A stretch of DNA of 64,000 bases from a virus. The notes under the pieces were generated by a model. It had not been told where the DNA came from, made no database searches, and worked only from the letters and a program-made list of their open reading frames with translations. The stretch spans positions 43,128 through 107,127 of the IMG/VR virus record IMGVR_UViG_3300042296_000700. One strand, given 5' to 3'. Numbering within the stretch: the first letter of the stretch is position 1; each line of letters opens with the position of its first letter. Shown here piece after piece: positions 1-64,000 of this stretch. The translations under genes and the position numbers were made by a program.

Positions 1-2
1 GA

Positions 3-197
3 CCATTCGCTGCCGCTGTAGCAAACGGAAACATCCGACTAGTTCGCGGTCCGTGGCTGACGGACTTCCTTGACGAAATGTCTTCATTCCCAGAAGCATG
101 CAACCACGATGACCAAGTTGACTCCTGCGTAGGCGCTTTCACATATTTAGCAGGCTTGGGGTTGCCTCAACGGCGAAGGGCTGCTATTCTCATCTGA
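3..197 (+). CDS. terL: Terminase large subunit, C-terminal nuclease domain (partial, 5' end outside window)
   Basis: Manual translation PFAAAVANGNIRLVRGPWLTDFLDEMSSFPEACNHDDQVDSCVGAF...; FP..HDDQVD is the typical TerL C-terminal RNase H-like motif. Confidence 0.85.
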   Translation, partial: PFAAAVANGNIRLVRGPWLTDFLDEMSSFPEACNHDDQVDSCVGAFTYLAGLGLPQRRRAAILI

Positions 198-228
198 CAT
201 AAACCATACTGAAACCTTGGAAGGTTAA

Positions 229-729
229 ATGACTGACGTAGACCTAATGCTAAAAAACCTTATGGCTTCCTTGATGGAAGCAGACAAACTGCTAAATGAA
301 TTTGCTGAAAGTAACCCTGACCTAAAAGATGTTGGCGTAACAGTTGTTGAACTCCATTCCCTCAAAGCGGCAATGGGCGACATCTACTCAACTTTCTCCG
401 CAAAAGCAGTCAAACTGTTTGAAGAAGCAGAAGTCATGGATATGTCTCTTGGCGAAAGTCGCATTGAGGTAAGAGGTGCAGCAGACCGAAAGCAATGGGA
501 GCACCCACGACTCATGGCGGAAGTAGCAAGACGATTAGTCTTTGAATCAATTGACATGGAAACAGGCGAGATAATGGTTTCGCCTGAGCAGTTAATTTTA
601 AAGGTTTTGGATTTCGTTCAGCCTTCATACTGGCGAATCAAAGAACTCTCAAAAATAGGTATCAACGCAGACAAATTCTGCGAAGTTGGAGAACACAAAA
701 CAAACATTATTGTTAGAAAGGGCAAGTAA
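229..729 (+). CDS. Hypothetical phage protein
   Basis: 166-aa ORF with GGAAGG RBS; in an operon with recombination genes. Confidence 0.7.
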   Translation: MTDVDLMLKNLMASLMEADKLLNEFAESNPDLKDVGVTVVELHSLKAAMGDIYSTFSAKAVKLFEEAEVMDMSLGESRIEVRGAADRKQWEHPRLMAEVARRLVFESIDMETGEIMVSPEQLILKVLDFVQPSYWRIKELSKIGINADKFCEVGEHKTNIIVRKGK

Positions 730-734
730 CAGAC

Positions 735-1523
735 ATGGCAACAGTAAAGAAAACTACTGCAGTAAACGAGGACTCTTCCACTATTGGAGAGTATGAGATT
801 CAGAGTGCTTTTGATTGGGCGAAGGAACGGGCACGCGCACGCGATGAACGCTCAAAACTATTAGTCCAAATGGGCAAAGAACTATCTGAACCATTCGCTC
901 CCGAAGTTGAAAAAATACTCAAAAAGGGCGGAGCATCACTCACCTACATCCCTGTGAGCGAAGTAATCAATCGTCTCAATAAAGTATTTGGGATTGACGG
1001 GTGGAGTAGTGAGATTGTTAAATGTGAACGTGACCAACTTGACCCCGAGTTCATCGTTGCATGTGTACGACTCACAGTGTCTGTTGATGGCGACCATTAC
1101 GGAACTGTTTCAAAAGATGGTTACGGCGGACAGAAAATTAAGCGCATGAAAAATGGCGACATTGTTGACTTGGGTGACGAGTTCAAGGGCGCAGTTTCTG
1201 ACGCACTCAAGAAAGCAGCACAGCAATTTGGTATCGGTCTTTACCTTGCAAGAAGCGAAGAGGCTCTCAGTCTTGATGAAGCGGAAGAAGTAGCAGCATC
1301 AGCACCTCAAGTGAGTGAGAAGTATCCTCAATTCAAAACCTTTTTGGACAAGTTCACTCCTGAGCAAAAAGGTGAAGTTAAGCAGTTTTGGACGAAGGTT
1401 AGCGATGGCAGACCAACACCGAAGCCACATGAATTCACTGACAAGGAATTGCAATCCCTTATTGCGGAATGTGTTCGCATTGAATTCGGGGGCATTACTT
1501 TAGATGAATCCCACAACGGATAA
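735..1523 (+). CDS. Rad52/Rad22-family (Sak-like) ssDNA annealing protein
   Basis: LTYIPVSEVINRLNKVFGIDGWS, KDGYGG and FKGAVSDALKKAAQQFGIGLYL motifs. Confidence 0.85.
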   Translation: MATVKKTTAVNEDSSTIGEYEIQSAFDWAKERARARDERSKLLVQMGKELSEPFAPEVEKILKKGGASLTYIPVSEVINRLNKVFGIDGWSSEIVKCERDQLDPEFIVACVRLTVSVDGDHYGTVSKDGYGGQKIKRMKNGDIVDLGDEFKGAVSDALKKAAQQFGIGLYLARSEEALSLDEAEEVAASAPQVSEKYPQFKTFLDKFTPEQKGEVKQFWTKVSDGRPTPKPHEFTDKELQSLIAECVRIEFGGITLDESHNG

Positions 1524-2283
1524 TTTACCTCTAATACCTCCGCCTCACTTATCGGCGTCTTCAATATCAACATTTCAGCAATGCCCTCTGCGGTATAAGT
1601 ATTCTCGCATTGACAATTTGCCTGAGCCACCATCGGTTGACTCATTAAGAGGCAACTTTGTGCATGATGTTCTTGAAAATGTTTACCGAGAAGAATCTGC
1701 GGTTCGGACACTGTCCACTGCTAGGGCGATTGCTAAAACAATTTGGGCAGACTATGAGGAACGGGCACACACTGTGGCTCGCTCCGAAGAAGCCATTAGG
1801 AGATTCAAAGCAACCGCATGGTATTGCATTGAAAATCTTTTCAACATGGAAGACCCAAAAAAATTAGAATTTGATGGTCTTGAGGCTGAAATCAACCACG
1901 AAGTTAGTGGCGTTCGTGTTAAAGGATTCATTGACAGATGGAACCGTTCTGATGGAGGCATCGTAATTGGTGACTACAAAACAGGAAAAACTCCAGCACC
2001 CAAATATGTAGACGACAAATTTTTCCAACTCCTTCTATACGGCGTAGTGCTTCGTGAACAGTTGAACGAAGACATCGTTGGCTTGGAGTTACTTTACATC
2101 AAAGACGGCGACCGCCTTAAGAAAACGCCAACAGAATTAGACATGCAAAATGTCCATGAAACTGTTGTAGAAATAAAAAACAAAATTGATGCCCGATGTG
2201 TGACTGGTGAGTTTGAATACAAACCATCACGTCTATGCGACTGGTGTTCATTTAAACCAATATGCCCCCACTGGAGAAAATAA
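1504..2283 (+). CDS. PD-(D/E)xK RecB/AddB/Cas4-like exonuclease with Fe-S clamp
   Basis: LSASSI..F.QCP, GFIDR, GDYKTGK, QLLLY and C-terminal CDWC...C. Confidence 0.85.
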   Translation: MNPTTDNLPLIPPPHLSASSISTFQQCPLRYKYSRIDNLPEPPSVDSLRGNFVHDVLENVYREESAVRTLSTARAIAKTIWADYEERAHTVARSEEAIRRFKATAWYCIENLFNMEDPKKLEFDGLEAEINHEVSGVRVKGFIDRWNRSDGGIVIGDYKTGKTPAPKYVDDKFFQLLLYGVVLREQLNEDIVGLELLYIKDGDRLKKTPTELDMQNVHETVVEIKNKIDARCVTGEFEYKPSRLCDWCSFKPICPHWRK

Positions 2284-2798
2284 TGAATGACGATACTTTT
2301 GCACGCGTAGTAGCCGAGGATGTGAAAAATCGTGCTAGTGATGCACAACGCGATTACTTGATGCTTCCTGAAAACTGGAGCAAATGGCAACGTGCTCTAA
2401 AGACGCTTGAAGCAAACCTTGCTGACCAACTCGTAAGTATTCAAGAACACGAGATGGGGCAGATTGCCACATATAAGGCTCTTGGTAAAGATGGCATCAA
2501 ACTAGTTGCTGAGGCTGCTGCCGAATTTGAGAGCCGTCGCAAGAAGATTGAACGATTCAAATTCCACGTTACGAATCGCCTTGATGAGGTATCGCGCATG
2601 ATTGCCATGGGGACTGATGCTGTTGATGAGCGACTCAAAACAGTGGACTTTTTACGCCGTGCTATTGAGCAACATCGGACAATGATGACATCGTATGACC
2701 TTGAACCAACACCAATTGATGTCGCATTATGGGCAACGCTTGATGGGCGCTGGGAGTTTGACAATCTCTCAGAAGACGACATTCTCGCATTTTCATGA
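2283..2798 (+). CDS. Hypothetical helical protein
   Basis: ORF coupled to neighbours; start taken at ATG 2283 (TAATG overlap). Confidence 0.65.
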   Translation: MNDDTFARVVAEDVKNRASDAQRDYLMLPENWSKWQRALKTLEANLADQLVSIQEHEMGQIATYKALGKDGIKLVAEAAAEFESRRKKIERFKFHVTNRLDEVSRMIAMGTDAVDERLKTVDFLRRAIEQHRTMMTSYDLEPTPIDVALWATLDGRWEFDNLSEDDILAFS

Positions 2799-3958
2799 CT
2801 CGTCAACGGATGTTCTTGGACACTTCGTGCGTTGAAGCCGCTCGCGAACGGATGCGACATGTCTACGATACTTTTGACACTGTTTGCGTACAATTCTCGG
2901 GTGGTAAAGACTCAACCGCGATTCTTTATCTTGCAAAAGAAATCCATGAAGAAAGAAACCTTGGACCAGTCAAGGTAATTTTCAGGGATGAAGAAATGGT
3001 CAGCCCATTAGTTATTGACTTCATTATGAAGGTTCGCGACTATGACTGGGTAGACATGGAGTGGTATTGCTTGCCAGTTGGGCAAGAGGTCTGGGTTCTT
3101 GGGCGACGTGAATACTGTTTACTTTGGTCTCCAGAACGAGCAAAAAGAAACATGCTCATTCGTCAGATGCCATCGTTTGCTATTCGTGCAGAACATTTTG
3201 GGATTGACCCATCACGCCCAATACCTGAAACCATTGACTTCTATACGATGCAAGGCAAAAAGGGTCGTACCGCTTTCATTACGGGCGTGCGGGCGAATGA
3301 GTCAATGATTCGTTATCGTTCCTGTGTTCAGAAACTCCACGAGAATTACATCAATATTCCTTTCAGGATGAAAAAGTCTGTACCCCTAAGGTTTGCTAAA
3401 GTCATTTATGACTGGACAACCGATGACGTTTTAAAGTTTATTACGGAGGAACATAATGGTGAATACTGTGAGTATTACGATTTGGCGGCGATTACGGGAA
3501 GCAACACGCGCGTGGGCATTCCGCTACATGCAGTGGCGGCACGGCGCTTAGGTGACGTTGTTGCAACAGAGCCAGAGTTCTTTGACAGGCTCTACGAGTG
3601 TTACCCCCATGTGGATGCCCAGCGCCGCTGGTGGAGTGAGTTTAACGTTGAAGGATTAATCGCTCAATACGTTGATGACGGGTGGGAGGGTGTTCGTGAT
3701 TGCATTGAAGACAATATGCTCACACCAGGAATACAGGGTGCTGCAATGAAGTTTGCTGGAGAATTCCGTCGCAAACAAGCAACTGACCCATTCGGCTACC
3801 CTCTTGATTCTTTAATCAGGACACTTTTGCTTAATGAGTTTCAGGTGACATCACCTAACCCAGTTGGTCCGAAAACACGGGCACACACGATACGAACTCT
3901 TGCTGCTCAGCAAGAACAAGACCAAAACGACCTAGACAGTTTGGATGATTTTAAATGA
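2795..3958 (+). CDS. PAPS-reductase-family PP-loop protein (IbrA/YbdN/DUF3440-like)
   Basis: QFSGGKDS PP-loop, GVRANES..R, IYDWT.DDV. Confidence 0.85.
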   Translation: MTRQRMFLDTSCVEAARERMRHVYDTFDTVCVQFSGGKDSTAILYLAKEIHEERNLGPVKVIFRDEEMVSPLVIDFIMKVRDYDWVDMEWYCLPVGQEVWVLGRREYCLLWSPERAKRNMLIRQMPSFAIRAEHFGIDPSRPIPETIDFYTMQGKKGRTAFITGVRANESMIRYRSCVQKLHENYINIPFRMKKSVPLRFAKVIYDWTTDDVLKFITEEHNGEYCEYYDLAAITGSNTRVGIPLHAVAARRLGDVVATEPEFFDRLYECYPHVDAQRRWWSEFNVEGLIAQYVDDGWEGVRDCIEDNMLTPGIQGAAMKFAGEFRRKQATDPFGYPLDSLIRTLLLNEFQVTSPNPVGPKTRAHTIRTLAAQQEQDQNDLDSLDDFK

Positions 3959-4500
3959 ACATTATGGACGTGCCTGTAAATTCTATCAAGCCTGCCCCTT
4001 GGAGGGTTAATTACGTTTTGAAACCAGATATGCAATTGTTGAAAATTTCAATGATTGAGTATGGCTGGCTTCAGCCAATCATTGTTCGGGAGAGCACTGG
4101 CGAAATTATTGACGGTTTCCACAGGTGGTTAGTCGCGCAAGATAAAGATTTTTGGAAGAAGTACGGCGATGATGTTCCCGTTATCTATAGAGATGTTGAC
4201 AATATTGATGCGATGATTATGCACGTGCGCCTAAATAGGGCACGCGGTGACATTTTTGCCAAACCGTTCAGCAAACTTATTAGAACCATTGTCGTTTCTG
4301 ACAAATATTCAACTGACGACGTGGCAGACATGCTAAATATGTCGGCAGACGAGTTTGACCTCATGGTTACGGGCGGACTCCTGAAACAACGCAAAATTCC
4401 GCAACACCAGTATTCAAAGGCATGGGTTCCCATTGAGGCACCGAGCAAAGACGAACTTGACAAGCGGATTATTGAGCGTCCACCTAATGCTGATAGATGA
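3955..4500 (+). CDS. ParB/Srx N-terminal domain protein (IbrB/YbdM-like)
   Basis: GWLQPIIV, IIDGFHRW, HVRLNRARG; overlaps the PAPS-reductase stop. Confidence 0.85.
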   Translation: MNIMDVPVNSIKPAPWRVNYVLKPDMQLLKISMIEYGWLQPIIVRESTGEIIDGFHRWLVAQDKDFWKKYGDDVPVIYRDVDNIDAMIMHVRLNRARGDIFAKPFSKLIRTIVVSDKYSTDDVADMLNMSADEFDLMVTGGLLKQRKIPQHQYSKAWVPIEAPSKDELDKRIIERPPNADR

Positions 4501-4559
4501 TAAATGAAAGCGATTTAATGTGGTAATGTTGGTCAGACTCGCATTTGGAGGACTGGCTT

Positions 4560-4967
4560 ATGCCCACAAGCAATTTAACAGAAGATGTTGAATTTTTAAC
4601 TGATGTTGATACGCGTGGCGACGTTGTTCGTCGTGCCCGATTCATTCGTCGTCCTCGTCGTGTAGGCGGACGAAACGTACCAGGAAATGCACGTTACTAC
4701 CGTCGCCGTCAGCGTGAATTACTCGCTGGCAGGCGCGCGGCACAGCGAGCCGAGCGCGGTGGAGCACGGGCTGCCGCTGCTGGTCGCGCTGCACGTTCTG
4801 CAGGAGGTCGCGCCGCTCGGGCACCACGCGGTGCTGGAGGAGCAGCCCCCGCAGGTGGTCAGCGTCGCGCAGGGTTACTGACTCGTATTCGCCGCACCAT
4901 CAGAGATGCCGCACGACGCGTTCAGGCTAACCGCGCTAGAAAACGTCAAGCAGCAAACCGACGATAG
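4560..4967 (+). CDS. Arg/Ala/Gly-rich basic protein, possible DNA-condensing core protein
   Basis: About 37 Arg in 135 aa after a short acidic N-terminus; GGAGG RBS at 4547. Confidence 0.65.
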   Translation: MPTSNLTEDVEFLTDVDTRGDVVRRARFIRRPRRVGGRNVPGNARYYRRRQRELLAGRRAAQRAERGGARAAAAGRAARSAGGRAARAPRGAGGAAPAGGQRRAGLLTRIRRTIRDAARRVQANRARKRQAANRR

Positions 4968-4981
4968 GGAGGTAACCAGCC

Positions 4982-5848
4982 ATGCTGGTATCTATTTCTG
5001 ACCTTTCCATGTATATGGATGTTAGGTTCAGCATTCGTCAAGAAGAGGCTGCTGCATTTATTCTTGAAGGTCTTCAAAGTGAACTTGAGGGCTACTTGCG
5101 TCGTCCTGTGGAACTAACAGATTTTGTAGAGACTTATGTTCTTGAATCAAACTTTGTTGGTGTACCGATGTCGTCGTTCTTCTCAAATGAGACATCCACG
5201 TCAGATGACTCTATTGGGACGGTTACATACGCTCAGCCTCCGCAGACTATCTATATTCGTAATTCTCCAGTTGTTTCGGTGCAGCAGGTGGCTGTTTCCA
5301 GTCTTACCGAAACTGGTCGTGTTCTTGGCGAAGCGGTAAGAAGGACTGCAAACATCACTTCGGTAACTGTCGCTGGAACAACTGTTACCTATACGGCTGC
5401 CAACCACGGTTTTACTGTTGGGCAGAACATTAAGGTAAGTGGTTTGAGTACTGCTGCTTTAAATCTTTCTTCTAATGTAATTTCTTCTGTTACTACTACT
5501 ACTTTCACAGTGACACAAACTGGTCTTACTGCGGGAACTTTCGCTCAAACTGGAACAGTGGTTGCAGTCGGAAATGATTACACCGTCAGAAGGTATGGAA
5601 TTGACTTCTATCGTGGTTTTGCTAATGACGTCGTCACCATCTCCTACAAAGCAGGTTTGGCGGGAGATGGCATAAAGGTTTTCCGTTTGATGATTCTTCG
5701 TGCCGCTACACGCGAAATGCAAAACATGCACGATGACGTTGTAGGTATTAAGGACTTGGAGACAAGAAATGTCGCTTCCCTTGAAACTGGTTTCCTTGAA
5801 AAAGAACTTGCCGCAGTAAAACGCTGGCGACGGAGCCGCGTCTCTTGA
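4982..5848 (+). CDS. Head-tail adaptor/neck protein with inserted FCCH-like beta domain
   Basis: N-terminal gp6/gp15-like helices, VTISYKAG motif, internal ..NHGFTVGQNIKVSG insert; position before tail genes. Confidence 0.65.
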   Translation: MLVSISDLSMYMDVRFSIRQEEAAAFILEGLQSELEGYLRRPVELTDFVETYVLESNFVGVPMSSFFSNETSTSDDSIGTVTYAQPPQTIYIRNSPVVSVQQVAVSSLTETGRVLGEAVRRTANITSVTVAGTTVTYTAANHGFTVGQNIKVSGLSTAALNLSSNVISSVTTTTFTVTQTGLTAGTFAQTGTVVAVGNDYTVRRYGIDFYRGFANDVVTISYKAGLAGDGIKVFRLMILRAATREMQNMHDDVVGIKDLETRNVASLETGFLEKELAAVKRWRRSRVS

Positions 5849-6303
5849 TTCGCATAAACATTGAATGTGATGCGGATGATGCCATCAAGTTCCTTGATGG
5901 GATGATTGACCGTAGTCAAAATTTTACGGTTGTTTTTCAATGGGCTAAAAGATATTTGGCTAAAGCAAATTCGGAGAACTTTACTAGTGGTGGGTTGCCT
6001 GTTGGTGGTTGGTCTCCTTTGAAGCCTAAGTATTCTGCATGGAAGGCAGTGAGATTCCCCGGCATGCCGCTCATGCAGCAAACTGGAAAGTTGTTTCGTG
6101 ACTTAGCGAGCCTTAATGGTTCCCCTAATGAGATAAATCCAACTAGCGCAACATTCGGAACACGTATTGAATATGCTAAATTTCATCAGTATGGGACGAC
6201 GCGCATGCCGAAGCGAGAAATTGTTTTTGAACCACCATTGTTCGCCAAGGAATTGGCAGAAAAGGCAGCCAAGCACGTTGTTGGGAAAGCGGGTGCTTTG
6301 TAA
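5845..6303 (+). CDS. Virion morphogenesis / tail completion protein (Mu gpG, P2 gpS-like)
   Basis: W.PL...Y, L.QTG.L, FGTRIEYAKFHQYGTTRMPKR. Confidence 0.8.
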   Translation: MIRINIECDADDAIKFLDGMIDRSQNFTVVFQWAKRYLAKANSENFTSGGLPVGGWSPLKPKYSAWKAVRFPGMPLMQQTGKLFRDLASLNGSPNEINPTSATFGTRIEYAKFHQYGTTRMPKREIVFEPPLFAKELAEKAAKHVVGKAGAL

Positions 6304-6899
6304 TGCCTAGTAACGAAGATGTTGTCATGTTTGGCGCCCATTACGCTAAAGAGGTTGTAAATAATTACCTTGAATATGATATCCCGCGACGCCTAATCAG
6401 ATACAGGAATGCATGGGGCGTGGACGACTACGCACTTCCCTCGCCGCAAAAGTATTTGGTGTACGAGCCAATCGCTCTTGACCATTGGCCGACGCTGATT
6501 ACCGTTGTTATCTCCACAAATTCATTTGACAGAATGATGAATTATGGTGGCGGTGACCCCCTTTACCGTGTTTCTTATTCAATGCGAACATACATTTGGG
6601 CTAAGACTGAGGGTTCAGAGGAAGTCACGTTGATGCGTGACAGGCTTTCTACTGTCGTCAGGTCTGCGTTGCTTGACTCGCCTTGCATGAAGGGTCTTTC
6701 GCAACCAGTTGTGGATGTAATGCTTGACGAAAGCACGATGAGGGAAGAGTTTTCTGATTTGACGCTCATAAAAGGCGACCGTGTACTAGCGGGAGCATAC
6801 ATAGGGTATGATTTATACTTGAACGAACTTGTTTACCGTCAACCTATTGGTGAGGTAACAGAGATTGAAACAGAAACCATCAATATGCGAGGTTTGTAA
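6303..6899 (+). CDS. Probable tail terminator protein
   Basis: Position between morphogenesis gene and sheath; size and beta-rich pattern. Confidence 0.5.
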   Translation: MPSNEDVVMFGAHYAKEVVNNYLEYDIPRRLIRYRNAWGVDDYALPSPQKYLVYEPIALDHWPTLITVVISTNSFDRMMNYGGGDPLYRVSYSMRTYIWAKTEGSEEVTLMRDRLSTVVRSALLDSPCMKGLSQPVVDVMLDESTMREEFSDLTLIKGDRVLAGAYIGYDLYLNELVYRQPIGEVTEIETETINMRGL

Positions 6900-7267
6900 T
6901 GGCACAAATTAATGTATGGAACGCGACAAGTCATGTTGTAGTTCTTGACAACGGCGCAATGCTTGACCCAGCGCAAATTTCATCGGCAGACGGCGACGAC
7001 GAGGGTATCAAAGCACTTCTTCAAAATGGTGAAATTATCAACGTAGACGCCGTGGAAGAGGCTCCCCAGCCACTGCCAAGTGTTGAAGAGATGAATGAGG
7101 ATTCGGCAAAATATGCCGCAAAATCAAAATCTACAAAATCAAAACGGAATGTTTCTGAAGATACTGAAGTCAGCGAAGAAAATACAGTACAATTACTTAG
7201 CGATTCAAACAACGAAGTTGAAAATGAGACACCGTCTGATTCAATACTTCCTGAAGATAGCGAATGA
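6899..7267 (+). CDS. Hypothetical protein with acidic low-complexity tail
   Basis: ORF just upstream of the sheath gene. Confidence 0.55.
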   Translation: MAQINVWNATSHVVVLDNGAMLDPAQISSADGDDEGIKALLQNGEIINVDAVEEAPQPLPSVEEMNEDSAKYAAKSKSTKSKRNVSEDTEVSEENTVQLLSDSNNEVENETPSDSILPEDSE

Positions 7268-7329
7268 CTTGAGTATAATCACTCAAAGAAGAATTCATTA
7301 GAGTTTTCAATTAGCACGGAGGATGGCGA

Positions 7330-8808
7330 ATGCCTGGTGTACAAATTACAACTGCAGTACGTACAGGGCCTGCAGTAACTGGTACTGCTCCCGACTCAAC
7401 ATTTTTTATTGTTGGTCGTACGGAGCGAGGGACAGACTCTGGGGCTAAACTCGTAACTAGTCTTGATGAGTACGTAACGTACTTTGGTGGCTACGTAGCC
7501 GACCAGTACACTTACTCAAGTGTTCGCACGTTCTTTGAAGAGGGTGGAGCAAATTGCTACGTCTCTCGCGCATCTGCTGCTGACGGCGTTGCTGCCTTCC
7601 GTGACTGCGCCGCCGCAACAGGCGGAATCAAACTTACTGCTGTCGGCAAGGGAACATGGGGCAATAATATCGGCATTCTTGTTACCGTCGCTGGTGGCAC
7701 GATGGCTGTCACGTTAACCTACGGAGCAACCCCTGTAACATTTTTCTCTGTAACCGTCAGCAGCATTGCTGAACTTGTTACAGCATTAGAGAACGACCTT
7801 GTCGCCCCTAACTATGTTTCTGTTGCGCTTCTCGCTTCAACAAACACAAGCACCCTCCTCACAACGATGGCTACAGCAGGTTCACTTGCAACTGGTTCTG
7901 ACGGCGCCATTGCTCTTACCGATTACACCGCCGCACTTGGCGACTTCACCGAAGAACTCGGTGGCGGATGTGTAGCAATCCCAGGTGTCGCTACTGGCAC
8001 AATCGGCACAGACGACGATGTCTATGAAGCAATCAAGACACACGCCATGCAGTTCAACCGCATCGGTCTCTGTTCTTTCGCAAGCGGAGCATCAGATTCA
8101 GCGGTTCGTACGAACTCAACAACGTACGGCGCTTCTGACAACACTGGTCACGAATACCTTGCATTCTTCTACCCATGGGTAACAATCCCATCAGGTACTG
8201 GCGTCACACTCACCATTCCGCCTGAAGGATATGTTGCAGCCGTACGGTCAAAGACACAGAACTCAACTGGTTCATGGAAAGCGTATGCTGGTGTTGCTTC
8301 AAATGCACGATTCGTCACTGGAATCGCTACCGCCATCAGTGCAACCACTGGCGACCTGCTTGACGCAGCACGCGTCAACGCACTTCGTGTGATTTCTAAC
8401 GACATCCGCATCTACGGTGCCCGTTCACACTCAACGGTGACTGCACAGTGGCGTTTCATCACGGCACGTGAAGTTATCAACTATGTGGTCAACCAAGCCA
8501 ACATCGCTCTTGAGCCGCTCGTTTTCTCAACAATTGATGGTCGTAAGACGATTTATGCTGACGTTACTGCAGCACTTCAGTCAGTGCTTGAACCAGTCCG
8601 TATCGCTGGAGGCTTGTACGAAGGCTTCAACGCTGCTGGCAAGCGCCTTGACTACGGTTACACCATCAAGGTTGATGACGCTCTGAACCCTGCAAGTCAA
8701 CTGGAAACAGGACTTATCAAGGCTCAGGTCGGTATCCGAGTCTCCACTATTGGTGACAAGATTACTGTCAATATCGTTAAGTCAAACCTGACAACCGCTC
8801 TGGTATAA
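7330..8808 (+). CDS. Tail sheath protein
   Basis: MPGVQI start, FFEEGG..CYVSR, FFYPWV, PPEGYVA, IYGARS, WRFI..R. Confidence 0.92.
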   Translation: MPGVQITTAVRTGPAVTGTAPDSTFFIVGRTERGTDSGAKLVTSLDEYVTYFGGYVADQYTYSSVRTFFEEGGANCYVSRASAADGVAAFRDCAAATGGIKLTAVGKGTWGNNIGILVTVAGGTMAVTLTYGATPVTFFSVTVSSIAELVTALENDLVAPNYVSVALLASTNTSTLLTTMATAGSLATGSDGAIALTDYTAALGDFTEELGGGCVAIPGVATGTIGTDDDVYEAIKTHAMQFNRIGLCSFASGASDSAVRTNSTTYGASDNTGHEYLAFFYPWVTIPSGTGVTLTIPPEGYVAAVRSKTQNSTGSWKAYAGVASNARFVTGIATAISATTGDLLDAARVNALRVISNDIRIYGARSHSTVTAQWRFITAREVINYVVNQANIALEPLVFSTIDGRKTIYADVTAALQSVLEPVRIAGGLYEGFNAAGKRLDYGYTIKVDDALNPASQLETGLIKAQVGIRVSTIGDKITVNIVKSNLTTALV

Positions 8809-8818
8809 CGGAGGAAAA

Positions 8819-9283
8819 ATGCCTGATTCAATGCGTAAACTCGCAGCACAACGCCAGATTGTGGCGAAGATTGCACCAAGTGTCTCTGGCACTGGTCAAC
8901 TCTTTGCCGACTACTTCACACAGGTTTCTGGTGGAGAGATTTCCGCTTCCGTGGAAAAGGTCTACCACGGCAAGTCGTTGTTCCCTGAGACACTGTGTGC
9001 CCCAGCAGAAATTGGCGACATCACCGTTACTGGCTATGTCTCCTATGACTCTTCGTTTCTTGTCAAGTTGCAAGACCTCCGTCAACTGGTAGGTCGTATC
9101 TATTACGATATTACTGTTCAAATATTTGACTGTGACCTTAGTGTTCCTGGTGCTGACCGCTTCTACTCCAAGGCTCTCCTTGTTGGTTTGAGCGAAGGCG
9201 AAGGCGATGCCTCCTCGGGAACTCCAGCAACTTTTGCGCTGACCTTCAGTATTTCAACTGTTTCTGTTCCAGCAACAGCATAA
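8819..9283 (+). CDS. Tail tube protein
   Basis: 154 aa directly after sheath; FTQVSGGEI and GDITVT patterns. Confidence 0.8.
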   Translation: MPDSMRKLAAQRQIVAKIAPSVSGTGQLFADYFTQVSGGEISASVEKVYHGKSLFPETLCAPAEIGDITVTGYVSYDSSFLVKLQDLRQLVGRIYYDITVQIFDCDLSVPGADRFYSKALLVGLSEGEGDASSGTPATFALTFSISTVSVPATA

Positions 9284-9337
9284 TTTTTTAAGGCAAGTTG
9301 CACTTGCGCTCAAGAAATATAGTGCTAGGCTCACGGC

Positions 9338-9856
9338 ATGGATGAAAACAACTCATATTCAATCGTAAGCAATATCCCTAGTGATACAAGCGACGAATCG
9401 TCAAACAATGTGCTGGCTGCTCTTAAGGCTGTTATCAGCAAGAGCGTAAAACGCCCTGACATTTATATTGAGATTCCAGAACGCCCAGGCGTTTCTGTGC
9501 GTGTTTCACCGAATATCACACAGCAACAGTTGAAAGCATGGCGCAAAAACGCTGGCGATGACACTAAGGCTGGAATGGACACCGTCAAGTTTGCTTGTGC
9601 CGTTATTGGTCATACGACAACTGGCATCGCTTTCAACAACGAAATTGTTAGCGATGACCGTGGAACTGCTGTCACTTTCGCTTCGCCAGAAATCCTTGCG
9701 ATGACGAACACGACACGCCCACTGCCAGATTGTGTAAAAGCATTCTTTGGTATTGAGCCTCACGTTGAAGCAGCCGCTGTAGCCATCATGGAGGCTTCAG
9801 GTTACGGAGATACGGTGGAAACCGCGGACCCTACGAGGACGTCCTCTTCAGACTGA
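9338..9856 (+). CDS. Tail assembly chaperone (G-like)
   Basis: Between tube and tape measure; ends ...ADPTRTSSSD. Confidence 0.75.
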   Translation: MDENNSYSIVSNIPSDTSDESSNNVLAALKAVISKSVKRPDIYIEIPERPGVSVRVSPNITQQQLKAWRKNAGDDTKAGMDTVKFACAVIGHTTTGIAFNNEIVSDDRGTAVTFASPEILAMTNTTRPLPDCVKAFFGIEPHVEAAAVAIMEASGYGDTVETADPTRTSSSD

Positions 9857-10035
9857 CTGAGGACGTCAGAATAGTAAATGCCGCCCGTTTGGGTGAATTA
9901 TTTGGGACAGACCCCATAGCGTTGCTCAACTGCTCAGAAGATGAGTGGCTCATAAGATTTGCCTGTGCTAAAGTTATAGAGCAAGACCGTGAGCGACAGG
10001 CTAAAGAGTCTGAAAGAACTCGTGGTAAATTTTAA
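9829..10035 (+). CDS. Frameshift extension of tail assembly chaperone (GT-like), -1 frame
   Basis: Open -1 frame PYEDVLFRLTEDVRIVNAARLGELFGTDPIALL...KF* filling the gap to the tape measure, with no obvious own RBS/ATG; candidate slip at GAC CCT (9827-9832). Confidence 0.7.
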   Translation, partial: PYEDVLFRLTEDVRIVNAARLGELFGTDPIALLNCSEDEWLIRFACAKVIEQDRERQAKESERTRGKF

Positions 10036-10059
10036 ATAGTTTACGCTTTTGGGGTTCGC

Positions 10060-13000
10060 ATGGCTGAGCAAGTCACCATTAAAATTAATGTAAAGGCTGA
10101 CACTGCTGCTATTGAACGCCTCAGGGCACAGTTAAAGTCGCTTTGCCGTGAAGCCGACGATTGTAGCGACACTTTTGACAAGTACTCCAAAGGACTAAAC
10201 ACCACTAGTACTAGCCAAAAGAAGTTGACAAATACCACAGATGACAACTCTTCAGCAATAAAAAGATTGTCTGGCGCTACACGTGGGGCAGGGAACGATA
10301 ACCGCAAGTTTGGCAAGAGCATGGGGATGCTATCCAAGGTTGGAAAATTTTTTGGCAACATGCTCATGGGAGTAGCCAAGTTAGGTTTTAAATATCTTGC
10401 TATTGAAGCGGCTCTCGCGGCAGCAGTTATTGCCTCATCCGTAGTCTGGTTTAAGGTCGCTAGTGCTTCCGCTAAAGGCTATCAGATGGCTGTTGCAGGT
10501 GCTGGATACGCTTTAACGGTGTTTGCTGCGGCTGGGTCGGCATTTCTGGCTGCTCAAGAACAATTTGCCTCCGTTCAATTTGCCCCCATGTTCACCGAAG
10601 GATTAGTGAACACTAGCGACAAGTTTGAAGCAGCGAACCTTGCTATGAAGTCGTTTGTTAACGATTCGCAACTGGCAGTTTTTGGCACTAAAGCATTGTC
10701 GGGTGCATTTGCTGAAATGGCAAAAAACTTAGACGGTCAGAAACTTGGTCAAGCCACTGGCGCCCTGAGGCAAATGGGAAATGTTGCTGCTGGCATGGGC
10801 GGGGATATTGGTAAGAACTTTGGTGACGTATCCAAGTTTGTTACCTCGTTCATGAAGGAAGGAAAATTAACCGACAAGGTTAAGACGCAGGGTGAAGAAC
10901 TTAGTCCGATATTCAAAAAAGTTATGGAAGAGCAAGTCAAGGCTGGCAACACGACTTATGAAAAGTTTATGGCGACGGTTGGGGACAACGAGACATTTAA
11001 GGAAGCATACGGCGGACAATTAGATGCGTTGAATGACACCGTTGTGGGTCGTTTCAAGTCTGCTATTACAGAAATTAAAAAGAGTTTTACTTCTATGGGT
11101 GCACCTATGCTCGGTCCTCTCACTAAGGCTATTGGTAAAATTAAGAATCTTATTTTGGCGATGTTGATACGTGTCCGTGGAAGTGTTGAGGAGGTTGGTT
11201 CGGGGAGCCTTCTTAACGGACTGATTAAAGGGGTGGAAAAACTTACTCTCCTTATGGGGCGGATGATGACATCCGACATGGCGCAGGCTGGTGGTGCTGT
11301 TGATAAAATAAAAAACGGGTGGAAGTCTGTTCTCAGGGTTTTTGAAAAAATTTCTGATTATCTGCGTCCTTTGCAGGAATCGGCACGAGTTCTGTTTGCT
11401 GCTCTGCAACCCATTCTTGGTGCGCTGTTTGGGAATCTTGATAACACAATTCAAGGCTTGTCTAAATCACTTATTGACAACAAAGACAAGTTCATTCAGT
11501 TCACCACAGGTATTGCCAACTTTATTAAACAGGTCGGCGCATTCGGCATGGTGATAAAAGATATTTTCATTTCGGCTATGCCATTTTTGAGCATAATGTT
11601 AAGTACTTTTACGTTGATTTTTAAGGCTGTAACTAATTTAGTTGACGCAATAATGGACCTTTCTGGACCTCTAGATGTTATTGCTGGTCCGATGCTTGCT
11701 ATTGCTGGCATCGCTGGCGTCATGGGTGGAAAGGCATTATTTAAAGGCGCTGGAGGAGCCACGGGCTTGTTGGGCAAAGGGATGCAGAAGGCAGGTGGCG
11801 GAGGGGCGCTATCAAAAATTGGGGGTGCGGTCGCAACTAATGCGGCAACGATGACTGTTAATGCTGGTGTCGTGAATGTTTTGGGAGGTGCTGCAGGGGC
11901 GGCGGCAAGTTCAGCAGCAGACCTTGCTACTGGCGGAGGCAAGGCTGGCAAAGGTGGAATGTTGTCAAGAGTGAAAGGTTTTTTGAAGGGACCTGGAAAA
12001 TTAGCGAAGATTGGCAAAGTGGCTGGTCCAGCCGCTTTATTGGCTGCTGGTGCTTATGGTGCTCACAAGATTGGCGACTTCGCAGGTAGTAAATTTAAAG
12101 ACAACTCAATCAAGTCAAAGGCAGGCGGTGCGCTTACTGGTGCGGCAGGCGGAGCAGCGATTGGTGCAGCAGTTGGGTCAGTAGTACCAGTTGTTGGTAC
12201 TGCCATGGGTGCAGTCGTTGGAGGAATTATTGGCGGTGTAAGCGGCTGGTTCTCGGCAGGAAAAAATAAAACAAAAGCCCAAAAAGCGGCAAAGAATATG
12301 GTGGAGTCTTACACGAGCGCGGTTGACGAGGCTTTCGCAGACGGTGATGTTGATGCTCTACTAGAGTTAAAAGACGGAATGTTGGCACAAATCGCGGAGT
12401 CTGCTGCGGGGGACATAGAGGTATACAACGCGGAAATTGCAAAACTCCAACCCGAATTAGACAAAATCAATAATCGCATAGAAAAGTTCTCGTCAAACGC
12501 CGAACAAATGGCTAAATGGCTTGGCATAGATGGCGACAAAATGAACGAACTGACCGAAAAATTTGGTTTCCAATTCCAAACCAGATTTGTCAGCATTTTT
12601 GAAGTCATTGGCAGGGCAGGCGAAGAACTTGGTACTGACCTCGCCACGTTCTTTAAAGATGTCATTGACGAAATGAATCAGAAACAGAACGCTGGAATTT
12701 TGGATTTGATGGACCAGCCAGCAAAAATTGCTGCACTTGGTAAGGAAGTTGATGCCTCGCAAGCCGCATATATGAGCGGCGACAACACTGATGAAGCAAA
12801 AGATAAACTAATCAAAGACCAATATGCGTATGCCTTAGAACAAACTGGTGGCGATGCGATGAAGGCTCTCGCTTTAACTCAAGACATGTTTAAGCAAGGT
12901 GACTTAGCGGGGGGCGCATACGAGGGTAAGGGTCAGGCTCTCCTAGACCGCATGGGTGCGGGTGGAATGGGTCTACTGGGCGACAGTACGGAAAGTAGGC

Positions 13001-13551
13001 AGAACCTAGTTAACTTGGCTAGAGATTCTGGTTCGGTAAGTCTTGGTGCGACGCAAGTTGCTGGATTGTCGGGGATTGACCAAAAGTCTGCAGAAAACCT
13101 GATGTTGAATCAGATTGCTACGGGTGGCATTGATGCAGCCATGATGCAGCAAGAGTTGGTGAAGAGTTATGCTTTGACTGCAGCAGGTGAAAAGGGCGGT
13201 ATATCTCAGCAAGATTTCTTGACAGGTTTGAGTGGTGGAATTGAGCAACTCACGGCAATGACTAATAAGGCGATGGAATTGCAATCGTATAGTGACCCGA
13301 CTTATGGGGGTGGCGGAGTTTTGATGAACGCACCTGTTGCTCCTGGCTCTTTATCAACTGGTACTGACGTGCTTAAACCGACTACGGCTACACAGACGAT
13401 TACTGTTGGGGAAACGAAGGTTCAGGTTAGTGGCATTATGAGTCCGAGTGAAGCGCAACTGATTGCTAACGCGATTATGAAGACGCAAACTGGCCTTTGG
13501 GAACGCATACGCTCTGGCACTCTTATTGGCAAACCGTTGCCAGTGGAATAA
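10060..13551 (+). CDS. Tape measure protein
   Basis: 1163 aa, helical Ala/Gly-rich with hydrophobic GAAIG repeats; canonical position. Confidence 0.9.
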   Translation: MAEQVTIKINVKADTAAIERLRAQLKSLCREADDCSDTFDKYSKGLNTTSTSQKKLTNTTDDNSSAIKRLSGATRGAGNDNRKFGKSMGMLSKVGKFFGNMLMGVAKLGFKYLAIEAALAAAVIASSVVWFKVASASAKGYQMAVAGAGYALTVFAAAGSAFLAAQEQFASVQFAPMFTEGLVNTSDKFEAANLAMKSFVNDSQLAVFGTKALSGAFAEMAKNLDGQKLGQATGALRQMGNVAAGMGGDIGKNFGDVSKFVTSFMKEGKLTDKVKTQGEELSPIFKKVMEEQVKAGNTTYEKFMATVGDNETFKEAYGGQLDALNDTVVGRFKSAITEIKKSFTSMGAPMLGPLTKAIGKIKNLILAMLIRVRGSVEEVGSGSLLNGLIKGVEKLTLLMGRMMTSDMAQAGGAVDKIKNGWKSVLRVFEKISDYLRPLQESARVLFAALQPILGALFGNLDNTIQGLSKSLIDNKDKFIQFTTGIANFIKQVGAFGMVIKDIFISAMPFLSIMLSTFTLIFKAVTNLVDAIMDLSGPLDVIAGPMLAIAGIAGVMGGKALFKGAGGATGLLGKGMQKAGGGGALSKIGGAVATNAATMTVNAGVVNVLGGAAGAAASSAADLATGGGKAGKGGMLSRVKGFLKGPGKLAKIGKVAGPAALLAAGAYGAHKIGDFAGSKFKDNSIKSKAGGALTGAAGGAAIGAAVGSVVPVVGTAMGAVVGGIIGGVSGWFSAGKNKTKAQKAAKNMVESYTSAVDEAFADGDVDALLELKDGMLAQIAESAAGDIEVYNAEIAKLQPELDKINNRIEKFSSNAEQMAKWLGIDGDKMNELTEKFGFQFQTRFVSIFEVIGRAGEELGTDLATFFKDVIDEMNQKQNAGILDLMDQPAKIAALGKEVDASQAAYMSGDNTDEAKDKLIKDQYAYALEQTGGDAMKALALTQDMFKQGDLAGGAYEGKGQALLDRMGAGGMGLLGDSTESRQNLVNLARDSGSVSLGATQVAGLSGIDQKSAENLMLNQIATGGIDAAMMQQELVKSYALTAAGEKGGISQQDFLTGLSGGIEQLTAMTNKAMELQSYSDPTYGGGGVLMNAPVAPGSLSTGTDVLKPTTATQTITVGETKVQVSGIMSPSEAQLIANAIMKTQTGLWERIRSGTLIGKPLPVE

Positions 13552-13559
13552 GGAATATA

Positions 13560-14360
13560 ATGGCTTATCAAATTGACAACACAAGAAATGCCACGCGCAC
13601 TATTGGTACAACGGCAAGAGCAAAACTTGGTACAAAAGTCGTCAAAATTCAGCGCAGCAACATTTCTAAAGCGATAAATCTTGACGAAAATAGAACTACT
13701 GCTTTCATGCGATTATTGCCAATTCAGGGCGAAGACACGATTTACGAATTTCATTTCCCGTTTTCTCCTATCAATATTTCTTATGATGGTTTATCAAACG
13801 AAATAGCAGAGATTGACAGACCTGGTGCAACTTCAATTCTTGCTTTCAAAAAACATCAATTGATGAAAGTTTCTTTTGATTTCGTTGTTGCTGTACCATA
13901 TGACGGAATAACCACTTCAATTGACTCAGACTTGTTTCTTTTGCGTACGATGGCTGAGCATACGACTCGTCCTGTCCGTGTTTTTAATCTTGACCAAATG
14001 TTTGAGCGCACGGCGCGGCGTAGGTATCAACCCGCAAATACTCGGCATAGGTCATATCAGACGAAATTTCGTATTGCCGAGTTAAACTTCACGAGTGTTA
14101 AAAGGAACATGGCGGGGAAAATTACTCAGGCTGACTGCAAGATTACATTGATTGAAGACGTGAACCCTAAAATTGATGTCGCGCTCATCCCAAGGTTTGT
14201 GCCGCCACCAACAATTCCCAAAAAGACCACTAAGACACCCCCACCAGGTAGCAAGAAGGGTCATCCGAAGGCTTCCACTGGTACTGACGCTATGGCTAAA
14301 TCAAACTTCCCATGGGTTGTTAAACCAGTAGTGCGAACTGTCGGCCCACGAGACCGTTAG
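13560..14360 (+). CDS. Tail tube initiator / baseplate-proximal tube protein
   Basis: After TMP; FPFSP.NISY..., IDRPG motif; start placed at ATG 13560 after AGGA. Confidence 0.55.
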   Translation: MAYQIDNTRNATRTIGTTARAKLGTKVVKIQRSNISKAINLDENRTTAFMRLLPIQGEDTIYEFHFPFSPINISYDGLSNEIAEIDRPGATSILAFKKHQLMKVSFDFVVAVPYDGITTSIDSDLFLLRTMAEHTTRPVRVFNLDQMFERTARRRYQPANTRHRSYQTKFRIAELNFTSVKRNMAGKITQADCKITLIEDVNPKIDVALIPRFVPPPTIPKKTTKTPPPGSKKGHPKASTGTDAMAKSNFPWVVKPVVRTVGPRDR

Positions 14361-14370
14361 TGTGTGAAAA

Positions 14371-15648
14371 ATGATTGATGCAACAATTTTTCGTCCTGTT
14401 GGCGCACCCCCACCAGGTTACCCTTACGCCCAAGCAATAAATTCATACGGCAATATAGACATGTTGAACCGCCCTAGAATTGTTAATGCGGACGGAAGTA
14501 TTTCAACTGTTCGCAGTATAAGTATTTCGGAAAGTATTACTCGTGGTGACACAAAGTTTACGATTCAAGTATTGATTCCTACAGTTTTTAAAGATGGAGT
14601 CGTTTCTGACGCAGTTGCTATAAGCAGGTATAAAAAAAGCGGTGAGCATCTTGGGAAGTTTTCTACCGTAAAAGACGTTAATCGTTATTCCATTATGTTG
14701 CACGATATGGAAGAAGCAAGAATTAATGGCGAAGAATACGAACAAAAATTTTCTAGTCCTGACCAGACCGCCATTTATGATGCGGTAACTTCATTCAAAG
14801 TGAATTATGCGTTGACTGCTGGCGCGGAAATATCTGTTGATTTTGCCGACTATCAAGGACAGATGTTCCTAAATAACTATTTTCAGATTGGTACACAATA
14901 CTTTTATCGCGAAGAACCCTTTCAGATGGCATCTGTTGAAGTCTCGCAAGGAGAAGGTGAATACTGGAATGTTACGTGCAAACTGCGCACATGGCAACAG
15001 CAGCAGATGAAGGAAGATTTACATCCAGAAGTGTTGAAATCTGCTAACGGCTACGATTTTGCTAAAAAACTTGCTGACAAATATGGATTAAAATTTATTG
15101 GTGAAGAAGTTAAAGGTAAACAGCAGGAAATAAAAGTCAAAACTAAAAATAATAAAGAAAGTTCATGGGATGTACTTCAGCGTAGTGCTGGAGATAATCA
15201 GTATTATGCGTTTATTGCGCAGGGTTCTTTGTTTTTTTGTAGTCCACTTTTCCTGTTGGGTCAATGGGGTATTGACGAAACGCCTGGTGTCAAAAAAAAG
15301 TTGATTCGGTACGTACCTCTCGTGTATCCGACACCAGAATCTGAAACACGTTTTCTTCTTATGGGGTTGCCTGAGATGCGTTCTTCGTTTGACTCTCCCA
15401 AAGAGGCTGAGGGTAGCGCGATGTTGTGGCGTGATAATGCAACACAACTTCGTGCTGGGATGACGGTGTATGTTAAGCAAATGGGTATTTATGACGGCGC
15501 ATATATTATTAGTTCGGTTGATTATGCTGAAGGTCAGCCCGAGCCTGTTTCTATCAGTTTTGCTACTGTTACAAAATTGGCTGATGAGGATAAGAAAAAA
15601 GTTGATGAAAAAATTTCAGAAACTACCGTTATTAGTGGGGCGAAATAA
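14371..15648 (+). CDS. Baseplate hub protein (gp27/gpD-like) with extra N-terminal domain
   Basis: ESSWDVLQR, LRAGMTVYV..G.YDGAYIISSV hub-like motifs. Confidence 0.65.
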   Translation: MIDATIFRPVGAPPPGYPYAQAINSYGNIDMLNRPRIVNADGSISTVRSISISESITRGDTKFTIQVLIPTVFKDGVVSDAVAISRYKKSGEHLGKFSTVKDVNRYSIMLHDMEEARINGEEYEQKFSSPDQTAIYDAVTSFKVNYALTAGAEISVDFADYQGQMFLNNYFQIGTQYFYREEPFQMASVEVSQGEGEYWNVTCKLRTWQQQQMKEDLHPEVLKSANGYDFAKKLADKYGLKFIGEEVKGKQQEIKVKTKNNKESSWDVLQRSAGDNQYYAFIAQGSLFFCSPLFLLGQWGIDETPGVKKKLIRYVPLVYPTPESETRFLLMGLPEMRSSFDSPKEAEGSAMLWRDNATQLRAGMTVYVKQMGIYDGAYIISSVDYAEGQPEPVSISFATVTKLADEDKKKVDEKISETTVISGAK

Positions 15649-15650
15649 TT

Positions 15651-15938
15651 ATGGCTTATGATTTTCTTAGTGAACCGCAGTTTTATGGTGGTGGAGGAAG
15701 CGAGCCTCAGGCTGCTGGTCTTCATATTGGTATCGTAAAGACTGTTAGTTCAGCCACCAAATCTGTGATGGTTCTTGTCCCTACTATTAACGAATCTGAC
15801 ATGATTGGTCCTTGTCGTATTGTTGTGCCTTTGGTTTCTGGTGCGACAGTTGTTATGCCAGCAATCAACTCAAAAGTTGTTGTTGGATTTCTTGACGGTA
15901 GTTATGACCAGATGGTCTGTTTCGGGAAACTGCTTTAG
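15651..15938 (+). CDS. Baseplate spike / gpV-like OB-fold protein (short)
   Basis: GIVKTV, MPAINSKVVVGFLDG motif; position. Confidence 0.65.
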   Translation: MAYDFLSEPQFYGGGGSEPQAAGLHIGIVKTVSSATKSVMVLVPTINESDMIGPCRIVVPLVSGATVVMPAINSKVVVGFLDGSYDQMVCFGKLL

Positions 15939-15976
15939 ATAATGAAAATACTTGATTGTTGTGAGAGAATTGATTG

Positions 15977-16279
15977 ATGGACACACTATTACTACCCATG
16001 TCTTTTAGTTCTGGGCAAGCAAAAGTTCTAACTGACGGTACGGATGAGTATTACGCAACATTACTGTCAAGACTTATGCAGATTGAACCAGGCGAATACC
16101 CGATTTCAATCTATTTTGGTGTCCCAGACCCCACATTTAGCAACATTAATCGTGCATCACTTGTAGAATTGGCTTCACAGTTTGTCCCTGAAATTGATAT
16201 ATCTTCTATTGAAAACACGATTGACGAAGATAATCCAGGCGAAGAAACTCTACTCATCTTCTTTGAGAGGGCAGAATGA
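15977..16279 (+). CDS. Baseplate wedge gp25-like protein
   Basis: PGEYPI...FGVPDPTF motif. Confidence 0.75.
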   Translation: MDTLLLPMSFSSGQAKVLTDGTDEYYATLLSRLMQIEPGEYPISIYFGVPDPTFSNINRASLVELASQFVPEIDISSIENTIDEDNPGEETLLIFFERAE

Positions 16280-17604
16280 CATCCCCAGATTTTAGACAAT
16301 ATATTGACTTAACCGTCTTTGACACAACACCACAAAAACTGTATGACGATTCCGTAACATACGCACAGACAGCAATGCCAGAGTTTGACCCACGTATTGG
16401 AACAATTGAAGACGCCCTATTGCAGTCAATGTCCTTCGTTGGTGCGGTTCTTGCCACTGGAATCAACAGGCTTCCAAACGGTTTAATGGAAGGCATTTTG
16501 CGTCTTGTTGGATTCACTCGGAACGAAGCAACATTCGCTACAGGTTCAGTACTAATAACAACAAGCATTAACACTGGAGCAGTTATTCCTGCTGGCACCG
16601 TCGTTACATACGACGTGCTTGACGGGGACATTGTTACCTCTTATCCGTTCGCCACCGATACCGACTTAATCATCCCATTAGGTTCAGACAGCGGAACGAT
16701 TGCCGTTACCGCCACTACAGCAGGAAAGTATCCTTCACTTCTTTCAGGGCAAGCACTGACACTCGTGTCACAAGTTCAATATGTGTTGACTACAGCATTG
16801 ACCGCCGACATAGCCGTTGGTACTGACACAGAAACACAAACAGCATACTTTAATCGTGCCTCACAATATCTTGCATCTTTAAATACGACTCTCGCCACAG
16901 CGTCACATATGACAAACTATATTAGTTCAAACTATACTTCTGTTCCAGTTTTTAAAGTCTATGATTTAATGAACAGTTCAAACATGTTGTTTGCGACCGC
17001 AGACGCACCAGGCTATGTCACCGTTGCTGTCTGCAACACGGACGGTGCTGCTTTAACTACGGACGTCAAAAATGAACTTGATGCAGACTTGGAAGACAAG
17101 TGTGTTGCTGGGTTGGTTATAGACGTTGTCAACATGCTGAATTTTGGTGTCACAGTAACCATTGCCATAGATGTTTTGGACGGCTTCACTCCAGCGACAG
17201 TTCAAGCAGACGTTGCCACAGTCATTGAGTCATACCTAAGTTATACGGGTTGGGATTTTAGCGAAACAATCAACAAAAACATTTTAATTGCCAAAGTGTC
17301 TCAAGTTTCTGGCGTAAAATTTGTTTCATCTTTATCTATAAATACAACAAAAACAGCAGGTAGTTTTGTTACTGGAACTAGTTATACTATTGCTACTGCT
17401 GGTACCACAAACTTTACGTTAATTGGCGCAGCAAACAACACTGTTGGCACCGTTTTTACCGCAACTGGTCCTGGTGCTGGAACTGGCACGGCAACCGCCA
17501 CTTTCACTACACCCGAAATAGTGAGCAGCGTGGCAACTGGCAACATCACAATTCTTCGCGCTGGCTTAATCCCAGTTGGAGACGCAGAAGTAACGGTTAT
17601 CTGA
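16276..17604 (+). CDS. Baseplate J-like wedge protein
   Basis: IPAGTVV, GTDTET..Y..R, PGYVTVAV, VSQVSGVKFV. Confidence 0.85.
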   Translation: MTSPDFRQYIDLTVFDTTPQKLYDDSVTYAQTAMPEFDPRIGTIEDALLQSMSFVGAVLATGINRLPNGLMEGILRLVGFTRNEATFATGSVLITTSINTGAVIPAGTVVTYDVLDGDIVTSYPFATDTDLIIPLGSDSGTIAVTATTAGKYPSLLSGQALTLVSQVQYVLTTALTADIAVGTDTETQTAYFNRASQYLASLNTTLATASHMTNYISSNYTSVPVFKVYDLMNSSNMLFATADAPGYVTVAVCNTDGAALTTDVKNELDADLEDKCVAGLVIDVVNMLNFGVTVTIAIDVLDGFTPATVQADVATVIESYLSYTGWDFSETINKNILIAKVSQVSGVKFVSSLSINTTKTAGSFVTGTSYTIATAGTTNFTLIGAANNTVGTVFTATGPGAGTGTATATFTTPEIVSSVATGNITILRAGLIPVGDAEVTVI

Positions 17605-17606
17605 CC

Positions 17607-18842
17607 GTGGGACTAACAGTTAATACCCTTGCATCGGATGATTCAAACTTTCTAGCCTTGACCGTACCTACAGCATGGACTGTAGTAAATGGTGCACTAG
17701 GAATTGACCTCAACGAATACAAGAATGTTGGCTCAGGTTCTTTAAAACTAACCCCAAGTAGTGCTTCTCCTGTAGTTAGGTTTAACTATGACTTGGCGTC
17801 ACTCACGGCGATAACGACAGCAGATTTTATTGGCGACAGAGCAGAGTCGTACGTATGGATAAGGGCAACAAAGAACGTAACTATCACCCCAATGATAACT
17901 TTGACTCGCGTAATGGCTGGCACGCCACAAGCGGAGGACATAATCACTGATACGGGCAGTTCAGTAAACATCACTTCTGGTGAATGGTATCTCGTACGCA
18001 CTGACCCTTTTGATATCCCGCTATCTCCCGCGAACGCGCACTATAGGGTTACTTTGCAATATACATTTTCTTCCCCAGAGTACGCAACAACATTTATTTA
18101 CATTAACAAGCCTACTATTTATAATCAACTGGCTTTTTTGCGTAACTTTTATGTTATGGATGTTTGGGATTTCTTGCCCCAAATTTTTATAGACAACGAC
18201 CTTGAAACGCCACTACCCAGTTATCCGATGATTCGCCTAGCAGAAATTGGTATGTCGGCACATGGCATTCTCTATGACCTCGCGCGCGGCTTTCAGTACA
18301 ACGACATCTCAGAAGGCAAGGATGCGACAGACGCTGAAACATTGAGTCTGCTGGTTGAACCTGACAGAGTTCCACGTGAATATATGCCTTGGCTCGCCCA
18401 GTTCACAGGAACAAAACTCCTCAACCCTGTCGCTGGTGGTACCCCGTGGGCTAACTTGCCAGCAGGATGGCAAGGTATTGACGCTATTGACGTAACAGTA
18501 GACGCAAACGACTCTGTTGCGTGGGGTGCTCTGCAAGGGTTTGCACCAGAAATTGCTGGTTTGGATGAGTTTTTCCAATGGCAAATTGAGACTGGATATT
18601 ACGGTTACGCGGCGGGTTCTATTGCGGCTATTCGTGAGGCTACAAAACGTGTTCTTACTGACACCAAAACATGCACTATTACTAAACGTTATACGGGTTC
18701 ACCGTGGAAAATATTGATTGAAACAAAACTTGCGGAGACTCCTGACGCGACGACAGTCGGGCAGTCCATAGATGAGATGCTTCAATTAATGGAATTATCT
18801 CGCCCACTTGGTGTTTCTCTCACTCACGCCATAATCGCATAG
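17607..18842 (+). CDS. Baseplate wedge protein (gpI/tail protein I-like)
   Basis: LPQIF..D, P.EYMPWLAQFTG, RPLGV motifs; follows J. Confidence 0.7.
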   Translation: MGLTVNTLASDDSNFLALTVPTAWTVVNGALGIDLNEYKNVGSGSLKLTPSSASPVVRFNYDLASLTAITTADFIGDRAESYVWIRATKNVTITPMITLTRVMAGTPQAEDIITDTGSSVNITSGEWYLVRTDPFDIPLSPANAHYRVTLQYTFSSPEYATTFIYINKPTIYNQLAFLRNFYVMDVWDFLPQIFIDNDLETPLPSYPMIRLAEIGMSAHGILYDLARGFQYNDISEGKDATDAETLSLLVEPDRVPREYMPWLAQFTGTKLLNPVAGGTPWANLPAGWQGIDAIDVTVDANDSVAWGALQGFAPEIAGLDEFFQWQIETGYYGYAAGSIAAIREATKRVLTDTKTCTITKRYTGSPWKILIETKLAETPDATTVGQSIDEMLQLMELSRPLGVSLTHAIIA

Positions 18843-18886
18843 TTGTATAGTTGTATACTTAAAGAGTATCTGCTTAGGAGAATTGA

Positions 18887-20377
18887 ATGACAGCCATACA
18901 AACCGACCGTCTTGCACTCTATAAATGGGAAAGCAGCAACGACGAGTTCACCCGCGTGCAGATGAACGACACCCATGAATCATTAGAATTCTTGGCAGCC
19001 AAATTCAGCACTGGTGCAGGAGCGCCAACATCAAGCACCACCGCAGATACTAAAGCATTCTACTGGGATACAACAAGTGGTTCCTTATATTTCCGTGGAA
19101 TAGTGGTCGGTGGCGTTGCCCCAACGTGGACACAACTCTCTCACAGTTACGCCACAGCAACACAGATACAAAATACTACGGCGACTGCTGGTAGTGGCGT
19201 AAGCCTTGCTCGCGCCAACCATGTTCACTCAGTTGAAACAGCAACAGCCGTTGACATCAACGCTGCTTCGGGTACTGGTAGCGGCACTGCTCTTGCTCTG
19301 GCTAACCACACACACAAAATCCCACCACTATTTATTACCGATGCGATGATTTCTAATACTGCGGCTATCGCATCAACAAAAATTAGTGGCGCTGTTGCTT
19401 CTGCCACATCGTGGGCGACTGCACGAACAATCAACTTGGCGGGAGATTTAACTGGTTCTGTTTCCATTAACGGAACTGCAGACGTCACGCTTACAGCAGT
19501 TGTTGTTGACGAAAGCCATGCTCACGCATCCCAATATCAGCCTGTTGACGCCGACTTGACGGCGCTTGCAGCACTCGCCACTACAGGAATGGTTACGCGA
19601 ACCGCAGCAAACACTTATGTTCCAAGAACAATAGTCGTTTCTGGTACTGGTTTAACTATCACAAACGCAGACGGTGTTAGCGGAAACCCGACTATTGCTA
19701 TTGCTACTGCTACATTAGCAACAGCAAACACTCTTGTTTTGCGTGACGGTACTGGTAGTTTTACTGCAGGAACCATCACTGCTGCTCTCGCTGGCAACGC
19801 AAACACTGCCACAAAATGGGCTGCGACGCGGACAATCACTCTTTCAACTGATGCCACTGGTTCGGTAACTTTTGATGGTTCCGCTAACGCCACTTTGGCT
19901 ATAACGGTAACTAACGCTGCACAAGCAACAAAACTTACTACCGCCCGCACAATCAGTCTCGGCGGTGATGCCTCTGGTTCAGTGTCTTTTGACGGAAGCA
20001 GCGCAACGAACACCATTACTGCGACTGTCGCTACGGCTACTGCTCTGCGTACTGCTCGTACGTTTACTTTTACTGGTGATGTTGCTACAACGAACGCTGG
20101 TACGACCGATGTTACTGCGTCGTTTGACGGTTCGGCTGCACCTACATTTAACCTTAAAATCAAGAACGACAGTCACACACACAATACTCAGCACTACACC
20201 GAAACAGAAATTAACAGCGCAAAGTTGTACCAATACGGAAATACAACATCTGGACAAGGTGTCGGACTTCCATCCGATGCGGCACGCACAACACCACGAG
20301 TATATGTTCAGGCAACAGAACCGACATACCCTGCTGGTCAAGTAGCCGTAACTGGTGACATCTGGTTCCAAATCTAA
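18887..20377 (+). CDS. Tail fibre with HxH motifs and repeated TARTI.L.GD.TGSVSFDGS units
   Basis: ANHVH, ANHTH, SHAH, SHTH; four related repeats; ends GDIWFQI. Confidence 0.8.
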   Translation: MTAIQTDRLALYKWESSNDEFTRVQMNDTHESLEFLAAKFSTGAGAPTSSTTADTKAFYWDTTSGSLYFRGIVVGGVAPTWTQLSHSYATATQIQNTTATAGSGVSLARANHVHSVETATAVDINAASGTGSGTALALANHTHKIPPLFITDAMISNTAAIASTKISGAVASATSWATARTINLAGDLTGSVSINGTADVTLTAVVVDESHAHASQYQPVDADLTALAALATTGMVTRTAANTYVPRTIVVSGTGLTITNADGVSGNPTIAIATATLATANTLVLRDGTGSFTAGTITAALAGNANTATKWAATRTITLSTDATGSVTFDGSANATLAITVTNAAQATKLTTARTISLGGDASGSVSFDGSSATNTITATVATATALRTARTFTFTGDVATTNAGTTDVTASFDGSAAPTFNLKIKNDSHTHNTQHYTETEINSAKLYQYGNTTSGQGVGLPSDAARTTPRVYVQATEPTYPAGQVAVTGDIWFQI

Positions 20378-20382
20378 TAGCC

Positions 20383-20577
20383 ATGGGAACTTCACGAGTA
20401 TTTTTTGATGGTGAATGGAAGCACATTCTGAATGCCTATGCGTGGCATGACGGCTGGGTTCAGGTAAAAGCACTCCGCGTCATGGGTGATAGTGGATGGG
20501 TTCAAATCCAATTTGAAAACTCAACTGCTATTGCACCAATTGAAGAATGGCGCACAATGTTGGCGATGGCGGCGTGA
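20383..20577 (+). CDS. Small Trp-rich virion/fibre-associated protein
   Basis: Repeated DG.W motifs; follows the fibre. Confidence 0.5.
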   Translation: MGTSRVFFDGEWKHILNAYAWHDGWVQVKALRVMGDSGWVQIQFENSTAIAPIEEWRTMLAMAA

Positions 20578-20578
20578 C

Positions 20579-20911
20579 ATGTCTGATTTACAAAAGATTG
20601 ATATTCAACTTGATATTGCTTTAACTTTAAGGCTCGTGTTGGCATTGATGGGATTTATGGCTTTTTCACAAAACAGCATGATTATTCCAGGGTTTTTTGC
20701 ACTCGTCGCTGTCGGTTTTGTTCTTTTTCATATGCTTGTAGGTGTTTATGTTGAGCATAAGCACATGTATCTTGCCGCTATGTGTATGTGGGCTAGTGCG
20801 AGTGTCGCAACCGCTGTTCATGGAGAGGCGGTTTGGCTTACTGTTTTGTTTGCCTGTTTATATTTATACGAAATGTTGGTTCTCAATAAATGGGGTTACG
20901 TAAATGCCTGA
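20579..20911 (+). CDS. Membrane protein (about 4 TM)
   Basis: Hydrophobic segments; start placed at ATG 20579. Confidence 0.55.
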   Translation: MSDLQKIDIQLDIALTLRLVLALMGFMAFSQNSMIIPGFFALVAVGFVLFHMLVGVYVEHKHMYLAAMCMWASASVATAVHGEAVWLTVLFACLYLYEMLVLNKWGYVNA

Positions 20912-21233
20912 CATGACAAATATAGTTGTTGTCTGTGGTTCGCTTGCTACAGCAGCAATTTCTTCGTTCGTTGTTTTACGCGGGCAGAAGTTAGCAGCAA
21001 AAGTTGACTTCAAAGGTGTTGAGAACGAGCAAGTCAAAACAATTTTTGATGGCTACGGAAGTATTGTTGACGACCTACGGAATGAAGTTATGCGCCTCAA
21101 GGATGTGATTGAGGGACTACAATTAGAACAAGACGAATGTTTGAAAAAGAATAATGAACTTTTGGCTGAAGTTGAATTGTTGAAGCAACGCATTGACTAC
21201 TTGGAGGTCGGAAATGGAAGAGTCGCTGAGTGA
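20904..21233 (+). CDS. N-terminal TM plus coiled-coil protein (holin/lysis-accessory-like)
   Basis: One hydrophobic helix followed by heptad repeats. Confidence 0.5.
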   Translation: MPDMTNIVVVCGSLATAAISSFVVLRGQKLAAKVDFKGVENEQVKTIFDGYGSIVDDLRNEVMRLKDVIEGLQLEQDECLKKNNELLAEVELLKQRIDYLEVGNGRVAE

Positions 21234-21465
21234 AGAACAGATACTCCAAAATTTTACTGAGATGGTTAGGGACACGCTTCCTAGTCGGGTAGTGACTAAT
21301 TTTATTCTTATAGCCGAGGTTGTTGGTTCGTCTGCTAATGAATTGAGTATTGCGACTTCGGACGGTATGACGCCGTGGTTGGCTACTGGGATGCTCAGGG
21401 CTGGTATGGACATGATTGTTATGGGTACCGATGCTTTTAGCGATGACGAAGAATTGGATAGTTAA
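21214..21465 (+). CDS. Hypothetical protein
   Basis: GGAGG RBS before ATG 21214; TPWLATGML motif. Confidence 0.6.
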   Translation: MEESLSEEQILQNFTEMVRDTLPSRVVTNFILIAEVVGSSANELSIATSDGMTPWLATGMLRAGMDMIVMGTDAFSDDEELDS

Positions 21466-21550
21466 TAATTGTATTGATTTTTACTACGTTGATATGGGTA
21501 TGTTTACGCTGTTTTGTAGTCTAAAATCTAAATATTGAGTTCTTGGAGAA

Positions 21551-21928
21551 ATGATGATTGCAGGAAATTACAACATACTGTGCGAACAGGGAGTTAGTTT
21601 TGCGCGCGTCATAGCACTTGAGCAGCCAAGGACACCAACGGAACAGAACCCAGCAGAATATGAGCCTTACCCGCTTGCAAACCATACGGCACGGATGCAG
21701 GTCAGAAGGACGATTGAGTCAACAACTCCAATGATTTCGTTGACAACAGAGAACGGCAGAATCAACATAAATGGTGGCTCTGGTTTCATAACCATCACCC
21801 TTAGTGCTGCGGATACTGCAGCCCTCACTTCTAGTGGGGTTTACGACTTAGAAATTATTAGTTCCACAGGAGTCGTGTCAAGAGTTATCCAAGGAACATT
21901 TACTCTTTCCATGGAGGTAACGCGATGA
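21551..21928 (+). CDS. Virion beta-sandwich protein (LtfC/BppU-N-like)
   Basis: EQG.SF, ARMQVR, GVYDLEI, R.IQGTF. Confidence 0.7.
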   Translation: MMIAGNYNILCEQGVSFARVIALEQPRTPTEQNPAEYEPYPLANHTARMQVRRTIESTTPMISLTTENGRININGGSGFITITLSAADTAALTSSGVYDLEIISSTGVVSRVIQGTFTLSMEVTR

Positions 21929-22239
21929 GCAATACGATTCCAAACAATGTAAATGTTTATCAAGATACCCCAAACAAGGTAACCGTTGACCAAGATGCAC
22001 CAAACCTTGTTGTTGTTCGCTCTAATTCTGCTTCAGGTGCATTTACAAACAGATATGAGTTCACTCAGCAAGCAGCAGCGGCAACATGGGTGATAACTCA
22101 CTCGCTTGGAGGCAAACCAACCGTAACCATTGTGGACTCTGCAGATACACACGTATTTGGTGAGGTACAATACAATAGTACGACTCAGGTCACGGTGACG
22201 TTCTCTGCGGCATTCTCGGGAAAAGCATATCTCACTTAA
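21925..22239 (+). CDS. Small virion/fibre protein
   Basis: FTQ...ATWVITHSLG..P.VTIVDS motif, ends FSGKAYL. Confidence 0.65.
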   Translation: MSNTIPNNVNVYQDTPNKVTVDQDAPNLVVVRSNSASGAFTNRYEFTQQAAAATWVITHSLGGKPTVTIVDSADTHVFGEVQYNSTTQVTVTFSAAFSGKAYLT

Positions 22240-22251
22240 GGTAGAGGAAAA

Positions 22252-23547
22252 ATGGCTCAAAAATTTCTAACTAATATTGACCTTAATCAGAACCAACTGA
22301 TTAACGCCAAATTTGAGGCACTGGCTACCAACCCATCCTCAGGCAACTTTGAAGGTCGGATGTACTTCAATACCGCAACATTCACCCTTATGGTGTATGC
22401 AAATGCTGGCTGGAAGAAGTCGGTTCATTCTATTGTTTCGGGTGGCGGCGCAGGCATCGCTGAAGCCCTTACGGTTTCTGAGTCAAACGGTACAGTAACT
22501 CTCACCCTTAATGTTGCTGATACAGATAGTGCTGGTTTGCTGCCTGCCGCAATGTGGAACATGCTTACGGACGCAACTCCTGACGCTACTTCTTCCAAGT
22601 TGGTTAAAAGAGACGGAAGTGGGAACGCCAAAGTTGCCACACCAACTGACCCTGCCCATATTGCTACCAAGGGTTATGTTGATGCTGCCCGCCAAGGTCT
22701 TGATGTCAAGCAGTCGGTAAGAGTTGCTACAACGGCGGCAGTTAACCTCGCCGCTGACCTACAAACTGGCGATGTTATTGACGGTGTTACTTTGGCTGCT
22801 GGTGACCGCGTTCTTGTCAAGAATCAGGTATCAGGAAGCGAAAACGGCATTTATGTTGCTGTCGCTAGTGGTACTGCATTGCGTTCATCTGACGCTAACG
22901 GCACTGTTGATACGGGAGAACTAAAGCCTGGAACTTTCGCCTTTGTTGAAGAAGGTACTGTCAACTCGGATAAGGGCTTTGTTGTTTCCACAAACGGAGC
23001 AATCACTATTGACTCTACGGCTATTGCGTGGACACAGTTCTCTGGCGCTGGCTCGTTTGAGGCTGGAGATGGTCTTTCCCAGAGCGGAAATACAATCAAT
23101 GTCAACGTCACCTCAAACCGTACCGCGATTACTGCAGACGCTATTGATATTTCAGCCAACTATGTTGGTCAGACATCAATCACGACACTTGGAACAATTA
23201 CCACGGGTGTTTGGGATGGTACAGATGTAGCGGTTACTGCTGGTGGTACTAACTCATCCACAGCATCTGGCGCTCGTACAAACCTTGCCGCTGACGGCAC
23301 ACAGGGTGCTGGCGTATCCGTTCCTGTTTTGGCACGAGTTGTTGCAAAAGTAATCGGAGACGGCTCAGCAACATCATTTGGTGTCCAGCACGGTTTTGCC
23401 ACTCGTGATGTTCTCGTTCAAGTTTACGACGCAGCCACCTACGACACCGTAATTTGCGATGTAGTACGAACCGATACAAATAACGTCACGGTGACGTTCT
23501 CTGTTGCTCCAACACTGAACAGTTACCGCGTAGTAATCACAGGATAA
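22252..23547 (+). CDS. Fibre/decoration protein
   Basis: ATKGYVD, GLDVKQSVRVATT, GDRVLVKNQ, ENGIYV fibre motifs. Confidence 0.75.
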   Translation: MAQKFLTNIDLNQNQLINAKFEALATNPSSGNFEGRMYFNTATFTLMVYANAGWKKSVHSIVSGGGAGIAEALTVSESNGTVTLTLNVADTDSAGLLPAAMWNMLTDATPDATSSKLVKRDGSGNAKVATPTDPAHIATKGYVDAARQGLDVKQSVRVATTAAVNLAADLQTGDVIDGVTLAAGDRVLVKNQVSGSENGIYVAVASGTALRSSDANGTVDTGELKPGTFAFVEEGTVNSDKGFVVSTNGAITIDSTAIAWTQFSGAGSFEAGDGLSQSGNTINVNVTSNRTAITADAIDISANYVGQTSITTLGTITTGVWDGTDVAVTAGGTNSSTASGARTNLAADGTQGAGVSVPVLARVVAKVIGDGSATSFGVQHGFATRDVLVQVYDAATYDTVICDVVRTDTNNVTVTFSVAPTLNSYRVVITG

Positions 23548-23555
23548 GAGGAAAT

Positions 23556-23750
23556 ATGAAACTTACAGAACAACACAAATCAATGCTTGCATCGTATGCT
23601 CGCACAGCAATCTCTGCTGGTATCGCCGTCTACTTGGCTGGCAATCATGACGCTAAAGCGATTGGTGCTGCTGCTTTTGCAGCCGTATCTGGTCCGTTAA
23701 TGCGCTGGTTAAATCCAAACGACAAGGCTTTCGGGCGAGGCGCAGCCTAA
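23556..23750 (+). CDS. Holin-like small membrane protein
   Basis: 64 aa, two hydrophobic helices, P.MRWLNP.D.AFG C-terminus seen in actinophage holin-like genes. Confidence 0.6.
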   Translation: MKLTEQHKSMLASYARTAISAGIAVYLAGNHDAKAIGAAAFAAVSGPLMRWLNPNDKAFGRGAA

Positions 23751-23801
23751 TCACAATTTGACCTCGCGGGGTCAGCATCAACATAGGAAGCGATTGAGGT
23801 C

Positions 23802-26800
23802 GTGACAAGATTTTTGGGAACACCCCTCAAGGGGGAAGGTTTTAGTTCATCTAGCGACGAGGCTTTTTCAGCCAAGGTCGCTGCTGATACGCAACCAAGA
23901 ATACGTATTGATGCTGGCGGAAGAATTACGTGGGGTGGCGGGTCTGCCGCTGGCGATGTTTATGTGTATCGCTATGGCGCGGACATCATTAAGTTTGTTG
24001 GCAATGTTGCTGTTGACGCATTGTTTGTTGATGGTATTGAAGTTGATACTACTGGTGCCACTCTTGACCAAGTGCTCAAATACAACGGCACTAAATTTGC
24101 TCCTGGTACGAACGTTGCGACAGTTGCTTCTATTGACGCTATTGGTGATGTTGTTATTACATCTCCACTTCAATTCCAAGGATTGATGTATGACGGAACC
24201 AACTGGGTAAACAGCAACATCCCAAATGTATACCTTGTCAGGAATAATACTGGCTCAACCATACTCAAAGGAACCTTGGTTGGTGCTGTTGACGCAGAAC
24301 CTAGCGGAAGAATAGATGTTGCACCGTTTCAAGTAACAGGAACAGAAAACTCAGAACTTCGTGCGATGGGCATTGCTACAAGCAATATATCTAGCGGCGT
24401 TAACGGCGAAGTGATGAATTTTGGAACTCTAACTGGTCTTGACACAAGAGGAAGCACCGCCAGTGCACTTGCGGTTGGTGACGAGACTTGGGCTGCTGGT
24501 GACATCCTTTTTGCCCACCCAACCGTTGATGGAAAACTCACAAATGTAAGACCACAACATGACCTTGCTGTTGCATTCATTACCGTTCGTCATGCTTCCA
24601 CTGGTCAAATTGCAATAAGAATTATTCCTGGCAACAACCACCTTGAGTGGATGCACGATGTTTCACTTGTTGATAAAACATCAGGAGACTTCCTTAAGTA
24701 CAACGGAACTCTTTGGGTTAATGATGCAATTGACCTCGGTACAGACACGACAGGTAACTACATGTCGGGCATCTCTGGAACAAGCCCTGTATCTGTGGCG
24801 CATACTGCTGGCGAAGGTTCATCGGCTACCGTTTCTTTGGCGGCTAGTTATGGCGATACTCAGAACCCATATGCATCCAAGACTGCCAACTATGTTTTAG
24901 CAGCCCCTGATGGCACCTCTGGCGTTCCTACATTTAGAGCAATTGTTGCTGCCGACATCCCGACTCTCAACCAAAACACAACTGGCACCGCCGCCACTGT
25001 TACTGGAGCGGCTCAAACAGCAATTACTTCTGTAGGTACTCTTAGTTCTTTGGCGGTCACTGGTGGCGTGACAGCAGCGAGCCTAACTCTCTCTGGAAAT
25101 CTTATAGTCAATGGCTCTACTACGACTGTCAACTCAACTGTCACCACGATTGACGACCCTGTAATTACTCTTGGTGGTGACACTGCTCCAAGTTCCGACG
25201 ACAATAAAGACCGCGGTATTGAGTTTAGATACCACAATGGTGCAGCAGCAAAAATAGGTTTCTTTGGTTACGACGACTCTACTGGTCGTTTCGTAATGAT
25301 TCCCGACGCAACGAATACGAGCGAAGTTTTTGCTGGAACAGTTGGTGACATTCAGGCTGGAACTTTTTTTGGTGACCTTTCTGGTACTGCCACAAACATT
25401 ACTGCTTCATCTAATACTTCTTTAACATCGTTATCCAACTTAACGACTGTGGGCACGCTTGGGTCACTTATAGTAAGTGGGGCTACTGCTGGTGACCTTG
25501 TTCGTATTACCCAGACTGGTGCTGGTAATGCTTTTGTTGTTGAGGATTCAACAAACCCTGACTCCACACCTTTTGTTATTAGTGCAAACGGAAATGTTGG
25601 TATTGGCACAACCTCACTCACAATTTCAAATCTTGCGATTGCAAGACCTATAACGGGAGGCACAACTGCTTACGGGGTTGTTAGCACTGGAGCGATTCAG
25701 TCGGATGTAACCACGCAGGCTAACGGTTTTATTTCTTCAATAAATACCACAACAGCAGCGTTCACTCTTAGTAATCTTAATCACTTTGCTGTTTCTGGTG
25801 TTACAACTCCTGGTGCTGGTTCAACAATTACAAACCAGTACGGTTATCTCGTAACTTCACAACTTACTGGTGGAACAAACAACTATGCGTTTGCCAGCAA
25901 CGTTGCTGCTGCTACTGGTCGCTGGAACCTATACATGGGCGGTACAGCCCAAAACTATATGGCTGGCGGTTTAGGGATTGGCACCCCAACCCCTGCCTCT
26001 ATGCTCCATGTTGCGGGCGGCGCATTGGGGGGTACCGCAGGTAACGAACTTATTGTTTCGCAAATTCGTTCAACGAACGCAAACCAAGACATTGTTTATA
26101 CAAAATATAGGCGTGTATCTACTGGTGCTGACTGGACTACTGCACAGGCTAAAATCCAAAGAACCATTGATGCAACCGATATGGGTTATATCGCATTTGG
26201 TGGAACCTCAGCACTTGATGTTCGTATCGGTTCAGGCACTACAGACATGGCAGTATTTGCATCTACTGGTGTTGATATTGTGGGCAACGTCTCCCTAACA
26301 GGGTCAGTTATTTTTGAAGGTGCAACTGCTAACAACTTTGAGACAACTGTCTCGGTTACTGACCCGACTGCCGATAGAACAATCACTTTCCCCGATGCCA
26401 CAGGAACCGTGGCGGTCAGTGGACAGAACGTATCGTTCAACGACGTAACCGTTGCGGGTAACCTGAACGTCACTGGTAGTACTTTCGGTAGTGCAACACT
26501 TGACGTTGATAACTTCAAAATTACCCTCAACGCCTCTGTTGCAGGAGCCCCAACTCTTAACGGTGAAATTGAAGTCAACCGTGGCACCTCAACTGATGTC
26601 CGTATCCGTTGGAATGAAGTCTCCGACCTCTGGGAATACACAAACGACGGCACCAACTATTCACGTATTGGTTCCGCCCTAATGACGGTTTCAGACACCC
26701 CGCCATCAAGCCCATACACAGGCGACCTATGGTTTGAATCAGACAGTGGTATTACTTTTGTTCGCTACGACAGTCATTGGATTGAAATTGGTGCATCAGG

Positions 26801-27128
26801 AATTGGTGCAGTTACCTCAGATACCGCCCCATCCAGCCCTGCCAATGGACAAATTTGGTTTGAATCTGACACAAACCAACTAAAGATTTATTATTCGGGA
26901 ACTTGGATTCAAGTCGGTGGCTCAGATGCCGTTAACGTTATTAACGCAATTAACGCTAAAGGCGACCTTGTCGTCGGAACCGCAAATGACACGGTGACAA
27001 GACTTGGTGCTGGCGCTAATGGTTCAGTGTTATCTGCCAACTCGTCCACGGCATCTGGTCTAGAGTGGGTTTCACGTGCAGCCATCGTTGACGACTTTGC
27101 TGTGGCGAGTATAATGGGTGCTTACTGA
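23802..27128 (+). CDS. Large mosaic tail fibre / receptor-binding protein
   Basis: LKYNGT.W repeats, GNVGIGT, DPTADRTITFPDATG, GDLWFESD modules. Confidence 0.75.
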   Translation: MTRFLGTPLKGEGFSSSSDEAFSAKVAADTQPRIRIDAGGRITWGGGSAAGDVYVYRYGADIIKFVGNVAVDALFVDGIEVDTTGATLDQVLKYNGTKFAPGTNVATVASIDAIGDVVITSPLQFQGLMYDGTNWVNSNIPNVYLVRNNTGSTILKGTLVGAVDAEPSGRIDVAPFQVTGTENSELRAMGIATSNISSGVNGEVMNFGTLTGLDTRGSTASALAVGDETWAAGDILFAHPTVDGKLTNVRPQHDLAVAFITVRHASTGQIAIRIIPGNNHLEWMHDVSLVDKTSGDFLKYNGTLWVNDAIDLGTDTTGNYMSGISGTSPVSVAHTAGEGSSATVSLAASYGDTQNPYASKTANYVLAAPDGTSGVPTFRAIVAADIPTLNQNTTGTAATVTGAAQTAITSVGTLSSLAVTGGVTAASLTLSGNLIVNGSTTTVNSTVTTIDDPVITLGGDTAPSSDDNKDRGIEFRYHNGAAAKIGFFGYDDSTGRFVMIPDATNTSEVFAGTVGDIQAGTFFGDLSGTATNITASSNTSLTSLSNLTTVGTLGSLIVSGATAGDLVRITQTGAGNAFVVEDSTNPDSTPFVISANGNVGIGTTSLTISNLAIARPITGGTTAYGVVSTGAIQSDVTTQANGFISSINTTTAAFTLSNLNHFAVSGVTTPGAGSTITNQYGYLVTSQLTGGTNNYAFASNVAAATGRWNLYMGGTAQNYMAGGLGIGTPTPASMLHVAGGALGGTAGNELIVSQIRSTNANQDIVYTKYRRVSTGADWTTAQAKIQRTIDATDMGYIAFGGTSALDVRIGSGTTDMAVFASTGVDIVGNVSLTGSVIFEGATANNFETTVSVTDPTADRTITFPDATGTVAVSGQNVSFNDVTVAGNLNVTGSTFGSATLDVDNFKITLNASVAGAPTLNGEIEVNRGTSTDVRIRWNEVSDLWEYTNDGTNYSRIGSALMTVSDTPPSSPYTGDLWFESDSGITFVRYDSHWIEIGASGIGAVTSDTAPSSPANGQIWFESDTNQLKIYYSGTWIQVGGSDAVNVINAINAKGDLVVGTANDTVTRLGAGANGSVLSANSSTASGLEWVSRAAIVDDFAVASIMGAY

Positions 27129-27147
27129 GATGATTGAGGTTGACTAA

Positions 27148-27453
27148 ATGGCTAATACAGCAAAAGTTCTTTTTAGAGGGGCTGCGACAACTAATACAAA
27201 CACTACTTTGTATACGGTTCCTGCCTCAACGTCTACGGTTATAACGAATATTGTTGTTACTAATACGACATCAAGCCCAGCAACATTCACTTTTTCCCTA
27301 AACGGCGTAGTCATTGCACCCACTGTCGCAATTAGTGGCTTCTCAATGACGTCACTGGATATCAAACAAGTTATAGCAACCACGCAAACACTTACTGGTG
27401 GAGCATCAGCAGCAACAGTCAACTTTCACGTTAGCGGAATGGAAATCGCGTAA
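27148..27453 (+). CDS. Small virion beta-sandwich protein
   Basis: TTLYTVPAST.TVITNIVVTN, VNFHVSGMEI. Confidence 0.65.
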   Translation: MANTAKVLFRGAATTNTNTTLYTVPASTSTVITNIVVTNTTSSPATFTFSLNGVVIAPTVAISGFSMTSLDIKQVIATTQTLTGGASAATVNFHVSGMEIA

Positions 27454-30209
27454 TGGGTATTCAACAGTTCCCTATTGGTGATACAACGATTGAAGCAAAC
27501 GAACTTCTTTACGACCCAGTAAACAAGTTGCGTGTTTCAATGCCGCAGTCACTTATTGACACCGACTTTGAGTACGGTACACAGATTTCTAAGTGGGAAA
27601 ACCTTACAATGACGGACAACCGTCCGTTTGTTTACAACGCACAAACACAATTGGGCGGCATTACAGCAATATCTTTACCCAACCTTTCGCGCACAGTAAC
27701 GGTAAGCACCTCATCTACACCAGCAGTCGGAACGCCAATTTCTGTTACAGATACTCATTTGTCTATTGCTAACGGAAACTTTATTGTTGAATCAATTTCT
27801 TCTGGAGTGTCATTCACATATACTGCGCGTGCAGAAAACACGACAACAGTAACTTCTATCTATGACACAAACAAAACACAGATTTTTCAAGGCGCATTTT
27901 ACACTGGCGCAGCAATCGGTGCTGCTCCTACTGTCACCTATTCTGGAACAAAAGTAACTGTAACAACAACAGTTCCTCACGGTCTTTCTATCGGCAACGA
28001 AATAGCACTCACTGGCATCACGACCTCTGGAGCCAACCCACCAAACGGAGCACACTTTGTCGCAGGTGTTTCCAGTGCGACAGTATTCTTTTATTATGTC
28101 CCAACTGCACCGACTGGAACATTGACCGCAACTTCTGCACTCTGTTATGCTCGCCCACAAGGGCAGTTTTTGCATCGTCCGTTTGATGGTGGAGTAATTT
28201 TTTCCAGCAACTCAACATCAAATCATCAGACAGCAATCCGTCAAACACGACGTTACTTCCGATACCAGTCTGGTAAAGGTATTCAGATGAGTTCAGGAAC
28301 ACTCATCAAACCATCGCTACAACTAGAATCATTGACCTCATCAGGCACTTTGGTTACTGTTCAAACAAAAGAGAAGCACAACCTTCAACCTGGTTCAACT
28401 ATTGAAGTATTCGGCGCAAACGAGACTGCCTACAACGGCAACTTTACGGTCTACACCGTTACTGGTTATAACACATTTACATATACGGCATTAAGTGTCC
28501 CATCATCAGCAACAGCATCAGGTCTTTACTACGCAAACATTAGCGAATGGTACGGTTGCGCAAACCGCATTGGTTTGTTTGATAATCAGAACGGGATGTT
28601 CTTTGAACATGATGGTCAAGAACTAACAGCAGTTCTCAGAAATTCCACGTATCAGATATCAGGGCGCGTAAGTGTCACGAACGGTTCTCCAAGCGTCACC
28701 CAAACAAACGCATCATTCCCAACACGCTTTGCTAAGCAACTAGACATCGGCGACCACATAGTCATCCGAGGACAGTCATACCGCATCATTGACATTGCGA
28801 GCGATACATCGTTAACAATTAGTCCTGCATATCGTGGAATAACATCCACAATGGTTATTGCTTCAAAAACGGTTGATACACACTATAAGCAATCAGAGTG
28901 GAACATTGACAAAATGGACGGCACGGGTCCTTCTGGATACAACGCCAACTTTACAAAAATGCAAATGTTCTACATTGACTATTCATGGTATGGCGCTGGT
29001 GCAGTTCGCTTTGGCATGCGTGGAACTGATGGTGAAATTAAATATTGTCACAAGTTAGTCAACAACAACGTTAACTCAGAAGCGTACATGCGTTCAGGAA
29101 ACCTTCCAGCACGCTACGAGTCAATAACTCAACCTCCATATACAAAACTTTCAGCAACGCTATCAAACGTGGGAACTACCGCGTCTGTTGTTTCAACATA
29201 TGGTTTCCCTGCAGCAGGAACACTACTTGTATCAAACAACCTTTCTGGCTACGAATTTGTGAACTACACAGGAAAAACTTCAACGTCTTTCACTGGTCTC
29301 ACTCGGGCACAAACAGGCGTAGCATCACTTGCTACGACCGTAGCGTCTGGTTCAAACGTTCTTACTGTTTCTTCTACGGCTGGTATTCAGGTTGGGCAGC
29401 GTGTGTTTGGAATAGGTAGTCCTGATGTTCCAGAAAACACATTTGTTTCATCAATTACCTCTGGAACTGTGCTTGCTTTAAGTCAGGCAGTAACAGCAAC
29501 TAACCCAACACTATTATTCGCACCGATGAATGATGGCACAGCAAAAACTTTCACATATTCTGCGACCAACCCGATTGGTGTTGAACTTGCTTGGCCGACA
29601 TATGCGCCAACTATCTCTCACTGGGGTACTTCGGCAATCATGGATGGTCGTTACGACGACGATAAATCTTTGTTGTTCACGTACGGTCAGGTAACAAGTA
29701 CGGCTGTTGCTTCTGGTGCAACGAACTGTTTACTTGCGATTCGTGTAGCACCTTCGGTTGATAATGGTACTTCTGGTGCTTTTGGTAGTCGCGAACTTGT
29801 CAACCGTATGCAGTTGATTTTGCGTGCGCTTGATATCACAACAACTACAGCAAACTCAAACCTGCTTATTACGGCTGTTCTTAACGGCACACCAAGCGCA
29901 GCCGCTACATGGATTTCACCTGCGACAGTCACTTCAAGTCTTGCTCAAGTCGCAGACTACAGCGGTACAGTCAGGACTATCTCTGGTGGCGAAACAACAG
30001 GTGGTTTCTTCGTAGGTACAGGCGCCAACTCTATTGACCTTACGACAGTACGAGACCTCGGTAACTCTATTCTTGGTGGCGGAACAACGACCACTAATAC
30101 TGGCATCTACCCTGACGGTCCAGACACGCTACATATTATGGTACGTAACCTTGGTTCCTTATCAGCAAACGTGTTCTCACGTCTTTCATGGACGGAAGCG
30201 CAGGCATAA
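27453..30209 (+). CDS. Large virion protein with FCCH-like domains
   Basis: DPVNKLRVS.PQSLIDTDFEYG, RQTRRYFRYQSGKG, HGLSIG/HNLQPG modules. Confidence 0.7.
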   Translation: MGIQQFPIGDTTIEANELLYDPVNKLRVSMPQSLIDTDFEYGTQISKWENLTMTDNRPFVYNAQTQLGGITAISLPNLSRTVTVSTSSTPAVGTPISVTDTHLSIANGNFIVESISSGVSFTYTARAENTTTVTSIYDTNKTQIFQGAFYTGAAIGAAPTVTYSGTKVTVTTTVPHGLSIGNEIALTGITTSGANPPNGAHFVAGVSSATVFFYYVPTAPTGTLTATSALCYARPQGQFLHRPFDGGVIFSSNSTSNHQTAIRQTRRYFRYQSGKGIQMSSGTLIKPSLQLESLTSSGTLVTVQTKEKHNLQPGSTIEVFGANETAYNGNFTVYTVTGYNTFTYTALSVPSSATASGLYYANISEWYGCANRIGLFDNQNGMFFEHDGQELTAVLRNSTYQISGRVSVTNGSPSVTQTNASFPTRFAKQLDIGDHIVIRGQSYRIIDIASDTSLTISPAYRGITSTMVIASKTVDTHYKQSEWNIDKMDGTGPSGYNANFTKMQMFYIDYSWYGAGAVRFGMRGTDGEIKYCHKLVNNNVNSEAYMRSGNLPARYESITQPPYTKLSATLSNVGTTASVVSTYGFPAAGTLLVSNNLSGYEFVNYTGKTSTSFTGLTRAQTGVASLATTVASGSNVLTVSSTAGIQVGQRVFGIGSPDVPENTFVSSITSGTVLALSQAVTATNPTLLFAPMNDGTAKTFTYSATNPIGVELAWPTYAPTISHWGTSAIMDGRYDDDKSLLFTYGQVTSTAVASGATNCLLAIRVAPSVDNGTSGAFGSRELVNRMQLILRALDITTTTANSNLLITAVLNGTPSAAATWISPATVTSSLAQVADYSGTVRTISGGETTGGFFVGTGANSIDLTTVRDLGNSILGGGTTTTNTGIYPDGPDTLHIMVRNLGSLSANVFSRLSWTEAQA

Positions 30210-30211
30210 CA

Positions 30212-30466
30212 ATGGCTATTGACTTCCCTAACTCCCCAGCAACCAACGATACCTTCTCTGATTCTGGTAAAACTTGGAAGTACAACGGATATGCATGGTT
30301 GTTGCAAACCATTCCTACTGCTCTCGCGAATGGTTCTATTTCTTTAGCGCAGATTGCACAAGGTGGGGCAACTGCAGGGCAGGCTCTAGTGTGGAGTGGT
30401 TCTGTTTGGGCTCCGAATGATGCGTTGCGCGACAATCTTATCAAGTTCTACATGGAGGTCATCTGA
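30212..30466 (+). CDS. Small virion protein
   Basis: MAIDFPNSP..ND, TWKYNG.AW motif. Confidence 0.6.
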   Translation: MAIDFPNSPATNDTFSDSGKTWKYNGYAWLLQTIPTALANGSISLAQIAQGGATAGQALVWSGSVWAPNDALRDNLIKFYMEVI

Positions 30467-30825
30467 TGGCTGTAACACAAAAACGTCTTGCTGGTCCTGC
30501 CCAGTTGACTGCAACAACCGCTGTCTATTACACGACACCAATCAGCACTACCACGATTGTCAAACAAATTATTCTAACGAACACTACTTCGTCAGCAAAA
30601 ACTGTGACTGTTCGTTTGAAACCCCTTGGTGTGGCTGAGGCTGCCACACACGACATTATTAGCGGTATGACTATCAACGCTAACGAAACTATGGCTTTCA
30701 ACTGTTCGCTAGTTCTCAACAACAATGGTTCTACAGCAAACGCAACTAACAGCGACCAGTTGACAGCATTGTGTAGTTCGGCAACGTCAGTCAATATTAC
30801 GATTGTAGGTATTCAAGAGGCATAA
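30466..30825 (+). CDS. Small virion beta-sandwich protein (paralog-like to 27148)
   Basis: YTTP..TTTIVKQIILTNTT motif. Confidence 0.65.
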   Translation: MAVTQKRLAGPAQLTATTAVYYTTPISTTTIVKQIILTNTTSSAKTVTVRLKPLGVAEAATHDIISGMTINANETMAFNCSLVLNNNGSTANATNSDQLTALCSSATSVNITIVGIQEA

Positions 30826-31532
30826 TGGCTGGCATGGTTCGCTACCCGGCGTTGAACGCCATGGCGTCATTTATTGATGCCCCTGACTCCGTCTATGGCA
30901 CTGGCAATGACGGTTCTGTAACCATGGACGGAAGTACTATCGTTATCGGTATTACGCCCTCTTCAAATGTTTATACGATGGCTCGCGACACATATTTCTA
31001 TAATCTGACCATTAGTTCGGGTGTGCGTTTAAACCCAAATGGTTATCGTGTTTTTGTAAAGAATCAGTTAATACTCGGTAGCAGCGCAATGATTGGTTAT
31101 ACGACAGGTTTTGCTTCTGCTGGTTCTATCCAACAGGGTGGGGCAGCAAGCACTCCAGTTACTCATAGTCTTGGAGGTGCGTCGCAAACACAAACTGCCA
31201 CATTGCCAATCGCTTCGCTTGGCGGCTCGCAATACTTTCAACAGCCGTTGCAGGCAATAGATGGTTTTTCTGTTACCGCATCTGGCGGACCAACATTTTT
31301 ACGCGGTGGCGCTGGAGGAGTAGGTCAGGCTGGTGGAGGGGTAGTAATTCTTGCTGCCCGCTACATCTCTGGACCGACATCTGGGAGCGCAACAATTTCT
31401 GCTAAAGCAACATCTCCTGCTGGTGGTGGAGTGATTCTTCTTGTTTCATCTGGCGCAACATTGCCTACGACTGTAACAACAGACGTGACTGGTTATGCCT
31501 CTGGGATATTCTACTATATGCAGTTGGTATAA
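30825..31532 (+). CDS. Gly-rich virion protein
   Basis: DSVYG.G.DG, NGYRVFV, GGGVVIL motifs; paralogous to part of the next gene. Confidence 0.65.
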   Translation: MAGMVRYPALNAMASFIDAPDSVYGTGNDGSVTMDGSTIVIGITPSSNVYTMARDTYFYNLTISSGVRLNPNGYRVFVKNQLILGSSAMIGYTTGFASAGSIQQGGAASTPVTHSLGGASQTQTATLPIASLGGSQYFQQPLQAIDGFSVTASGGPTFLRGGAGGVGQAGGGVVILAARYISGPTSGSATISAKATSPAGGGVILLVSSGATLPTTVTTDVTGYASGIFYYMQLV

Positions 31533-31533
31533 A

Positions 31534-34500
31534 ATGGCTGCGCTTGAAAGAACAGGAACAAATAGGGAACTGTACAGGATTGGAGATATCGGTCCTGGTG
31601 GTGGGACGATTTTCCTTACCCCAAGTTCAACAGATAACACTACTGGTAAATATTTTGAAGTCGCTCCTCCCACGTGGACGGGGTCACTTGGGAATACGTT
31701 AACGCGAACGAACCTATGTAAAACAAGTTCTTTTGATGGTGGTGTTGGTTTATGGACTGCCAATAGTGGGGCAGTAATCACAACTGATACAAACGAGCAT
31801 CTTGTCAGTGGAAGTTCACTAAAAATTACGTCTTCAACAAGTAATTACAACAACGCCATACATGCCCTGATACCCATTACTGCTGGTCAGAAATATGTTT
31901 ATAGTGCGTACGTAAAAAATGTTGGCGGAAATACGCGACCTGTTTACCTCGCTGTTATTTGGTTTGCATCAAACGGTTCAACTGTTGTAGGAAGCGAAAT
32001 GAACTCTGTTTCTCAGGGAGACCTTGCTATTGCAGACGGCTGGCGGCGCAGATGGGTTGCTGGAACAGCACCAATTGGCTCTGCATTCGCTCGTCTGCAT
32101 ATTTTAAGTGGCACCACGGGTCTGACAACAGCCGACATCACGCGTGCTGACGGTGTTTTGTTTGAACAAAGTTCTTTTTCTTTTTTATATCCGTTTTTTG
32201 ATGGTGTGAAATCATATTTAGATTCGTCAATGGCATATACGGCTTTACCAAACCCTGGTACCGCAGATATTAGAACTCTTACTAATGAGGGTTACAGTAT
32301 TATTCCAGAAACACGAGCGTGGTCTGGCAGTGCATATAACTCGTCATCAACGAGCACATGGATTGGTGGGACAGCAACACCAAAACTTAGAACAAGCAAC
32401 GTTTCTTTAACTGGATACACTTTATATCCTGATATTGGATTAGGGGCGTCACAGACAGATATCATATTTAATTTTGGTTCACAAGAAAATACTGCAGCAT
32501 ATGTTGCAAAACAATATTCTGGCGGTGGTTATACAGACTGGTTTCTTCCATCAACATATGAACTCAAGGCACTCGGTGAGGCGCAATTTGCCACTTATAG
32601 CGTCGGGGTAGTTTCTACCTCTACGACTACATATGCCACTTCTTCTACTTCTTCTTCTATATTGATGAGAAGTTGGGTTGGTAGCACAAGTAGTAATGTG
32701 GGTATTTATGAGCCAGTCAATGTGCGTCCAGTACGAATGTTTTCTGCAACACCGTCAACGCATGTGCAACGTGCAGGTAACGACTCGGTGTATGGGAACG
32801 GATATGACGGCGATGTCACCATTCTTGGTTCAGGACAAATAACTTATCTTTCCAGAGATATGTATTACAACAATTTGGTTATACCATCGCAAACAATGCT
32901 TCACACTAATGGTTACAGAGTTTTTGTTCGTAACAAACTAACTGTTAATGGATACATTGGCGTCAGCAGTGGTTCAAACACGATATTTGGTTTACTTTAT
33001 GGAGAACCAAGCGCAGTTACGTCAAGGACAGTCTCTGGAACGACATCCACGAATGCTATTACATATCGTATTGGCGGCAAGGGTGGGGGCGCTACCGCTG
33101 ATGGTACGAGTCTTCTCCCTACAGGAATTCTGTATTCTTTAGATGTTGCTACTAAAGGTTTGTTCATTGACCCTAATAACAGTCAGTTGACACCTTTGAC
33201 TGGTGGTGCTCTTGGTACGCAAGGAAGTCAAGGAACAACATATCCAGCGTTAACTGATTCTGATACTTGGTCTGGTAAAACTGCTCCTACGTCTTGGCCT
33301 AGCCAGTCTGGTAATGCGGGTAATGCGGGTAATGCGGGTGGTGCTGGTGGAACTGTTGTTGCTGGTGCGTTAGGTGGTGCTGGTGGATATCCACCAAATG
33401 CCCATACTGGCACTGGTACCACTCCTGGTGGAAGAGGCAGTACAGGTAACTCTGGTAATCCGGGTACGGCTGGAAATCCTGGTGCGACAGGCAACTCAGG
33501 AAATCCTGGTACGGCAGGCAACCCTGGTACGGCAACTGGAGCAAATCCGAGTGTAGGTGGTGCTGGAGGTTCGGCTGGGCAAGGTGGCGCTGTCGTTGTT
33601 ATTGCAGCCAAAACTATTACTGGTACTGGAAGAATTGTTTCGCTAGGTATTTCTGGCGCATTAGGTTCTGCTGGAACTACTGGTACTGGTGGTACGGCTG
33701 GTACGGCTGGTACGGCTGGAAACGCAGGTACTACTGGCGCAGCGGGCAATGCTGGTAGTGCTGGCACGGCTGGAAATACTGGAGACGCGGCACCAGGTAT
33801 TAACACAAGTCCATATCATGCTCATCACCGTCTCGGTTCTGGACATATGAATACTCAGTACGCAAATGGCGGAGGGCATGATAGCGAACCTGGCGCGCAT
33901 ATTCCGCATGCTCATCTTTCGCAGGATTATCATGACCAGCATCGCGGCTCGCGACTTCATTTTCATATGCCTCACGGCGGCAATACGGTAAACCATAACC
34001 CTCCTGTAGTTACGAGTAACAAGCCATTGACACATGGACCAGGTACGGTCTTTCATAATCCTTCACACATTCACCATGCAGGTCACACGCACAACCCGCA
34101 TCATGATGCTCCTCACGGACATAACCATCACACACATAGAAACGATGGGGCGACTTTACACAGTCCTCATACTTTCGGACCACACCACGGTGCTGCAAAC
34201 GGGCAGGGCAATGACGGAACTCATGCCTACTACTACTGGGGCGGACATCACGGAACACAACATGCAGGCGGACCTCACACCCATGGGTCGGCAGGCAAAC
34301 ATATCGGGTCACCCCACACTGGTACTCATTATGCAGGAGGTGCTGGTGGCGCAGGCGGACCCGCTGGCATTGCTGGAACGGCAGGAACAGGTGGTACGGG
34401 GGGCACAGGGGGTCTCGCTGGACCAGGAGGCACTGCGGCACCCGCACAACCTCAGGGCGGCACAGGTAAGCGTGGGGGTGCAGGCGGTGGAGGAGGTATC

Positions 34501-34623
34501 ATTGTGATAACCGATAGCACCTCATTGGGAAGCGTAACTACCGACGTTACTGCTGGTGCAACTCAAGACTCAGATTTCAACACAGCCTCTTCAGGGTTTG
34601 TATACTTAATTCAGAACACATAG
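31534..34623 (+). CDS. Multidomain fibre/adhesin: Lcl/DUF1566-like + CBM-like + Gly-X-X repeats + His-rich insert
   Basis: IGDIGPGGGTIF...GYTDWFLPS..EL...VRPVR; long GXX runs; about 41 His in 174 aa; start placed at ATG 31534. Confidence 0.7.
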   Translation: MAALERTGTNRELYRIGDIGPGGGTIFLTPSSTDNTTGKYFEVAPPTWTGSLGNTLTRTNLCKTSSFDGGVGLWTANSGAVITTDTNEHLVSGSSLKITSSTSNYNNAIHALIPITAGQKYVYSAYVKNVGGNTRPVYLAVIWFASNGSTVVGSEMNSVSQGDLAIADGWRRRWVAGTAPIGSAFARLHILSGTTGLTTADITRADGVLFEQSSFSFLYPFFDGVKSYLDSSMAYTALPNPGTADIRTLTNEGYSIIPETRAWSGSAYNSSSTSTWIGGTATPKLRTSNVSLTGYTLYPDIGLGASQTDIIFNFGSQENTAAYVAKQYSGGGYTDWFLPSTYELKALGEAQFATYSVGVVSTSTTTYATSSTSSSILMRSWVGSTSSNVGIYEPVNVRPVRMFSATPSTHVQRAGNDSVYGNGYDGDVTILGSGQITYLSRDMYYNNLVIPSQTMLHTNGYRVFVRNKLTVNGYIGVSSGSNTIFGLLYGEPSAVTSRTVSGTTSTNAITYRIGGKGGGATADGTSLLPTGILYSLDVATKGLFIDPNNSQLTPLTGGALGTQGSQGTTYPALTDSDTWSGKTAPTSWPSQSGNAGNAGNAGGAGGTVVAGALGGAGGYPPNAHTGTGTTPGGRGSTGNSGNPGTAGNPGATGNSGNPGTAGNPGTATGANPSVGGAGGSAGQGGAVVVIAAKTITGTGRIVSLGISGALGSAGTTGTGGTAGTAGTAGNAGTTGAAGNAGSAGTAGNTGDAAPGINTSPYHAHHRLGSGHMNTQYANGGGHDSEPGAHIPHAHLSQDYHDQHRGSRLHFHMPHGGNTVNHNPPVVTSNKPLTHGPGTVFHNPSHIHHAGHTHNPHHDAPHGHNHHTHRNDGATLHSPHTFGPHHGAANGQGNDGTHAYYYWGGHHGTQHAGGPHTHGSAGKHIGSPHTGTHYAGGAGGAGGPAGIAGTAGTGGTGGTGGLAGPGGTAAPAQPQGGTGKRGGAGGGGGIIVITDSTSLGSVTTDVTAGATQDSDFNTASSGFVYLIQNT

Positions 34624-34631
34624 GAGAAAAA

Positions 34632-34874
34632 ATGCCTTTATTTGACGAAATTGACACTAAGCAGCGTCTACAGATTTTGCGTGGAACTTACAAATCTTTA
34701 GAAATTGAACTTTTTGAAGTTTTAACACGTCTGGGAATTGATGTTGATGACTACACTTATGGTGAGCATCCAGAATTTGCTGATTCAGAAGATAACTGGA
34801 ATAAACGTCGCGTTATTGAACTAGAAGCAACTTTGGCTACAATTAAGGCAAAGATTGACTCGCTGGCGGCATAA
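34632..34874 (+). CDS. Small helical hypothetical protein
   Basis: AGGAG RBS; C-terminal coiled coil. Confidence 0.6.
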   Translation: MPLFDEIDTKQRLQILRGTYKSLEIELFEVLTRLGIDVDDYTYGEHPEFADSEDNWNKRRVIELEATLATIKAKIDSLAA

Positions 34875-34877
34875 GTA

Positions 34878-35297
34878 ATGCAAAGAGTCTTCTATGTGCC
34901 TGCATCAACACCAATTACTGCTGAACTAAGCGAGCAAGCGGAATTGCTTGCTCTATCTGTGCTGCATGGTGAAAGTGCTTTATCGCGTTATGTTGACTTT
35001 GACCGCGACATTGCGCAGCCTATTTCTTTGCCATCCGAAAAAATATGCCTTTTCGCTAACGAAGTCCCAATAATGCTTCATCAAAGCATTGAGGTAACTA
35101 ATGATTTTGTTGATATGCGTGACGGCGTAACCCTTGTTTTGAATGGTAAAAAAATTATTGAGCCGTTGATACTTGAAAAACACTACGCTCGTTATGCCAT
35201 TGAGTGCACTGGATACGGTGTTCAAGTGTTTGACATATTTGATAAATCTATGCGAATTTTAGAACACGGGGAGTATTATGTCGTTAACCCTGAGTAA
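34878..35297 (+). CDS. Hypothetical protein
   Basis: ORF within the operon. Confidence 0.55.
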   Translation: MQRVFYVPASTPITAELSEQAELLALSVLHGESALSRYVDFDRDIAQPISLPSEKICLFANEVPIMLHQSIEVTNDFVDMRDGVTLVLNGKKIIEPLILEKHYARYAIECTGYGVQVFDIFDKSMRILEHGEYYVVNPE

Positions 35298-35865
35298 ACC
35301 AGCGCCATGTATTTTTGTTTACGAAAATGCTTTGACCGATGGCGAAAAGTTTATTTCAATGCTTGAAGAGCAAACCAATGACGAATGGTCACCACTGTCT
35401 TGGGATTATTCAAAAACTGGTTCAGGACAAATCAGTGAGTACCGCTCATCGCGCATATGTTCACTGTTGGACATTACACGCCCCTGTCCAAGTACGCCAA
35501 TCTCAGATTTGTTAAATAAATCTATTCTCAAAGATATAGATACGTGCCTTAGTGATTACAGCACATATCACGGGATTACTGCGTTTATCGGCAATGAAGG
35601 TTGGATTGTTCTCAAATATGAGGGTCAAGCGCAATATCGCACCCACTGGGACCACGCACCAGATAACGCCAGAACAGTTTCTATTGTGGCATTCCCTTAC
35701 TCAACAACCAAGGTTGGCGGAGAACTAACATTCCCGCATTTCGGGATAACAATTAAACCCAAAACTGGTTCAGTAGTTATATTTCCATCTAATTTCCCCT
35801 ACACGCATACGGCGCATCCAGTTGAAGATGGTGTCAAGTATTCACTTGTTACGTGGTTGAGGTAG
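35278..35865 (+). CDS. 2OG-Fe(II) oxygenase, prolyl-4-hydroxylase-like
   Basis: YRTHWD (HxD), GGELTFP, FPSNFPYTH.A.PV.DG.KYSLVTW. Confidence 0.9.
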   Translation: MSLTLSKPAPCIFVYENALTDGEKFISMLEEQTNDEWSPLSWDYSKTGSGQISEYRSSRICSLLDITRPCPSTPISDLLNKSILKDIDTCLSDYSTYHGITAFIGNEGWIVLKYEGQAQYRTHWDHAPDNARTVSIVAFPYSTTKVGGELTFPHFGITIKPKTGSVVIFPSNFPYTHTAHPVEDGVKYSLVTWLR

Positions 35866-35867
35866 AG

Positions 35868-36128
35868 ATGGAATACGAAAACATTCCAAATGAAAGATTT
35901 GCATGGCTCGGCATTGCACCGCCACCAGATGGTGTTGTTGTTCCAGAAGATAATCCCGTCCCAATTGTTAAGGACATATTGCCACCTAATCAAGTGACTG
36001 GCGCAGACGAAGGTCTTGGTATATTCAGGTGGCTTATGGCAGACGAAGATGAGCGACAAGACACATTGTCAGGGTGTAGATTGCTTGACAACTTCGTTTA
36101 TATGCAAATACCAAAGGAAGACGATTGA
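35868..36128 (+). CDS. Hypothetical protein
   Basis: ORF within the operon. Confidence 0.5.
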   Translation: MEYENIPNERFAWLGIAPPPDGVVVPEDNPVPIVKDILPPNQVTGADEGLGIFRWLMADEDERQDTLSGCRLLDNFVYMQIPKEDD

Positions 36129-36358
36129 TGGCTATAACATTTGACTACTCTGATAGTAACAATCATATTCAGGCTTTAACGGCACAGGTTAAAACTTTGA
36201 TTGATGTTGACTACGATTTTGTTGACGCTAACAACGTTGAGGCTTTTAGGGTTGCTGCAAAAGCAGTGAATGAACCAGTGCGCAGTAAATTGCTTCACAT
36301 GCTCAACTTTATTGTTTTTAATAGTCAAGTAAATAGCGTGTATGGAGATAAACAATGA
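36128..36358 (+). CDS. Hypothetical protein
   Basis: ORF within the operon. Confidence 0.5.
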   Translation: MAITFDYSDSNNHIQALTAQVKTLIDVDYDFVDANNVEAFRVAAKAVNEPVRSKLLHMLNFIVFNSQVNSVYGDKQ

Positions 36359-37098
36359 GTGAGATTAATATTGTCACAGTCGGGAATGCGACTCATCGCA
36401 TAAGTTCATTTTCGTGTCCTCCACAGTTGCCCTCTATTATTGAGTTCAAGGATTTTAGTCGTGCTATCTATTCTCGGTTGACAGAATCAGATAAATTTGA
36501 TTTACGTACTTCTTCACGTTCTGAAGAGTTTCTTGCTTATGGTTTGGTAGGAGCCCCTGGTGGCGAGGACATTGCCCCAGTTGTTTGGAGTTCACATGGG
36601 CAAGCAGAAATGTATGGACGGCTATGTGGGGCAAAGGACGTTTTTATACATAGCGTTCCGTACGCTATTTATTTTGCTGCCCATAACTACGAAAATGTTT
36701 ATGTTCTAAATTGTGCTTCAACACTTATTGCGGGTTCGCATGATACTGCGAGTGATGCAGATATCACAAATGTAACAACACTTTCATGGGACGATGCTTA
36801 CAACAATATGCCCGAACTTGATATGGCTGTTGTGATGTATTCACATATCTGTGCCGACGATTCCTTATTTGATGCAATCATGAACGCTATGAAGCCAAAC
36901 GGAGTAGTTATCATCCACAACTCAAGCAATGGTGGTGCCCTGTATGAGGTACTTGGAGACAAGAAGCCTCTAGATATGGCTGCACAGGTTTCTCTTTCCG
37001 CTCTGCTACACAAAAAGATTCTTGACAGAGGCGATTTTTTGACGCAACATTTTCAGGGCTGGGTTTCTCACACTGTCTGCGTTAAACTGCCATCATGA
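36355..37098 (+). CDS. Divergent class I SAM-methyltransferase-like protein
   Basis: C-terminal ELDMAVV...AMKPNGVVIIHN pattern; the motif I glycine loop is not clear. Confidence 0.4.
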   Translation: MSEINIVTVGNATHRISSFSCPPQLPSIIEFKDFSRAIYSRLTESDKFDLRTSSRSEEFLAYGLVGAPGGEDIAPVVWSSHGQAEMYGRLCGAKDVFIHSVPYAIYFAAHNYENVYVLNCASTLIAGSHDTASDADITNVTTLSWDDAYNNMPELDMAVVMYSHICADDSLFDAIMNAMKPNGVVIIHNSSNGGALYEVLGDKKPLDMAAQVSLSALLHKKILDRGDFLTQHFQGWVSHTVCVKLPS

Positions 37099-38585
37099 CT
37101 AACGAACACGAACCTATAAGTTTTGGGATTGTTGGCTCTGGTACGGCAGGGCTAATTTCTGCAATCATGCTCAGGCAGGCATTTCCGTTATCTAAAGTAA
37201 CGATTATTTCCTCAAGTACAATCGGCATCATTGGGGTCGGAGAAGGAAGCACTGAACATTGGCGCGAATTTATGAATTTGTGCGATATTCCGCTTGAACA
37301 GATGTTAGTGAAAACAGCCGCTACACATAAATACGGTATTCGTTTTGAAGGTTGGTCAGGTTCGTTCCCTGATTATTTTCATAGTGTTTCTGGCGATGAA
37401 CAACTTTACGGGTGGGGTCATTACCCGACATATGCGGGCATTCTTGAGAATGGCGACTCATTAACGAGCCAGACGAGCAGTATTGGTTTAATTCAAAACA
37501 AAATTAAACGCGAGAATTTACATTCCAATACTAACCAATACCATTTTGACACTTTCAAACTTAATAACTATTTTACCGAACTATGCTTTAAGCGTTCCAT
37601 CAAAATGATTGATGGTCAAGTTACCGATGTTAAGCGCCACAGTGAAACAGGAAACATCTCTAGCGTACTTCTTGATAACGGAAGTTCTGTAGAAGCAGAC
37701 CTTTGGATTGACGCAAGTGGATTCTCCCGTGTATTAATGAACAAACTAGATGCTTCTAATTGGAATTCATTCTCTGACTACCTCCTCGTTGATTCTGCAA
37801 TAGCCGCCCCATCCGAATCATCATCAGACGGAATACGTCCATACACGAGAGCAATAGCCAAAGATGCTGGATGGATATGGGAAATCCCAACACAAGAACG
37901 GCGTGGAAATGGATACGTTTACTCATCGCAGTTTGTTTCTGACGATGAGGCTATTGCAACTTTAGAGAAACAAATCGGACCGCTATCTATTGCTCCACGA
38001 ACATTCAAATTTGATGCAGGTCATGTTAAGGAAGTTTGGGTCAAGAATTGTATGGCTATCGGTTTGGCTGCTGCTTTTGTTGAACCGCTAGAAGCAACAT
38101 CAATTGGTAGTGCAATTCAGCAAATAAAATATGCAATACCGTATTTTGCGTCATTTGAGCAAAAACATACGGCATCGCAAAAGCATTACAACAAACTGTT
38201 CACAACAATGATGGATAACATTTTGACGATGATTCGCCTTCATTACATATCGGATAGGCGTGATACTCCATTCTGGACTGCTTCTTCTGAAATGAAAATT
38301 AATGACTCGCTTCAAGAACTTCTTGACCTTTGGCAAGAGAGAGTTCCATGTCGTAATGACGTAGGAACAATCAATGGGGAGATGTTCCATGCACCTCACT
38401 TATTCCACGTTGCACAAGGACAAGGTGTTTTAAATAGTCGCGCAGCAACCTTGATGATTGACAATTTTAATCTTCGCAAACAAGTGGAGTTAGATATTTC
38501 AAATCGTCGCCATGCCCGTTTTAATCATGAGTTGGTTGACCATCGTGAATCGCTTGATATGCAATTTGAGGACAAACTACTGTGA
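37095..38585 (+). CDS. Flavin-dependent halogenase (tryptophan halogenase/PrnA family)
   Basis: GSGTAG FAD motif, VGEGST, ATHKYGIRF catalytic Lys, GWIWEIP (WxWxIP), FVEPLEAT. Confidence 0.92.
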   Translation: MTNEHEPISFGIVGSGTAGLISAIMLRQAFPLSKVTIISSSTIGIIGVGEGSTEHWREFMNLCDIPLEQMLVKTAATHKYGIRFEGWSGSFPDYFHSVSGDEQLYGWGHYPTYAGILENGDSLTSQTSSIGLIQNKIKRENLHSNTNQYHFDTFKLNNYFTELCFKRSIKMIDGQVTDVKRHSETGNISSVLLDNGSSVEADLWIDASGFSRVLMNKLDASNWNSFSDYLLVDSAIAAPSESSSDGIRPYTRAIAKDAGWIWEIPTQERRGNGYVYSSQFVSDDEAIATLEKQIGPLSIAPRTFKFDAGHVKEVWVKNCMAIGLAAAFVEPLEATSIGSAIQQIKYAIPYFASFEQKHTASQKHYNKLFTTMMDNILTMIRLHYISDRRDTPFWTASSEMKINDSLQELLDLWQERVPCRNDVGTINGEMFHAPHLFHVAQGQGVLNSRAATLMIDNFNLRKQVELDISNRRHARFNHELVDHRESLDMQFEDKLL

Positions 38586-39388
38586 GCCTGCGGAAAATTG
38601 ATAAGTATAGCGATATTAAAGTTCCTGAGGGAAAGATTGTTATTGTCCCTTGGGATAACCGTCTCCTTGAACTGCCTCCTTATTCTAACGATAGGGCTCC
38701 AGTTCCTCAGTGGATTAAAGATTCTCCTAGCACGCAAGGTTCAATTAGGCGCTGTGCAGCAACAATGGATTTTGTTTCTTCTGGCATAACAATCCCTGCT
38801 TGGACAAACTTTCGTTTTAACAAAACCGAAGGTGAAGATTCATGGGATTTTACTTGCGACCAGTTTGATGGCTTTGGGGCACATGAACATTTTGTGAATC
38901 AACCGTTTGCTTTTGAGCAAACAGGCTCATGTCCTATGACTAAAGTGCGGGCGATGGAAAATGTGGGGTACCCAAAGTTGGTTAACCCTTTTAGAATCAT
39001 TACTGCACCAGGTTGGTCAACAATGATTTTGCCAGTTCTTTATGAGCCATCACGACATTTTTCTGTATTACCAGGCATTGTAAACACCGACTATTATCAT
39101 GAATCAAACTGTGTGCTTAATTTGCTTGGCAAAGAGTCATTCACTATCCCGTGGGGCGCACCCTTGATGCATCTAATTCCAATTAAAAGAAGCACGATGG
39201 CGCACAGTATTGAATTCCTTGATGAAAGTGCATTCAAGTATGTTGTTGGGCGCGGATTTGGTTCTGGTGCTTTAAAACCCACTGGGGATGGATGGTCTTC
39301 TGCTCGTCTTTATCGCGGTTATAGGTTTAGGCGCGATGCAGAACTCGCTGAAGATAGCCAGAAAAAAAAGTGGTGGAAAACTAAATGA
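38582..39388 (+). CDS. Conserved phage protein associated with oxygenase clusters (DUF6065-like)
   Basis: C...D...G..IP.W, K..NPF.I.T.PGWS, LPGIVNTDYY, G.PL.H.IP.KR. Confidence 0.55.
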   Translation: MSLRKIDKYSDIKVPEGKIVIVPWDNRLLELPPYSNDRAPVPQWIKDSPSTQGSIRRCAATMDFVSSGITIPAWTNFRFNKTEGEDSWDFTCDQFDGFGAHEHFVNQPFAFEQTGSCPMTKVRAMENVGYPKLVNPFRIITAPGWSTMILPVLYEPSRHFSVLPGIVNTDYYHESNCVLNLLGKESFTIPWGAPLMHLIPIKRSTMAHSIEFLDESAFKYVVGRGFGSGALKPTGDGWSSARLYRGYRFRRDAELAEDSQKKKWWKTK

Positions 39389-40080
39389 TTTTCCCTTCTG
39401 GCGTTGGTGGCGCTATTGCTTACAAAGATAATGTTTTAAGCGATTCGTTGTGCGCTGACATTATTGAATATGCGGAAACACACAGCAGCATGATGTACGA
39501 AGGTCCAACTATTAGTGGAATTAACAAGCATATAAAGAATTGTTACGATTTTTCTTTGTCGTATTACAGTGACCATGCAGAAACTGATGAGCAGCGAAAA
39601 GAATTGGCTGCTCTTAATGATTTGGTGTTTGAATCTTTTTCTCCTGCATTGGAAGAATATTGCTCATACTACGAAGGCTTAAATAACTGGACTAACAGAT
39701 ACGACACTGGATATCAATTTCAAAAATATGCCGCCAATGAAGGGTTCTACAAGCCTCATTGTGATGGCGGAGTATATGAGGCTGAGGGTCTTGGAAATCG
39801 GGTACTTGGTGTCGTCATGTATCTGAACACCGTAACCAAAGGTGGGGGGACAAACTTTCCGCTGCATGAAGTTACTGTTGATTCTGTTTGTGGACGTATT
39901 TCGTTTTTCCCTGCTAACTTCACGCATCCTCATGCTGGGTTGATGCCGCTGTCTTCTCCCAAGTACATTATTAGTACTTTTTGCTATACGGTTCCGAGTG
40001 CCCCTAGTGTGGATACTGCGGTTGCGGAACTTGCTTTGAACTATGATGAGCAGTTCAAGCAGACGCCAGATGCATTATAA
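39385..40080 (+). CDS. 2OG-Fe(II) oxygenase, prolyl-4-hydroxylase-like
   Basis: YKPHCD, MYLNTV..GGGT.F, FPANFTHPH.G..P....KYI. Confidence 0.9.
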   Translation: MIFPSGVGGAIAYKDNVLSDSLCADIIEYAETHSSMMYEGPTISGINKHIKNCYDFSLSYYSDHAETDEQRKELAALNDLVFESFSPALEEYCSYYEGLNNWTNRYDTGYQFQKYAANEGFYKPHCDGGVYEAEGLGNRVLGVVMYLNTVTKGGGTNFPLHEVTVDSVCGRISFFPANFTHPHAGLMPLSSPKYIISTFCYTVPSAPSVDTAVAELALNYDEQFKQTPDAL

Positions 40081-40122
40081 TTTTATTCCTTAACAACAAA
40101 CACCTAACTACGGAGTGGTAAA

Positions 40123-40305
40123 ATGACAGAACAACTTAATCCCCAAATCATTATTGATGAGTTGGTAAAGCGAGTCAATTCCTTGACGATTGAAAACGTC
40201 GTGTTGTCGGCACGAGTACAAATGCTGGCAGACCTCGTTAATTCGCTTAACCATTCACACGATGACGAGGTGGTTTCGGTAATTGGAGAACCAACGGAGG
40301 ACTAA
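40123..40305 (+). CDS. Small coiled-coil protein
   Basis: GGAG RBS; L..RVNSLT.ENVVL.A heptads. Confidence 0.6.
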   Translation: MTEQLNPQIIIDELVKRVNSLTIENVVLSARVQMLADLVNSLNHSHDDEVVSVIGEPTED

Positions 40306-40308
40306 CAA

Positions 40309-42387
40309 ATGCCTGGTGCCAACGTATTTGCCTACGATGGCACTGGCTATAAGCCCACCAACCGCTCCCTAACGGCTGCTATAGCGTCACGTACTGCCTC
40401 TGCATACACGGCGGTTTCGTACGCTTATAAGTTAAGTAAAGTGCCTGTAGCAATATCTGGCGCTGCACTCGGTACTGGAGCGACAAACTACACGACATCC
40501 ACACCTCATGGGTTTGTCAATGGCGAAATTATTGCTATTACTGGAATAACTCCAAGTTCTTATAACACAACAGCCGCAGTCATGGTGGTTAATACTACCC
40601 AATTTTATATTGTGGGATTTAACGGTACAACGGGTGGCGCTTACGCATCTGGCGGTGTTGCCACTATTGTTACTAACGTCAAGGCAGTTAGTCAGATTTG
40701 GCAGGGTTTCCCACCTACTCCGTCACAAGTAACTTTCGTACAGAGTTTTACGGGCACTGCCCCAGACTCAACAAACCGTACGACTATTTCGTGGACATGC
40801 GCAGCAACCACTACTCTTAACCGATTTGAGTTATACCGAAAAGTTGGTGCTGGAGCATTCACTGCTGTCAACACAAATATAGGAGCGGGTGTGCGTTCAT
40901 ATGTTGTGGATGGACATGCGGCTGCGACTACATACACTTATTTTGTGAAGTCGGTAGCGAACTCTGGTCTTACTTTAAGCGGTGCAGAAAACTCGTTTAC
41001 TTTGACGGCGTCGGCTCAACCAACCGACTTTATTTTGCAGCAAGGAGTTACTTCTAATTCTGCTACTTGGCGCGCACGTTTTCCTGCTGGGGTATTCCAA
41101 AAAATTCAGTGGTACAACCTTTCTTATGATGGCGTAAATCTGTATTGGGAATTGATAACTTCTGCCACTTTGGCTAGTAATGCTACGACTAATGACTATA
41201 CGCGGACTGGTTTGGCTGAACGGGCTGGATATTGGGCGCGATATGTTTTAACTAACTACAATAATCATACGACGGGCTCAGATGTAGAAAATCAAAACTA
41301 TAAATCAATCACAACTCTTAATGCTCCGCCTAATTCACCATCGCTAAATGGGATTAGTACTGGTCCTGCTCAAAACCCTATACCAGCAGTGGGTTCAAAC
41401 TCTGGATTCGCAACATCTGGTGAGGTGTTGAAATATATTGGTGTCAACTATACGTTGGCAGCGGATACTGATTTCTTGAACTGTGAAGTTTATTTGTATT
41501 CAGGTACGTCAGCCCCAACAACTTTCGTTAGTAGTCAAGTGTTTACTACGGCACCAGGGGCTGCTCAGGCTGCGTGGTTTTACGTTTTACCTAACACTAA
41601 ATATTGGGCTCTCGTCAGACAACGCGACAACAACGGTGGTGAAACTGACAACGCTACTGGCTGGCAGAGTGTTACTACCCCCATCGTCTACTCTTTCACG
41701 AACGCTAACGCTTTTGACACTGCTACGGGAACAACGTATTCCGAAAGCGCTGCAACGACGGGGATGTATACAGGTGTTAATTATTTAACAACTGCTATCA
41801 CTTATGACAGTAATTATAGTGGGACGTTATTGCACGGCGGAAGCACAGCAAACACCACTGACAGAAGTTTGACCTCATATCTTTCTTGGAAAGTTGTTAG
41901 TTCTGCAACTTCGGGTCAGGATACTGTTGGAAACATCAATTTTGCGATGAGAGACGCCCGCGATAGTTTTCTTGACTACGGGATTTATGCAACATGGCTG
42001 GTTTTTTCTGTAAGAAAGCATAACGTTGTTCTTCAAATGTATAACTCTGCTGGCACATGGCTTGGCGGAGGGGCGTCGTCACTAGTAAACACAAGAAATA
42101 ATCAGCCAACTGTTATTGCAAGTTTAAATAACTTTGATTGGGACCATAACTTCAGTTTTGCTACTCAGTCTGTAAAATCTACGGCTGCTAAAGGCGCGAC
42201 AACATATGGTGGGGCAGGCAACGGAGGAACACCTTCTTGGAATATGTATTTATCAATAAGAAACCCAGTTAACGTGAGCCCCCCTTATGTTCACCTTACG
42301 GAATATGAAAGAATAGGACTTCAGTACACTACTGAAACTTCCGTCACAACCTACACAACCACCCCAGCAGTAACAAGATATTATTAA
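40309..42387 (+). CDS. Virion protein with FCCH-like and fibronectin-III-like domains
   Basis: PHGFVNGE.I.ITGI, ISW...FELYR...TYTYFVKS. Confidence 0.65.
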   Translation: MPGANVFAYDGTGYKPTNRSLTAAIASRTASAYTAVSYAYKLSKVPVAISGAALGTGATNYTTSTPHGFVNGEIIAITGITPSSYNTTAAVMVVNTTQFYIVGFNGTTGGAYASGGVATIVTNVKAVSQIWQGFPPTPSQVTFVQSFTGTAPDSTNRTTISWTCAATTTLNRFELYRKVGAGAFTAVNTNIGAGVRSYVVDGHAAATTYTYFVKSVANSGLTLSGAENSFTLTASAQPTDFILQQGVTSNSATWRARFPAGVFQKIQWYNLSYDGVNLYWELITSATLASNATTNDYTRTGLAERAGYWARYVLTNYNNHTTGSDVENQNYKSITTLNAPPNSPSLNGISTGPAQNPIPAVGSNSGFATSGEVLKYIGVNYTLAADTDFLNCEVYLYSGTSAPTTFVSSQVFTTAPGAAQAAWFYVLPNTKYWALVRQRDNNGGETDNATGWQSVTTPIVYSFTNANAFDTATGTTYSESAATTGMYTGVNYLTTAITYDSNYSGTLLHGGSTANTTDRSLTSYLSWKVVSSATSGQDTVGNINFAMRDARDSFLDYGIYATWLVFSVRKHNVVLQMYNSAGTWLGGGASSLVNTRNNQPTVIASLNNFDWDHNFSFATQSVKSTAAKGATTYGGAGNGGTPSWNMYLSIRNPVNVSPPYVHLTEYERIGLQYTTETSVTTYTTTPAVTRYY

Positions 42388-42427
42388 TAACTAGTTATTA
42401 AGTGCTACACTGTATTGGAGGTGTAGC

Positions 42428-45139
42428 ATGGGGAAAATATCGCGGTTAACACGGCTGCTCATATTCATACCTGTAGCAGTAATGGCATGGGTCGTACCCC
42501 CTATTTCCTCTGTCCACGCAACAGGATATCCCGAAGACCAAAACTGGGAAGCCGTCACCTATGGGGACGGAAAATTTGTTGCTGTTGCCTCATCTGGTAA
42601 CGGTAACCGTGTGATGACGTCAACAGATGGCGACTACTGGGTTTCAAGAACTTCTGCTTCCGACAGCAACTGGCAAGGGATTACATACGCCGACAATCAG
42701 TTTGTTGCAGTTGGCTCAAATGCGGTCATGACCTCGCCTGACGGTGTTACGTGGACATCAAGAACTGCACCAACAGGAGAATGGCAAGCAATCACGAACT
42801 GTGGCGGTCTTTTTGTTGCTACCGCGACTTGGGGGAGTAGTTATGTAATGTCTTCCACGGATGGTGTTGAATGGACATTGCGCACTCCCGCCTATGGATG
42901 GTCACATGATGCGGTTGCCTGTAGTGCAGAAGTTCCACGGTTTGTTTCCGTGTCTCAGTTCGGTAGAGCATGGTCTTCCGCTAATGGCACTACTGGCTGG
43001 TCTACTCAAAACCCTGGTGCAATTGTAGATATCCGAACAGTTGCGTTTGGCAATGGTCGCTTTACATGGCTTGAGTACAGCACAAACTCGGGAAATAGAT
43101 ATGGTGGTTACTCCACGAACGGATTGAACTGGTCTGCTGGAATTGTTCCATCTAATCAATGGAAGTACATCACCTACGGCGGAGATAAATTTATTGCGGT
43201 AGCGGAAGGCGGATTAAATTCCCGTTCTGCTTATTCAACTGATGGCGCGAACTGGACGCTAGGTTCTGGGGTTCCGAATAACTCGTGGCAAGGTGTTGCT
43301 TATGGGGCTGGGAAATATGTTGCTGTAGCAAACTCTGGAACAGACAACAGGGTTATGACTTCTACGGATGGTCAATCATGGGAGAGTTTGTCTGTCACGC
43401 CACCTCCGTACTTTAATGCGGTCACAAACTTGACGGCTGTTGCCAACGCAGATGGAAGCGTTGACCTTGATTGGGATGCGCCAACGTCAAGCAATGTTGA
43501 TATCTACGCCTACGCGGTTACGTTCTATGACCTTGACGAAATTGACGGTACCACCTCTGGCGGTTGGGGGGTTTGGACTAACCAAGGAACTACTTACTCA
43601 CTGGGTGAATGGATGTTCTCTGGAGGCAACCCCGTAACTACTGGATTCGGACCCGTTCGTTTTGGTATCAAAGCGGGAAATCAAAGTTGTTTCTCTAACG
43701 AAGGTGTGGGTCCATGCGTTTACGGACCCGAAACCACTGTTGATGTAACGGTTCTTGACCCAACTCCACCTTCAACTACAACAACTGAACCTGAAACAAC
43801 TACGACCACTCAACCAGAACCAACCACTACTACTCAACCAGAACCAGAAATTACTCAACCAGAAACAACTACAACAGAGCCAGAAACTGTTGTAACCATT
43901 CCAGAAACCACGACTACCGTTCCAGAATCACCGCCTTCAGGAACAACAACAACCGTTCCATTAGAGGAGGAAACGACAGTTGAGACACCCACGAACACGG
44001 ATAATTCCGAAGATACAGAATCCACCACCTCGCTACCACAATATGCCCCAGAACAAGAGGCAACAACGGATGAAACGCCGATAGTTGTTCCCGAAGATAC
44101 GCAAGACGCAGCCGATACTGCGGTTGCAGACATTTTTGACGGTCCTATGTCAGACGACAAACTCGCGGACGCTGTTGATGATTTGGTTGCTGACGCTGAA
44201 ACACCTGAAGAACTAACGGCGGTTGTTACTGCGCTTCTTGACCAAGAACTATCGGATGAACAGTTCTCTACCGTTATTGATTCTGTTTTCTCTGAACCTT
44301 TATCTGATGAAAATTTTGCTGCTGCTATAGACGCTGTGTTTGAAGACCCGACTCAACTATCGGAAGCACAGTTTGAGGATGCAGTTGCCGCAGTGTTTGA
44401 TGCACCTCTTTCTGATGAGCAGTTCCAAGACGCCGTTGCAGCAGTCTTTGAAGACACCGAGTCTCTGAGTGACGAGCAGTTTGATACCGCAGTACAGGCA
44501 GTCTTTGATGAGCCTCTAAGTACAGAGCAATTCGCTGAAGCCCTTAGTGCAGTCTTTGATGAACCTATTTCTGACGATAAATTTGATGCGATTATTGATG
44601 CTGTTTTGGATGAACCAATTTCCGATGAGCAATTTGAGGAACTGGTTAATGTCTTGGAATCTGACACAGTTACTGAGGAGCAGGTTTCGGCTGCTGTTGA
44701 CTCGGTTATTGAAAATGGGGTTACGGAAGACCAAGCCGTTGACCTCGCTACGAGCGAAAAAGTTTTGCAAAGTATTGACGGTGAGCAGGCAGCAGAAATC
44801 TTTGATGCTGTTGATATCTCAAATGTAAACCCAGAAGAGGCAGCGCAACTGGTTGCAGCGGTTCAAGACGCCCCAACCGAGGTTAGGGAATCTCTGGAAT
44901 CTGAAATTAACGTTTTTGACGGAGCCATTGATATCTATGTTCCGCTCGGCTCTGGGGTTGACGTCGGCACACGTCGCGTCATTGTTGCTGCTGCTGGTGT
45001 ATTATTTGTAGCACCAACTATTATGCCTATTACTCCAACAGCCCCATTAAATGGTAGTGGTAATAATAATCCATCTCCAAATGGTGGCGGAGGTGCTTCG
45101 GTGTCAACAGAACCACGCAGAAGGGTTAGAGGAAAATGA
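42428..45139 (+). CDS. Secreted/membrane-anchored protein: signal peptide, beta-propeller repeats, FN3, Pro/Thr linker, acidic helical repeats, C-terminal hydrophobic segment
   Basis: W..V.YG.GKFVAV repeats; TTTTEPE linker; FD.PLSDEQF..AV.AV repeats. Confidence 0.75.
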   Translation: MGKISRLTRLLIFIPVAVMAWVVPPISSVHATGYPEDQNWEAVTYGDGKFVAVASSGNGNRVMTSTDGDYWVSRTSASDSNWQGITYADNQFVAVGSNAVMTSPDGVTWTSRTAPTGEWQAITNCGGLFVATATWGSSYVMSSTDGVEWTLRTPAYGWSHDAVACSAEVPRFVSVSQFGRAWSSANGTTGWSTQNPGAIVDIRTVAFGNGRFTWLEYSTNSGNRYGGYSTNGLNWSAGIVPSNQWKYITYGGDKFIAVAEGGLNSRSAYSTDGANWTLGSGVPNNSWQGVAYGAGKYVAVANSGTDNRVMTSTDGQSWESLSVTPPPYFNAVTNLTAVANADGSVDLDWDAPTSSNVDIYAYAVTFYDLDEIDGTTSGGWGVWTNQGTTYSLGEWMFSGGNPVTTGFGPVRFGIKAGNQSCFSNEGVGPCVYGPETTVDVTVLDPTPPSTTTTEPETTTTTQPEPTTTTQPEPEITQPETTTTEPETVVTIPETTTTVPESPPSGTTTTVPLEEETTVETPTNTDNSEDTESTTSLPQYAPEQEATTDETPIVVPEDTQDAADTAVADIFDGPMSDDKLADAVDDLVADAETPEELTAVVTALLDQELSDEQFSTVIDSVFSEPLSDENFAAAIDAVFEDPTQLSEAQFEDAVAAVFDAPLSDEQFQDAVAAVFEDTESLSDEQFDTAVQAVFDEPLSTEQFAEALSAVFDEPISDDKFDAIIDAVLDEPISDEQFEELVNVLESDTVTEEQVSAAVDSVIENGVTEDQAVDLATSEKVLQSIDGEQAAEIFDAVDISNVNPEEAAQLVAAVQDAPTEVRESLESEINVFDGAIDIYVPLGSGVDVGTRRVIVAAAGVLFVAPTIMPITPTAPLNGSGNNNPSPNGGGGASVSTEPRRRVRGK

Positions 45140-45315
45140 AATATTTGAAAAAACTAGTAAATGAGGGTCACGCTCTTGCATGGACTTTGGCTGGAACTGC
45201 GTTAGTTCTCATCACCCTTTCAGGTGAAACAAAAACCAAGGGGCTTTGGATTAGTGGCGTTGCTTTACTTATTCACATTATTGGTGTCCTTCTCAAGAAG
45301 GAAGAAAACGAGTAA
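45136..45315 (+). CDS. Small two-TM membrane protein (not in ORF track)
   Basis: Manual translation MKYLKKLVNEGHALAWTLAGTALVLITLSG...; ATGA overlap with the upstream stop. Confidence 0.65.
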   Translation: MKYLKKLVNEGHALAWTLAGTALVLITLSGETKTKGLWISGVALLIHIIGVLLKKEENE

Positions 45316-45318
45316 AAT

Positions 45319-45573
45319 ATGAAAATTCTAAATAATGTTCTGCTGCGCATCGTTGCAGTATTCGCAGCATCGGGTCTGGGTGTTATTGGTGCTGGCGCAA
45401 TTGCTGGTGTCACCTTGTGGAAAGCCTGCTTCATGGCTGGCATGGCTGGCGTCGCAACTGTTGTTGAAGGTCTCGCCAGAGAATTCTTAGATGACGGCAA
45501 ACTTGAACTCGCTGAAATAAACAGTGTTTTTACAAGGGTTGACAAAAAGGCGCAACAATCAGTATCTGAATAA
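45319..45573 (+). CDS. Holin
   Basis: Two TM helices, DDGKL...EIN motif; directly before the endolysin. Confidence 0.7.
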   Translation: MKILNNVLLRIVAVFAASGLGVIGAGAIAGVTLWKACFMAGMAGVATVVEGLAREFLDDGKLELAEINSVFTRVDKKAQQSVSE

Positions 45574-45645
45574 TAGGTTCAAACGGTTTGGTATAATATA
45601 GTTGAGGGACAAAACCCCCAACGAAATATCAACCGAAGGAAAACC

Positions 45646-46440
45646 ATGAGCCTCCCATACATCAAACTCGTAGTCCCAACTGCACTCAAGCAGTATAAGA
45701 ACGGTCAGTTGGCTGACAGCGTTTTGGCTTCCGTTAAAACTGGCGGAAAGATGTACGCACCAGTCGCAGCGCAATTCAATAAGTTGTACGACGCCGCCCT
45801 GGCTGCTGGTCATAAACTCAGGAATGTTGGCGACTACCGTTCGTTTGAAGGTCAACTCGCAATGTTCCGTGACCGCTATGTGCTTGAAAATACTGGTACT
45901 GGCGTAACCCGCACTTTTGAAGGAAAGACTTGGTACCTCAAGAAGGGCAAGGCTCCTTCTGCGGCTCCAGACCCAACAGGTCTCAAAGGCTCAAATCATG
46001 GCTGGGGGCTGGCTATTGACCTCGGATACGAGTCTCGCGGTCAGTTGCTTGGCATGGGTGGCGCTTGTTTTGACTGGATGTGTGCAAACGCTCCCAAGTA
46101 CGGTTTCTATCTCCAAGGTAACGATAAGAAATCTAAAGAGTTTGAAGCATGGCACTGGCAGTATGCTCTCGGAGATGCATCGCCTGATGGCTCGGCTCCA
46201 GCCGCTGCTCCTGCTGCTGCTCCTGTAGCAGGCGGACTTCACTTTGATTACCCTGGCTTTGATGTCAAAAAAGGTTACAAGGGCGATGTCGCGAAACTGG
46301 TACAAGCAGTTATCGGCGCTAAGCCCGATGGCGACTTCGGTGCTAAGTCTGAGGCTTCACTCAAGGCATGGCAAACAAGTAAGGGTCTTCACGCTAACGG
46401 CGTAGTTTGCAAAGATTGCTGGAAGGTAATGTTCGGCTGA
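45646..46440 (+). CDS. Endolysin: M15 (VanY-like) peptidase plus peptidoglycan-binding domain
   Basis: YRSF..Q, SNHGWGLAID, EAWHW; C-terminal DGDFG..S...LK.WQ...GL.ANGVV. Confidence 0.9.
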   Translation: MSLPYIKLVVPTALKQYKNGQLADSVLASVKTGGKMYAPVAAQFNKLYDAALAAGHKLRNVGDYRSFEGQLAMFRDRYVLENTGTGVTRTFEGKTWYLKKGKAPSAAPDPTGLKGSNHGWGLAIDLGYESRGQLLGMGGACFDWMCANAPKYGFYLQGNDKKSKEFEAWHWQYALGDASPDGSAPAAAPAAAPVAGGLHFDYPGFDVKKGYKGDVAKLVQAVIGAKPDGDFGAKSEASLKAWQTSKGLHANGVVCKDCWKVMFG

Positions 46441-46529
46441 TTATCTATCACCTAGCCGAATGGTTAGGGTACGCCTGATTTTTCAAATTTACATAGTGCT
46501 CAAGAGTTCTAGTGTAATGTGTTCCCAGT

Positions 46530-46862
46530 ATGGAAGATGACAAAGAGGTCTCGTGGCACAATGACGGGCATATTCTTGTCATGCAACTCAACCACAGTGC
46601 CGTAAAAATCATTGAAGTCATCTGTCCTCACGCTTCCTCAGATGAAGCGACGTGCCGTCACGCTGACGCCAAATGCGCAGTTGAATGGTTCATCAACAGG
46701 TTTGGTCTTGACTGCAACGTTGGCGTATGTCCACCTCAGGAAAACCTTCAAGTCGCTTGGACTTTCGCTGGAGAGTGGCACCATGAACTTGACCAAGGTC
46801 AAATATGGGTTATGCCAGTAGATGATGAGGCTTTTTCTGCTTGGATTATCACTCAGCAGTAG
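46530..46862 (+). CDS. Hypothetical Cys-containing protein
   Basis: 110-aa ORF. Confidence 0.55.
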   Translation: MEDDKEVSWHNDGHILVMQLNHSAVKIIEVICPHASSDEATCRHADAKCAVEWFINRFGLDCNVGVCPPQENLQVAWTFAGEWHHELDQGQIWVMPVDDEAFSAWIITQQ

Positions 46863-46876
46863 GTGCTATCACTCTG

Positions 46877-47311
46877 CTATTCGGCTGACCTTTTCATGAG
46901 TCGCTTAATGACGGTAAATAAGCCTCTGATATCACTGTGATTTTCAAGAGTTGACCCGACAATTTGATATTCATTTCTTCCATTGACTTTTGTTCTTGCT
47001 ATGAGCGAATCATCAAGGAGTTTTGCTATTGCTTTCCCAACGTTTGTTTCCGTCGTACCTAACAAAACAGACATCTCGCGAATAGTTAAGTAAGGCTTTT
47101 GAATAAGCAACGAAATAACTCGTCCTGCTGGAGTCAACAAACTCGTTACGTTGTTGTCGCCGTATTGAATAATGTTTTGTTCGCCAAGAGTTTGAAGTAT
47201 TGATTCAACCATTGACACAACATCATCACCATTTTTCACACACTCGTCAACTGTATGTTCAAGAGGCGTGCGTAAAACATGGTCTCTTTTATTTGAATAA
47301 CGTGAAGACAT
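46877..47311 (-). CDS. Winged-helix (MarR-like) DNA-binding protein
   Basis: LTIREMSVLLGTTETNVGKAIAKL...LI.R.K.NGRN.Y; AGGAG RBS before 47311. Confidence 0.7.
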   Translation of the reverse strand: MSSRYSNKRDHVLRTPLEHTVDECVKNGDDVVSMVESILQTLGEQNIIQYGDNNVTSLLTPAGRVISLLIQKPYLTIREMSVLLGTTETNVGKAIAKLLDDSLIARTKVNGRNEYQIVGSTLENHSDIRGLFTVIKRLMKRSAE

Positions 47312-47397
47312 TGAACTCCTAGACATAGACGCAAACATAGTATATAGTTACACCTGTCCACGTGCGTTTCCAATTGCACGATTAGTGGGGGTCACAT

Positions 47398-47640
47398 ATG
47401 TCAGAACTTGCATCAAGGTTAATGAGATTAGATGCCGAGCAAAATCAACCATGCCCTGTAACAAAACTTCTCAATTCACTAGATGGTGAAACATCAGAAG
47501 TTTTAAAAAGAGTAATGGATGGTAGGGCATCTACGCGAGAAATACATAGTGAACTTACTGCTGGTGGATACAGGATAGGTAGAGACACAATAGCCGCACA
47601 TCGCAACGGCTGGTGCCGCTGTCAAGGAGAAACCAAATGA
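47398..47640 (+). CDS. Small Cys/His (Zn-binding) HTH-like protein
   Basis: CPV...HRNGWCRC; coupled to the phosphoesterase. Confidence 0.55.
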   Translation: MSELASRLMRLDAEQNQPCPVTKLLNSLDGETSEVLKRVMDGRASTREIHSELTAGGYRIGRDTIAAHRNGWCRCQGETK

Positions 47641-48884
47641 GTAAGAAACCAACGACATTGGCAGCCCGTCTTGCAGCGGTAGAAAATAAAGCAGAACATG
47701 AGGATGATGTTAAAAGTCGCAAGACTCCGCCAGGTTGGGAACCTGGTGTTATCTGGGATGGAAAAACTGGAACTATCACAACTGACACAATCTATGAGAC
47801 TCCAGAAGATTGGTCAGATTTATTACGTGCTCGCGGTTTAGACCCAGAGAAGTACGAAATTGTTGGAGACACAATCAAATGGTGTTCCTACGATGGCTGG
47901 AAACGAGAGAGCCAAGAGGACACTGCAACGAGTGCTATCTGCTACTCGTTCAAAGCAGAGATTCGCTTGAAGTCAAAGAACCGTTATAGCGGTGATTTGG
48001 AGGCGTTATATCACGACGTTCGCAAGAAGAAGAAGGGTGCTAAAGTCGCCCCAACTGGTGACAGTACTTTTGTAGTTGCTCTAAGCGACTGGCAAGTCGG
48101 AAACAGAGATGGTGGCGGAGTAGAGCGTCAAGCCGAAAAAATCGCCACTCTCGTAGACGCAATTCCCCAGCGTATTGCGGATTTGCGCCGTGCAGGCAAC
48201 AAAATCGGACATATTGTTATTGCTGGATTAGGTGACCTTTGCGAAGGAACTTGCGGACATTATCCAGCACAGCAATTCCGAATTGAGTTAGACCGACGCG
48301 AACAACTCAAACTTGTCCGTCGTGGAGTCCGAGACATCATCATGGCTTGTGCACCGTTAGCGGAAAAGGTAACAGTGACCGCAGTAGGCGGAAACCATGG
48401 CGAGAACCGTGGCTTAACTGGCAAAGCATTCACAACTACTGGCGACAACGACGATGTAGCAATCTTTGAACAGATTGCCGAAATCCTTTCAATCAACCCA
48501 GAGGTTTATGGGCATGTCGGATTCAGACTTCCGCTAGAACGCCTTACTGTTTCGTTAAATCTGTCTGGACATAATGTCGCATTCACGCACGGACACCTAT
48601 CCAAAGCAAGTGGTAACGCTGCGCAATCAGTATGGAACTGGTGGAAAGACCAGACTTTAGGTCGCGCCCACGCAGGAGTAGCCGACGCAGACATCCTTAT
48701 CACAGGGCATTATCACCACTTGAACGTTAAAGAGCAGGAAGGACGCGCCGTTTTTGTTTGTCCAAGTCTCACATCTGTTGGTGAATACTTCCAAGATGCC
48801 TATGGAGTGAGAACCCGTGAAGGGACATTGTCAATTCTTATCTCTGAAGAAAACGGGTGGGGCGAACTCCACCTTATTAACTGA
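47637..48884 (+). CDS. Calcineurin-like metallophosphoesterase (Mre11/SbcD-like)
   Basis: SDWQ, GLGD, GGNHG, THGH, TGHYHH motifs. Confidence 0.85.
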   Translation: MSKKPTTLAARLAAVENKAEHEDDVKSRKTPPGWEPGVIWDGKTGTITTDTIYETPEDWSDLLRARGLDPEKYEIVGDTIKWCSYDGWKRESQEDTATSAICYSFKAEIRLKSKNRYSGDLEALYHDVRKKKKGAKVAPTGDSTFVVALSDWQVGNRDGGGVERQAEKIATLVDAIPQRIADLRRAGNKIGHIVIAGLGDLCEGTCGHYPAQQFRIELDRREQLKLVRRGVRDIIMACAPLAEKVTVTAVGGNHGENRGLTGKAFTTTGDNDDVAIFEQIAEILSINPEVYGHVGFRLPLERLTVSLNLSGHNVAFTHGHLSKASGNAAQSVWNWWKDQTLGRAHAGVADADILITGHYHHLNVKEQEGRAVFVCPSLTSVGEYFQDAYGVRTREGTLSILISEENGWGELHLIN

Positions 48885-48891
48885 GGCGACC

Positions 48892-49284
48892 ATGGCAAAA
48901 GAGGAAACTGAAGTTGAACGCAAGATAGCCCACATTGAATCCTTGATGCACAAGGACTATGCGGGTTACATTGAATGTGACCACGGCTGGGATGAACTCA
49001 TCATCAAATGCCATGAGGAACTGATAGCACTAGACCCCAACTATGTGCTTATACAAATTAAACAGAAGTTTGGTGGTCTTCGCTACTACTTTGAAACAGA
49101 GGCAGACAACAGAATACGCCTCAAAATGTATGAAGTAACAGGGAGATACGAGGCGCTATCACTCAAAACTTGTGAAGTCACAGGCGAAGCAGGCATCCTC
49201 ATGAAACATCAAGGACAATACTTTACAGTCAACCCCGACTACGCCCCAGACGGAGCAGTGGAAGTAAACCGTGATGGACAATGA
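48892..49284 (+). CDS. Conserved phage hypothetical protein
   Basis: GW..LI, QIKQKFGGLRYY, TCEVTG. Confidence 0.65.
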   Translation: MAKEETEVERKIAHIESLMHKDYAGYIECDHGWDELIIKCHEELIALDPNYVLIQIKQKFGGLRYYFETEADNRIRLKMYEVTGRYEALSLKTCEVTGEAGILMKHQGQYFTVNPDYAPDGAVEVNRDGQ

Positions 49285-49432
49285 AGAATACGAAAGCGTA
49301 GAAGAAACCCTACGCATCATGGCTGACGTCATGAACAAAGAAGCCGTGCAATTCAACATTGCCCCAGAGTTCCTACAAGAAGTAGCCGACGAAATCGCCA
49401 ACCTCAAACGACAGTTAGCCGAAAAATCGTGA
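49274..49432 (+). CDS. Small hypothetical protein (not in ORF track)
   Basis: Manual translation MDNEEYESVEETLRIMADV...LQEVADEIANLKRQLAEKS; overlaps both neighbours. Confidence 0.5.
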   Translation: MDNEEYESVEETLRIMADVMNKEAVQFNIAPEFLQEVADEIANLKRQLAEKS

Positions 49433-49638
49433 ACGACACAGCAGACATCATCCACAGAGAACCGAACTACCGTTGGGCAGTCATTGTACAGGAACCCCTA
49501 GAAGAATGGGGAACCCCCGAATTCCTAGTCGTCAAAGGCGACGGATTCAAATATACGGCAGTAGCCAGAACAGACTTCCTAGCAGAAGCCGAAGAAATGG
49601 CAACAGCCCTCAACTACTGGGAAACACGCCCACTGTAA
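49429..49638 (+). CDS. Hypothetical protein
   Basis: GTGA overlap with the upstream ORF. Confidence 0.5.
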   Translation: MNDTADIIHREPNYRWAVIVQEPLEEWGTPEFLVVKGDGFKYTAVARTDFLAEAEEMATALNYWETRPL

Positions 49639-49713
49639 CCCTATGAACAAAGCGCCGCATTCCTCCTCCACGTACCCAAATGCTGGATTGTCCTATATAC
49701 GGAGACACTACTG

Positions 49714-50337
49714 ATGACGACGATTGTGGGTATTCAGGGGGATGGTTTTGCTTTGCTTGCGACGGATAGTCGTATCTCTAGTTTTGATGAGAAGGGTACT
49801 GCGTATCAGTATACGACTTTGGGTGGGGGGTCTAGCAAACTTGCTTATAACGGGAAGTATCTGTTAGGTGCAGCAGGGGATGTGAGAGCAATTAACATTT
49901 TGCATCATGCTTTCCATCCGCCGTTGTGTGCTCTGACTCTTAAAGGGAAACGGTTGGATACTTTTATTACAACCAAATTCATTCCTGCTTTACGTCACTG
50001 CTTTGAAGAACAGGGGTATGCGGCTCCTAACGATAAGGAGAACAGTCATATCGCTGAGCATGATTCAACAATCATCGCCGTCATCAACGCAACCATTTAC
50101 ATCATAGATGGTGACTACTCATGGACAAACGACGCCACAGGACTATACGCAGCAGGCACAGGGTCAAGTTACGCACTAGGCGCACTACAAGCACTCAACC
50201 ACAAAAACCCCACACCCCAACAAGCCAAAACAATCGCACTCAAAGCACTCAACATCGCAGCCAAATACGACCCCTACACAGGGGCACCACACCACACATA
50301 CCTGCAAGAACACAACCGAAACAGCACCCAACAATGA
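49714..50337 (+). CDS. Proteasome beta-subunit/HslV-like Ntn protease
   Basis: N-terminal MTTIVG (Thr nucleophile), TDSR, SKL, GAAGD, GTGSSYALGAL. Confidence 0.8.
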   Translation: MTTIVGIQGDGFALLATDSRISSFDEKGTAYQYTTLGGGSSKLAYNGKYLLGAAGDVRAINILHHAFHPPLCALTLKGKRLDTFITTKFIPALRHCFEEQGYAAPNDKENSHIAEHDSTIIAVINATIYIIDGDYSWTNDATGLYAAGTGSSYALGALQALNHKNPTPQQAKTIALKALNIAAKYDPYTGAPHHTYLQEHNRNSTQQ

Positions 50338-50855
50338 CACACCCAAACCAAATAAACTTAACCGATATACAGGGAATACCCCCCACCCCACAGACATGGT
50401 ACGACCAAGCCAACTGCAAAGGGAAAACCCACCTCATGTTCCCAAAAGAACACAAAGACATCACATACATCAAACAAGCACGCAACATCTGCAAACAATG
50501 CACAGTCAAAGAACAATGCCTCACCACCGCACTCCAATACCCAGCAATAGACATGCACGGAGTATGGGCAGGACTCACCAGCAGACAACTAGCAACAGAA
50601 CAAAAACGCAGAGGCATCAAAGCCACCCGCCCATCACTAGCCCAAATGTTCCCCGCTACCCACAACGCACCCCGCACAAATCGCAAAACAAAAGCCCACC
50701 AAACTCAACAGGCACAGGAACACAATCCGAACGACCACACGGATTCAACACCCTCTCCCCAGCAAGATACGCACGCAACACAGAACCAGCATCAGGAAGA
50801 ACCCTCCCATCAACAAGACGAGGCAACCCCCGACCCTCACGAACAGCAGACATAA
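50334..50855 (+). CDS. whiB: WhiB-family transcription factor (3' extension uncertain)
   Basis: W...ANC...F...AR.ICKQC.V.EQCL..AL...HGVWAG; start at ATGA overlap 50334. Confidence 0.88.
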   Translation: MTHPNQINLTDIQGIPPTPQTWYDQANCKGKTHLMFPKEHKDITYIKQARNICKQCTVKEQCLTTALQYPAIDMHGVWAGLTSRQLATEQKRRGIKATRPSLAQMFPATHNAPRTNRKTKAHQTQQAQEHNPNDHTDSTPSPQQDTHATQNQHQEEPSHQQDEATPDPHEQQT

Positions 50856-50997
50856 CCACAACCGACAACCACTGCTGCAAAGACACACCCTCCGCCGCAC
50901 ACAAATCAATCACAGCATTCTTATCCGCACCAGACAACACAAACTCCATACGATAAGAAACATCAAGATTCCTAGCCCGCTCAGGAACCCTCGGCAT
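50656..50997 (-). CDS. Ribbon-helix-helix-like protein with C-terminal Cys cluster
   Basis: K......A.EGVSLQQW pattern; PCGRSDC...CDLC. Confidence 0.5.
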   Translation of the reverse strand: MPRVPERARNLDVSYRMEFVLSGADKNAVIDLCAAEGVSLQQWLSVVVMSAVREGRGLPRLVDGRVLPDAGSVLRAYLAGERVLNPCGRSDCVPVPVEFGGLLFCDLCGVRCG

Positions 50998-51151
50998 CAC
51001 GCCTCACCAACGTCGTCACATACTCAGTCAACGTCATGTCATAACCATCAGCCAACGAAACCATCAAATTTTTAAGTTCGCCGTCTATTTTGAGGGTGAG
51101 GGTTGTTTTGTGTTTGGTTGTTGTTTGGGGTGGGCGTCCGTTGCGTTTCAT
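50981..51151 (-). CDS. Ribbon-helix-helix DNA-binding protein
   Basis: GRPP...TLTLKID.ELK..M...A....MTLTEYV..LV. Confidence 0.7.
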   Translation of the reverse strand: MKRNGRPPQTTTKHKTTLTLKIDGELKNLMVSLADGYDMTLTEYVTTLVRRDAEGS

Positions 51152-51579
51152 TGGTAGGTCTCGTTCCATTGTTTCGTATAGATTTGTATGAAGTGTTCTC
51201 TGTCTGAGTTTGTGTGCAACGCGTAGCCGCCTACCGTTTTGATGGCTTGTTGTAGAACAGGATGCAAATTGGCGGGGGTGTAGTTCCCTGAGTCTAGTTG
51301 TGAGGCGAGGTCACGGTAGATTGCCCATGCTTCGTGTGGGGTTGGGGCGAGGGTGTCGGTGTGCATGTCTCGGACACGACGGTATACGGTGCCTGCTCTG
51401 GGCATGTAGGTGTCTTCTCTGGCTATGACGTCTATAGCAGTGTGGCATTCAGTGGCGTCAAGTTCTCCGATGATTCTCCACCAAGCGTTATACGTCGCCT
51501 TAGGGGCACCAGTGTTAGCCAACTGGTTCCAATGCGCGAGCACACGGTCAACTATCTCTACACATTCTTCCTTAGTCAT
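51148..51579 (-). CDS. Replicative helicase loader/inhibitor-like (G39P-like) protein
   Basis: MTKEEC..I, AW..I, Y.P, P.PHEAW, ..VGG, F...Y pattern. Confidence 0.55.
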   Translation of the reverse strand: MTKEECVEIVDRVLAHWNQLANTGAPKATYNAWWRIIGELDATECHTAIDVIAREDTYMPRAGTVYRRVRDMHTDTLAPTPHEAWAIYRDLASQLDSGNYTPANLHPVLQQAIKTVGGYALHTNSDREHFIQIYTKQWNETYQ

Positions 51580-51958
51580 CTAAGAACCCTTTCGCACCTA
51601 AGTTACCGTCCGCTTCAGTGAGGTCACAGAACTTCTCAATATGGTCTGCGTCCCTGAAGATGAGTTCTAGGCTGTCATACCGTTTCTTGTTACGGTTCGC
51701 TCCCATATGGAAGGGTGACTTGGAACAGCCTGTGATTGCTTTCATGCAGTCGTCTATGCCGTAGTCGTGTATCGCTGCGCCGATGAAGAGTTTGCGCTTG
51801 TCATCCAACTTAGTTCTGCTAGATTTATTTGAACGCAGTGTGGTGACCCAGAAGTCAAACACTTTCTGGATGTCAGCATCAGCCACAGTTCTGCACTTGG
51901 CAGCCTGACCAACAGCGCGACCTTTTCTTACGGGTTCAGTAGAAGGAAGAGAGTCCAT
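51572..51958 (-). CDS. Phage replication-protein C-terminal-like domain
   Basis: VFDFW...KLDDKR...I......G.D....AI.G....F..G.N....YDSLE.IFR; start inferred 7 nt after TATACT. Confidence 0.55.
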   Translation of the reverse strand: MDSLPSTEPVRKGRAVGQAAKCRTVADADIQKVFDFWVTTLRSNKSSRTKLDDKRKLFIGAAIHDYGIDDCMKAITGCSKSPFHMGANRNKKRYDSLELIFRDADHIEKFCDLTEADGNLGAKGFLDD

Positions 51959-51965
51959 AGGTTTC

Positions 51966-51994
51966 AGTATACCCAGTTGGACCACATCAAGCAA
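51966..51994 (-). promoter_or_regulatory. SigA-type promoter for a leaderless transcript
   Basis: TTGCTT-N17-TATACT followed 7 nt later by ATG 51958. Confidence 0.55.
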
Positions 51995-52426
51995 TAGGAA
52001 GAAGAGACCAAATACGAGCAATACAATCCAAGTAGAAAAGAACTTGGAAGAACATCTTCATCAATAACCCATTTGAAGGGGGTCTGGGGGAAACTTTACG
52101 AATCCTCAAAACCTTTTCGGCCATGCAGTGGCTGACCCTCGTATCTGTCTGGGAATGAGAGTTCATTTGGTTTCGGCGCCGAATGAATTTGTTTACGCCA
52201 CCGTCGCTCTTGGGGAGAGACGATAACTATGCAGAACTGAAGATAGCAGCATGAGCCCCGCTCCGCAAGCATCTAAGCAACAAAAATAGACAAGGTGTAA
52301 TATTTGTTGCGGGACTGTCTATGTTATTCTTGACTAAGACCGCATGCCCCCCGTGCGGCTCTAAGGCGTTGTAGACGGGACGGGTATGTGAGAGTTCCTC
52401 GTCCCGTCTCCGCTTTAGCGGGGCTG

Positions 52427-52906
52427 TTACTCTGCCAGTGGTAGAAGGAACAGGCGGGACTCCCACATGATTCCGATGGCTGCGTATCCGATGACATCCA
52501 TAATGTTGTCTTCTATAGATTCGTTGTTGGGCTTTACGCCACCGTCAGGACTTGAGAGTAGGTTTTCTAGTCTTGCGACTTTGTCGTGCATTCTGACCAT
52601 GAGTCCTTGCCGCCCGAAGCGGCGGATGTTCTCGTGTCCGTAGTCGCGCTGCTTCCTTATGAGGGTCGCATGAACGTTGTCAATCGTTTGCGGGATGCCG
52701 CGCTTGATTGAGAGTTCTACTGCATCGCCGCCGATGACAGCCCACATTGCTGTGGCTTTCTGGAATCCTGCTGGCGCGTGGAATAGGTCGTCTATGAAAC
52801 CATCCAAATCGCTGCGTACTTGTAGGAGGTCAGCGCGAGGCTTCTTCCTTACTTGAGTGAAGATTCCGTCTAGTGCCCAACGTGCTGCTTCGTCCCATGT
52901 TTCCAT
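52427..52906 (-). CDS. Nucleotide modification-associated domain 1 (DUF1599-like) protein
   Basis: RKQRDYG.ENI, G..VRM.DK.ARL.NL, NESIED...D..GYA.I. Confidence 0.75.
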   Translation of the reverse strand: METWDEAARWALDGIFTQVRKKPRADLLQVRSDLDGFIDDLFHAPAGFQKATAMWAVIGGDAVELSIKRGIPQTIDNVHATLIRKQRDYGHENIRRFGRQGLMVRMHDKVARLENLLSSPDGGVKPNNESIEDNIMDVIGYAAIGIMWESRLFLLPLAE

Positions 52907-52952
52907 TTAGTATTTTTATCACATGGCTATACGCCACCGTCGTTACTTGCAA

Positions 52953-53261
52953 CTACTCTTCATCAAACTTTTTTGATGCTGCCAGTAGTGCCATCTGCAT
53001 CAGGTTGGACATCGCCATCGCTGCTGCTGTTGCTTCTCCGAACTCTTCTGCATTCCGTTCAATTGCACGTGCGAACTTCTCTTCTACGAAACGTTCGTTA
53101 TATAACACGACAATATTATCGTCTGTTAACTGGATGACGACTGGTCCGTCTTCGTCCATTGTTTCTGGGGGTGCGGTGATTACCGCGACATGCTGTCCTG
53201 TTTCTGGGTTTTCAAACCGAAACATTACTTCTGGGTCTTCGCTACCAAATGACATTTCCAT
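52953..53261 (-). CDS. Hypothetical protein
   Basis: AGGAG RBS; acidic ORF. Confidence 0.6.
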   Translation of the reverse strand: MEMSFGSEDPEVMFRFENPETGQHVAVITAPPETMDEDGPVVIQLTDDNIVVLYNERFVEEKFARAIERNAEEFGEATAAAMAMSNLMQMALLAASKKFDEE

Positions 53262-53313
53262 ATTTAATTCTCCTGTGTTTAAGTTTACAGCGGGTGGCTA
53301 TACGCCACCGTCA

Positions 53314-53514
53314 TTACTTGCGAATGATTTCCCAGTCTTCTTTTTTTGTGCATCCTCCTTCAAGGAAGTCTTGTAGTGCTTCTGCTGTTCCGCACTCGGA
53401 GCAGATTTCTGTTTTGTTGTCGGTTCGTGAGATTGCACCAGGGTATTCGCCTGGTTGAAGATTGTTGGGAATCCAGTTGTCGCAACACCGTGGACATATG
53501 TTTGGGATTTTCAT
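53314..53514 (-). CDS. Small Zn-ribbon protein
   Basis: CPRC...YPGAISRTDN.TEICSECG. Confidence 0.65.
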   Translation of the reverse strand: MKIPNICPRCCDNWIPNNLQPGEYPGAISRTDNKTEICSECGTAEALQDFLEGGCTKKEDWEIIRK

Positions 53515-53621
53515 GAGTTTGCCTTCCATTCGCAATATGCGTTGTAGTTTTCGTCGTTGTCTGGGTTTAAACCGTTTTCTTTACACCAGTCGTCGTACGT
53601 TGGTGTCGCTTCAAAAATCAC
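53511..53621 (-). CDS. 36-aa hypothetical protein (not in ORF track)
   Basis: GTG start; MIFEATPTYDDWCKENGLNPD...; overlaps both neighbours by 4 nt. Confidence 0.45.
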   Translation of the reverse strand: MIFEATPTYDDWCKENGLNPDNDENYNAYCEWKANS

Positions 53622-53890
53622 CATAGCGGGTTCTCCTTGTTTATTTTCCAGTTGGTTGGGTGGTTGGCGCGCGACTCCATGGCTGATTGTGATTCATCAT
53701 GCCATTCTTCGTATGTGCGTGCCATGGTTGAAGTGAGTTCGCCGTCTTCATAGAAGTCAAATATTACACCTTCGTTAGTTACAACAAGAATCAAAATGTT
53801 TTGACTGATGTCGTCTGCGTCTGGTGGAAGTTGAATAACGATTTCTTGGCGTGAATCAAACCTGCAGTTGAAATCAATGCTGTTGTTCAT
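53618..53890 (-). CDS. Hypothetical protein
   Basis: GGAG RBS, coupled ORF. Confidence 0.6.
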   Translation of the reverse strand: MNNSIDFNCRFDSRQEIVIQLPPDADDISQNILILVVTNEGVIFDFYEDGELTSTMARTYEEWHDESQSAMESRANHPTNWKINKENPLW

Positions 53891-54120
53891 ACGCGCTCCT
53901 CCGACTTTTCAATGACTGCATCTGCTATCCATTCGGAGAGTTCTACGCCTGCGTCTTCCCAGTCGTCAAACTCTTTGCAGATTTCTGCCCATGCTTCTTT
54001 GGTGAGAACATTCTCGTCGTCGCTGTCGTAATCGTACGATGGCTTTTCCCAGTACAACACACAGATGTCGTCGTCTGGATTTAGTAGTTTGATTTGTCTA
54101 ACAAGGTCTGCAACTTTCAT
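53887..54120 (-). CDS. Hypothetical protein
   Basis: MKVADLV..I..L.PDD.I start; acidic. Confidence 0.6.
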   Translation of the reverse strand: MKVADLVRQIKLLNPDDDICVLYWEKPSYDYDSDDENVLTKEAWAEICKEFDDWEDAGVELSEWIADAVIEKSEERV

Positions 54121-54368
54121 GATGCGTACTCCTCTACGAATAGGTGACCTGCGTCGTTTCCTTCTTGGTCTGAACTTACGATTACATAAGTGTTGTCAGT
54201 GAACTCAATAACGATTGTGTTTACATAACAGTTGTTGTGGGCTCGTTGGTACCAACCCATTCCTTTGACTTCTTCTTCAACCATGTGGCGCACTCGCTTG
54301 ATTGTTTTACCTGCGAGTCCCCTGATGGCGGGGTCAAAGTGTTCCGTGTGTTTAAGTGTTGCGGGCAT
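54117..54368 (-). CDS. Hypothetical protein
   Basis: L.GKTIK.VR.M, SSDQEGNDAG.L; AGGAG RBS. Confidence 0.6.
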   Translation of the reverse strand: MPATLKHTEHFDPAIRGLAGKTIKRVRHMVEEEVKGMGWYQRAHNNCYVNTIVIEFTDNTYVIVSSDQEGNDAGHLFVEEYAS

Positions 54369-54516
54369 TACTCCTGCTTTCGTTTAGTAGTTTTACAGCG
54401 AGGATGGAACGATTCCCCGACGGAACCTTTTTAGACTCTCGTTTACCCACTTGATTGCGGGCGTATAAGTGTCTACCATCCAGCAACAGAGAGTATAACA
54501 CCTCTCTGTGTATTTG

Positions 54517-54717
54517 TCAATCCATCTCAAAGATGAGATGCTCGCTATTGACATCACGAGCGATACCAGTAACCCATGCAGGATTTTCTGTGGGGTTTAC
54601 GCCACCGTCACCTCTTGCAATGAGTACTTCAACTTTGTCAATCCCATTTGTGATTGCATCGTTAAAGTTTTCTGCTTCAACATCTGTTGTGACCATTACT
54701 GTTACTCGGTATTTCAT
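54517..54717 (-). CDS. Hypothetical protein
   Basis: MKYRVTV...VEAEN..DA; GGAGG RBS. Confidence 0.55.
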   Translation of the reverse strand: MKYRVTVMVTTDVEAENFNDAITNGIDKVEVLIARGDGGVNPTENPAWVTGIARDVNSEHLIFEMD

Positions 54718-55049
54718 ATTGCTACCTCCGTGAACTTGCCGTACTGTTGTACGAACTCTGTTGGTGTGTGTGTGAACCCTTTCTCCCATGCGGATTCTCC
54801 GCACGCTTGTAGGAGAGCGAGTCTTGCGATGGCAAGAGAGACAGTTGGATAATGTTCCAACCATTCGTTGGCAACAAAGTCAGTCCACCACAGATAACCG
54901 CTGTCGTCTGCGCCTTGTGAAACTATTGCTTTCGCATCGTCGTTGATGATGACAGAGAACAGTTCTTTTGCTGATTCCCAGTCATGTTGGTTTGGTGTGT
55001 AATCGGGGTGTGCCGATTCAATGAGTTCTTGTAAGTTTGTCATGTTCAT
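54714..55049 (-). CDS. Hypothetical protein
   Basis: Coupled ORF. Confidence 0.55.
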   Translation of the reverse strand: MNMTNLQELIESAHPDYTPNQHDWESAKELFSVIINDDAKAIVSQGADDSGYLWWTDFVANEWLEHYPTVSLAIARLALLQACGESAWEKGFTHTPTEFVQQYGKFTEVAI

Positions 55050-55282
55050 CCCATTTCTTCTAGTAGTTCGTCTAATGCTTCGTAGTCAAGTAAGTCGCTG
55101 AGCCACGGAACACCATCGGGTGTACCTGCTGAGACATATACGAGATAGTTTGTTGCGAAGTCTCGGTAGTTCACTTCTTTGCCGTAGGTCATAACCATTC
55201 GGTATAGTTGTTCGTCGTTAGCGAGCCACAGGTTTACATTCCATGTCTCTCGGTTTTTCCAACCGTTGTAAGTCGTTTCCAT
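55046..55282 (-). CDS. Conserved small phage early protein
   Basis: YNGWKNRETWNVNLW..NDE.LY, TPDGV.W. Confidence 0.7.
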   Translation of the reverse strand: METTYNGWKNRETWNVNLWLANDEQLYRMVMTYGKEVNYRDFATNYLVYVSAGTPDGVPWLSDLLDYEALDELLEEMG

Positions 55283-55359
55283 GGTTTTCCTTTTCTAGTA
55301 GATTTATTTATTACAGCACCCACTTTACAGTGGGGGTGTGACATGGTTATATGCCACCG

Positions 55360-55803
55360 TTAGATGTTGCGATTGTTGTAGATGTGAACGAGCCATTCCA
55401 TCAGGTTGGACTTGTATCCATCCCACACGCTGTCGCCACTCATAATCCAGTCAGAGAGGTCTTCTAAGTCTGTCTTGGTTGCTTCAGTCTGAATCCACTG
55501 GAGTGCTTTCCACTCTTTGTCTTCTTCTGTGTAAACTCCGCCCTCAACGAGCATTTGTGTTTCGTCTTTGATTGAGAGTGGAGAGTACGAGACTGCCCAC
55601 TTATATTTGTTGTCGCCCCAACCAGTGTCTCTGCCCATCTGTTCAATGGAGATTCCGCAACGCTCGCCGATATCGGAGAGTTCGCTGTCGCTCGCTTCTT
55701 CAAGTAGGTGAGAGTCGTAGTCGTTTAAGTCGTCTGTTTCCACAATGACGCAACCCTCAAGGTTGAGCACTGTTCCAGTTGTTTTGTCAATGATGAGTTT
55801 CAT
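55360..55803 (-). CDS. Hypothetical acidic protein
   Basis: Own promoter and RBS. Confidence 0.6.
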   Translation of the reverse strand: MKLIIDKTTGTVLNLEGCVIVETDDLNDYDSHLLEEASDSELSDIGERCGISIEQMGRDTGWGDNKYKWAVSYSPLSIKDETQMLVEGGVYTEEDKEWKALQWIQTEATKTDLEDLSDWIMSGDSVWDGYKSNLMEWLVHIYNNRNI

Positions 55804-55857
55804 GGTTTACCTTTCTAGTAAATACTTTAAGGAGTGTAACATACTCCCAGCCGTGTG

Positions 55858-56151
55858 TCAAATAGACACACCAGTTGATATTTGTGAAACGAGTTCGTAG
55901 TCCTCGCACAAGTCAATAGCCCATTCTGAGTGAGCAATGTTCCATGCGTTGGCGTAGTCCGTGTTAATCGCCTTAAGGAGACTGGCTAGTTCCTCGTGGG
56001 TCATGTGATAGAAGTACTCCTCGTGGAACTCGTTTTGCGTATCAGGGTTCCAAGTGTCTCCATCAAATGCGATGCGGACAACCTCAAATGAGTCTTGGTC
56101 GCCATCCCAAAAGATTTGGCACTCTATTTCTTTGTAGTGTTTAAGTTCCAT
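55858..56151 (-). CDS. Hypothetical acidic protein
   Basis: Own promoter and RBS. Confidence 0.6.
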   Translation of the reverse strand: MELKHYKEIECQIFWDGDQDSFEVVRIAFDGDTWNPDTQNEFHEEYFYHMTHEELASLLKAINTDYANAWNIAHSEWAIDLCEDYELVSQISTGVSI

Positions 56152-56210
56152 TGTCGTTTACCTTTCTAGTAAGTTGAAATGAGTATAACACATGGGTGTT
56201 ATATTTGCAA

Positions 56211-56378
56211 CTATTGGTTGCTTTCCTCTATAACGACTGGAGAGTCCGAAAGTGTGCTCTCGCCCTTGAGTTGAGCGATAGTCGCAAGAATCTCGTCGCA
56301 CTGGCGGTTGATATCCGCACAGATAGCGAGAGCCTTAGCCCGCTCGTCAAGTGTTAGTAGTTCAATGATGGGGTTCAT
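56211..56378 (-). CDS. Small hypothetical protein
   Basis: Start placed at MNPIIELL after AAAGGA RBS. Confidence 0.5.
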   Translation of the reverse strand: MNPIIELLTLDERAKALAICADINRQCDEILATIAQLKGESTLSDSPVVIEESNQ

Positions 56379-56675
56379 ATCTGTTCCTTTGTTTAGTAGG
56401 TATGCCCCCATTATATCAAGGGGGTGTAACACAGTAACGATTGGTAGCCGTCAAAGTGTGCGCTCGTAAGCAAGACACAATCTAGCATAGATTTATCCGA
56501 ATGTCAAGTTATGTAGAAAATATAACCAGAACCAGAAGACCAGATTCTGGATGCGCCCGAGCGCGAGCCCCGTACACAAAACACAGCACAACAGCCCCGT
56601 ATCGCTGCGGCGGCAGCGGGACTAGTAAGGTAAGTCAAGAAATGTTCCCAGAGTTCACGCATGGCGGGGCTAACA

Positions 56676-56689
56676 CGAACTAGTGTTCG
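56676..56689. promoter_or_regulatory. LexA (SOS/Cheo) box
   Basis: Perfect CGAAC-TAGT-GTTCG ending 3 nt before ATG 56693, overlapping candidate -10 TAGTGT. Confidence 0.7.
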
Positions 56690-56692
56690 CTC

Positions 56693-57094
56693 ATGAACGT
56701 TTCTCGCATTGACAACGCCACTCGCTGGCAAACACATCTGACTGCTTTACAACAGTTTGCTACCCGCACAGGTTCAGCCCGTGTACCCGCTTCCCATACA
56801 GAAGTCGTGGACGGACGCAACATTGCTCTCGGAGCATGGGTTGGGTACATGAGGCAACGCAACCGTGCTGGCTTGCTGTCGGCAGAACGCAAGTCAAACC
56901 TTGAGGCAATCTCAGGTTGGACTTGGGGTCCGCTTCGCCCAGGGCCAGCAACGAACACCGAACGAGATGAGAACATTCTCGTGCTTCGCTCTGAAGGTCT
57001 AAGCCTTGAGAAAATCGCAATGAAGTTCGGTATCTCCCGTCAGCGAGTTCATCAGATTGCTCGCTCTCACGCCTCATCAGATAACAATGGCTGA
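56693..57094 (+). CDS. Helicase-associated (HA) domain fused to sigma-70 region-4-like HTH
   Basis: W......L..F..RTG...VP.....LG.WV..MR.....G.LS.ER...LE.I..W.W; R.EGLSLEKIA.KFGISRQRVHQI. Confidence 0.8.
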   Translation: MNVSRIDNATRWQTHLTALQQFATRTGSARVPASHTEVVDGRNIALGAWVGYMRQRNRAGLLSAERKSNLEAISGWTWGPLRPGPATNTERDENILVLRSEGLSLEKIAMKFGISRQRVHQIARSHASSDNNG

Positions 57095-57383
57095 CAACGA
57101 CCAAAGTAAGTGGCGACTCGTAGACCCGAACTGGCGCATACCAGTTCATGAGTCAGAGATTCTCGCACCACCAACACCGCCTGATAAAGTTCCATTCATG
57201 ATTGCTCTCATGAAAATGCTTTGGGGATTCCTAACGCTTATTTCTTTTTGTGCTTTTGGTGTGTTTATAATCGCTCAGTTGTTGGAACTAGAACAAGTTG
57301 GTTACCGTGACGCTGTAGGAATCTCAGTAGTCCTTATCTTTCTGCGCGCGATAGACAAAACAACTTTCGGCAAAGTTTCGTAG
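57087..57383 (+). CDS. Two-TM membrane protein
   Basis: Hydrophobic segments; coupled to the regulator. Confidence 0.55.
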   Translation: MADNDQSKWRLVDPNWRIPVHESEILAPPTPPDKVPFMIALMKMLWGFLTLISFCAFGVFIIAQLLELEQVGYRDAVGISVVLIFLRAIDKTTFGKVS

Positions 57384-57385
57384 AT

Positions 57386-57420
57386 ACAAAACAACCCCTC
57401 AGGCTTTCGCCGTTGGGGTT
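57386..57420 (-). terminator. Intrinsic terminator
   Basis: Minus strand AACCCC-AAC-GGC-GAAA-GCC-UGA-GGGGUU then GUUUUGU. Confidence 0.6.
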
Positions 57421-57505
57421 ATCTCGGAGCAGATGAAGGGTGAAAGGAGTAAAGTCCCTCACCTCTCTATTGGTCGTACGCCGACTAAACGCCGTACCAG
57501 CAGGG
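57386..57505 (-). ncRNA. Predicted 3'-UTR structured RNA with anti-SD loop
   Basis: Three consecutive hairpins with loops UUUAGU, ACUUUACUCCUUUCA and GAAA; a G-U pair is valid only on the minus strand. Confidence 0.45.

Positions 57506-64000: not shown

What the first reader, a model, noticed from the sequence alone, without database searches (positions are those of the whole stretch)
31534..40080. His-rich Gly-X-X fibre followed by a dedicated tailoring-enzyme cassette: candidate virion post-translational modification system
Seen: within the virion-gene array, a 1029-aa fibre has long GXX runs with Pro in the Y position (GNPGTAGNPGATGNSGNPG) and a 174-aa insert with about 41 His. It is followed by tightly coupled genes for two P4H-like 2OG-Fe(II) oxygenases, an intact flavin-dependent halogenase, a methyltransferase-like protein, a DUF6065-like protein and several small ORFs; fibre genes then resume. 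Established: P4Hs hydroxylate X-Pro-Gly; PrnA-like and 2OG genes cluster in cyanophages and are usually labelled auxiliary metabolic genes. Inference: here they are late genes that hydroxylate, halogenate or methylate the adhesin in a RiPP-like way, tuning receptor or metal binding or protease resistance. No flavin reductase is visible, so a host enzyme would be needed.
Basis: partly seen in the sequence, partly recalled or inferred. Interest (0 to 1): 0.8.

Follow-up and report, generated by a model that had tools for sequence, protein, structure and literature searches.

The report
Phage fibre with dedicated tailoring enzymes
A glycine- and histidine-rich phage tail-fibre gene is always followed, in about 70 related phages and in several distant marine cyanophages, by a halogenase, a dUTPase-fold protein and prolyl-hydroxylase-like oxygenases, which suggests, without proving it, that these "metabolic" phage enzymes chemically modify the fibre tip.

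Summary
Window 31534-40080 encodes a 1029-aa Gly-rich fibre with a 174-aa segment holding 41 His. After it come two small ORFs, a P4H-like 2OG oxygenase, an intact flavin-dependent halogenase (HAL), a dUTPase-fold protein (c268, the "DUF6065-like" gene) and a second oxygenase. All lie on one strand with 4-20-nt overlaps.

New here:
- Linkage is invariant. Of 71 distinct fibre homologues with at least 6 kb downstream, 71 have HAL, 71 have c268 and 68 have the oxygenase.
- One phage carries two deeply diverged copies of the whole unit.
- In one clade the enzyme block is inverted but still abuts the fibre.
- A similar order (tail fibre, Gly-rich proteins, small protein, halogenase, usually c268-like, 2OG oxygenases) recurs in six T4-like cyanophages. 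One is Syn10, where the halogenase is VirX1 itself.

The best reading (about 0.5) is a fibre-plus-tailoring module acting on a glycine-rich adhesin tip. Tyr and His are always present. No direct evidence of modification exists. A cargo or small-molecule pathway remains a serious rival.

The scan had noted this same stretch before, on this genome only.

The parts
30825..31532 (+). p235: short paralogue of the fibre core. It has the same N-terminal domain and the 'GGGVV..A..I.G' motif but no Gly/His expansions, and it always lies directly upstream of the fibre.
   Evidence: BLASTP p235 aa 21-84 vs FIB core, 45% identity, E 1e-12; present upstream of FIB in the related loci
31534..34623 (+). FIB: 1029-aa glycine-rich tail-fibre/adhesin candidate. 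The N-terminal ~405 aa (CBM_4_9 at aa 60-141, Lcl_C-like at 321-401) is an extension absent from the closest relative. The core (aa 406-1029) is conserved in all relatives.
   Evidence: (L005 fibre starts at query residue 406)
33811..34332 (+). His-rich hypervariable segment of FIB (aa 760-933): 41 His, 9 HxH, bracketed by Gly-repeat blocks. Its length and His count vary from 11 to 108 among relatives.
   Evidence: AF2 pLDDT about 30 in this segment against above 90 in the flanking Gly blocks
34632..34874 (+). c80: about 80-aa protein that reads as helical; a same-sized gene lies at the same position after the fibre in relatives (63 distinct sequences, of which only 2 show BLAST similarity to c80). 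Candidate fibre chaperone (inference).
34878..35297 (+). c139: conserved 129-151-aa protein of unknown fold (68 unique homologues). It travels with the enzymes in the inverted cassette.
   Evidence: no PDB, Pfam or Atlas identification
35278..35865 (+). OGa: P4H-like 2OG-Fe(II) oxygenase, with HxD...H and Lys retained.
   Evidence: PF13640 1.5e-11; alignment to B. anthracis P4H 3itq/5hv0, E 1.9e-5; present in 68/71 relatives
35853..36128 (+). c91: small Pro-rich ORF found only in the two closest relatives.
36125..36358 (+). c77: small ORF found only in the closest relatives.
36355..37098 (+). c247: accessory protein, possibly a class I methyltransferase fold without a canonical SAM motif. Present in a minority of relatives.
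   Evidence: no Pfam or NCBIfam hit; Atlas lead 0.89-0.90; 9 unique homologues
37095..38585 (+). HAL: flavin-dependent halogenase with all catalytic motifs intact.
   Evidence: PF04820 4.6e-105; alignments to 9luq, BrvH 6frl, PrnA, RebH and VirX1 6qgm; 71/71 relatives
38582..39388 (+). c268: dUTPase-fold protein, a constant partner of HAL. It keeps the motif III Asp and Tyr, but the motif IV Arg and Gln are replaced.
   Evidence: AF2 pLDDT 88; VIA Z 10 with the top 22 hits all dUTPase or dCTP deaminase; 13/36 relatives hit Pfam dUTPase; profile alignment; HAL-c268 distance correlation 0.90
39385..40080 (+). OGb: second P4H-like 2OG-Fe(II) oxygenase, an accessory gene present in 16/71 relatives.
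   Evidence: PF13640 7.1e-9
40123..42387 (+). d60 and d692: a small protein that reads as coiled-coil, plus a 692-aa Ser/Thr-rich protein. These give the downstream context and are presumed structural; this was not verified.

Best explanation
This is a conserved 'adhesin plus tailoring' module of an uncultured aquatic myovirus lineage. FIB is a glycine-rich-domain tail-fibre protein. Its variable segment, which lies between Gly-repeat blocks where known glycine-rich adhesins carry their receptor-binding loops, is expanded into a His-rich and probably metal-binding stretch. The genes co-transcribed behind it are two small conserved proteins (likely chaperones or adaptors), a P4H-like 2OG oxygenase, a flavin-dependent halogenase and its dUTPase-fold partner, with optional extras (second oxygenase, MTase-like protein, and a P450 in relatives). 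I infer that these act in the infected cell's cytoplasm on the newly made fibre, hydroxylating and halogenating side chains of the tip before or during trimer assembly. Tyr and His are the only aromatic targets present in every homologue. The host would supply FADH2, 2-oxoglutarate, Fe(II) and halide. Shown: gene content, intact catalytic motifs, tight coupling, invariant linkage, unit-wise duplication and inversion, and recurrence in T4-like cyanophages including the VirX1 locus. Inferred: that the fibre is the substrate, which residues are modified, and what the modification does (metal or receptor binding, stability).
For: The genes lie on one strand with 4-20-nt overlaps from c139 to OGb, and no intergenic terminator-like site separates them. 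HAL motifs are intact, and the OGa/OGb triads are retained. Three independent anchors (HAL, p235, FIB N-domain) gave about 180 loci. Among 71 distinct fibres with at least 6 kb downstream, HAL is present in 71/71, c268 in 71/71 and OGa in 68/71. Contig 3300042291_001557 carries two colinear modules at 33-57% identity. Each module clusters with a different single-module clade in p235, OGa, HAL and c268 alike. In L143 and L145-147 the cassette is inverted but still next to FIB. Marine and actinobacterial-MAG contigs show the same block. In six T4-like cyanophages, Gly-rich 250-316-aa tail proteins are followed by a small protein, one or two HAL genes and 2OG oxygenase arrays; a c268-like gene follows HAL in four of them, while S-SZBM1 and S-WAM1 have an unidentified 149-156-aa gene there. 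The Syn10 copy is VirX1 itself, a trimeric FDH with a large open active site and no known natural substrate or gene cluster (PMC8407142). Glycine-rich domains are receptor-binding fibre tips with hypervariable distal loops in S16 gp38 and Pam3 gp24 (PMC9608196).
Against: There is no direct evidence of any modification. All relatives in the freshwater lineage may simply inherit the gene order. The end of a fibre operon is a common parking place for cargo genes. Six other halogenase-bearing phages (P-SSM2, S-SCSM2R, S-PM2, S-H38, S-MbCM6, HTVC008M) do not place it beside Gly-rich proteins. The window's HAL is closer to those (36-40%) than to the fibre-linked cyanophage HALs (24-30%). The c268 partner has a nucleotide-hydrolase fold with the catalytic Asp kept, which suits a small-molecule substrate. 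X-Pro-Gly and Trp are not conserved in the fibres. The fibre fold is unresolved: AF2 mean pLDDT is 63 and the best structural Z is only 5-6.
Confidence: 0.5

Rival explanations
1. Cargo or auxiliary-metabolic island. The halogenase, dUTPase-fold protein and oxygenases make or alter a small molecule, or a host envelope component, and sit behind the fibre genes only because that junction tolerates insertions and the order was inherited.
For: Published readings treat cyanophage prnA/2OG clusters as AMGs or secondary-metabolite systems (PMC1079782; PMC7824862; PMC9964418). Six phages carry HAL away from Gly-rich proteins. In distant relatives L033/L036/L040 the block lies between the last tail genes and the lysis genes. 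VirX1 halogenates many free small molecules in vitro.
Against: Linkage is 71/71 with no loss. The whole unit, fibre included, is duplicated with both enzyme sets kept at 33-47% identity. The cassette can invert without leaving the fibre. The same neighbours recur in a different virus family with HAL only 24-30% identical. No biosynthetic core enzymes are present.
Confidence: 0.27
2. Non-covalent assembly or loading factors. The conserved proteins, above all the presumably trimeric dUTPase-fold c268 together with c80 and c139, serve as chaperones, scaffolds or metal-loading factors for the His-rich trimer. The enzyme folds would be partly co-opted, and no stable covalent mark would be left.
For: Fibre genes are usually followed by chaperones (Pam3 gp25, PMC9608196). 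c80 and c139 are universal and of unknown fold. c268 has lost the motif IV Arg and Gln of true dUTPases. dUTPases and VirX1 are trimers, as fibres are (dUTPase: established knowledge; VirX1).
Against: HAL, OGa and OGb keep every catalytic residue over 43-91% sequence divergence. That is not expected for proteins reduced to scaffolds.
Confidence: 0.1
3. Nucleotide or DNA modification. The dUTPase-fold protein and the halogenase act on a pyrimidine nucleotide (for example C5 halogenation), and the oxygenases act on bases.
For: c268 has a dUTPase fold with the motif III Asp and Tyr retained. No canonical dUTPase is found in the contig. HAL and c268 co-vary tightly, r 0.90. In P-SSM2 and S-PM2 the halogenase lies a few kb downstream of nrdAB.
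Against: The position is inside the late virion operon. The unit is co-duplicated with a fibre. The oxygenases are of the P4H type, not TET/JBP or AlkB. No kinase, transferase or polymerase partners are present. No such chemistry is known for flavin-dependent halogenases.
Confidence: 0.05

Closest known systems
Cyanophage PrnA-like halogenase / 2OG-Fe(II) oxygenase clusters, including VirX1 of Syn10 (PDB 6QGM)
   Same: The enzyme families are the same. In Syn10, S-CREM1, S-RIM44, Sf-CH3, S-SZBM1 and S-WAM1 the order matches: Gly-rich tail proteins, small protein, halogenase, 2OG oxygenases, with a dUTPase-fold gene after the halogenase in four of the six.
   Different: A different virus lineage (not T4-like; sheath phrog_23; HAL 24-40% identical). 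There is one long fibre with a His-rich insert instead of several 250-aa Gly-rich proteins, and linkage is invariant. The literature labels these genes AMGs or antibiotic-related, not fibre-linked.
Glycine-rich-domain adhesin tips (Salmonella phage S16 gp38, PDB 6F45; cyanophage Pam3 gp24 with chaperone gp25)
   Same: Blocks of Gly-rich motifs flank a hypervariable, presumably distal segment. A small gene follows the fibre (PMC9608196).
   Different: Only weak structural similarity was obtained (Z 4.0 to 6F45). The His-rich insert of 174 aa has no counterpart, and those phages have no tailoring enzymes beside the adhesin.
T4 gp37 needle with HxH-coordinated iron (from my own knowledge, not tested)
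   Same: Many HxH motifs occur in a fibre tip: 9 in 174 aa.
   Different: There is no sequence similarity, the His density is far higher, some relatives also carry CC motifs, and metal binding is untested.
Virus-encoded modification of own structural proteins: mycobacteriophage virion glycosylation and chlorovirus PBCV-1 prolyl 4-hydroxylase (from my own knowledge)
   Same: The concept is the same: a virus carries enzymes that decorate its own proteins. A P4H-type enzyme is involved in PBCV-1.
   Different: Halogenation of a viral structural protein has never been reported to my knowledge. Here the target is inferred from synteny only.
Nereis jaw protein Nvjp-1 (over 25 mol% His, 35 mol% Gly, Zn-hardened, in a halogenated matrix)
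   Same: A Gly/His-rich structural protein is associated with metal binding and halogenation (PMC9465683). Halogenated Tyr and His occur in structural biomaterials (PMC8659048).
   Different: This is an analogy of composition only. There is no homology, and the enzymology in the animal is different and largely unknown.

Membership tests
Flavin-dependent halogenase (Trp_halogenase, PF04820) | Pfam match above the curated cut-off over the full domain | tested here: met
   352.5 bits against a cut-off of 21, residues 11-453
Flavin-dependent halogenase (Trp_halogenase, PF04820) | GxGxxG flavin motif, catalytic Lys, WxWxIP, and the conserved Glu | tested here: met
   GSGTAG, THKYGIRFEGW, GWIWEIP and FVEPLEATSI align to the same motifs of 9luq and 5hy5
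Flavin-dependent halogenase (Trp_halogenase, PF04820) | Halogenating activity and free tryptophan as substrate | not testable with these tools
   No assay is possible. Four partner fibres contain no Trp, and the protein is 496 aa, in the size range of BrvH/9luq-type enzymes.
P4H-type 2OG-Fe(II) oxygenase (PF13640) | Pfam match above cut-off and the HxD...H iron triad with a 2OG-binding Lys | tested here: met
   OGa 45.5 bits and OGb 37 bits against a cut-off of 27. For OGa, HWD, the distal His and the Lys align to B. anthracis P4H. For OGb, HCD aligns, while the distal His and Lys were read by eye.
P4H-type 2OG-Fe(II) oxygenase (PF13640) | Collagen-type X-Pro-Gly substrate present in the presumed target | tested here: not met
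   12 of 71 fibres have no G-x-P-G yet 11 of the 12 keep OGa (L164 lacks it); the window fibre has only 4
dUTPase superfamily (c268) | dUTPase jelly-roll fold | tested here: met
   AF2 pLDDT 88. VIA Z 10.0 (rmsd 4.8, 127 aligned) to 7pwx, and the top 22 hits are all dUTPase or dCTP deaminase. Foldseek probability 1.00.
dUTPase superfamily (c268) | Five catalytic motifs of trimeric dUTPases | tested here: inconclusive
   The motif III Asp and Tyr are invariant (T169, D170, Y172). The motif IV Arg and Gln align to Pro and His. A motif V-like RGFGxG is a majority feature only. The window protein itself has no Pfam dUTPase hit, while 13/36 relatives do.
DUF6065 (PF19541) | Pfam match at the gathering score | tested here: not met
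   The window protein has no hit. 3/36 relatives hit at E 0.16 or worse, and 4/10 wider-family members score 16-21 bits against a cut-off of 26.6.
Class I SAM methyltransferase (c247) | Family-model match and a Gly-rich SAM-binding motif I | tested here: not met
   No Pfam or NCBIfam hit. The motif region reads VLNCAS, without glycines. There is only an Atlas feature lead of 0.89-0.90.
Collagen triple helix | Long uninterrupted Gly-X-Y repeats passing the Pfam Collagen threshold | tested here: not met
   25.4 bits against a cut-off of 27.2. The longest runs are 11-16 triplets. AF2 models the Gly blocks as part of a compact core, which as a monomer model cannot exclude a triple helix.
Glycine-rich-domain adhesin (S16 gp38 / Pam3 gp24 type) | Lattice of Gly-rich motifs with a hypervariable distal segment; structural similarity to 6F45 | tested here: inconclusive
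   Gly blocks flank the variable His segment in all 37 aligned homologues. VIA Z is only 4.0 to 6f45_D.
RiPP-type tailoring system | Short precursor peptide with a leader, a recognition element and a protease or exporter | tested here: not met
   No family model identified any such component, though no dedicated search for a precursor peptide, recognition element or protease was made. The presumed substrate is a 430-1029-aa structural protein, so the resemblance is functional only.

The most novel reading that the evidence does not exclude
Aquatic myoviruses, both this freshwater lineage and T4-like cyanophages such as Syn9/Syn10, enzymatically halogenate and hydroxylate (and in some relatives perhaps P450-cross-link) the glycine/histidine-rich receptor-binding tips of their own tail fibres. 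The dUTPase-fold protein would act as the halogenase's adaptor. This would be the first enzymatic halogenation of a viral structural protein. It would also give the natural substrate of VirX1 and a reason for the large 2OG-oxygenase arrays of cyanophages.
Probability: 0.35. Interest if true: 0.9.

Novelty: new variant of a known kind. Interest (0 to 1): 0.74.

Why it matters
PrnA-like halogenases and multiple 2OG-Fe(II) oxygenases have been catalogued in cyanophage genomes since 2005. They have been explained as transient, antibiotic-related or 'auxiliary metabolic' genes. VirX1, the only one characterised, has no known natural substrate.

The linkage found here reframes them as likely virion-maturation genes. 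The evidence is an invariant link to a Gly/His-rich fibre, co-duplication with that fibre, and recurrence beside Gly-rich tail proteins at the VirX1 locus itself.

The question becomes directly testable in phages that are already in culture. If confirmed, it adds a new kind of chemistry to phage receptor-binding proteins, which would bear on host range, metal dependence and environmental stability. It would also give enzymologists a protein-directed halogenase system.

Tried and rejected
- **Nucleotide search.** megablast of the 8.5-kb locus against 50,697 phage records found nothing.
- **T4-like identity.** I first took the phage for a T4-like cyanophage. The sheath and tape-measure hits are generic, and the only strong cyanophage link is one virion protein at 45%.
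- **Collagen prolyl hydroxylation.** Rejected as the conserved role of OGa, because G-x-P-G is absent from 12 fibres.
- **Trp as the conserved halogenation site.** Rejected, because 4 fibres have no Trp.
- **c268 as an ordinary dUTPase.** Judged unlikely: the motif IV residues are replaced, the protein is 268 aa, it is duplicated together with the fibre, and it always follows HAL.
- **c268 in cellular genomes.** Only 3 hits were found, all on phage-like contigs in MAGs carrying the same module.
- **c139.** The PDB profile search and the Atlas gave nothing usable.
- **Accessory families in relatives.** The 349-387-aa and 220-238-aa families have no Pfam hit.
- **Fibre model.** Foldseek found no match, and VIA gave only generic beta-solenoid similarity at Z 5-6.
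- **Wider c268 family.** A scan with its alignment failed for lack of a conserved stretch, and a single member found nothing in viral contigs.
- **Distance correlations.** They are reported but not used as proof, because adjacent genes co-vary anyway.
- **Promoter and terminator scan.** It gave no more sites than shuffles would.

Full report
**What is there**

The window is the right-hand 64 kb of a 107-kb IMG/VR virus contig, about 73% complete by CheckV. It is a myovirus with a sheath at 7330-8808 and a tape measure at 10060-13551. A long run of + strand tail and fibre genes ends in a lysis cassette, with the endolysin at 45646-46440.

Inside that run lie these genes:
- p235 (30825-31532)
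- the 1029-aa FIB (31534-34623)
- c80, c139
- OGa (PF13640)
- c91, c77, c247
- HAL (PF04820, 4.6e-105)
- c268
- OGb (PF13640)

Genes from c139 to OGb overlap by 4-20 nt, and FIB to c80 is 8 nt apart. No intergenic terminator-like site separates them.

The His-rich segment (aa 760-933) has 41 His in 174 residues, against 0.9% His in the phage's other large proteins, and carries nine HxH motifs. The Gly-X-Y runs are 11, 16 and 11 triplets long.

**The enzymes**

HAL aligns over its whole length with solved tryptophan-type flavin-dependent halogenases (9luq, BrvH 6frl, PrnA, RebH, VirX1). It keeps GxGxxG, the Lys, WxWxIP and the Glu.

The best solved relative of both oxygenases is the Bacillus anthracis prolyl 4-hydroxylase, and the iron triad is retained.

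c247 has no family hit, only a language-model lead to class I methyltransferases. Few relatives carry it.

- VIA gives Z 10, and the first 22 hits are all dUTPases or dCTP deaminases.
- 13 of 36 family members hit Pfam dUTPase.
- The profile aligns dUTPase motif III (TDYY against SDYRG), but the motif IV Arg and Gln are replaced.
- The wider family is large: 2,457 representatives at E up to 1e-3. It touches DUF6065 only below threshold.

The contig contains no flavin reductase (PF01613) and no canonical dUTPase.

**Linkage in relatives**

I anchored three independent searches of IMG/VR on HAL, on p235 and on the conserved N-terminal domain of the fibre core. I added one search of species genomes with the c268 profile.

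Pooled, there are 84 distinct full-length fibre homologues. Of the 71 with at least 6 kb of downstream DNA, 71 have HAL, 71 have c268, 68 have OGa and 16 have OGb within 9 kb. A gene the size of c80 sits at the same position after the fibre in nearly all relatives (63 distinct sequences, only 2 with BLAST similarity to c80), and c139-like genes are universal (68 distinct sequences).

The fibres themselves vary widely. They are 388-748 aa long, 14-29% Gly and carry 11-108 His. Some relatives have Cys-Cys motifs in the His block.

The block is not frozen:
- OGa can lie before or after HAL-c268.
- Extra genes of 349-387 aa, an MTase-like gene, or (in L140-type phages) a cytochrome P450 (PF00067, 1.3e-25) are inserted.
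- In one clade the enzyme block, including c139, is inverted yet still adjoins the fibre.

**Two modules in one phage**

The most telling case is contig 3300042291_001557. It carries two colinear copies of s92-s119-p235-FIB-c80-c139-OGa-HAL-c268 (the c268 of the second copy was read on the matching contig L038/L071). The copies are only 57% (p235), 36% (fibre N-domain), 33% (OGa), 47% (HAL) and 34% (c268) identical.

Each copy groups with a different single-module clade, and it does so consistently for p235, OGa, HAL and c268. So the unit is gained and kept as a whole, enzymes included.

HAL and c268 distances correlate at r 0.90. That is higher than HAL with OGa (0.69) or with p235 (0.57). 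Adjacency alone could explain part of this.

**Recurrence outside the lineage**

The c268 family led to T4-like cyanophages. In S-RIM44, Sf-CH3, S-CREM1, S-SZBM1, S-WAM1 and Syn10 the order is:
1. a large tail-fibre gene;
2. two to four Gly-rich proteins of 250-316 aa (21-36% Gly, about 2-14 His), annotated 'tail fiber assembly' or 'collagen-like';
3. a 150-180-aa protein;
4. one or two halogenases;
5. a c268-like protein (in S-SZBM1 and S-WAM1, a shorter unidentified one);
6. two to about ten 2OG oxygenases.

In S-RIM44 and Sf-CH3 the block sits between the fibre and the neck genes.

The second Syn10 halogenase is VirX1 itself, with 1271 bits over the full length of 6qgm. VirX1 is reported as a trimer with a large, accessible active site, a preference for iodide, and no associated gene cluster or natural substrate (PMC8407142).

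These halogenases are only 24-30% identical to the window's. The association therefore spans two virus groups and two halogenase clades.

It is not universal. In P-SSM2, S-SCSM2R, S-PM2, S-H38, S-MbCM6 and HTVC008M the halogenase lies elsewhere, usually with a 2OG oxygenase beside it.

**What the fibre is**

No family model names it beyond sub-threshold or barely passing hits: CBM_4_9 just above its cut-off, and Collagen, Lcl_C and SclB below theirs. The window's copy has a 405-aa N-terminal extension absent from its closest relative.

AF2 on an alignment of 37 homologues gives a confident compact core built from the N-domain and the Gly blocks, and an unmodelled His segment. Structural matches are weak: beta-solenoid adhesins at Z 5-6 and S16 gp38 at Z 4.0.

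Published structures show that glycine-rich domains of S16 gp38 and Pam3 gp24 are receptor-binding tips whose distal loops are hypervariable (PMC9608196). The layout here, Gly blocks around a hypervariable insert, fits that picture. Membership is not shown.

**Interpretation**

The comparative pattern favours a functional unit of fibre plus enzymes. I put about 0.5 on covalent tailoring of the fibre tip.

Twelve fibres lack any G-x-P-G, and 11 of them keep OGa. Four lack Trp and keep HAL. Tyr (at least 8 per fibre, with a recurrent Tyr just after the His block in the homologues read by eye) and His are the only constant aromatic candidates.

A compositional analogy exists in Gly/His-rich, metal-hardened and halogenated biomaterials such as the Nereis jaw. 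It is an analogy only.

The rivals and their weights:
- A cargo or small-molecule pathway parked behind the fibre genes: 0.27.
- Non-covalent assembly or metal-loading roles: 0.10.
- Nucleotide or DNA chemistry, suggested by the dUTPase fold: 0.05.

Nothing here demonstrates a modification.

**Novelty and literature**

Searches of the open literature found only the AMG, antibiotic or secondary-metabolite readings of cyanophage halogenase and 2OG genes. None links them to tail fibres or to a dUTPase-fold partner.

The host of the window's phage is not established. Two others are binned with a marine gammaproteobacterial MAG.

Noticed in passing
L051:9346-20920 with L037 and L071 (IMGVR_UViG_3300042291_001557): One phage carries two complete, deeply diverged fibre-plus-enzyme modules in tandem (33-57% identity between copies). 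The first fibre is His-rich (55 His). The second is longer (709 aa, 26% Gly) with fewer His.
   Followed up: yes
L140:16132-17379: A cytochrome P450 (PF00067, 1.3e-25) lies two genes downstream of c268 in a subgroup of relatives (L140, L154, L155, L160 type). P450 genes are rare in phages, and here one sits in the fibre cassette.
   Followed up: partly
L143, L145-L147 (about 12000-16400 of each locus): The enzyme cassette (c139, OGa, c268, HAL) lies on the opposite strand to the fibre but is still adjacent. c268 appears to precede HAL in this arrangement.
   Followed up: partly
L193:3320-15128 (Cyanophage Syn10, HQ634191.1 about 107461-119269): VirX1 (CPUG_00131) lies behind two Gly-rich, His-containing 266-272-aa proteins and a second halogenase. 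It is followed by a c268-like gene and by about ten genes of 172-263 aa, of which five gave BLAST hits to neighbours of the S-RIM44/S-CREM1 cassettes (two of these to annotated 2OG oxygenases).
   Followed up: yes
L189:5409-8983 (Pelagibacter phage HTVC008M): A 2OG oxygenase and the halogenase are inserted between the small and large terminase subunit genes, with four more 2OG oxygenases just upstream on the other strand.
   Followed up: no
L033, L036, L040 (about 3-6 kb upstream to 2 kb downstream of HAL): Distant relatives lack p235, FIB and c268. They still place HAL behind a classic GGGGGG-type Gly-rich 260-289-aa protein, a 115-aa protein and a 206-227-aa protein with an HxD...H pattern. 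After HAL come proteins that by eye look sulfotransferase-like and AspH-like, and then the lysis genes. None of this was family-tested.
   Followed up: partly
window 31534-32748: The window's fibre has a 405-aa N-terminal extension (CBM_4_9 and Lcl_C/DUF1566-like) that the 91%-HAL relative L005 lacks. L018, L019 and L090 have it. This looks like domain shuffling at the fibre's proximal end.
   Followed up: partly
window 2795-3958: A phosphoadenosine phosphosulfate reductase-like gene (phrog_2302, 2.6e-72) lies upstream of the tail genes.
   Followed up: no
L001:7383-8923 (P-SSM2, opposite strand, next to its halogenase): Two genes of phrog_3304 ('L-shaped tail fiber protein assembly') and a fragment resembling a virion structural protein abut the P-SSM2 halogenase. 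That locus may therefore not be fully free of fibre-related neighbours either.
   Followed up: partly

What the first reader, a model, noticed from the sequence alone, without database searches (positions are those of the whole stretch)
49190..51430. Abrupt G/T versus A/C strand-composition flips that ignore gene boundaries and coding strand
Seen: the + strand is A/C-rich at about 49190-49680, G/T-rich at 49714-50050, extremely A/C-rich at 50070-51066 and G/T-rich again at 51068-51430. Inside the single protease gene, 38 of the first 39 codons after Met end in G/T, while 53 of the last 55 end in A/C. The A/C block runs on through + strand whiB and minus-strand ORFs, and the 51067 flip falls mid-gene, so codon or transcription bias cannot explain it. 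Established: C>T plus A>G on one strand is the signature of prolonged single-strandedness. Inference: fixed sites where one strand is repeatedly exposed or resynthesised (origin, nick, resection or priming sites); replication genes are adjacent.
Basis: partly seen in the sequence, partly recalled or inferred. Interest (0 to 1): 0.75.

Follow-up and report, generated by a model that had tools for sequence, protein, structure and literature searches.

The report
Strand-skew switch zone in an actinophage
In a 2.3-kb stretch of this freshwater phage, next to its replication genes, nearly every freely variable DNA letter is A/C and then, from one base to the next, G/T; the pattern is real and inherited, its edges move between related phages, and it looks like the scar of a one-strand DNA repair or recombination process, not of gene expression.

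Summary
HslV has 38/39 G/T-ending codons, then 53/55 A/C-ending ones (P about 1e-11 and 1e-12 with amino acids held fixed). The + strand reads A/C (49190-49700), G/T (49714-50065), A/C (50066-51067), G/T (51068-51477).

It is not an assembly chimera. Seven related lineages from independent metagenome assemblies show the same G/T, A/C, G/T order around HslV-WhiB. It is not codon optimisation or transcription bias either. First and second codon positions and synonymous Leu first positions follow the skew. One block crosses convergent genes. The same gene (g114) is G/T-coded in some lineages and A/C-coded in others.

The switch points differ between lineages by up to about 500 nt and share no motif. 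The A/C-to-G/T switch is always sharp, with tracts fading over 0.4-1 kb on both sides, as if a process starts there.

Best reading (0.35): a recombination or replication-start hotspot, filtered by the actinobacterial host's NucS/EndoMS, which rejects only G-T, G-G and T-T mismatches. Strand-specific mutation at an origin is nearly as likely.

Closest known: GRINS (Nivina 2021), but this zone is single-copy and in a phage. This scan has noted similar mosaics in archaea and giant phages.

The parts
49190..49700 (.). Block A: + strand moderately A/C-rich. Covers the g130 3' end, g53 (49271-49432 +), g69 (49429-49638 +) and the spacer before HslV.
   Evidence: Third-position K fraction is 0.21 in g53 and 0.17 in g69, rising leftward to 0.34 (g130) and 0.44 (exonuclease). 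GC skew is -0.14 and TA skew -0.36.
49665..49713 (+). Upstream A/C-to-G/T switch in the spacer before the HslV start codon. It holds a TCCACG-type motif shared by the skewed clade.
   Evidence: G/T-ending codons begin at HslV codon 1 in W, L083, L056, L126, L067 and L093. Motif CCTCCACGTACCC lies at 49665-49677, with variants in L002, L007, L056 and L067. Unskewed relatives have a TTGACA-type promoter in this spacer.
49714..50065 (.). Block B: + strand G/T-rich. Covers HslV codons 1-117.
   Evidence: Third positions are 38/39 G/T, then about 70% G/T up to codon 117.
50064..50067 (.). G/T-to-A/C switch inside HslV, at codon 117/118.
   Evidence: The best step is at column 117. K3 in the flanking 15 codons goes from 0.80 to 0.13. 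L083 flips at the same codon; L002 at about 40, L093 at 40, L056/L067 at about 88-109 and L007 at about 148.
50066..51067 (.). Block C: + strand extremely A/C-rich over 1002 bp. Covers the HslV C-terminus, WhiB, g114 and the RHH C-terminal half.
   Evidence: A 382, C 363, G 144, T 113; GC skew -0.43, TA skew -0.54. z = -15.9 against the amino-acid-preserving null.
51067..51068 (.). Main A/C-to-G/T switch, between two codons of the RHH gene. It is the lowest point of the contig-wide cumulative keto skew.
   Evidence: K3 in the flanking 15 codons goes from 0.07 to 0.93. The cumulative keto and TA skew minima lie at contig base 94195 = window 51068. L007 switches at the homologous codon.
51068..51477 (.). 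Block D: + strand G/T-rich. Covers the RHH N-terminal half and helicase-loader codons 35-143.
   Evidence: K fraction 0.69, GC skew +0.32, TA skew +0.43. The skew fades to the right.
49714..50337 (+). HslV/proteasome-beta-like Thr peptidase gene (207 aa).
   Evidence: Pfam PF00227 and PHROG 1040. 967 homologues; the protein is conserved along its whole length.
50334..50855 (+). WhiB gene. The conserved domain is residues 1-107; the remaining 66 codons overlap g114.
   Evidence: Pfam PF02467. Relatives align mainly to residues 1-107. The tail's second codon position is all A/C, which is the third position of g114.
50656..51000 (-). g114: a conserved gene for a small protein with an RHH-like N-terminus and a Cys-rich C-terminus (my reading of the sequence; no family hit).
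   Evidence: tblastn hits in 22 loci. Third positions are 98% G/T on its coding strand in W but 6-10% in L056/L067.
50981..51169 (-). Ribbon-helix-helix-like gene (62 aa) that spans the main switch. The RHH assignment is my reading of the sequence; no family hit.
   Evidence: Conserved in 22 loci. Codons 1-31 are A/C-ending and codons 34-62 G/T-ending.
51148..51579 (-). Helicase-loader-like gene.
   Evidence: PHROG 9804 and 2289.
51572..52021 (-). Replication-initiator (O-like / DnaD-like) gene.
   Evidence: PHROG 16167, 18020 and 10469.
47613..48884 (+). Recombination/repair exonuclease gene, just upstream of the skew zone.
   Evidence: PHROG 284, E = 1e-58; weak Pfam Metallophos_2 hit.

Best explanation
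The zone is the scar of a strand-polar DNA process. It starts at lineage-specific points, the sharp A/C-to-G/T switches at 51067/51068 and at about 49700. It runs outward for 0.4-1 kb on both sides and leaves A/C on whichever strand has its 3' end facing the switch. I think the most likely process is repeated single-strand exchange at a DNA-end or replication-start hotspot beside the replication genes. Examples are recombination between co-infecting or concatemeric phage genomes, or recombination-primed replication. The exchange would be filtered by the actinobacterial host's NucS/EndoMS mismatch endonuclease. NucS rejects only G-T, G-G and T-T mismatches. An incoming strand can therefore replace a resident G or T with A or C, but not the reverse. 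Over many rounds this drives the incoming strand's sense to A/C, which amounts to keto-to-amino biased gene conversion. At a break the two 3' tails are opposite strands, so the bias flips sign exactly at the break. Shown here: the pattern, its level (DNA, not codons), its polarity, its sharp source-like switch and its moving edges. Inferred: the hotspot, the strand exchange and the role of NucS.
For: (1) The bias acts on bases. Codon positions 1 and 2 shift with position 3: g114 has K1/K2/K3 of 0.70/0.61/0.98 in W and 0.38-0.40/0.37-0.40/0.06-0.10 in L056/L067. Synonymous Leu first positions follow too: CTA 64 against TTA 14 in A/C blocks, and TTG 49 against CTG 6 in G/T blocks. (2) The axis is strictly keto against amino, and G and T are treated alike. 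Minor-base residues are 4.8% G and 8% T in A/C blocks, and 6.5% A and 15% C in G/T blocks. In blocks where W and L002 share the skew, differences are almost only A<->C: 22 of these against 1 class-changing transversion, with 0-3 transitions. In the unskewed exonuclease gene the transversion ratio is 23:24. This matches NucS specificity. In M. smegmatis, oligos that made G-G, G-T or T-T mismatches were rejected more than 500-fold, and all other mismatches were accepted (PMC11551767). In vitro the enzyme cuts G/T, G/G and T/T but not C/A (PMC6159521). Loss of NucS raises homeologous recombination (PMC8228993). (3) Source-like shape. In 7 lineages aligned on the main switch, K goes from about 0.30 to 0.71 within 100 nt and fades over 0.6-1 kb on each side. 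The A/C-to-G/T steps are large (0.74-0.90 over 40 codons). The G/T-to-A/C steps are weaker and mostly gradual (0.26-0.75). (4) Directional change is fast. Between W and L002, 68% of synonymous third sites differ in HslV 1-117, and 44 of 45 transitions are G/T in W against A/C in L002. The background in the exonuclease gene is 35%. (5) Context: the replication-initiator, helicase-loader and exonuclease genes are adjacent. WhiB and the nearest named phage, Actinomycetia phage DSL-LC01, point to an actinobacterial host. NucS is highly conserved in Actinobacteria and Archaea (PMC8228993).
Against: The host is unknown, so NucS in it is assumed. The contig, which is 73% complete, has no NucS, RecT or ERF gene. 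I have no direct evidence of a break, nick, origin or recombination hotspot at the switches, and found no motif, iteron or hairpin there. Most related phages, including some with the same gene order (L004-6, L062, L048, L078, L040), show no skew although they are probably actinophages too. A clade-specific trigger must therefore be added. The G/T-to-A/C edge at 50065 is sharper in W, L083 and L093 than a fading tract predicts. Weak GRINS-type skews are reported in phyla that lack NucS (PMC8256042). NucS is known to work with the sliding clamp at forks, and its action on phage recombination intermediates is untested.
Confidence: 0.35

Rival explanations
1. Strand-asymmetric mutation at a replication origin or priming site. 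From the switch, the strand that runs 5'->3' outward becomes G/T-rich. One route is that its parental copy is exposed as single-stranded DNA and deaminated (C>T, A>G). The other is that the first kilobase of leading strand is made by an error-prone enzyme that favours G-T mispairs, as DNA polymerase I does at ColE1 origins (my own knowledge, not checked here).
For: The A/C-to-G/T polarity is the origin polarity. In Corynebacterium glutamicum the leading strand gains T and G (PMC6159521). The switch lies 80-500 nt beyond the helicase-loader and initiator genes. It is the contig-wide minimum of cumulative keto skew. The 0.4-1 kb tracts fade with distance. Only class-changing sites are affected.
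Against: There are no iterons or conserved sequence at the switch; the only AT-rich stretch is about 10 nt at the flip itself. The switch moves by up to about 500 nt between lineages. A second switch of the same polarity lies 1.4 kb away. A>G-type sites are as saturated as C>T-type sites, unlike deamination-driven skews. The bias ratio of 10-20 to 1 far exceeds the 2-4 to 1 measured for host replication. The replichore-scale argument fails: the contig is only 73% complete, and the large-scale skew follows gene orientation.
Confidence: 0.3
2. Transcription-linked asymmetry at two convergent operons. This could come from R-loops, from exposure of the non-template strand, or from transcription-coupled repair. 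The switch would mark where rightward and leftward transcription change dominance, and the 49700 switch would mark the HslV promoter.
For: The main switch always lies within about 500 nt of the point where the + and - operons meet, and in L056, L126 and L067 it lies exactly at the WhiB/g114 junction. The 49700 switch lies in a spacer where unskewed relatives carry a TTGACA-type promoter. Most skewed genes are A/C-rich on their coding strand.
Against: In W, L007, L093 and L002 the A/C block runs into minus-strand genes, so g114 and half of the RHH gene are coded with the opposite bias. The switch is sharp to within a codon inside a gene that must be transcribed across it. No conserved promoter or terminator lies at the switch. 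The contig shows no 5'-to-3' gradient across its genes. The sign for most genes is opposite to the classical C>T bias on the non-template strand.
Confidence: 0.12
3. Selection for the composition itself. Candidates are structure-free A/C-only RNA or DNA, Rho loading, avoidance of palindromes or restriction sites, or a slow-codon ramp followed by fast A/C-ending codons.
For: A/C-ending codons pair by Watson-Crick with a minimal tRNA set, and an A/C-only strand cannot fold. WhiB is A/C-coded in every skewed lineage.
Against: The same orthologue (g114, the RHH C-terminus, the HslV N-terminus) carries opposite biases in sister lineages. Amino-acid composition is dragged along. Leu first positions follow the skew. 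The blocks ignore gene and operon ends. The contig shows no ramp at gene starts.
Confidence: 0.08
4. Artefact: an assembly chimera, a sequencing error mode, or patches explained by amino-acid composition.
For: The contig is a metagenome assembly. One other A/C patch (43758-44067) is indeed only a Thr/Pro/Glu-rich linker.
Against: The pattern recurs in independent assemblies from many samples (L083, L002/3, L084-87, L093, L007, L056/L126, L067, L008-10/L104). The reading frames stay open and the proteins stay conserved across every flip. The amino-acid-controlled null is rejected.
Confidence: 0.01

Closest known systems
[quoted passage not shown] 2021, PNAS, PMC8256042)
   Same: Both have intense, positively correlated GC and TA skews, both signs on one strand within 1 kb, and abrupt changes. 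In both the skew is strongest at third codon positions yet shifts amino-acid use (Gly/Val/Cys/Trp against Pro/Thr/His/Gln). GRINS are commonest in Actinobacteria, are often found in replication, recombination and repair genes, and have an unknown mechanism. Here: |GC| 0.29, |TA| 0.40, r = 0.91.
   Different: GRINS are defined as duplicated regions (>80% identical to another copy) that spread by gene conversion inside one gene cluster. This zone is single-copy in the contig. It lies in a phage and sits at one syntenic place across a clade. It has an ordered G/T, A/C, G/T layout around a sharp switch whose position drifts.
Replication-associated strand asymmetry (leading strand rich in G and T, switching at the origin)
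   Same: The same keto/amino axis and the same polarity at the A/C-to-G/T switch. Replication-initiation genes are adjacent.
   Different: That asymmetry spans replichores and is weak, with mutation ratios of about 2-4 to 1 in C. glutamicum. Here the tracts are 0.4-1 kb, the ratio is 10-20 to 1, two switches lie 1.4 kb apart, and no origin sequence features were found.
Heavy/light strand asymmetry of animal mitochondrial DNA (deamination of the displaced strand)
   Same: One strand is driven to G/T at silent sites, with a comparable amplitude. This comparison rests on my own knowledge, not on a paper read here.
   Different: In mtDNA, C>T is clearly stronger than A>G and the skew follows time spent single-stranded over kilobases. 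Here both transition classes are equally saturated, and the sign flips within one codon.
GC-biased gene conversion at recombination hotspots in eukaryotes
   Same: As a working analogy: a repair bias in heteroduplex DNA that acts like selection and recodes 1-2 kb around hotspots, with hotspots that move between lineages. This rests on my own knowledge.
   Different: The axis here is keto/amino and strand-polar, not GC/AT. The proposed filter is NucS/EndoMS, not the eukaryotic repair systems credited with the GC bias. Nothing of this is shown for phages.

Membership tests
GRINS (PMC8256042) | Mean absolute GC and TA skews above 0.15 in 150-nt windows | tested here: met
   Mean |GC| is 0.29 and mean |TA| is 0.40 over 49190-51480, against 0.11 and 0.14 in the rest of the contig.
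GRINS (PMC8256042) | GC and TA skews correlated with each other | tested here: met
   Pearson r = 0.91 in the zone and 0.12 elsewhere.
GRINS (PMC8256042) | Length above 500 bp | tested here: met
   Block C is 1002 bp and the whole zone is about 2.3 kb.
GRINS (PMC8256042) | Duplicated: more than 80% DNA identity to another region of the same cluster or genome | tested here: not met
   blastn of the zone against the 107-kb contig returns only the self-match. The contig is 73% complete, so a copy in the missing part is not excluded.
Replication origin | Strand-skew switch with leading-strand (G/T) polarity | tested here: met
   A/C to G/T on the + strand at 51067/51068, which is also the contig-wide minimum of cumulative keto skew.
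Replication origin | Initiator-binding repeats (iterons) and an AT-rich unwinding element at the site | tested here: not met
   No direct-repeat family lies near the switch. The only repeated box (TACGCCACCGTC) starts at 52194 and is spaced 340-395 nt apart. The only AT-rich stretch is about 10 nt at the flip, and nothing is conserved at the switches of other lineages.
Replication origin | Replichore-scale skew domains on both sides | tested here: inconclusive
   Third-position G/T is raised (0.61) for the minus-strand arm to the right, but only for 1-4 kb to the left. This is confounded with gene orientation, and the contig is incomplete.
Single-strand deamination asymmetry (mtDNA type) | C>T bias clearly stronger than A>G bias on the exposed strand | tested here: not met
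   On the G/T-gaining strand, T makes up 85-95% of pyrimidine sites and G makes up 92-93.5% of purine sites.
Transcription-associated strand asymmetry | Sign of the skew follows the transcribed strand | tested here: not met
   Block C covers + and - strand genes. g114 is G/T-coded in W and L007 and A/C-coded in L056 and L067. Switches fall inside genes.
Diversity-generating retroelement | Reverse transcriptase, a template/variable repeat pair, and adenine-specific changes | tested here: not met
   The zone has no repeat pair. The changes are all four class-changing types, not adenine-specific. None of the genes searched in or beside the zone matched a reverse transcriptase.
NucS/EndoMS-filtered strand exchange (proposed here) | Bias strictly keto against amino, with G and T treated alike and class-preserving changes free | tested here: met
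   The specificity of NucS comes from PMC11551767 and PMC6159521.
NucS/EndoMS-filtered strand exchange (proposed here) | Host encodes NucS/EndoMS | not testable with these tools
   The host is unknown. No NucS domain was found in the contig. The genome-contig scan returned only two MAG contigs, labelled Cyclobacteriaceae and Gammaproteobacteria, probably mis-binned phage DNA.
NucS/EndoMS-filtered strand exchange (proposed here) | Recombination tracts or DNA ends that start at the A/C-to-G/T switches | not tested
   This needs read-level population data or ends mapping.

The most novel reading that the evidence does not exclude
The keto-only mismatch specificity of NucS/EndoMS (G-T, G-G, T-T) turns any strand-polar DNA exchange into keto-to-amino biased gene conversion. 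This one rule would explain the phage zone here. It would also explain the unexplained GRINS of Streptomyces, and the A/C versus G/T mosaics that this scan has noted in archaea, which are also NucS carriers. The sharp A/C-to-G/T switches would then mark recurrent DNA ends or initiation points.
Probability: 0.3. Interest if true: 0.85.

Novelty: new variant of a known kind. Interest (0 to 1): 0.66.

Why it matters
Intense, correlated GC and TA skews that recode working genes were described in 2021 (GRINS), with no mechanism. This phage clade offers a simpler natural case. There is one single-copy locus at a fixed place in the gene order. It has a clear polarity and a razor-sharp switch. Sister lineages have moved the edges, and close relatives with the same genes lack the skew. 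That combination makes the cause testable in three ways: by population genetics (mutation bias against biased conversion), by mapping ends, origins and transcripts, and by genetics in nucS-deleted actinobacteria. If the NucS link holds, a mismatch-repair blind spot would be a directional force. It would rewrite codons and amino acids around recombination or replication start sites in Actinobacteria, Archaea and their viruses. Such skews could then be used to locate those sites from sequence alone.

Tried and rejected
1. Assembly chimera or sequencing artefact: rejected. The pattern recurs in independent assemblies and the proteins stay intact.
2. Amino-acid composition: rejected for this zone. 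It does explain the 43758-44067 patch.
3. Codon optimality or a translation ramp: rejected.
4. Only W and L007 share a site, at a homologous codon.
5. Large inverted repeat or cruciform centred on 51067/51068: none; the fold z-score is 0.56.
6. The 13-nt inverted repeat that brackets block B (49712-49724 and 50074-50086): noted, but probably chance, and an inversion is incompatible with the intact HslV frame.
7. Promoters and terminators: only two promoter-like hits, fewer than in shuffles. One minus-strand hit at 50128-50101 lies near the 50065 edge and was not pursued.
8. Known RNA families: none.
9. I first read the cumulative-skew minimum and maximum as lying half a circle apart. I withdrew this when one search showed that the record is linear and 73% complete; the large-scale skew also tracks gene orientation.
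10. Single origin of the skew on the HslV tree: undecided. The skewed rows form two starred groups with unsupported deeper branches.
11. Host identification through genome contigs: failed.
L083 (94% protein identity) was found by the metagenome scan instead.
13. Nucleotide search of the phage collection found nothing. The nearest named phage is only 49.5% identical in HslV.


Full report
**What is there**

The window is the last 64 kb of a 107,127-base IMG/VR virus record. The record is classed as linear and estimated 73% complete. I write K for G+T and M for A+C on the + strand.

- The zone reads M (49190-49700), K (49714-50065), M (50066-51067), K (51068-51477). A weak M patch follows at about 51478-51620.
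- Block C has 382 A, 363 C, 144 G and 113 T.
- With amino acids held fixed and the contig's own codon usage, P = 1.5e-11 and 1.6e-12. The four blocks deviate by z = -7.4, +6.9, -15.9 and +7.2.
- GC and TA skews correlate at r = 0.91 inside the zone and 0.12 outside it.

**Gene map**

| Gene | Coordinates | Strand |
|---|---|---|
| Exonuclease | 47613-48884 | + |
| g130, g53, g69 (small genes) | 48892-49638 | + |
| HslV-like peptidase | 49714-50337 | + |
| WhiB | 50334-50855 | + |
| g114 | 51000-50656 | - |
| RHH-like gene | 51169-50981 | - |
| Helicase-loader-like | 51579-51148 | - |
| Initiator-like | 52021-51572 | - |

- g114 is a real gene, conserved in 22 related loci.
- The WhiB frame runs 66 codons past its conserved domain and overlaps g114.
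- Block C therefore covers two + strand genes and one and a half minus-strand genes.
- The 51067/51068 switch lies between two codons of the RHH gene, and the 50065 switch lies at HslV codon 117/118.
- HslV is conserved along its whole length against hundreds of homologues, so the frames are intact.

**At what level the bias acts**

- Third positions reach 90-98% of one class, and positions 1 and 2 move the same way.
- g114 has K1/K2/K3 of 0.70/0.61/0.98 in this phage, 0.38-0.40/0.37-0.40/0.06-0.10 in L056 and L067, and about 0.46/0.42/0.36-0.59 in unskewed relatives.
- Synonymous first positions of Leu follow as well: CTA 64 against TTA 14 in A/C blocks, and TTG 49 against CTG 6 in G/T blocks.
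- Purine and pyrimidine sites are about equally saturated. The minor base is 4.8% G and 8% T in A/C blocks, and 6.5% A and 15% C in G/T blocks.
- The contig's genes show no general gradient from start to end.

This rules out tRNA or codon optimisation, a translation ramp and amino-acid composition. It points to a pressure on bases, one strand at a time.

**Relatives**

- No phage record matches the zone at the DNA level. The nearest named phage is Actinomycetia phage DSL-LC01, with 49.5% identity in HslV and the same HslV-WhiB order but no skew in HslV.
- Scans of IMG/VR and JGI metagenomes gave 160 loci with HslV relatives.
- Seven lineages show the same extreme pattern at the same place in the gene order: W/L083; L002, L003, L084-L087; L093; L007; L056/L126; L067; L008-L010/L104.
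- All other loci stay within K fractions of 0.31-0.65 in 200-nt windows. These include several with the same convergent gene order: L004-6, L062, L048, L078 and L040.
- WhiB is A/C-coded in every skewed lineage, but the edges differ.
  - The K-to-M edge in HslV lies at about codon 40 (L002 group, weak; L093, sharp), 88-109 (L056, L126, L067), 117 (W, L083) or about 148 (L007). It is absent in L008.
  - The M-to-K switch lies at the WhiB/g114 junction (L056, L126, L067), in mid g114 (L008), three quarters into g114 (L002 group), at one RHH codon (W and L007), or further into RHH (L093).
- The switches share no motif.
- On an HslV tree the skewed rows form two well-supported groups, but the deeper branches are unsupported. 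One origin or several cannot be decided.

**Dynamics**

- W and L002 differ at 35% of synonymous third sites in the unskewed exonuclease gene.
- In HslV 1-117, where W is G/T and L002 is A/C, they differ at 68%. 44 of 45 transitions go the same way.
- In blocks where both are A/C there are 0-3 transitions, and nearly all differences are A<->C (22, against 1 class-changing transversion). The exonuclease gene has 23 class-preserving against 24 class-changing transversions.
- The directional change is therefore several times faster than background, and the filter is strictly keto against amino.
- W and L083 (3.5% DNA difference) share the HslV edge codon. Their differences cluster around that edge.

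**Shape of the main switch**

- Aligned on the M-to-K switch, all seven lineages jump from K of about 0.30 to about 0.71 within 100 nt.
- The M tract fades over 0.6-1 kb to the left, and the K tract over 0.4-1 kb to the right.
- M-to-K steps are large, 0.74-0.90 over 40 codons. The flanking 15 codons go from 0.07-0.13 to 0.73-1.00.
- K-to-M steps are smaller and mostly gradual, 0.26-0.75.
- The M-to-K switches thus look like sources, and the K-to-M edges look like places where tracts fade or meet.
- A second source-like switch lies in the spacer before HslV (about 49700). There the skewed clade shares a TCCACG-type motif, and unskewed relatives carry a TTGACA-type promoter.
- At 51067/51068 I found no iterons, no conserved promoter or terminator, no unusual hairpin and no known RNA.
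- The switch is the contig-wide minimum of cumulative keto skew. I withdraw my first reading of a half-circle geometry, because the record is incomplete and the large-scale skew tracks gene orientation.

**Mechanism**

The polarity can be stated simply. On both sides of a source, the strand whose 3' end faces the switch is A/C-rich, and the strand running 5'->3' away from it is G/T-rich. Three families of process give this polarity:

- leading-strand bias from an origin;
- annealing of incoming single strands at the lagging side of forks leaving an origin;
- invasion by the two 3' tails of a DNA break.

What makes the keto/amino axis special in an actinobacterial setting is NucS/EndoMS.

- It cuts G/T, G/G and T/T mismatches but not C/A (PMC6159521).
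- In M. smegmatis it rejects incoming oligonucleotides that make those three mismatches more than 500-fold, and accepts all other mismatches (PMC11551767).
- Its loss raises homeologous recombination (PMC8228993).

Worked through base by base, an incoming strand can change a resident G or T to A or C, but never the reverse. Changes within a class pass freely. This predicts three things seen here: A/C on the incoming strand's sense, G and T treated alike, and free A<->C or G<->T changes. The polarity also fits, with a sharp flip at a break or initiation point. It would further link this zone to GRINS, which are tied to gene conversion in Streptomyces, and to the archaeal mosaics noted earlier in this scan.

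This is inference. The host is unknown. No NucS, RecT or ERF gene is in the contig. No hotspot is shown. The restriction to one clade needs an extra trigger. I give it 0.35.

The rivals:

The moving switches, the two sources 1.4 kb apart, the lack of origin features and the equal saturation of A>G and C>T sites all weaken the deamination form.
- Transcription-linked asymmetry: 0.12. It fits the nearness to the operon convergence point and to the HslV promoter spacer. It does not fit the blocks that cross into opposite-strand genes or the mid-gene sharpness.
- Selection on composition: 0.08.

**Comparison with what is known**

- The closest description is GRINS (PMC8256042). All skew criteria are met, but the defining duplication is not.
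- I found no paper describing such zones in phage genomes, and no mechanistic follow-up of GRINS.
- Earlier notes of this scan report similar mosaics in archaea and two giant phages. Those notes gave me the GRINS lead, and I read that paper myself. I tested two of their specific ideas here, a GGCC-type anchor and a gene-anchored sawtooth, and found neither.

**Limits**

- No read-level data were available, so mutation bias and biased conversion cannot be separated.
- The host is not identified.

Noticed in passing
window 50656-50855: The WhiB reading frame runs 66 codons past its conserved domain (relatives align mainly to residues 1-107). It overlaps the 3' end of the convergent gene g114 by 200 nt. 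The T-poor A/C block contains no stop codon, so the skew itself seems to have lengthened the protein.
   Followed up: partly
contig bases 1-3745 (locus L082; outside the window, at the contig start): This is a second, weaker skew zone. Minus-strand genes, including a ParB-like gene, have A/C-ending codons (third-position G/T 0.17-0.29). The skew is strongest at the contig end and fades by about 4 kb. A tRNA-Pro (UGG) lies at 287-361. The zone touches the contig end, so its left edge is unknown.
   Followed up: partly
window 43758-44067: The A/C-rich patch inside the 903-aa gene is a Thr/Pro/Glu/Gln-rich low-complexity linker. Codon positions 1 and 2 carry the bias and position 3 is mixed. It is a different thing from the skew zone.
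   Followed up: yes
window 49712-49724 and 50074-50086: A 13-nt inverted repeat (12 of 13 complementary) sits exactly at the two edges of the G/T block in HslV. It is probably chance, and an inversion is excluded by the intact frame.
   Followed up: partly
window 49665-49677; L002, L007, L056 and L067 upstream of HslV: A TCCACG-type motif lies 40-65 nt before the HslV start in the skewed lineages. Unskewed relatives (L062, L048, L040) have a TTGACA-type promoter in this spacer instead.
   Followed up: no
L004 5966-6445 (minus strand): The unskewed relatives L004-6 carry an extra gene between WhiB and g114, at the operon convergence point. By eye it looks like a macro domain. This phage lacks it.
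   Followed up: no
window 52188-53321: The box TACGCCACCGTC occurs four times in one orientation, 341-395 nt apart, just beyond the initiator-like gene. These copies are too far from the switch and too widely spaced to be classical iterons of an origin at 51068.
   Followed up: no
L001 3001-3400 (Actinomycetia phage DSL-LC01): A mild A/C-rich patch (G+T 31-34%) coincides with a single small gene of unknown function in this otherwise unskewed relative.
   Followed up: no

What the first reader, a model, noticed from the sequence alone, without database searches (positions are those of the whole stretch)
56676..57383. SOS-boxed HA-domain/sigma-region-4 regulator on the opposite strand inside the early region
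Seen: the only + strand operon in 50.9-64 kb starts with a fusion of a helicase-associated (HA) domain and a sigma70 region-4-like HTH. A perfect CGAAC-N4-GTTCG palindrome covers a candidate -10 (TAGTGT) 6 nt before the ATG, which is leaderless geometry. Established: this is the LexA box of Actinobacteria/Firmicutes, and region 4 reads -35 elements. Inference: a host-LexA-controlled switch protein that could read or block the unusual promoter class nearby. That implies a dormant/temperate state, although no integrase or CI-type repressor is visible in the window.
Basis: partly seen in the sequence, partly recalled or inferred. Interest (0 to 1): 0.8.

Follow-up and report, generated by a model that had tools for sequence, protein, structure and literature searches.

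The report
LexA-gated regulator operon in actinophage
An uncultured phage of actinobacteria has placed a perfect binding site for the host's DNA-damage repressor LexA on the start signal of a small, conserved two-gene unit. Related phages have done the same in at least three different layouts, so the phage probably switches this unit on only when its host is damaged.

Summary
The dyad CGAACTAGTGTTCG lies at 56676-56689 and is the only perfect copy in the 107-kb record. It contains a -10-like TAGTGT 6 nt before the ATG at 56693. That gene encodes a 133-aa protein with an HA domain (Pfam 6.9e-15) and a sigma-70 region-4-type HTH (borderline Pfam hit).

Of 80 distinct orthologs, 21 carry a perfect box within 100 nt upstream, against 0.0055 expected and 0 for ten control patterns. 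The box sits over the -10, between -35 and -10, or further upstream. TAnnnT lies exactly 7 nt before the start codon in 55 of 80, so the gene is leaderless throughout. A small two-TM protein gene always follows.

The motif matches the site next to lexA in all 53 Actinomycetota genomes I checked. Relatives also carry arrays of the box beside DnaA-box clusters. Three relatives encode the protein but show no box enrichment. Host LexA is therefore the likelier binder, not the protein itself.

A temperate state is not supported: I found no integrase, resolvase, S24 repressor or ParA, and no prophage copies. Binding and induction remain untested. Earlier notes of this scan report LexA boxes in other uncultured actinophages, one on an HA/sigma4 gene.

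The parts
56676..56689 (.). Perfect 14-bp dyad CGAAC-TAGT-GTTCG: SOS-box-type operator, most likely for host LexA
   Evidence: the only perfect copy in 107 kb. It is invariant in the alignment of nine class-A orthologous promoters while the flanks vary. 21 of 80 orthologs have a perfect box against 0.0055 expected.
56681..56686 (+). -10 hexamer TAGTGT (TAnnnT) embedded in the dyad; the transcription start is inferred at or next to the A of the ATG (leaderless)
   Evidence: TAnnnT lies 6-8 nt before the start codon in 66 of 80 orthologs (exactly 7 nt in 55). SD-like 4-mers occur in only 6 of 80.
56693..57094 (+). Gene A, 133 aa. HA domain at aa 10-73 (nt 56720-56911), a Pro/Gly linker, and a sigma-70 region-4-type three-helix HTH at aa 89-124 (nt 56957-57064)
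   Evidence: Pfam. AF2 model, pLDDT 82.8, two domains with a disordered linker at 82-87. 173 homologues, nearly all with HA+Sigma70_r4. The nearest Atlas clusters are 96-100% viral.
57087..57383 (+). Gene B, 98 aa, small membrane protein. Its start overlaps the stop of gene A (ATGgcTGA). It is a conserved partner with the C-terminal motif F.R.WDR (here LRAIDK)
   Evidence: No Pfam, PHROG or NCBIfam family.
57394..57420 (.). GC-rich hairpin between the convergent + operon and the minus-strand 494-aa gene. It looks like a terminator, with the T-rich tail on the minus strand
   Evidence: Fold -22.4 kcal/mol, z -4.45, 0 of 200 shuffles as good.
56635..56648 (.). Possible decayed second box, TCAAG-AAAT-GTTCC (4 mismatches), at -58. 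Orthologs L013/L079 have a perfect CGAACAAATGTTCG at the same place (-59). Low confidence
   Evidence: the columns AAATGTT are partly conserved.

Best explanation
The dyad at 56676-56689 is a real operator, most likely for the LexA repressor of the actinobacterial host. It is fused to the -10 element of a promoter that makes a leaderless mRNA. That mRNA encodes a conserved two-gene module: a phage-specific DNA-binding protein (HA domain plus a region-4-type HTH) and a translationally coupled small two-TM protein.

Mechanism. In an undamaged cell a LexA dimer sits on CGAAC[TAGTGT]TCG and keeps RNA polymerase off the -10. When the host suffers DNA damage, RecA filaments trigger LexA self-cleavage. 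The promoter is then freed and both proteins are made.

Shown here: the site, its fusion to a conserved TAnnnT-N7-ATG promoter, its recurrence in several geometries in diverged relatives, and its identity with the site next to actinobacterial lexA genes.

Inferred: that LexA binds it, that it represses, and that damage induces.

Inferred with low confidence (about 0.3): the protein is a sequence-specific transcription regulator, not a sigma factor. It may be held or tuned by its membrane partner, and it shifts the phage programme when the host is in SOS. The phage looks virulent, so this is more likely a host-state sensor within infection than a lysogeny switch.
For: (1) Perfect dyad containing TAGTGT 6 nt before the ATG.
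(2) 21 of 80 distinct orthologs carry a perfect box within 100 nt upstream. Shuffles give 0.0055, and ten control patterns and four other spacers give 0.
(3) There are three geometries: over the -10 (9 orthologs), between a TTGAC-type -35 and the -10 (10, one clade with SH-aLRT 99), and further upstream (4). The tree needs at least 5 changes. Where the box covers the -10, its centre is TAGT or TAAT, as a -10 requires. Where it lies in the spacer, the centre is ATAT or ATGT, as in the B. subtilis-type consensus quoted in PMC4551915.
(4) In the class-A alignment only the box and the ATG form an invariant block.
(5) LexA_DNA_bind was found in 196 of 201 sampled Actinomycetota genomes (188 of 193 published ones). 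All 53 lexA loci read have CGAAC-N4-GTT[CT]G with at most 1 mismatch beside lexA, including 20 genomes of 1.3-2.0 Mb.
(6) At position 6, which the search pattern did not select, A is preferred and C avoided in both sets: 0.74/0.02 in phage boxes and 0.66/0.06 in host boxes.
(7) The published consensus is TCGAAC(N4)GTTCGA in M. tuberculosis (PMC3381160) and tCGAAC-N4-GNNCGa in S. venezuelae (PMC9380542).
(8) The phage is an actinophage, with two WhiB genes, and encodes no LexA-type domain of its own.
(9) Relatives G002, G003 and G005 encode the protein, whose recognition helix SRQRVHQI is invariant across the aligned family. Their box counts are at control level, with no perfect copy. The box is therefore not the protein's obligatory site.
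(10) Relatives also use host-type DnaA boxes right beside arrays of the same dyad, so borrowing host DNA-binding proteins is in character for this group.
Against: No binding or expression data exist. The true host is unknown, so the match is to the phylum's LexA site and not to the host's own. The base flanking the dyad is T in 41% of host boxes but in only 4% of phage boxes, although the small-genome hosts mostly show G there. Boxes cluster physically near the HA/sigma4 gene, either in its promoter or in arrays 0.85-2.1 kb downstream in some clades, and 9-11.5 kb away in G001. This is also what one would expect if the protein or a neighbouring phage gene product bound them. Tight arrays of 3-5 boxes at a 15-17 bp pitch are denser than most LexA operators, though sampled lexA promoters show up to four perfect boxes at a similar pitch (L182/L183). 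A LexA-repressed gene is unusual in a phage with no sign of lysogeny.
Confidence: 0.65

Rival explanations
1. The dyad is the operator of a phage-encoded protein. The candidates are the HA/sigma4 protein acting as an autorepressor that also binds the arrays near the origin, or a neighbouring gene product. The likeness to the LexA site would then be mimicry or coincidence.
For: The boxes lie in the gene's own promoter or in arrays close to it in several clades. Arrays of 3-5 abutting sites resemble iterons or operator arrays of phage regulators. In G001 both box clusters lie upstream of paralogous Cys-rich 148-aa genes.
Against: The protein's recognition helix is invariant across the family, yet three relatives that encode it have no box enrichment. 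The model shows a single HTH on a two-domain monomer, while the site is a symmetric 14-bp dyad. Phage repressor-operator pairs normally diverge, whereas this dyad stays identical across orthologs of under 50% identity and equals the host lexA site, including the unselected position 6. No LexA-like winged helix or S24 domain was found in the phage.
Confidence: 0.2
2. LexA does bind, but the main purpose is not to regulate this gene. The boxes would act as a sink that titrates LexA as the phage genome replicates and so forces the host SOS response, or they would gate a DnaA-dependent origin. The promoter box would be a side effect.
For: There are arrays of three to five boxes per region in G001, L010, L017 and L117, directly beside clusters of about 9 to at least 15 DnaA-box 9-mers in G001 and L117.
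Against: In the window's own record there is one box only, and it sits exactly on the -10. In class B it sits exactly in the spacer. Such precise placement in different geometries argues for promoter control. The two ideas are not exclusive.
Confidence: 0.1
3. The palindrome has no protein partner. It would be a by-product of a -10 element plus chance symmetry, or an RNA/DNA hairpin.
For: One perfect copy per 107 kb has a chance expectation of about 0.1. The centre of the dyad is needed anyway as a -10.
Against: The arms CGAAC and GTTCG are invariant in orthologs whose -10 lies elsewhere (class B and C). 21 of 80 orthologs have it against 0.0055 expected, and only the 4-nt spacer occurs. As RNA the hairpin is weak (-5.5 kcal/mol, z -0.97), and it lies upstream of the inferred transcription start.
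Confidence: 0.03

Closest known systems
Bacillus thuringiensis phage GIL01, promoter P1 with dinBox1/dinBox1b (PMC4551915, PMC6182141)
   Same: A phage without a CI-type repressor carries a Gram-positive-type LexA box (CGAAC(n)4GTTCG-like) at an early promoter. Host LexA is the repressor, and there is an adjacent weaker or half site, comparable to the possible decayed box at 56635-56648.
   Different: GIL01 is a 15-kb temperate, non-integrating linear plasmid-prophage. Its boxes lie downstream of the transcription start, and it needs the co-repressor gp7. Here the phage is about 130 kb with no sign of lysogeny, the box covers the -10 of a leaderless promoter, and it controls one regulator module, not the whole early operon. 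I did not search for a gp7 homologue.
LexA-repressed antirepressor genes of temperate phages (coliphage 186 Tum; Salmonella Gifsy phages, PMC3121763)
   Same: Host LexA directly represses one small phage regulatory gene, which then acts on the phage programme once SOS is induced.
   Different: Those are prophages of Proteobacteria with the CTG-N10-CAG box, and their products inactivate a phage repressor. Here there is no repressor, integrase or prophage copy, and the product is a DNA-binding HA/HTH protein with a membrane partner. The 186 details are from my own knowledge.
Clusters of host CtrA-binding sites in virulent Alphaproteobacteria phages, 'lytic deferment' (PMC9437464)
   Same: Apparently virulent phages acquire binding sites for a host global regulator in promoters and in one dense intergenic cluster, independently in several lineages, in order to read the host's state.
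   Different: The regulator differs (a cell-cycle response regulator against the SOS repressor), and so does the host phylum. CtrA binding was shown experimentally in that work; nothing is shown experimentally here.
Autoregulatory LexA operators of actinobacterial lexA genes
   Same: Same dyad, same 4-nt spacer, same preference for A at position 6, and occasional arrays of several boxes at about 16-bp pitch.
   Different: Host lexA-proximal boxes mostly read GTTTG in one arm and often have a T flank. The phage boxes are perfect GTTCG and avoid T at the flank.
Sigma-70 region 4 and Mor/C-type small HTH activators of phage Mu
   Same: A three-helix HTH with an SRQRVHQI recognition helix resembling the TRERIRQI of sigma region 4.2. 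Structural matches have Z 6-7.7 to resolvase HTH, Mu C and Mor, and SigA domain 4.
   Different: There is no sigma region 2, so it is not a sigma factor. The scores are in the range of a generic small HTH. The N-terminal HA domain has no characterised function and no convincing solved homologue.

Membership tests
SOS box (LexA operator) of Actinomycetota/Bacillota | 14-bp dyad CGAAC-N4-GTTCG with exactly a 4-nt spacer | tested here: met
   Among orthologs only the 4-nt spacer occurs. The published consensus is in PMC3381160, PMC9380542 and PMC4551915.
SOS box (LexA operator) of Actinomycetota/Bacillota | Placed so that a bound dimer overlaps core promoter elements | tested here: met
   The box contains the -10 here. 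In class B it fills the -35/-10 spacer. Promoter elements are inferred from a conserved TAnnnT-N7-ATG, not mapped.
SOS box (LexA operator) of Actinomycetota/Bacillota | Conserved upstream of orthologous genes beyond neutral expectation | tested here: met
   21 of 80 against 0.0055 expected; invariant block in alignment A2.
SOS box (LexA operator) of Actinomycetota/Bacillota | Same motif in front of the host's own SOS genes | tested here: inconclusive
   Met for the phylum: 53 of 53 lexA loci. The actual host is unknown, so its own operators could not be read.
SOS box (LexA operator) of Actinomycetota/Bacillota | Bound by LexA; the gene is induced by DNA damage in a RecA/LexA-dependent way | not testable with these tools
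   Needs EMSA or SPR and reporter or transcript assays.
HA (helicase-associated) domain, PF03457 | Match above Pfam's gathering score | tested here: met
   55.5 bits against a cut-off of 28.4, aa 10-73. The nearest Atlas clusters carry HA in 98-100% of members.
Sigma-70 family sigma factor | Region 4 (-35-binding HTH) | tested here: met
   PF04545, 25.7 bits against a cut-off of 24.1 (borderline), aa 89-124. Only weak profile matches to solved sigma region 4 chains, E 0.03-0.9.
Sigma-70 family sigma factor | Region 2 (core binding and -10 recognition) | tested here: not met
   No Sigma70_r2 match even at E up to 1. TIGR02937 scores 21.3 bits against a cut-off of 42.9. The protein is not a sigma factor.
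LexA-controlled lysogeny switch of a temperate phage (GIL01, 186, Gifsy type) | Host LexA box on a phage regulatory promoter | tested here: met
   In silico only.
LexA-controlled lysogeny switch of a temperate phage (GIL01, 186, Gifsy type) | Means of lysogeny: integrase, partition system or prophage copies in host genomes | tested here: not met
   No PF00589, PF00239, PF00717, PF01726 or PF13614 in this record or in the complete relative G001. Only ParB_N-domain genes are present. Genome-contig hits are short misbinned contigs. The window's record is 73% complete, so absence is firm only for G001.
ECF sigma / membrane anti-sigma pair (analogy only) | Co-transcribed, overlapping gene for a small membrane protein after the DNA-binding protein | tested here: met
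   Gene B overlaps gene A. The partner is conserved in most orthologs. Interaction between the two was not tested, and there is no sequence similarity to anti-sigma families.

The most novel reading that the evidence does not exclude
These roughly 130-kb, integrase-less freshwater actinophages may use host LexA as the master brake of a non-integrated carrier or deferred-lysis state. LexA would sit on the promoter of the HA/sigma4 regulator and on arrays of three to five boxes directly beside a DnaA-box origin. Both the regulatory switch and phage replication would then stay shut until the host enters SOS. That is a GIL01-like logic, evolved independently, on a genome ten times larger and in some of the most abundant lake bacteria. 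As a variant, the arrays might soak up LexA to force SOS.
Probability: 0.15. Interest if true: 0.8.

Novelty: new variant of a known kind. Interest (0 to 1): 0.6.

Why it matters
LexA control of phage genes is textbook for prophages. Here it appears in a large family of uncultured phages that look virulent, on a regulator family that exists only in phages and has no known function. The operator has been placed at this one promoter in at least three different ways, which is strong evidence that tying this module to host DNA damage is selected.

The finding gives a concrete, cheap experiment: a LexA gel shift plus a mitomycin-C reporter in any model actinobacterium. That experiment bears on a wider question, namely whether lytic phages of abundant freshwater bacteria, which face daily UV damage, read the host SOS state to time their programme.

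It also flags the HA plus region-4-HTH protein and its membrane partner as a candidate phage switch. And it points to a probable origin architecture (LexA-box array next to DnaA boxes) in relatives.

Tried and rejected
- Cultured relatives: megablast of 4 kb, and tblastn of gene A and of the 494-aa neighbour, against 50,697 GenBank phage records gave no match.
- Prophage copies: the scan of 185,579 species genomes gave only four full-length hits, all on 9-25 kb contigs of MAGs labelled Thiobacillus, Poseidoniaceae, Planctomycetaceae and Phycisphaerae. I read these as misbinned phage contigs.
- Integrase, resolvase, S24 peptidase, LexA DNA-binding domain and ParA (AAA_31): none found in this record or in relatives.
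- Fold searches: Foldseek against PDB gave nothing at E<=1e-3. VIA-align gave Z up to 7.7, only for the generic C-terminal HTH, and one weak match for the HA part (2kta, rmsd 5.6). BFVD matched only HA repeats of giant-virus helicases. The fold therefore suggests no function.
- RNA hairpin role for the dyad: weak and not significant.
- A hairpin at 56594-56622 that looked like a terminator is not better than shuffles (z 0.03).
- The standard sigma-70 promoter scan finds no + strand promoter. That is expected for a -10-only actinobacterial promoter, so it does not count against one.
- tRNA genes as host clues: none in the window.
- Gene B: no family in Pfam, PHROGs or NCBIfam, and no useful Atlas hit.

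Full report
**What the window is.** The window is the last 64 kb of a 107,127-bp IMG/VR virus record (linear, CheckV estimate 73% complete, 46% GC). Two WhiB genes mark it as an actinophage. No cultured phage in the GenBank collection matches at DNA or protein level.

**The observation.** CGAACTAGTGTTCG lies at 56676-56689. TAGTGT (56681-56686) lies inside it, six bases follow, and the ATG is at 56693. It is the only perfect copy in the record. One-mismatch copies elsewhere are at chance level.
- Gene A (56693-57094, 133 aa) has an HA domain (PF03457, 6.9e-15) and a borderline Sigma70_r4 match (25.7 against 24.1 bits). It has no sigma region 2.
- An AlphaFold model (pLDDT 82.8) shows two domains joined by a disordered Pro/Gly linker. 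The C-terminal part is a three-helix HTH.
- Gene B (57087-57383, 98 aa) overlaps gene A's stop and has hydrophobic segments.
- A strong hairpin at 57394-57420 separates the operon from the convergent minus-strand genes. Those genes are a 494-aa protein and an AAA_5 ATPase.

**Conservation test.** I fetched 30 viral, 15 genome and 80 metagenome loci encoding relatives. That gave 80 distinct orthologs with 100 nt of upstream sequence.
- 21 of them have a perfect CGAAC-N4-GTTCG there, and 23 do with at most one mismatch.
- Shuffles give 0.0055. The reversed pattern, eight other dyads and spacers of 2, 3, 5 or 6 nt give 0.
- The box occurs in three geometries. In nine orthologs it covers the -10, as here. 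In ten, forming one well-supported clade, it fills the spacer between a TTGAC-type -35 and the -10. In four it lies at -36 to -59.
- On the protein tree at least five changes are needed.
- The centre of the dyad follows the geometry. It is TAGT or TAAT where it must double as a -10. It is ATAT or ATGT where it is free.
- In the alignment of class-A promoters, from orthologs of 50-98% protein identity, the box and the ATG are the invariant block.
- TAnnnT lies exactly 7 nt before the start codon in 55 of 80 orthologs and 6-8 nt before it in 66. SD-like words occur in only 6. The leaderless design is therefore a conserved property of this gene.
- Gene B is a conserved partner with two hydrophobic segments and a C-terminal F.R.WDR motif. 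Its start usually overlaps gene A's stop by 4-8 nt.

**Who binds the box.** The following points favour host LexA over the protein itself or another phage product.
- LexA_DNA_bind was found in 196 of 201 sampled Actinomycetota genomes. Eight of the 201 are unpublished (G155, G026, G128, G090, G096, G009, G181, G056) and enter only this count. Without them the figure is 188 of 193.
- I read 53 lexA loci, none of them from unpublished genomes. All have the dyad with at most one mismatch beside lexA, against an expectation of 0.02-0.1 per locus. This includes 20 genomes of 1.3-2.0 Mb.
- Some of these loci have four perfect boxes at about 16-bp pitch.
- At position 6, which my search pattern did not fix, phage and host boxes share a preference for A and an avoidance of C.
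- The motif equals the experimentally defined consensus of M. tuberculosis (PMC3381160) and S. venezuelae (PMC9380542).
- The phage encodes no LexA-type or S24 domain.
- Three relatives (G002, G003, G005; 58-88% complete) encode the protein, whose recognition helix SRQRVHQI is invariant across the aligned family. They have no perfect box, and their one-mismatch counts equal the control.

The main caveats are these. Boxes tend to lie near the gene. The flanking T of the classical consensus is rare in phage boxes. The true host is unknown.

**Wider context found on the way.** The complete relative G001 (128,618 bp, terminal repeats; ortholog 84% identical) has five perfect boxes, against 0 for the control pattern. 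One lies on the orthologous promoter. A pair lies at 99.2 kb. An array of five, three of them perfect, lies at 101.55-101.64 kb. That array is followed at once by about nine DnaA-box 9-mers such as TTATCCACA and TGTGGATAA. Other clades have arrays of three or four boxes 0.85-0.95 kb after the gene's start (L010, L017). In L117 the array is followed by at least 15 DnaA boxes. The window's record ends at the point equivalent to G001:97,616, so this region is missing from it.

**Lifestyle.** There is no tyrosine integrase, resolvase-type recombinase or ParA-type ATPase in this record or in G001. Only ParB_N-domain genes are present. No prophage copy was found in bacterial genomes. A carrier state cannot be excluded.

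**Function of the module.** The nearest protein clusters are 96-100% viral and share the HA plus region-4 architecture. Fold and profile searches give only generic HTH matches: resolvase, Mu Mor and C, and sigma domain 4. I commit, with low confidence, to a sequence-specific transcription regulator working with a membrane partner and switched on by host DNA damage. Its targets are unknown. A PafBC-type damage promoter is not present.

**Comparison and novelty.** The closest known systems are GIL01 P1/dinBox1 (PMC4551915), the LexA-repressed antirepressors of temperate phages (PMC3121763), and the CtrA-site clusters of virulent phages (PMC9437464). This case differs in four ways: the host phylum, an apparently virulent large genome, an operator fused to a leaderless -10, and the regulated gene family. 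Earlier notes of this scan describe LexA boxes in other uncultured actinophages, one of them on an HA/sigma4 gene in the spacer geometry. That agrees with my class B. Those are unchecked AI notes, not publications. My literature searches found no paper describing this.

Noticed in passing
L130:15549-15805 (= G001:101548-101804, complete relative of this phage): An array of five LexA-type boxes (three perfect, 15-17 bp pitch) is followed at once by about nine DnaA-box 9-mers such as TTATCCACA, TGTGGATAA and TGTGGAAAA. It is probably the phage origin with host DnaA and LexA sites side by side. The equivalent region is missing from the window's record.
   Followed up: partly
L117:5130-5500: In another clade, two perfect and two degenerate boxes are followed by at least 15 DnaA-box 9-mers within 300 nt, 2.1 kb after the HA/sigma4 gene's start.
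   Followed up: partly
L010:5857-6260 and L017:5865-6300: Arrays of three or four perfect boxes just after the two-gene operon are followed by long G/A-rich tracts of GGCGAG/GGCAAG-type repeats of unknown role.
   Followed up: no
L130:12594-13040 (-) and L130:15002-15445 (-): Two paralogous Cys-rich proteins of about 148 aa, with no PHROG family, each lie downstream of a TGTNACACC-type promoter and a LexA-box cluster in G001. A 68-aa CxxC...CxxC ORF (13287-13493, +) follows the box pair on the other strand.
   Followed up: partly
L005, L059, L063-L065, L068, L087 (upstream of the ortholog): A different conserved motif, ATTCGCGCACGA, replaces the LexA box upstream of the gene in another clade, at varying distance from the -10. 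It may be the operator of another factor.
   Followed up: no
window 56479-56507 (-) and about 56400-56440 (-): In the 540-bp divergent intergenic region there is a TTGACA-17-TAGATT promoter-like site and a TGTTACACCCC...TATAAT element on the minus strand. They face away from the HA/sigma4 operon.
   Followed up: no
G000 against G001 (whole records): The window's record appears to lack about 23 kb, equivalent to G001:97.6-120.8 kb. The contig breaks in the repeat-rich early/origin region.
   Followed up: partly
L031-L034 (genome contigs): Full-length orthologs sit on 9-25 kb contigs of MAGs labelled Thiobacillus, Poseidoniaceae archaeon, Planctomycetaceae and Phycisphaerae. These are almost certainly phage contigs binned into the wrong genomes.
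   Followed up: no

What the first reader, a model, noticed from the sequence alone, without database searches (positions are those of the whole stretch)
57386..57505. Predicted phage sRNA with a 16S anti-SD mimic loop and a loop complementary to the early-gene leader motif
Seen: the 120 nt after the MoxR-VWA stop (minus strand) fold into three hairpins. Hairpin 1 presents GUUUAGUCGG (loop UUUAGU). Hairpin 2 is a 12-bp stem with a G-U pair that works only on this strand and a 15-nt loop ACUUUACUCCUUUCA. Hairpin 3 is a GAAA-capped terminator. GUUUAGUCGG is the exact complement of CCGACUAAAC in the leaders of the MoxR gene (about 59728-59737) and the 61082 gene (about 61106-61115). Its GUUUAG(U) core also matches the CUAAAC/ACUAAAC leaders at 54.38, 56.39, 63.10 and 63.48 kb. 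Established: actinobacterial 16S rRNA ends ...ACCUCCUUUCU, so CUCCUUUC is an anti-SD copy. Inference: a 3'-UTR-derived RNA that shuts off the phage's own early mRNAs, or host mRNAs, by two-loop recognition of leader plus SD. Caveat: the loop order is not colinear with the target, so pairing would need a double loop-kissing geometry.
Basis: partly seen in the sequence, partly recalled or inferred. Interest (0 to 1): 0.85.

Follow-up and report, generated by a model that had tools for sequence, protein, structure and literature searches.

The report
Anti-RBS hairpins ending a phage operon
The untranslated tail of a two-gene message in an uncultured freshwater phage of actinobacteria folds into hairpins whose open loops are complementary to the ribosome-landing region at the front of the same message. 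Related phages change both sides together, so the tail most likely turns down translation of its own operon, though this is untested.

Summary
The 120 nt after the 494-aa gene fold into three hairpins (z -3.9), plus a fourth across the stop codon. The exact 10-mer complement of two leaders sits in hairpin 1.

Hairpin 2 (H2) is the important part. It recurs after this gene in a wide family of freshwater phages, with covarying stems (93.6% paired, 8 of 14 pairs doubly changed). Its pyrimidine loop is more than a generic anti-SD. In relatives it matches 7-11 nt of the ribosome-binding site of moxR, the first gene of the same operon, and loop and site change together (own versus swapped pairs, p<5e-5; best match in its locus in 8 lineages).

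In this window's own clade the H2-moxR match is only 6 nt. Hairpin 1 (H1) adds 10 nt on the leader just upstream of the SD. H1 is weaker evidence: it is confined to a subclade, its loop differs in 83-84% relatives, and there is only one covariation event.

[quoted passage not shown] No transcript ends are known.

The scan has noted anti-SD loop hairpins in other phages before. The verdict is a new variant of a known kind.

The parts
58990..59709 (-). moxR-like AAA+ ATPase gene (239 aa), first gene of the operon
   Evidence: Pfam AAA_5 PF07728, E 1.2e-15. Its stop overlaps the start of the next gene.
57506..58990 (-). 494-aa gene: HExxH-bearing helical N-terminal part, disordered linker, VWA-like C-terminal domain with DGSGSM (MIDAS-type) motif
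   Evidence: No Pfam hit. Invariant HEM.H and DGSGSM columns. AlphaFold model pLDDT 64.6. Foldseek best matches are integrin I-domains, CLCA1 VWA and NorD, E about 6e-3.
59755..59783 (-). Promoter-like TTGACA-17 nt-TACACT of the moxR operon; predicted 5' UTR about 39 nt
   Evidence: Read from the sequence. The same layout stands upstream of the other leaders.
59728..59737 (-). Leader motif CCGACUAAAC, 19-28 nt before the moxR ATG; exact complement of the hairpin 1 loop
   Evidence: Duplex with the H1 loop is -16.6 kcal/mol and falls in the 0.2-0.6 percentile of background windows.
59717..59722 (-). moxR Shine-Dalgarno AAAGGA, complementary to UCCUUU in the hairpin 2 loop (6 nt)
   Evidence: H2 loop duplex -6.7 kcal/mol.
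61106..61115 (-). Second exact copy of CCGACUAAAC, in the leader of the 132-aa gene 60684-61082
57507..57523 (-). Hairpin 0: G-rich stem with GAAAA loop; its 3' arm contains the stop codon
   Evidence: A hairpin of the same kind follows the stop in the 58-64% relatives.
57476..57497 (-). Hairpin 1: 5-bp outer stem plus 2 weak inner pairs, presenting GUUUAGUCGG (57481-57490)
   Evidence: Stems covary and the loop consensus is UU(A/G)GUC in the subclade.
57427..57467 (-). Hairpin 2: 12-bp stem with a 16-nt loop ACUUUACUCCUUUCAC (57440-57455); the family-wide conserved anti-RBS hairpin
   Evidence: The loop co-varies with the moxR RBS in relatives.
57387..57426 (-). Hairpin 3: terminator-like stem with an inner GGC-GAAA-GCC cap and a GUUUUGU tail
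   Evidence: A strong hairpin sits in the same place in relatives. The simple consensus scan does not flag it because of its internal loop.
57213..57383 (+). Converging small membrane-like ORF, the end of the only plus-strand operon of the region; not part of the element but bounds it

Best explanation
The 120 nt are the structured 3' UTR of the phage's moxR-VWA operon mRNA. It holds a hairpin across the stop codon, two display hairpins (H1, H2) and a terminator.

H2 is an ancient element of this phage family. It is a stable stem that holds open a pyrimidine-rich loop complementary to a ribosome-binding region of the phage. In most lineages that region belongs to moxR, the first gene of the same operon.

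The most likely mechanism is RNA-RNA pairing between the 3' UTR loop(s) and the 5' translation-initiation region. The mRNA could fold back on itself once transcription is complete. Alternatively the tail could act on other copies, possibly after being cut off. Either way the Shine-Dalgarno region is covered and translation falls, and a double-stranded RNase substrate may form. This is how the icaR mRNA of Staphylococcus aureus works.

In this window's clade the contact would be split in two:
- The H1 loop pairs with CCGACUAAAC, 19-28 nt before the moxR ATG (10 bp).
- The H2 loop pairs with the SD AAAGGA (6 bp).

Shown here: the fold, its conservation, the stem covariation and the loop-RBS covariation. 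Inferred: that pairing happens in the cell, its sign (repression), and whether it is cis or trans.
For: **Fold.** Three to four hairpins, z -3.9 to -4.0.

**H2 recurs after the homologous gene.**
- It is seen in loci from two collections.
- A covariance model built on one clade finds exactly one hit per locus, at that place, in two clades.
- 93.6% of cells are paired, 8 of 14 pairs change on both sides, 0 of 500 shuffles reach this, and slid controls give 48-66%.
- Pairing is better on the sense strand (93.6% against 89.0%).
- In several clades the next gene runs in the same direction, so the sense strand is the one transcribed.

**Anti-SD words are enriched in these loops.** They occur in 71 of 287 hairpins within 160 nt after the stop. 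Elsewhere on that strand the figure is 38 of 5757. By strict criteria 18 of 48 protein clusters are positive.

**The loop co-varies with the moxR RBS.**
- Own pairs average 7.43 Watson-Crick nt and -11.1 kcal/mol. Swapped pairs average 5.59 nt and -7.7 kcal/mol. Permutation p<5e-5 over 14 cluster representatives.
- The same holds over 45 loop-leader combinations, p<2e-4.
- The moxR RBS is the best match in its locus in L039 (11 nt), L040 (10), L053 (9), L063 (11), L064, L072 and L135 (8 each) and L116 (7). It ranks second or third in six more.
- L039 and L040 differ by a compensatory change: loop U to A with leader A to U.

**H1 in this window.** There are 10-nt matches to two leaders. The duplex is -16.6 kcal/mol. 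Own-operon leaders fit their own H1 loops better than swapped ones (7.0 against 5.7, p 0.029).

**Precedent.** icaR (PMC3868564).
Against: - In this window the H2-moxR SD match is only 6 nt and ranks 9 of 22 ribosome sites. The specific H2 evidence therefore comes from relatives.
- The H1 loop reads GAAUAGU in the 83-84% relatives although their moxR leader keeps CCGACUAAAC.
- H1 is replaced by an unrelated A/U-rich hairpin in the 53-57% clade.
- The H1-leader covariation is essentially one split between two groups.
- A cofold of leader plus 3' UTR gains only -6.6 kcal/mol, the 21st percentile of background windows. That model cannot represent loop contacts that keep the stem.
- The order of the two loops is not colinear with the target.
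- In the L026-type clade the loop fits the RBS of many early genes, not moxR alone.
- No transcript ends or abundance are known.
Confidence: 0.6

Rival explanations
1. A released 3'-UTR-derived small RNA acts in trans as a general anti-SD regulator. Its targets would be many phage early mRNAs and/or host mRNAs with strong Shine-Dalgarno sites, like the C-rich-loop sRNAs of Gram-positive bacteria. It would not be a self-regulator of one operon.
For: - In the L026-type clade the loop matches 8-10 nt of the RBS of four to six genes per 8-kb locus.
- In the 83% relative, four RBSs match 9 nt.
- The 16-nt loop is identical in lineages whose moxR RBSs differ, which suggests another, conserved target.
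- The 6C sRNA of actinobacteria works through pyrimidine-rich loops without a chaperone (PMC6486639).
- The H1 loop also fits several ACUAAAC leaders.
Against: - In the more distant clades the moxR RBS is the single best match.
- No promoter-like site lies upstream of the element.
- No discrete RNA is shown.
- The host is unknown, so no host target could be tested.
Confidence: 0.2
2. The hairpins are only structural. They would be a compound terminator and 3'-end protection between two converging operons, and the loop similarities to leader and SD would be chance or base composition.
For: - The element lies between converging genes and ends in a terminator-like hairpin.
- A 6-nt match to a 50-nt window occurs in about 10% of background windows.
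- The net cofold gain is unremarkable.
Against: - The loop sequence is conserved while the stems change.
- Anti-SD words are enriched about 37-fold in these loops.
- Loop and RBS co-vary, p<5e-5.
- Loops of 13-18 nt are unusual for terminators.
- In several clades the hairpin has no U-tract and stands inside a co-directional gene row.
Confidence: 0.1
3. The loop is a mimic of the 16S rRNA 3' tail that binds a protein. It could be a decoy for a nuclease that cuts the anti-SD (MazF-mt3 type, U^CCUU), or a binding site for a ribosomal or assembly protein.
For: - Some loops carry 10-11 nt identical to the 16S tail: CACCUCCUUUC in L106; ACCUCCUUUC in L070, L138 and L139.
- The window's loop contains UCCUU.
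- MazF-mt3 cuts that word, including in the 16S anti-SD (PMC5408214).
Against: - A mimic of a fixed host sequence should stay constant. Here the loops vary (CCCUUUC, GCCUUUC, GUCCUCCU, UUGCUCC) and track the phage's own RBS.
- No toxin or partner protein was identified.
Confidence: 0.05
4. The functional strand is the plus strand. There the hairpin 2 loop reads as a Shine-Dalgarno-like GAAAGGAG, serving a small ORF, an antisense RNA or a GGA-binding protein.
For: - In unrelated phages the reverse complement of the 16-mer is a ribosome site followed by ATG.
- The converging plus-strand operon could read into the region.
Against: - No start codon follows on the plus strand.
- The 44-aa plus-strand ORF loses its frame between two indels in the 83% relative (read).
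- The plus-strand fold is weaker and pairing is lower on that strand.
- In other clades all neighbouring genes share the sense strand.
Confidence: 0.03

Closest known systems
icaR mRNA 5'-3' UTR interaction of Staphylococcus aureus (PMC3868564)
   Same: A pyrimidine-rich anti-SD motif in the 3' UTR is complementary to the SD region of the same mRNA. In icaR this blocks initiation and creates an RNase III substrate. Here the 3' UTR loop matches 7-11 nt of the first gene's RBS in relatives.
   Different: - This is a phage operon of two genes with about 2.3 kb between the partners.
- The motif is displayed in the loop of a long, covarying hairpin.
- It is conserved and co-varying across a whole virus family.
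- In this window the contact is split over two loops.
- Nothing has been tested experimentally.
6C sRNA of Actinobacteria (Rfam RF01066; PMC6486639), and RsaE/RoxS of Bacillota (recalled from memory)
   Same: Pyrimidine-rich hairpin loops pair with purine-rich ribosome sites, without a chaperone in the case of 6C. The host phylum is the same as this phage's probable host.
   Different: - No Rfam match at the gathering score or at E up to 10.
- The loop is CU-rich (CUCCUUUC), not a C-run.
- It is part of an mRNA 3' UTR, not a gene with its own promoter.
- Its target appears to be the phage's own operon.
Two-site loop recognition by regulatory RNAs (OxyS-fhlA; RNAIII-rot/coa), recalled from memory and not checked here
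   Same: Two separate hairpin loops each make a short helix with two sites of one mRNA start region. This is what H1 plus H2 would have to do.
   Different: Those are independent trans-acting RNAs with experimentally mapped contacts. Here the second contact (H1) rests on one lineage-specific 10-nt match and weak covariation.
Anti-SD loop hairpins noted earlier in this scan in other phages (e1-5931112, e1-5706915, e1-5785799; AI notes)
   Same: Hairpins at the ends of phage transcripts whose loops copy the 16S tail, kept while the stems change.
   Different: Those notes, as summarised, do not report a loop that co-varies with the RBS of the first gene of the same operon. They concern other genes (ssb, sliding clamp) and other phage groups, and I did not re-test them.

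Membership tests
icaR-type 5'-3' UTR anti-SD pairing | Anti-SD-like pyrimidine motif located in the 3' UTR of the mRNA | tested here: met
   The loop CUCCUUUC lies 51-66 nt after the stop, upstream of the terminator.
icaR-type 5'-3' UTR anti-SD pairing | Complementarity to the SD region of the same mRNA beyond a generic SD match | tested here: inconclusive
   Met in relatives: 7-11 nt, best in the locus in 8 lineages, co-varying with p<5e-5. In this window H2 gives only 6 nt (rank 9 of 22), and H1 adds 10 nt just upstream of the SD.
icaR-type 5'-3' UTR anti-SD pairing | Pairing shown to inhibit initiation or trigger RNase III cleavage | not testable with these tools
   Needs toeprinting, reporter and RNase assays.
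6C / C-rich-loop sRNA families (Rfam) | Match to the family covariance model | tested here: not met
   No family reaches its gathering score in the window. Only chance-level hits to unrelated families appear at E up to 10.
6C / C-rich-loop sRNA families (Rfam) | Pyrimidine-rich seed displayed in hairpin loops | tested here: met
   The 16-nt open loop holds CUCCUUUC and is conserved in relatives.
3'-UTR-derived small RNA | A discrete stable RNA sharing the mRNA's terminator | tested here: inconclusive
   A terminator-like hairpin is present. Metatranscriptome contigs cover the whole 7 kb evenly and one spans the intergenic region, so no ends can be read.
Intrinsic terminator | G+C-rich hairpin directly followed by a U-run | tested here: inconclusive
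   Hairpin 3 is followed by GUUUUGU. The consensus scan finds none because the stem has an internal loop. Relatives have a strong hairpin at the same place.
Y RNA with Ro60-like (TROVE + VWA) partner | Neighbouring protein has the TROVE ring, and the RNA has a closing 5'/3' stem | tested here: not met
   No TROVE hit. The model shows a helical HExxH domain plus a VWA fold only. The RNA has no closing stem.

The most novel reading that the evidence does not exclude
The element is an end-of-transcript switch. The last-made part of an operon mRNA closes the ribosome site of its first gene, so each message is translated only while it is still being transcribed. Since the scan has met anti-SD loop hairpins at transcript ends in several unrelated phage groups, this may be a general phage way of metering early or middle gene output.
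Probability: 0.3. Interest if true: 0.8.

Novelty: new variant of a known kind. Interest (0 to 1): 0.68.

Why it matters
Long-range pairing between the two ends of a bacterial mRNA is known from very few cases, and I know of none in phages. This family offers natural compensatory variants: more than ten different loop/ribosome-site pairs. That gives unusually strong comparative support and ready-made mutants for testing.

It would show how a phage limits production of a MoxR/VWA pair of unknown role. It would also give a simple, portable design for self-limiting gene expression in actinobacteria.

Tried and rejected
- **Phage GenBank records:** no DNA or protein match.
- **Rfam:** nothing. **tRNA/tmRNA:** none.
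- **RNAalifold on a plain MAFFT alignment:** no structure, because the alignment was not structural. A covariance-model alignment replaced it.
- **16-mer loop scan of viral contigs:** mostly chance hits that are ordinary ribosome sites on the other strand.
- **Metatranscriptome runs:** contigs of one freshwater run cover 55-62 kb evenly and one bridges the intergenic region. This shows neither transcription nor RNA ends.
- **The look-up of encoding contigs:** The 59-94% relatives seen only in the protein search could therefore not be read, which limits the hairpin 1 test.
- **Genome collection:** one MAG contig and no host information.
- **Ro60/Y-RNA analogy:** rejected.
- **Plus-strand 44-aa ORF:** rejected because its frame is not kept in the 83% relative.
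- **Consensus scan:** flags neither a promoter nor hairpin 3.
- **Second promoter class:** no TGTNACACC box lies between 57.5 and 59.7 kb on the minus strand.
- a script with typed leader sequences was not run. It was redone from references.

Full report
**What is in the sequence**

The stop codon of the 494-aa gene is at 57506-57508 on the minus strand. The following 120 nt fold into three hairpins at -48.3 kcal/mol, z -3.92. The plus strand folds less well, z -1.89. Folding from 57535 adds a fourth hairpin whose 3' arm holds the stop codon, z -4.0.

- **Hairpin 1 (H1, 57476-57497)** presents GUUUAGUCGG.
- **Hairpin 2 (H2, 57427-57467)** has a 12-bp stem with a bulge and two G-U pairs. Its 16-nt loop is ACUUUACUCCUUUCAC.
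- **Hairpin 3 (57387-57426)** is GAAA-capped and followed by GUUUUGU.

The 10-mer CCGACTAAAC occurs exactly three times: once as the complement of the H1 loop, and twice on the minus strand at 59728 and 61106. Those two copies, and ACTAAAC or CTAAAC in four other places, lie in 5' leaders between sigma-70-like promoters and the Shine-Dalgarno (SD) site. A further ACTAAAC at 63007 is inside an ORF. As a bare word ACTAAAC is not enriched. Its position and strand are what is non-random.

**Context**

- The window is the last 64 kb of a 107-kb IMG/VR phage record.
- The genome carries two WhiB genes, so the host is an actinobacterium. Earlier notes call it a freshwater actinophage.
- The upstream gene is a MoxR-type AAA+ ATPase.
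- The 494-aa protein has no Pfam hit. It keeps an HExxH motif and a DGSGSM motif, and its C-terminal domain models as a VWA fold.
- A small plus-strand ORF converges on the element.
- No promoter-like site of either class stands upstream of the element inside the gene. The element is therefore a 3' UTR, not an obvious separate gene.
- Rfam and ARAGORN find nothing.

**Hairpin 2 is a conserved RNA element**

Homologues of the 494-aa protein were found in 76 viral and 58 metagenomic loci at 29-100% identity. Reading the DNA after each stop codon shows, in lineage after lineage, a strong hairpin with a pyrimidine-rich loop containing CCUUUC, CUCCUU or similar.

- A covariance model built from four sequences of one clade finds one hit per locus, at that place, in that clade and in the window's clade. 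It finds no second copy in the window.
- On that alignment 93.6% of cells pair and 8 of 14 pairs change on both sides. No shuffle reaches this, and slid partners give 48-66%.
- Pairing is better on the sense strand.
- Six-letter pieces of ACCUCCUUUC occur in the loops of 71 of 287 hairpins within 160 nt after the stop. Elsewhere on the same strand the figure is 38 of 5757.
- 18 of 48 protein clusters are positive by strict criteria. I judge about 26 positive when bulged stems and variant motifs are read by eye.
- In several clades the next gene runs in the same direction without a terminator. The transcribed strand is therefore the one that shows the pyrimidine loop.
- The 107-kb genome has only this one convincing copy.

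**The loop tracks the ribosome site of moxR**

The loops differ between lineages in a way a plain copy of the 16S tail would not. Comparing each loop with the 30 nt before the moxR start gives long matches in the same phage:

| Locus | Watson-Crick match |
|---|---|
| L039, L063 | 11 nt |
| L040 | 10 nt |
| L052, L053, L028 | 9 nt |
| L049, L054, L064, L072, L078, L135 | 8 nt |

These matches include letters flanking the SD core that differ between lineages.

- Own pairs beat swapped pairs: 7.43 against 5.59 nt, and -11.1 against -7.7 kcal/mol. Permutation p is below 5e-5 for 14 cluster representatives and below 2e-4 for 45 combinations.
- Within a locus, the moxR site is the best of 8-15 ribosome sites in eight lineages and second or third in six more.
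- L039 and L040, close relatives, differ by a U-to-A change in the loop matched by an A-to-U change in the leader.
- In the L026-type clade the loop fits the shared RBS AAGGAGAA(A/G) of several early genes, not moxR alone.
- In the 83% relative of the window, four ribosome sites match 9 nt.

**The window's own clade**

Here the H2 loop is identical over 16 nt in lineages down to 63% protein identity. It matches the moxR SD over only 5-6 nt, which is no better than other sites.

This clade has an extra hairpin, H1, between the stop and H2. Its stems covary and its loop consensus is UU(A/G)GUC.

- In the window the loop matches the moxR leader over 10 nt at -28 to -19. That is 5 nt upstream of the SD piece that fits H2.
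- In the 83-84% relatives the loop reads GAAUAGU while the leader is unchanged, leaving 7 nt.
- In the 61-64% clade the loop is UUGGUC, and a GACCAA word stands in the moxR or VWA leader.
- Own-operon leaders fit better than swapped ones (p 0.029). This reflects one split between two groups.
- The 53-57% clade has a different A/U-rich hairpin in this position, with variable loops.
- A cofold model gives an unremarkable net gain, though it cannot model loop contacts that keep the stem.

H1 pairing is therefore plausible but not established.

**Mechanism and rivals**

The best reading is pairing of the 3' UTR loop(s) with the operon's own translation start region. This could be fold-back of the finished mRNA, or action on other copies, and it would lower translation.

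- A broader trans-acting role on other phage or host messages is the main rival. It may hold in some clades.
- A purely structural role is contradicted by the loop-RBS covariation.
- A protein decoy that imitates the 16S tail fits a few loops, but not their variation in step with the phage's own sites. MazF-mt3 cuts UCCUU, including the 16S anti-SD.
- A plus-strand function is unlikely.

**Known relatives**

- The nearest documented mechanism is the icaR 5'-3' UTR interaction.
- The 6C sRNA of actinobacteria uses C-rich loops on ribosome sites, but the Rfam model does not match.
- The scan has recorded anti-SD loop hairpins in other phages. I did not re-test them.

**Limits**

- There are no expression data. 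Metatranscriptome contigs cover the region evenly and are uninformative.
- The host genome is unknown.

Noticed in passing
window 54382-63481 (minus strand); loci L023-L160: A leader word of the type CUACUA / ACUAAAC / CUAGAAAGG stands directly upstream of the SD of most early genes. It does so here and across the whole phage family, at a fixed distance from the SD but a variable distance from the -10 box. This looks like an mRNA-level signal (translation enhancer or protein site) in its own right.
   Followed up: partly
window 57507-57523 (minus strand): A G-rich hairpin with a GAAAA loop includes the stop codon of the 494-aa gene. Relatives have a GGGG-GNRA-CCCC-type hairpin at or just after the stop.
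   Followed up: partly
window 57506-58990 (minus strand): The so-called VWA protein has an invariant HExxH motif in a helical N-terminal domain, a roughly 120-residue disordered linker and a MIDAS-bearing VWA fold. This suggests a metalloprotease-VWA partner for the MoxR ATPase. It has no Pfam family.
   Followed up: partly
L047 456-500, 6586-6625, 7889-7920: This relative lacks the hairpin after the VWA gene, where a GAAA-capped terminator and a promoter stand instead. It has three other hairpins with pyrimidine-rich loops elsewhere in the 8.5-kb locus.
   Followed up: no
L062 6565-6610 (minus strand): The covariance model hits a similar hairpin (loop ACUUUCCCCUUUCC) on the opposite strand 1.6 kb beyond the VWA gene. 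No hit lies directly after the gene, so the element may have moved to another transcript end.
   Followed up: no
window 57355-57378 (minus strand): A second small hairpin with a GUUUUGU tail lies inside the 3' end of the converging plus-strand ORF.
   Followed up: no
window 57470-57475 (minus strand): The word GACCAA, which is the leader partner of the UUGGUC loops in the 61-64% clade, sits in the linker between H1 and H2 in the window and its 83% relatives.
   Followed up: no
window 55000-62000: A freshwater metatranscriptome library holds contigs 95-99% identical to the whole stretch, so this phage or a close relative was present in that sample. It is not clear whether as RNA or as carried-over DNA.
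   Followed up: partly
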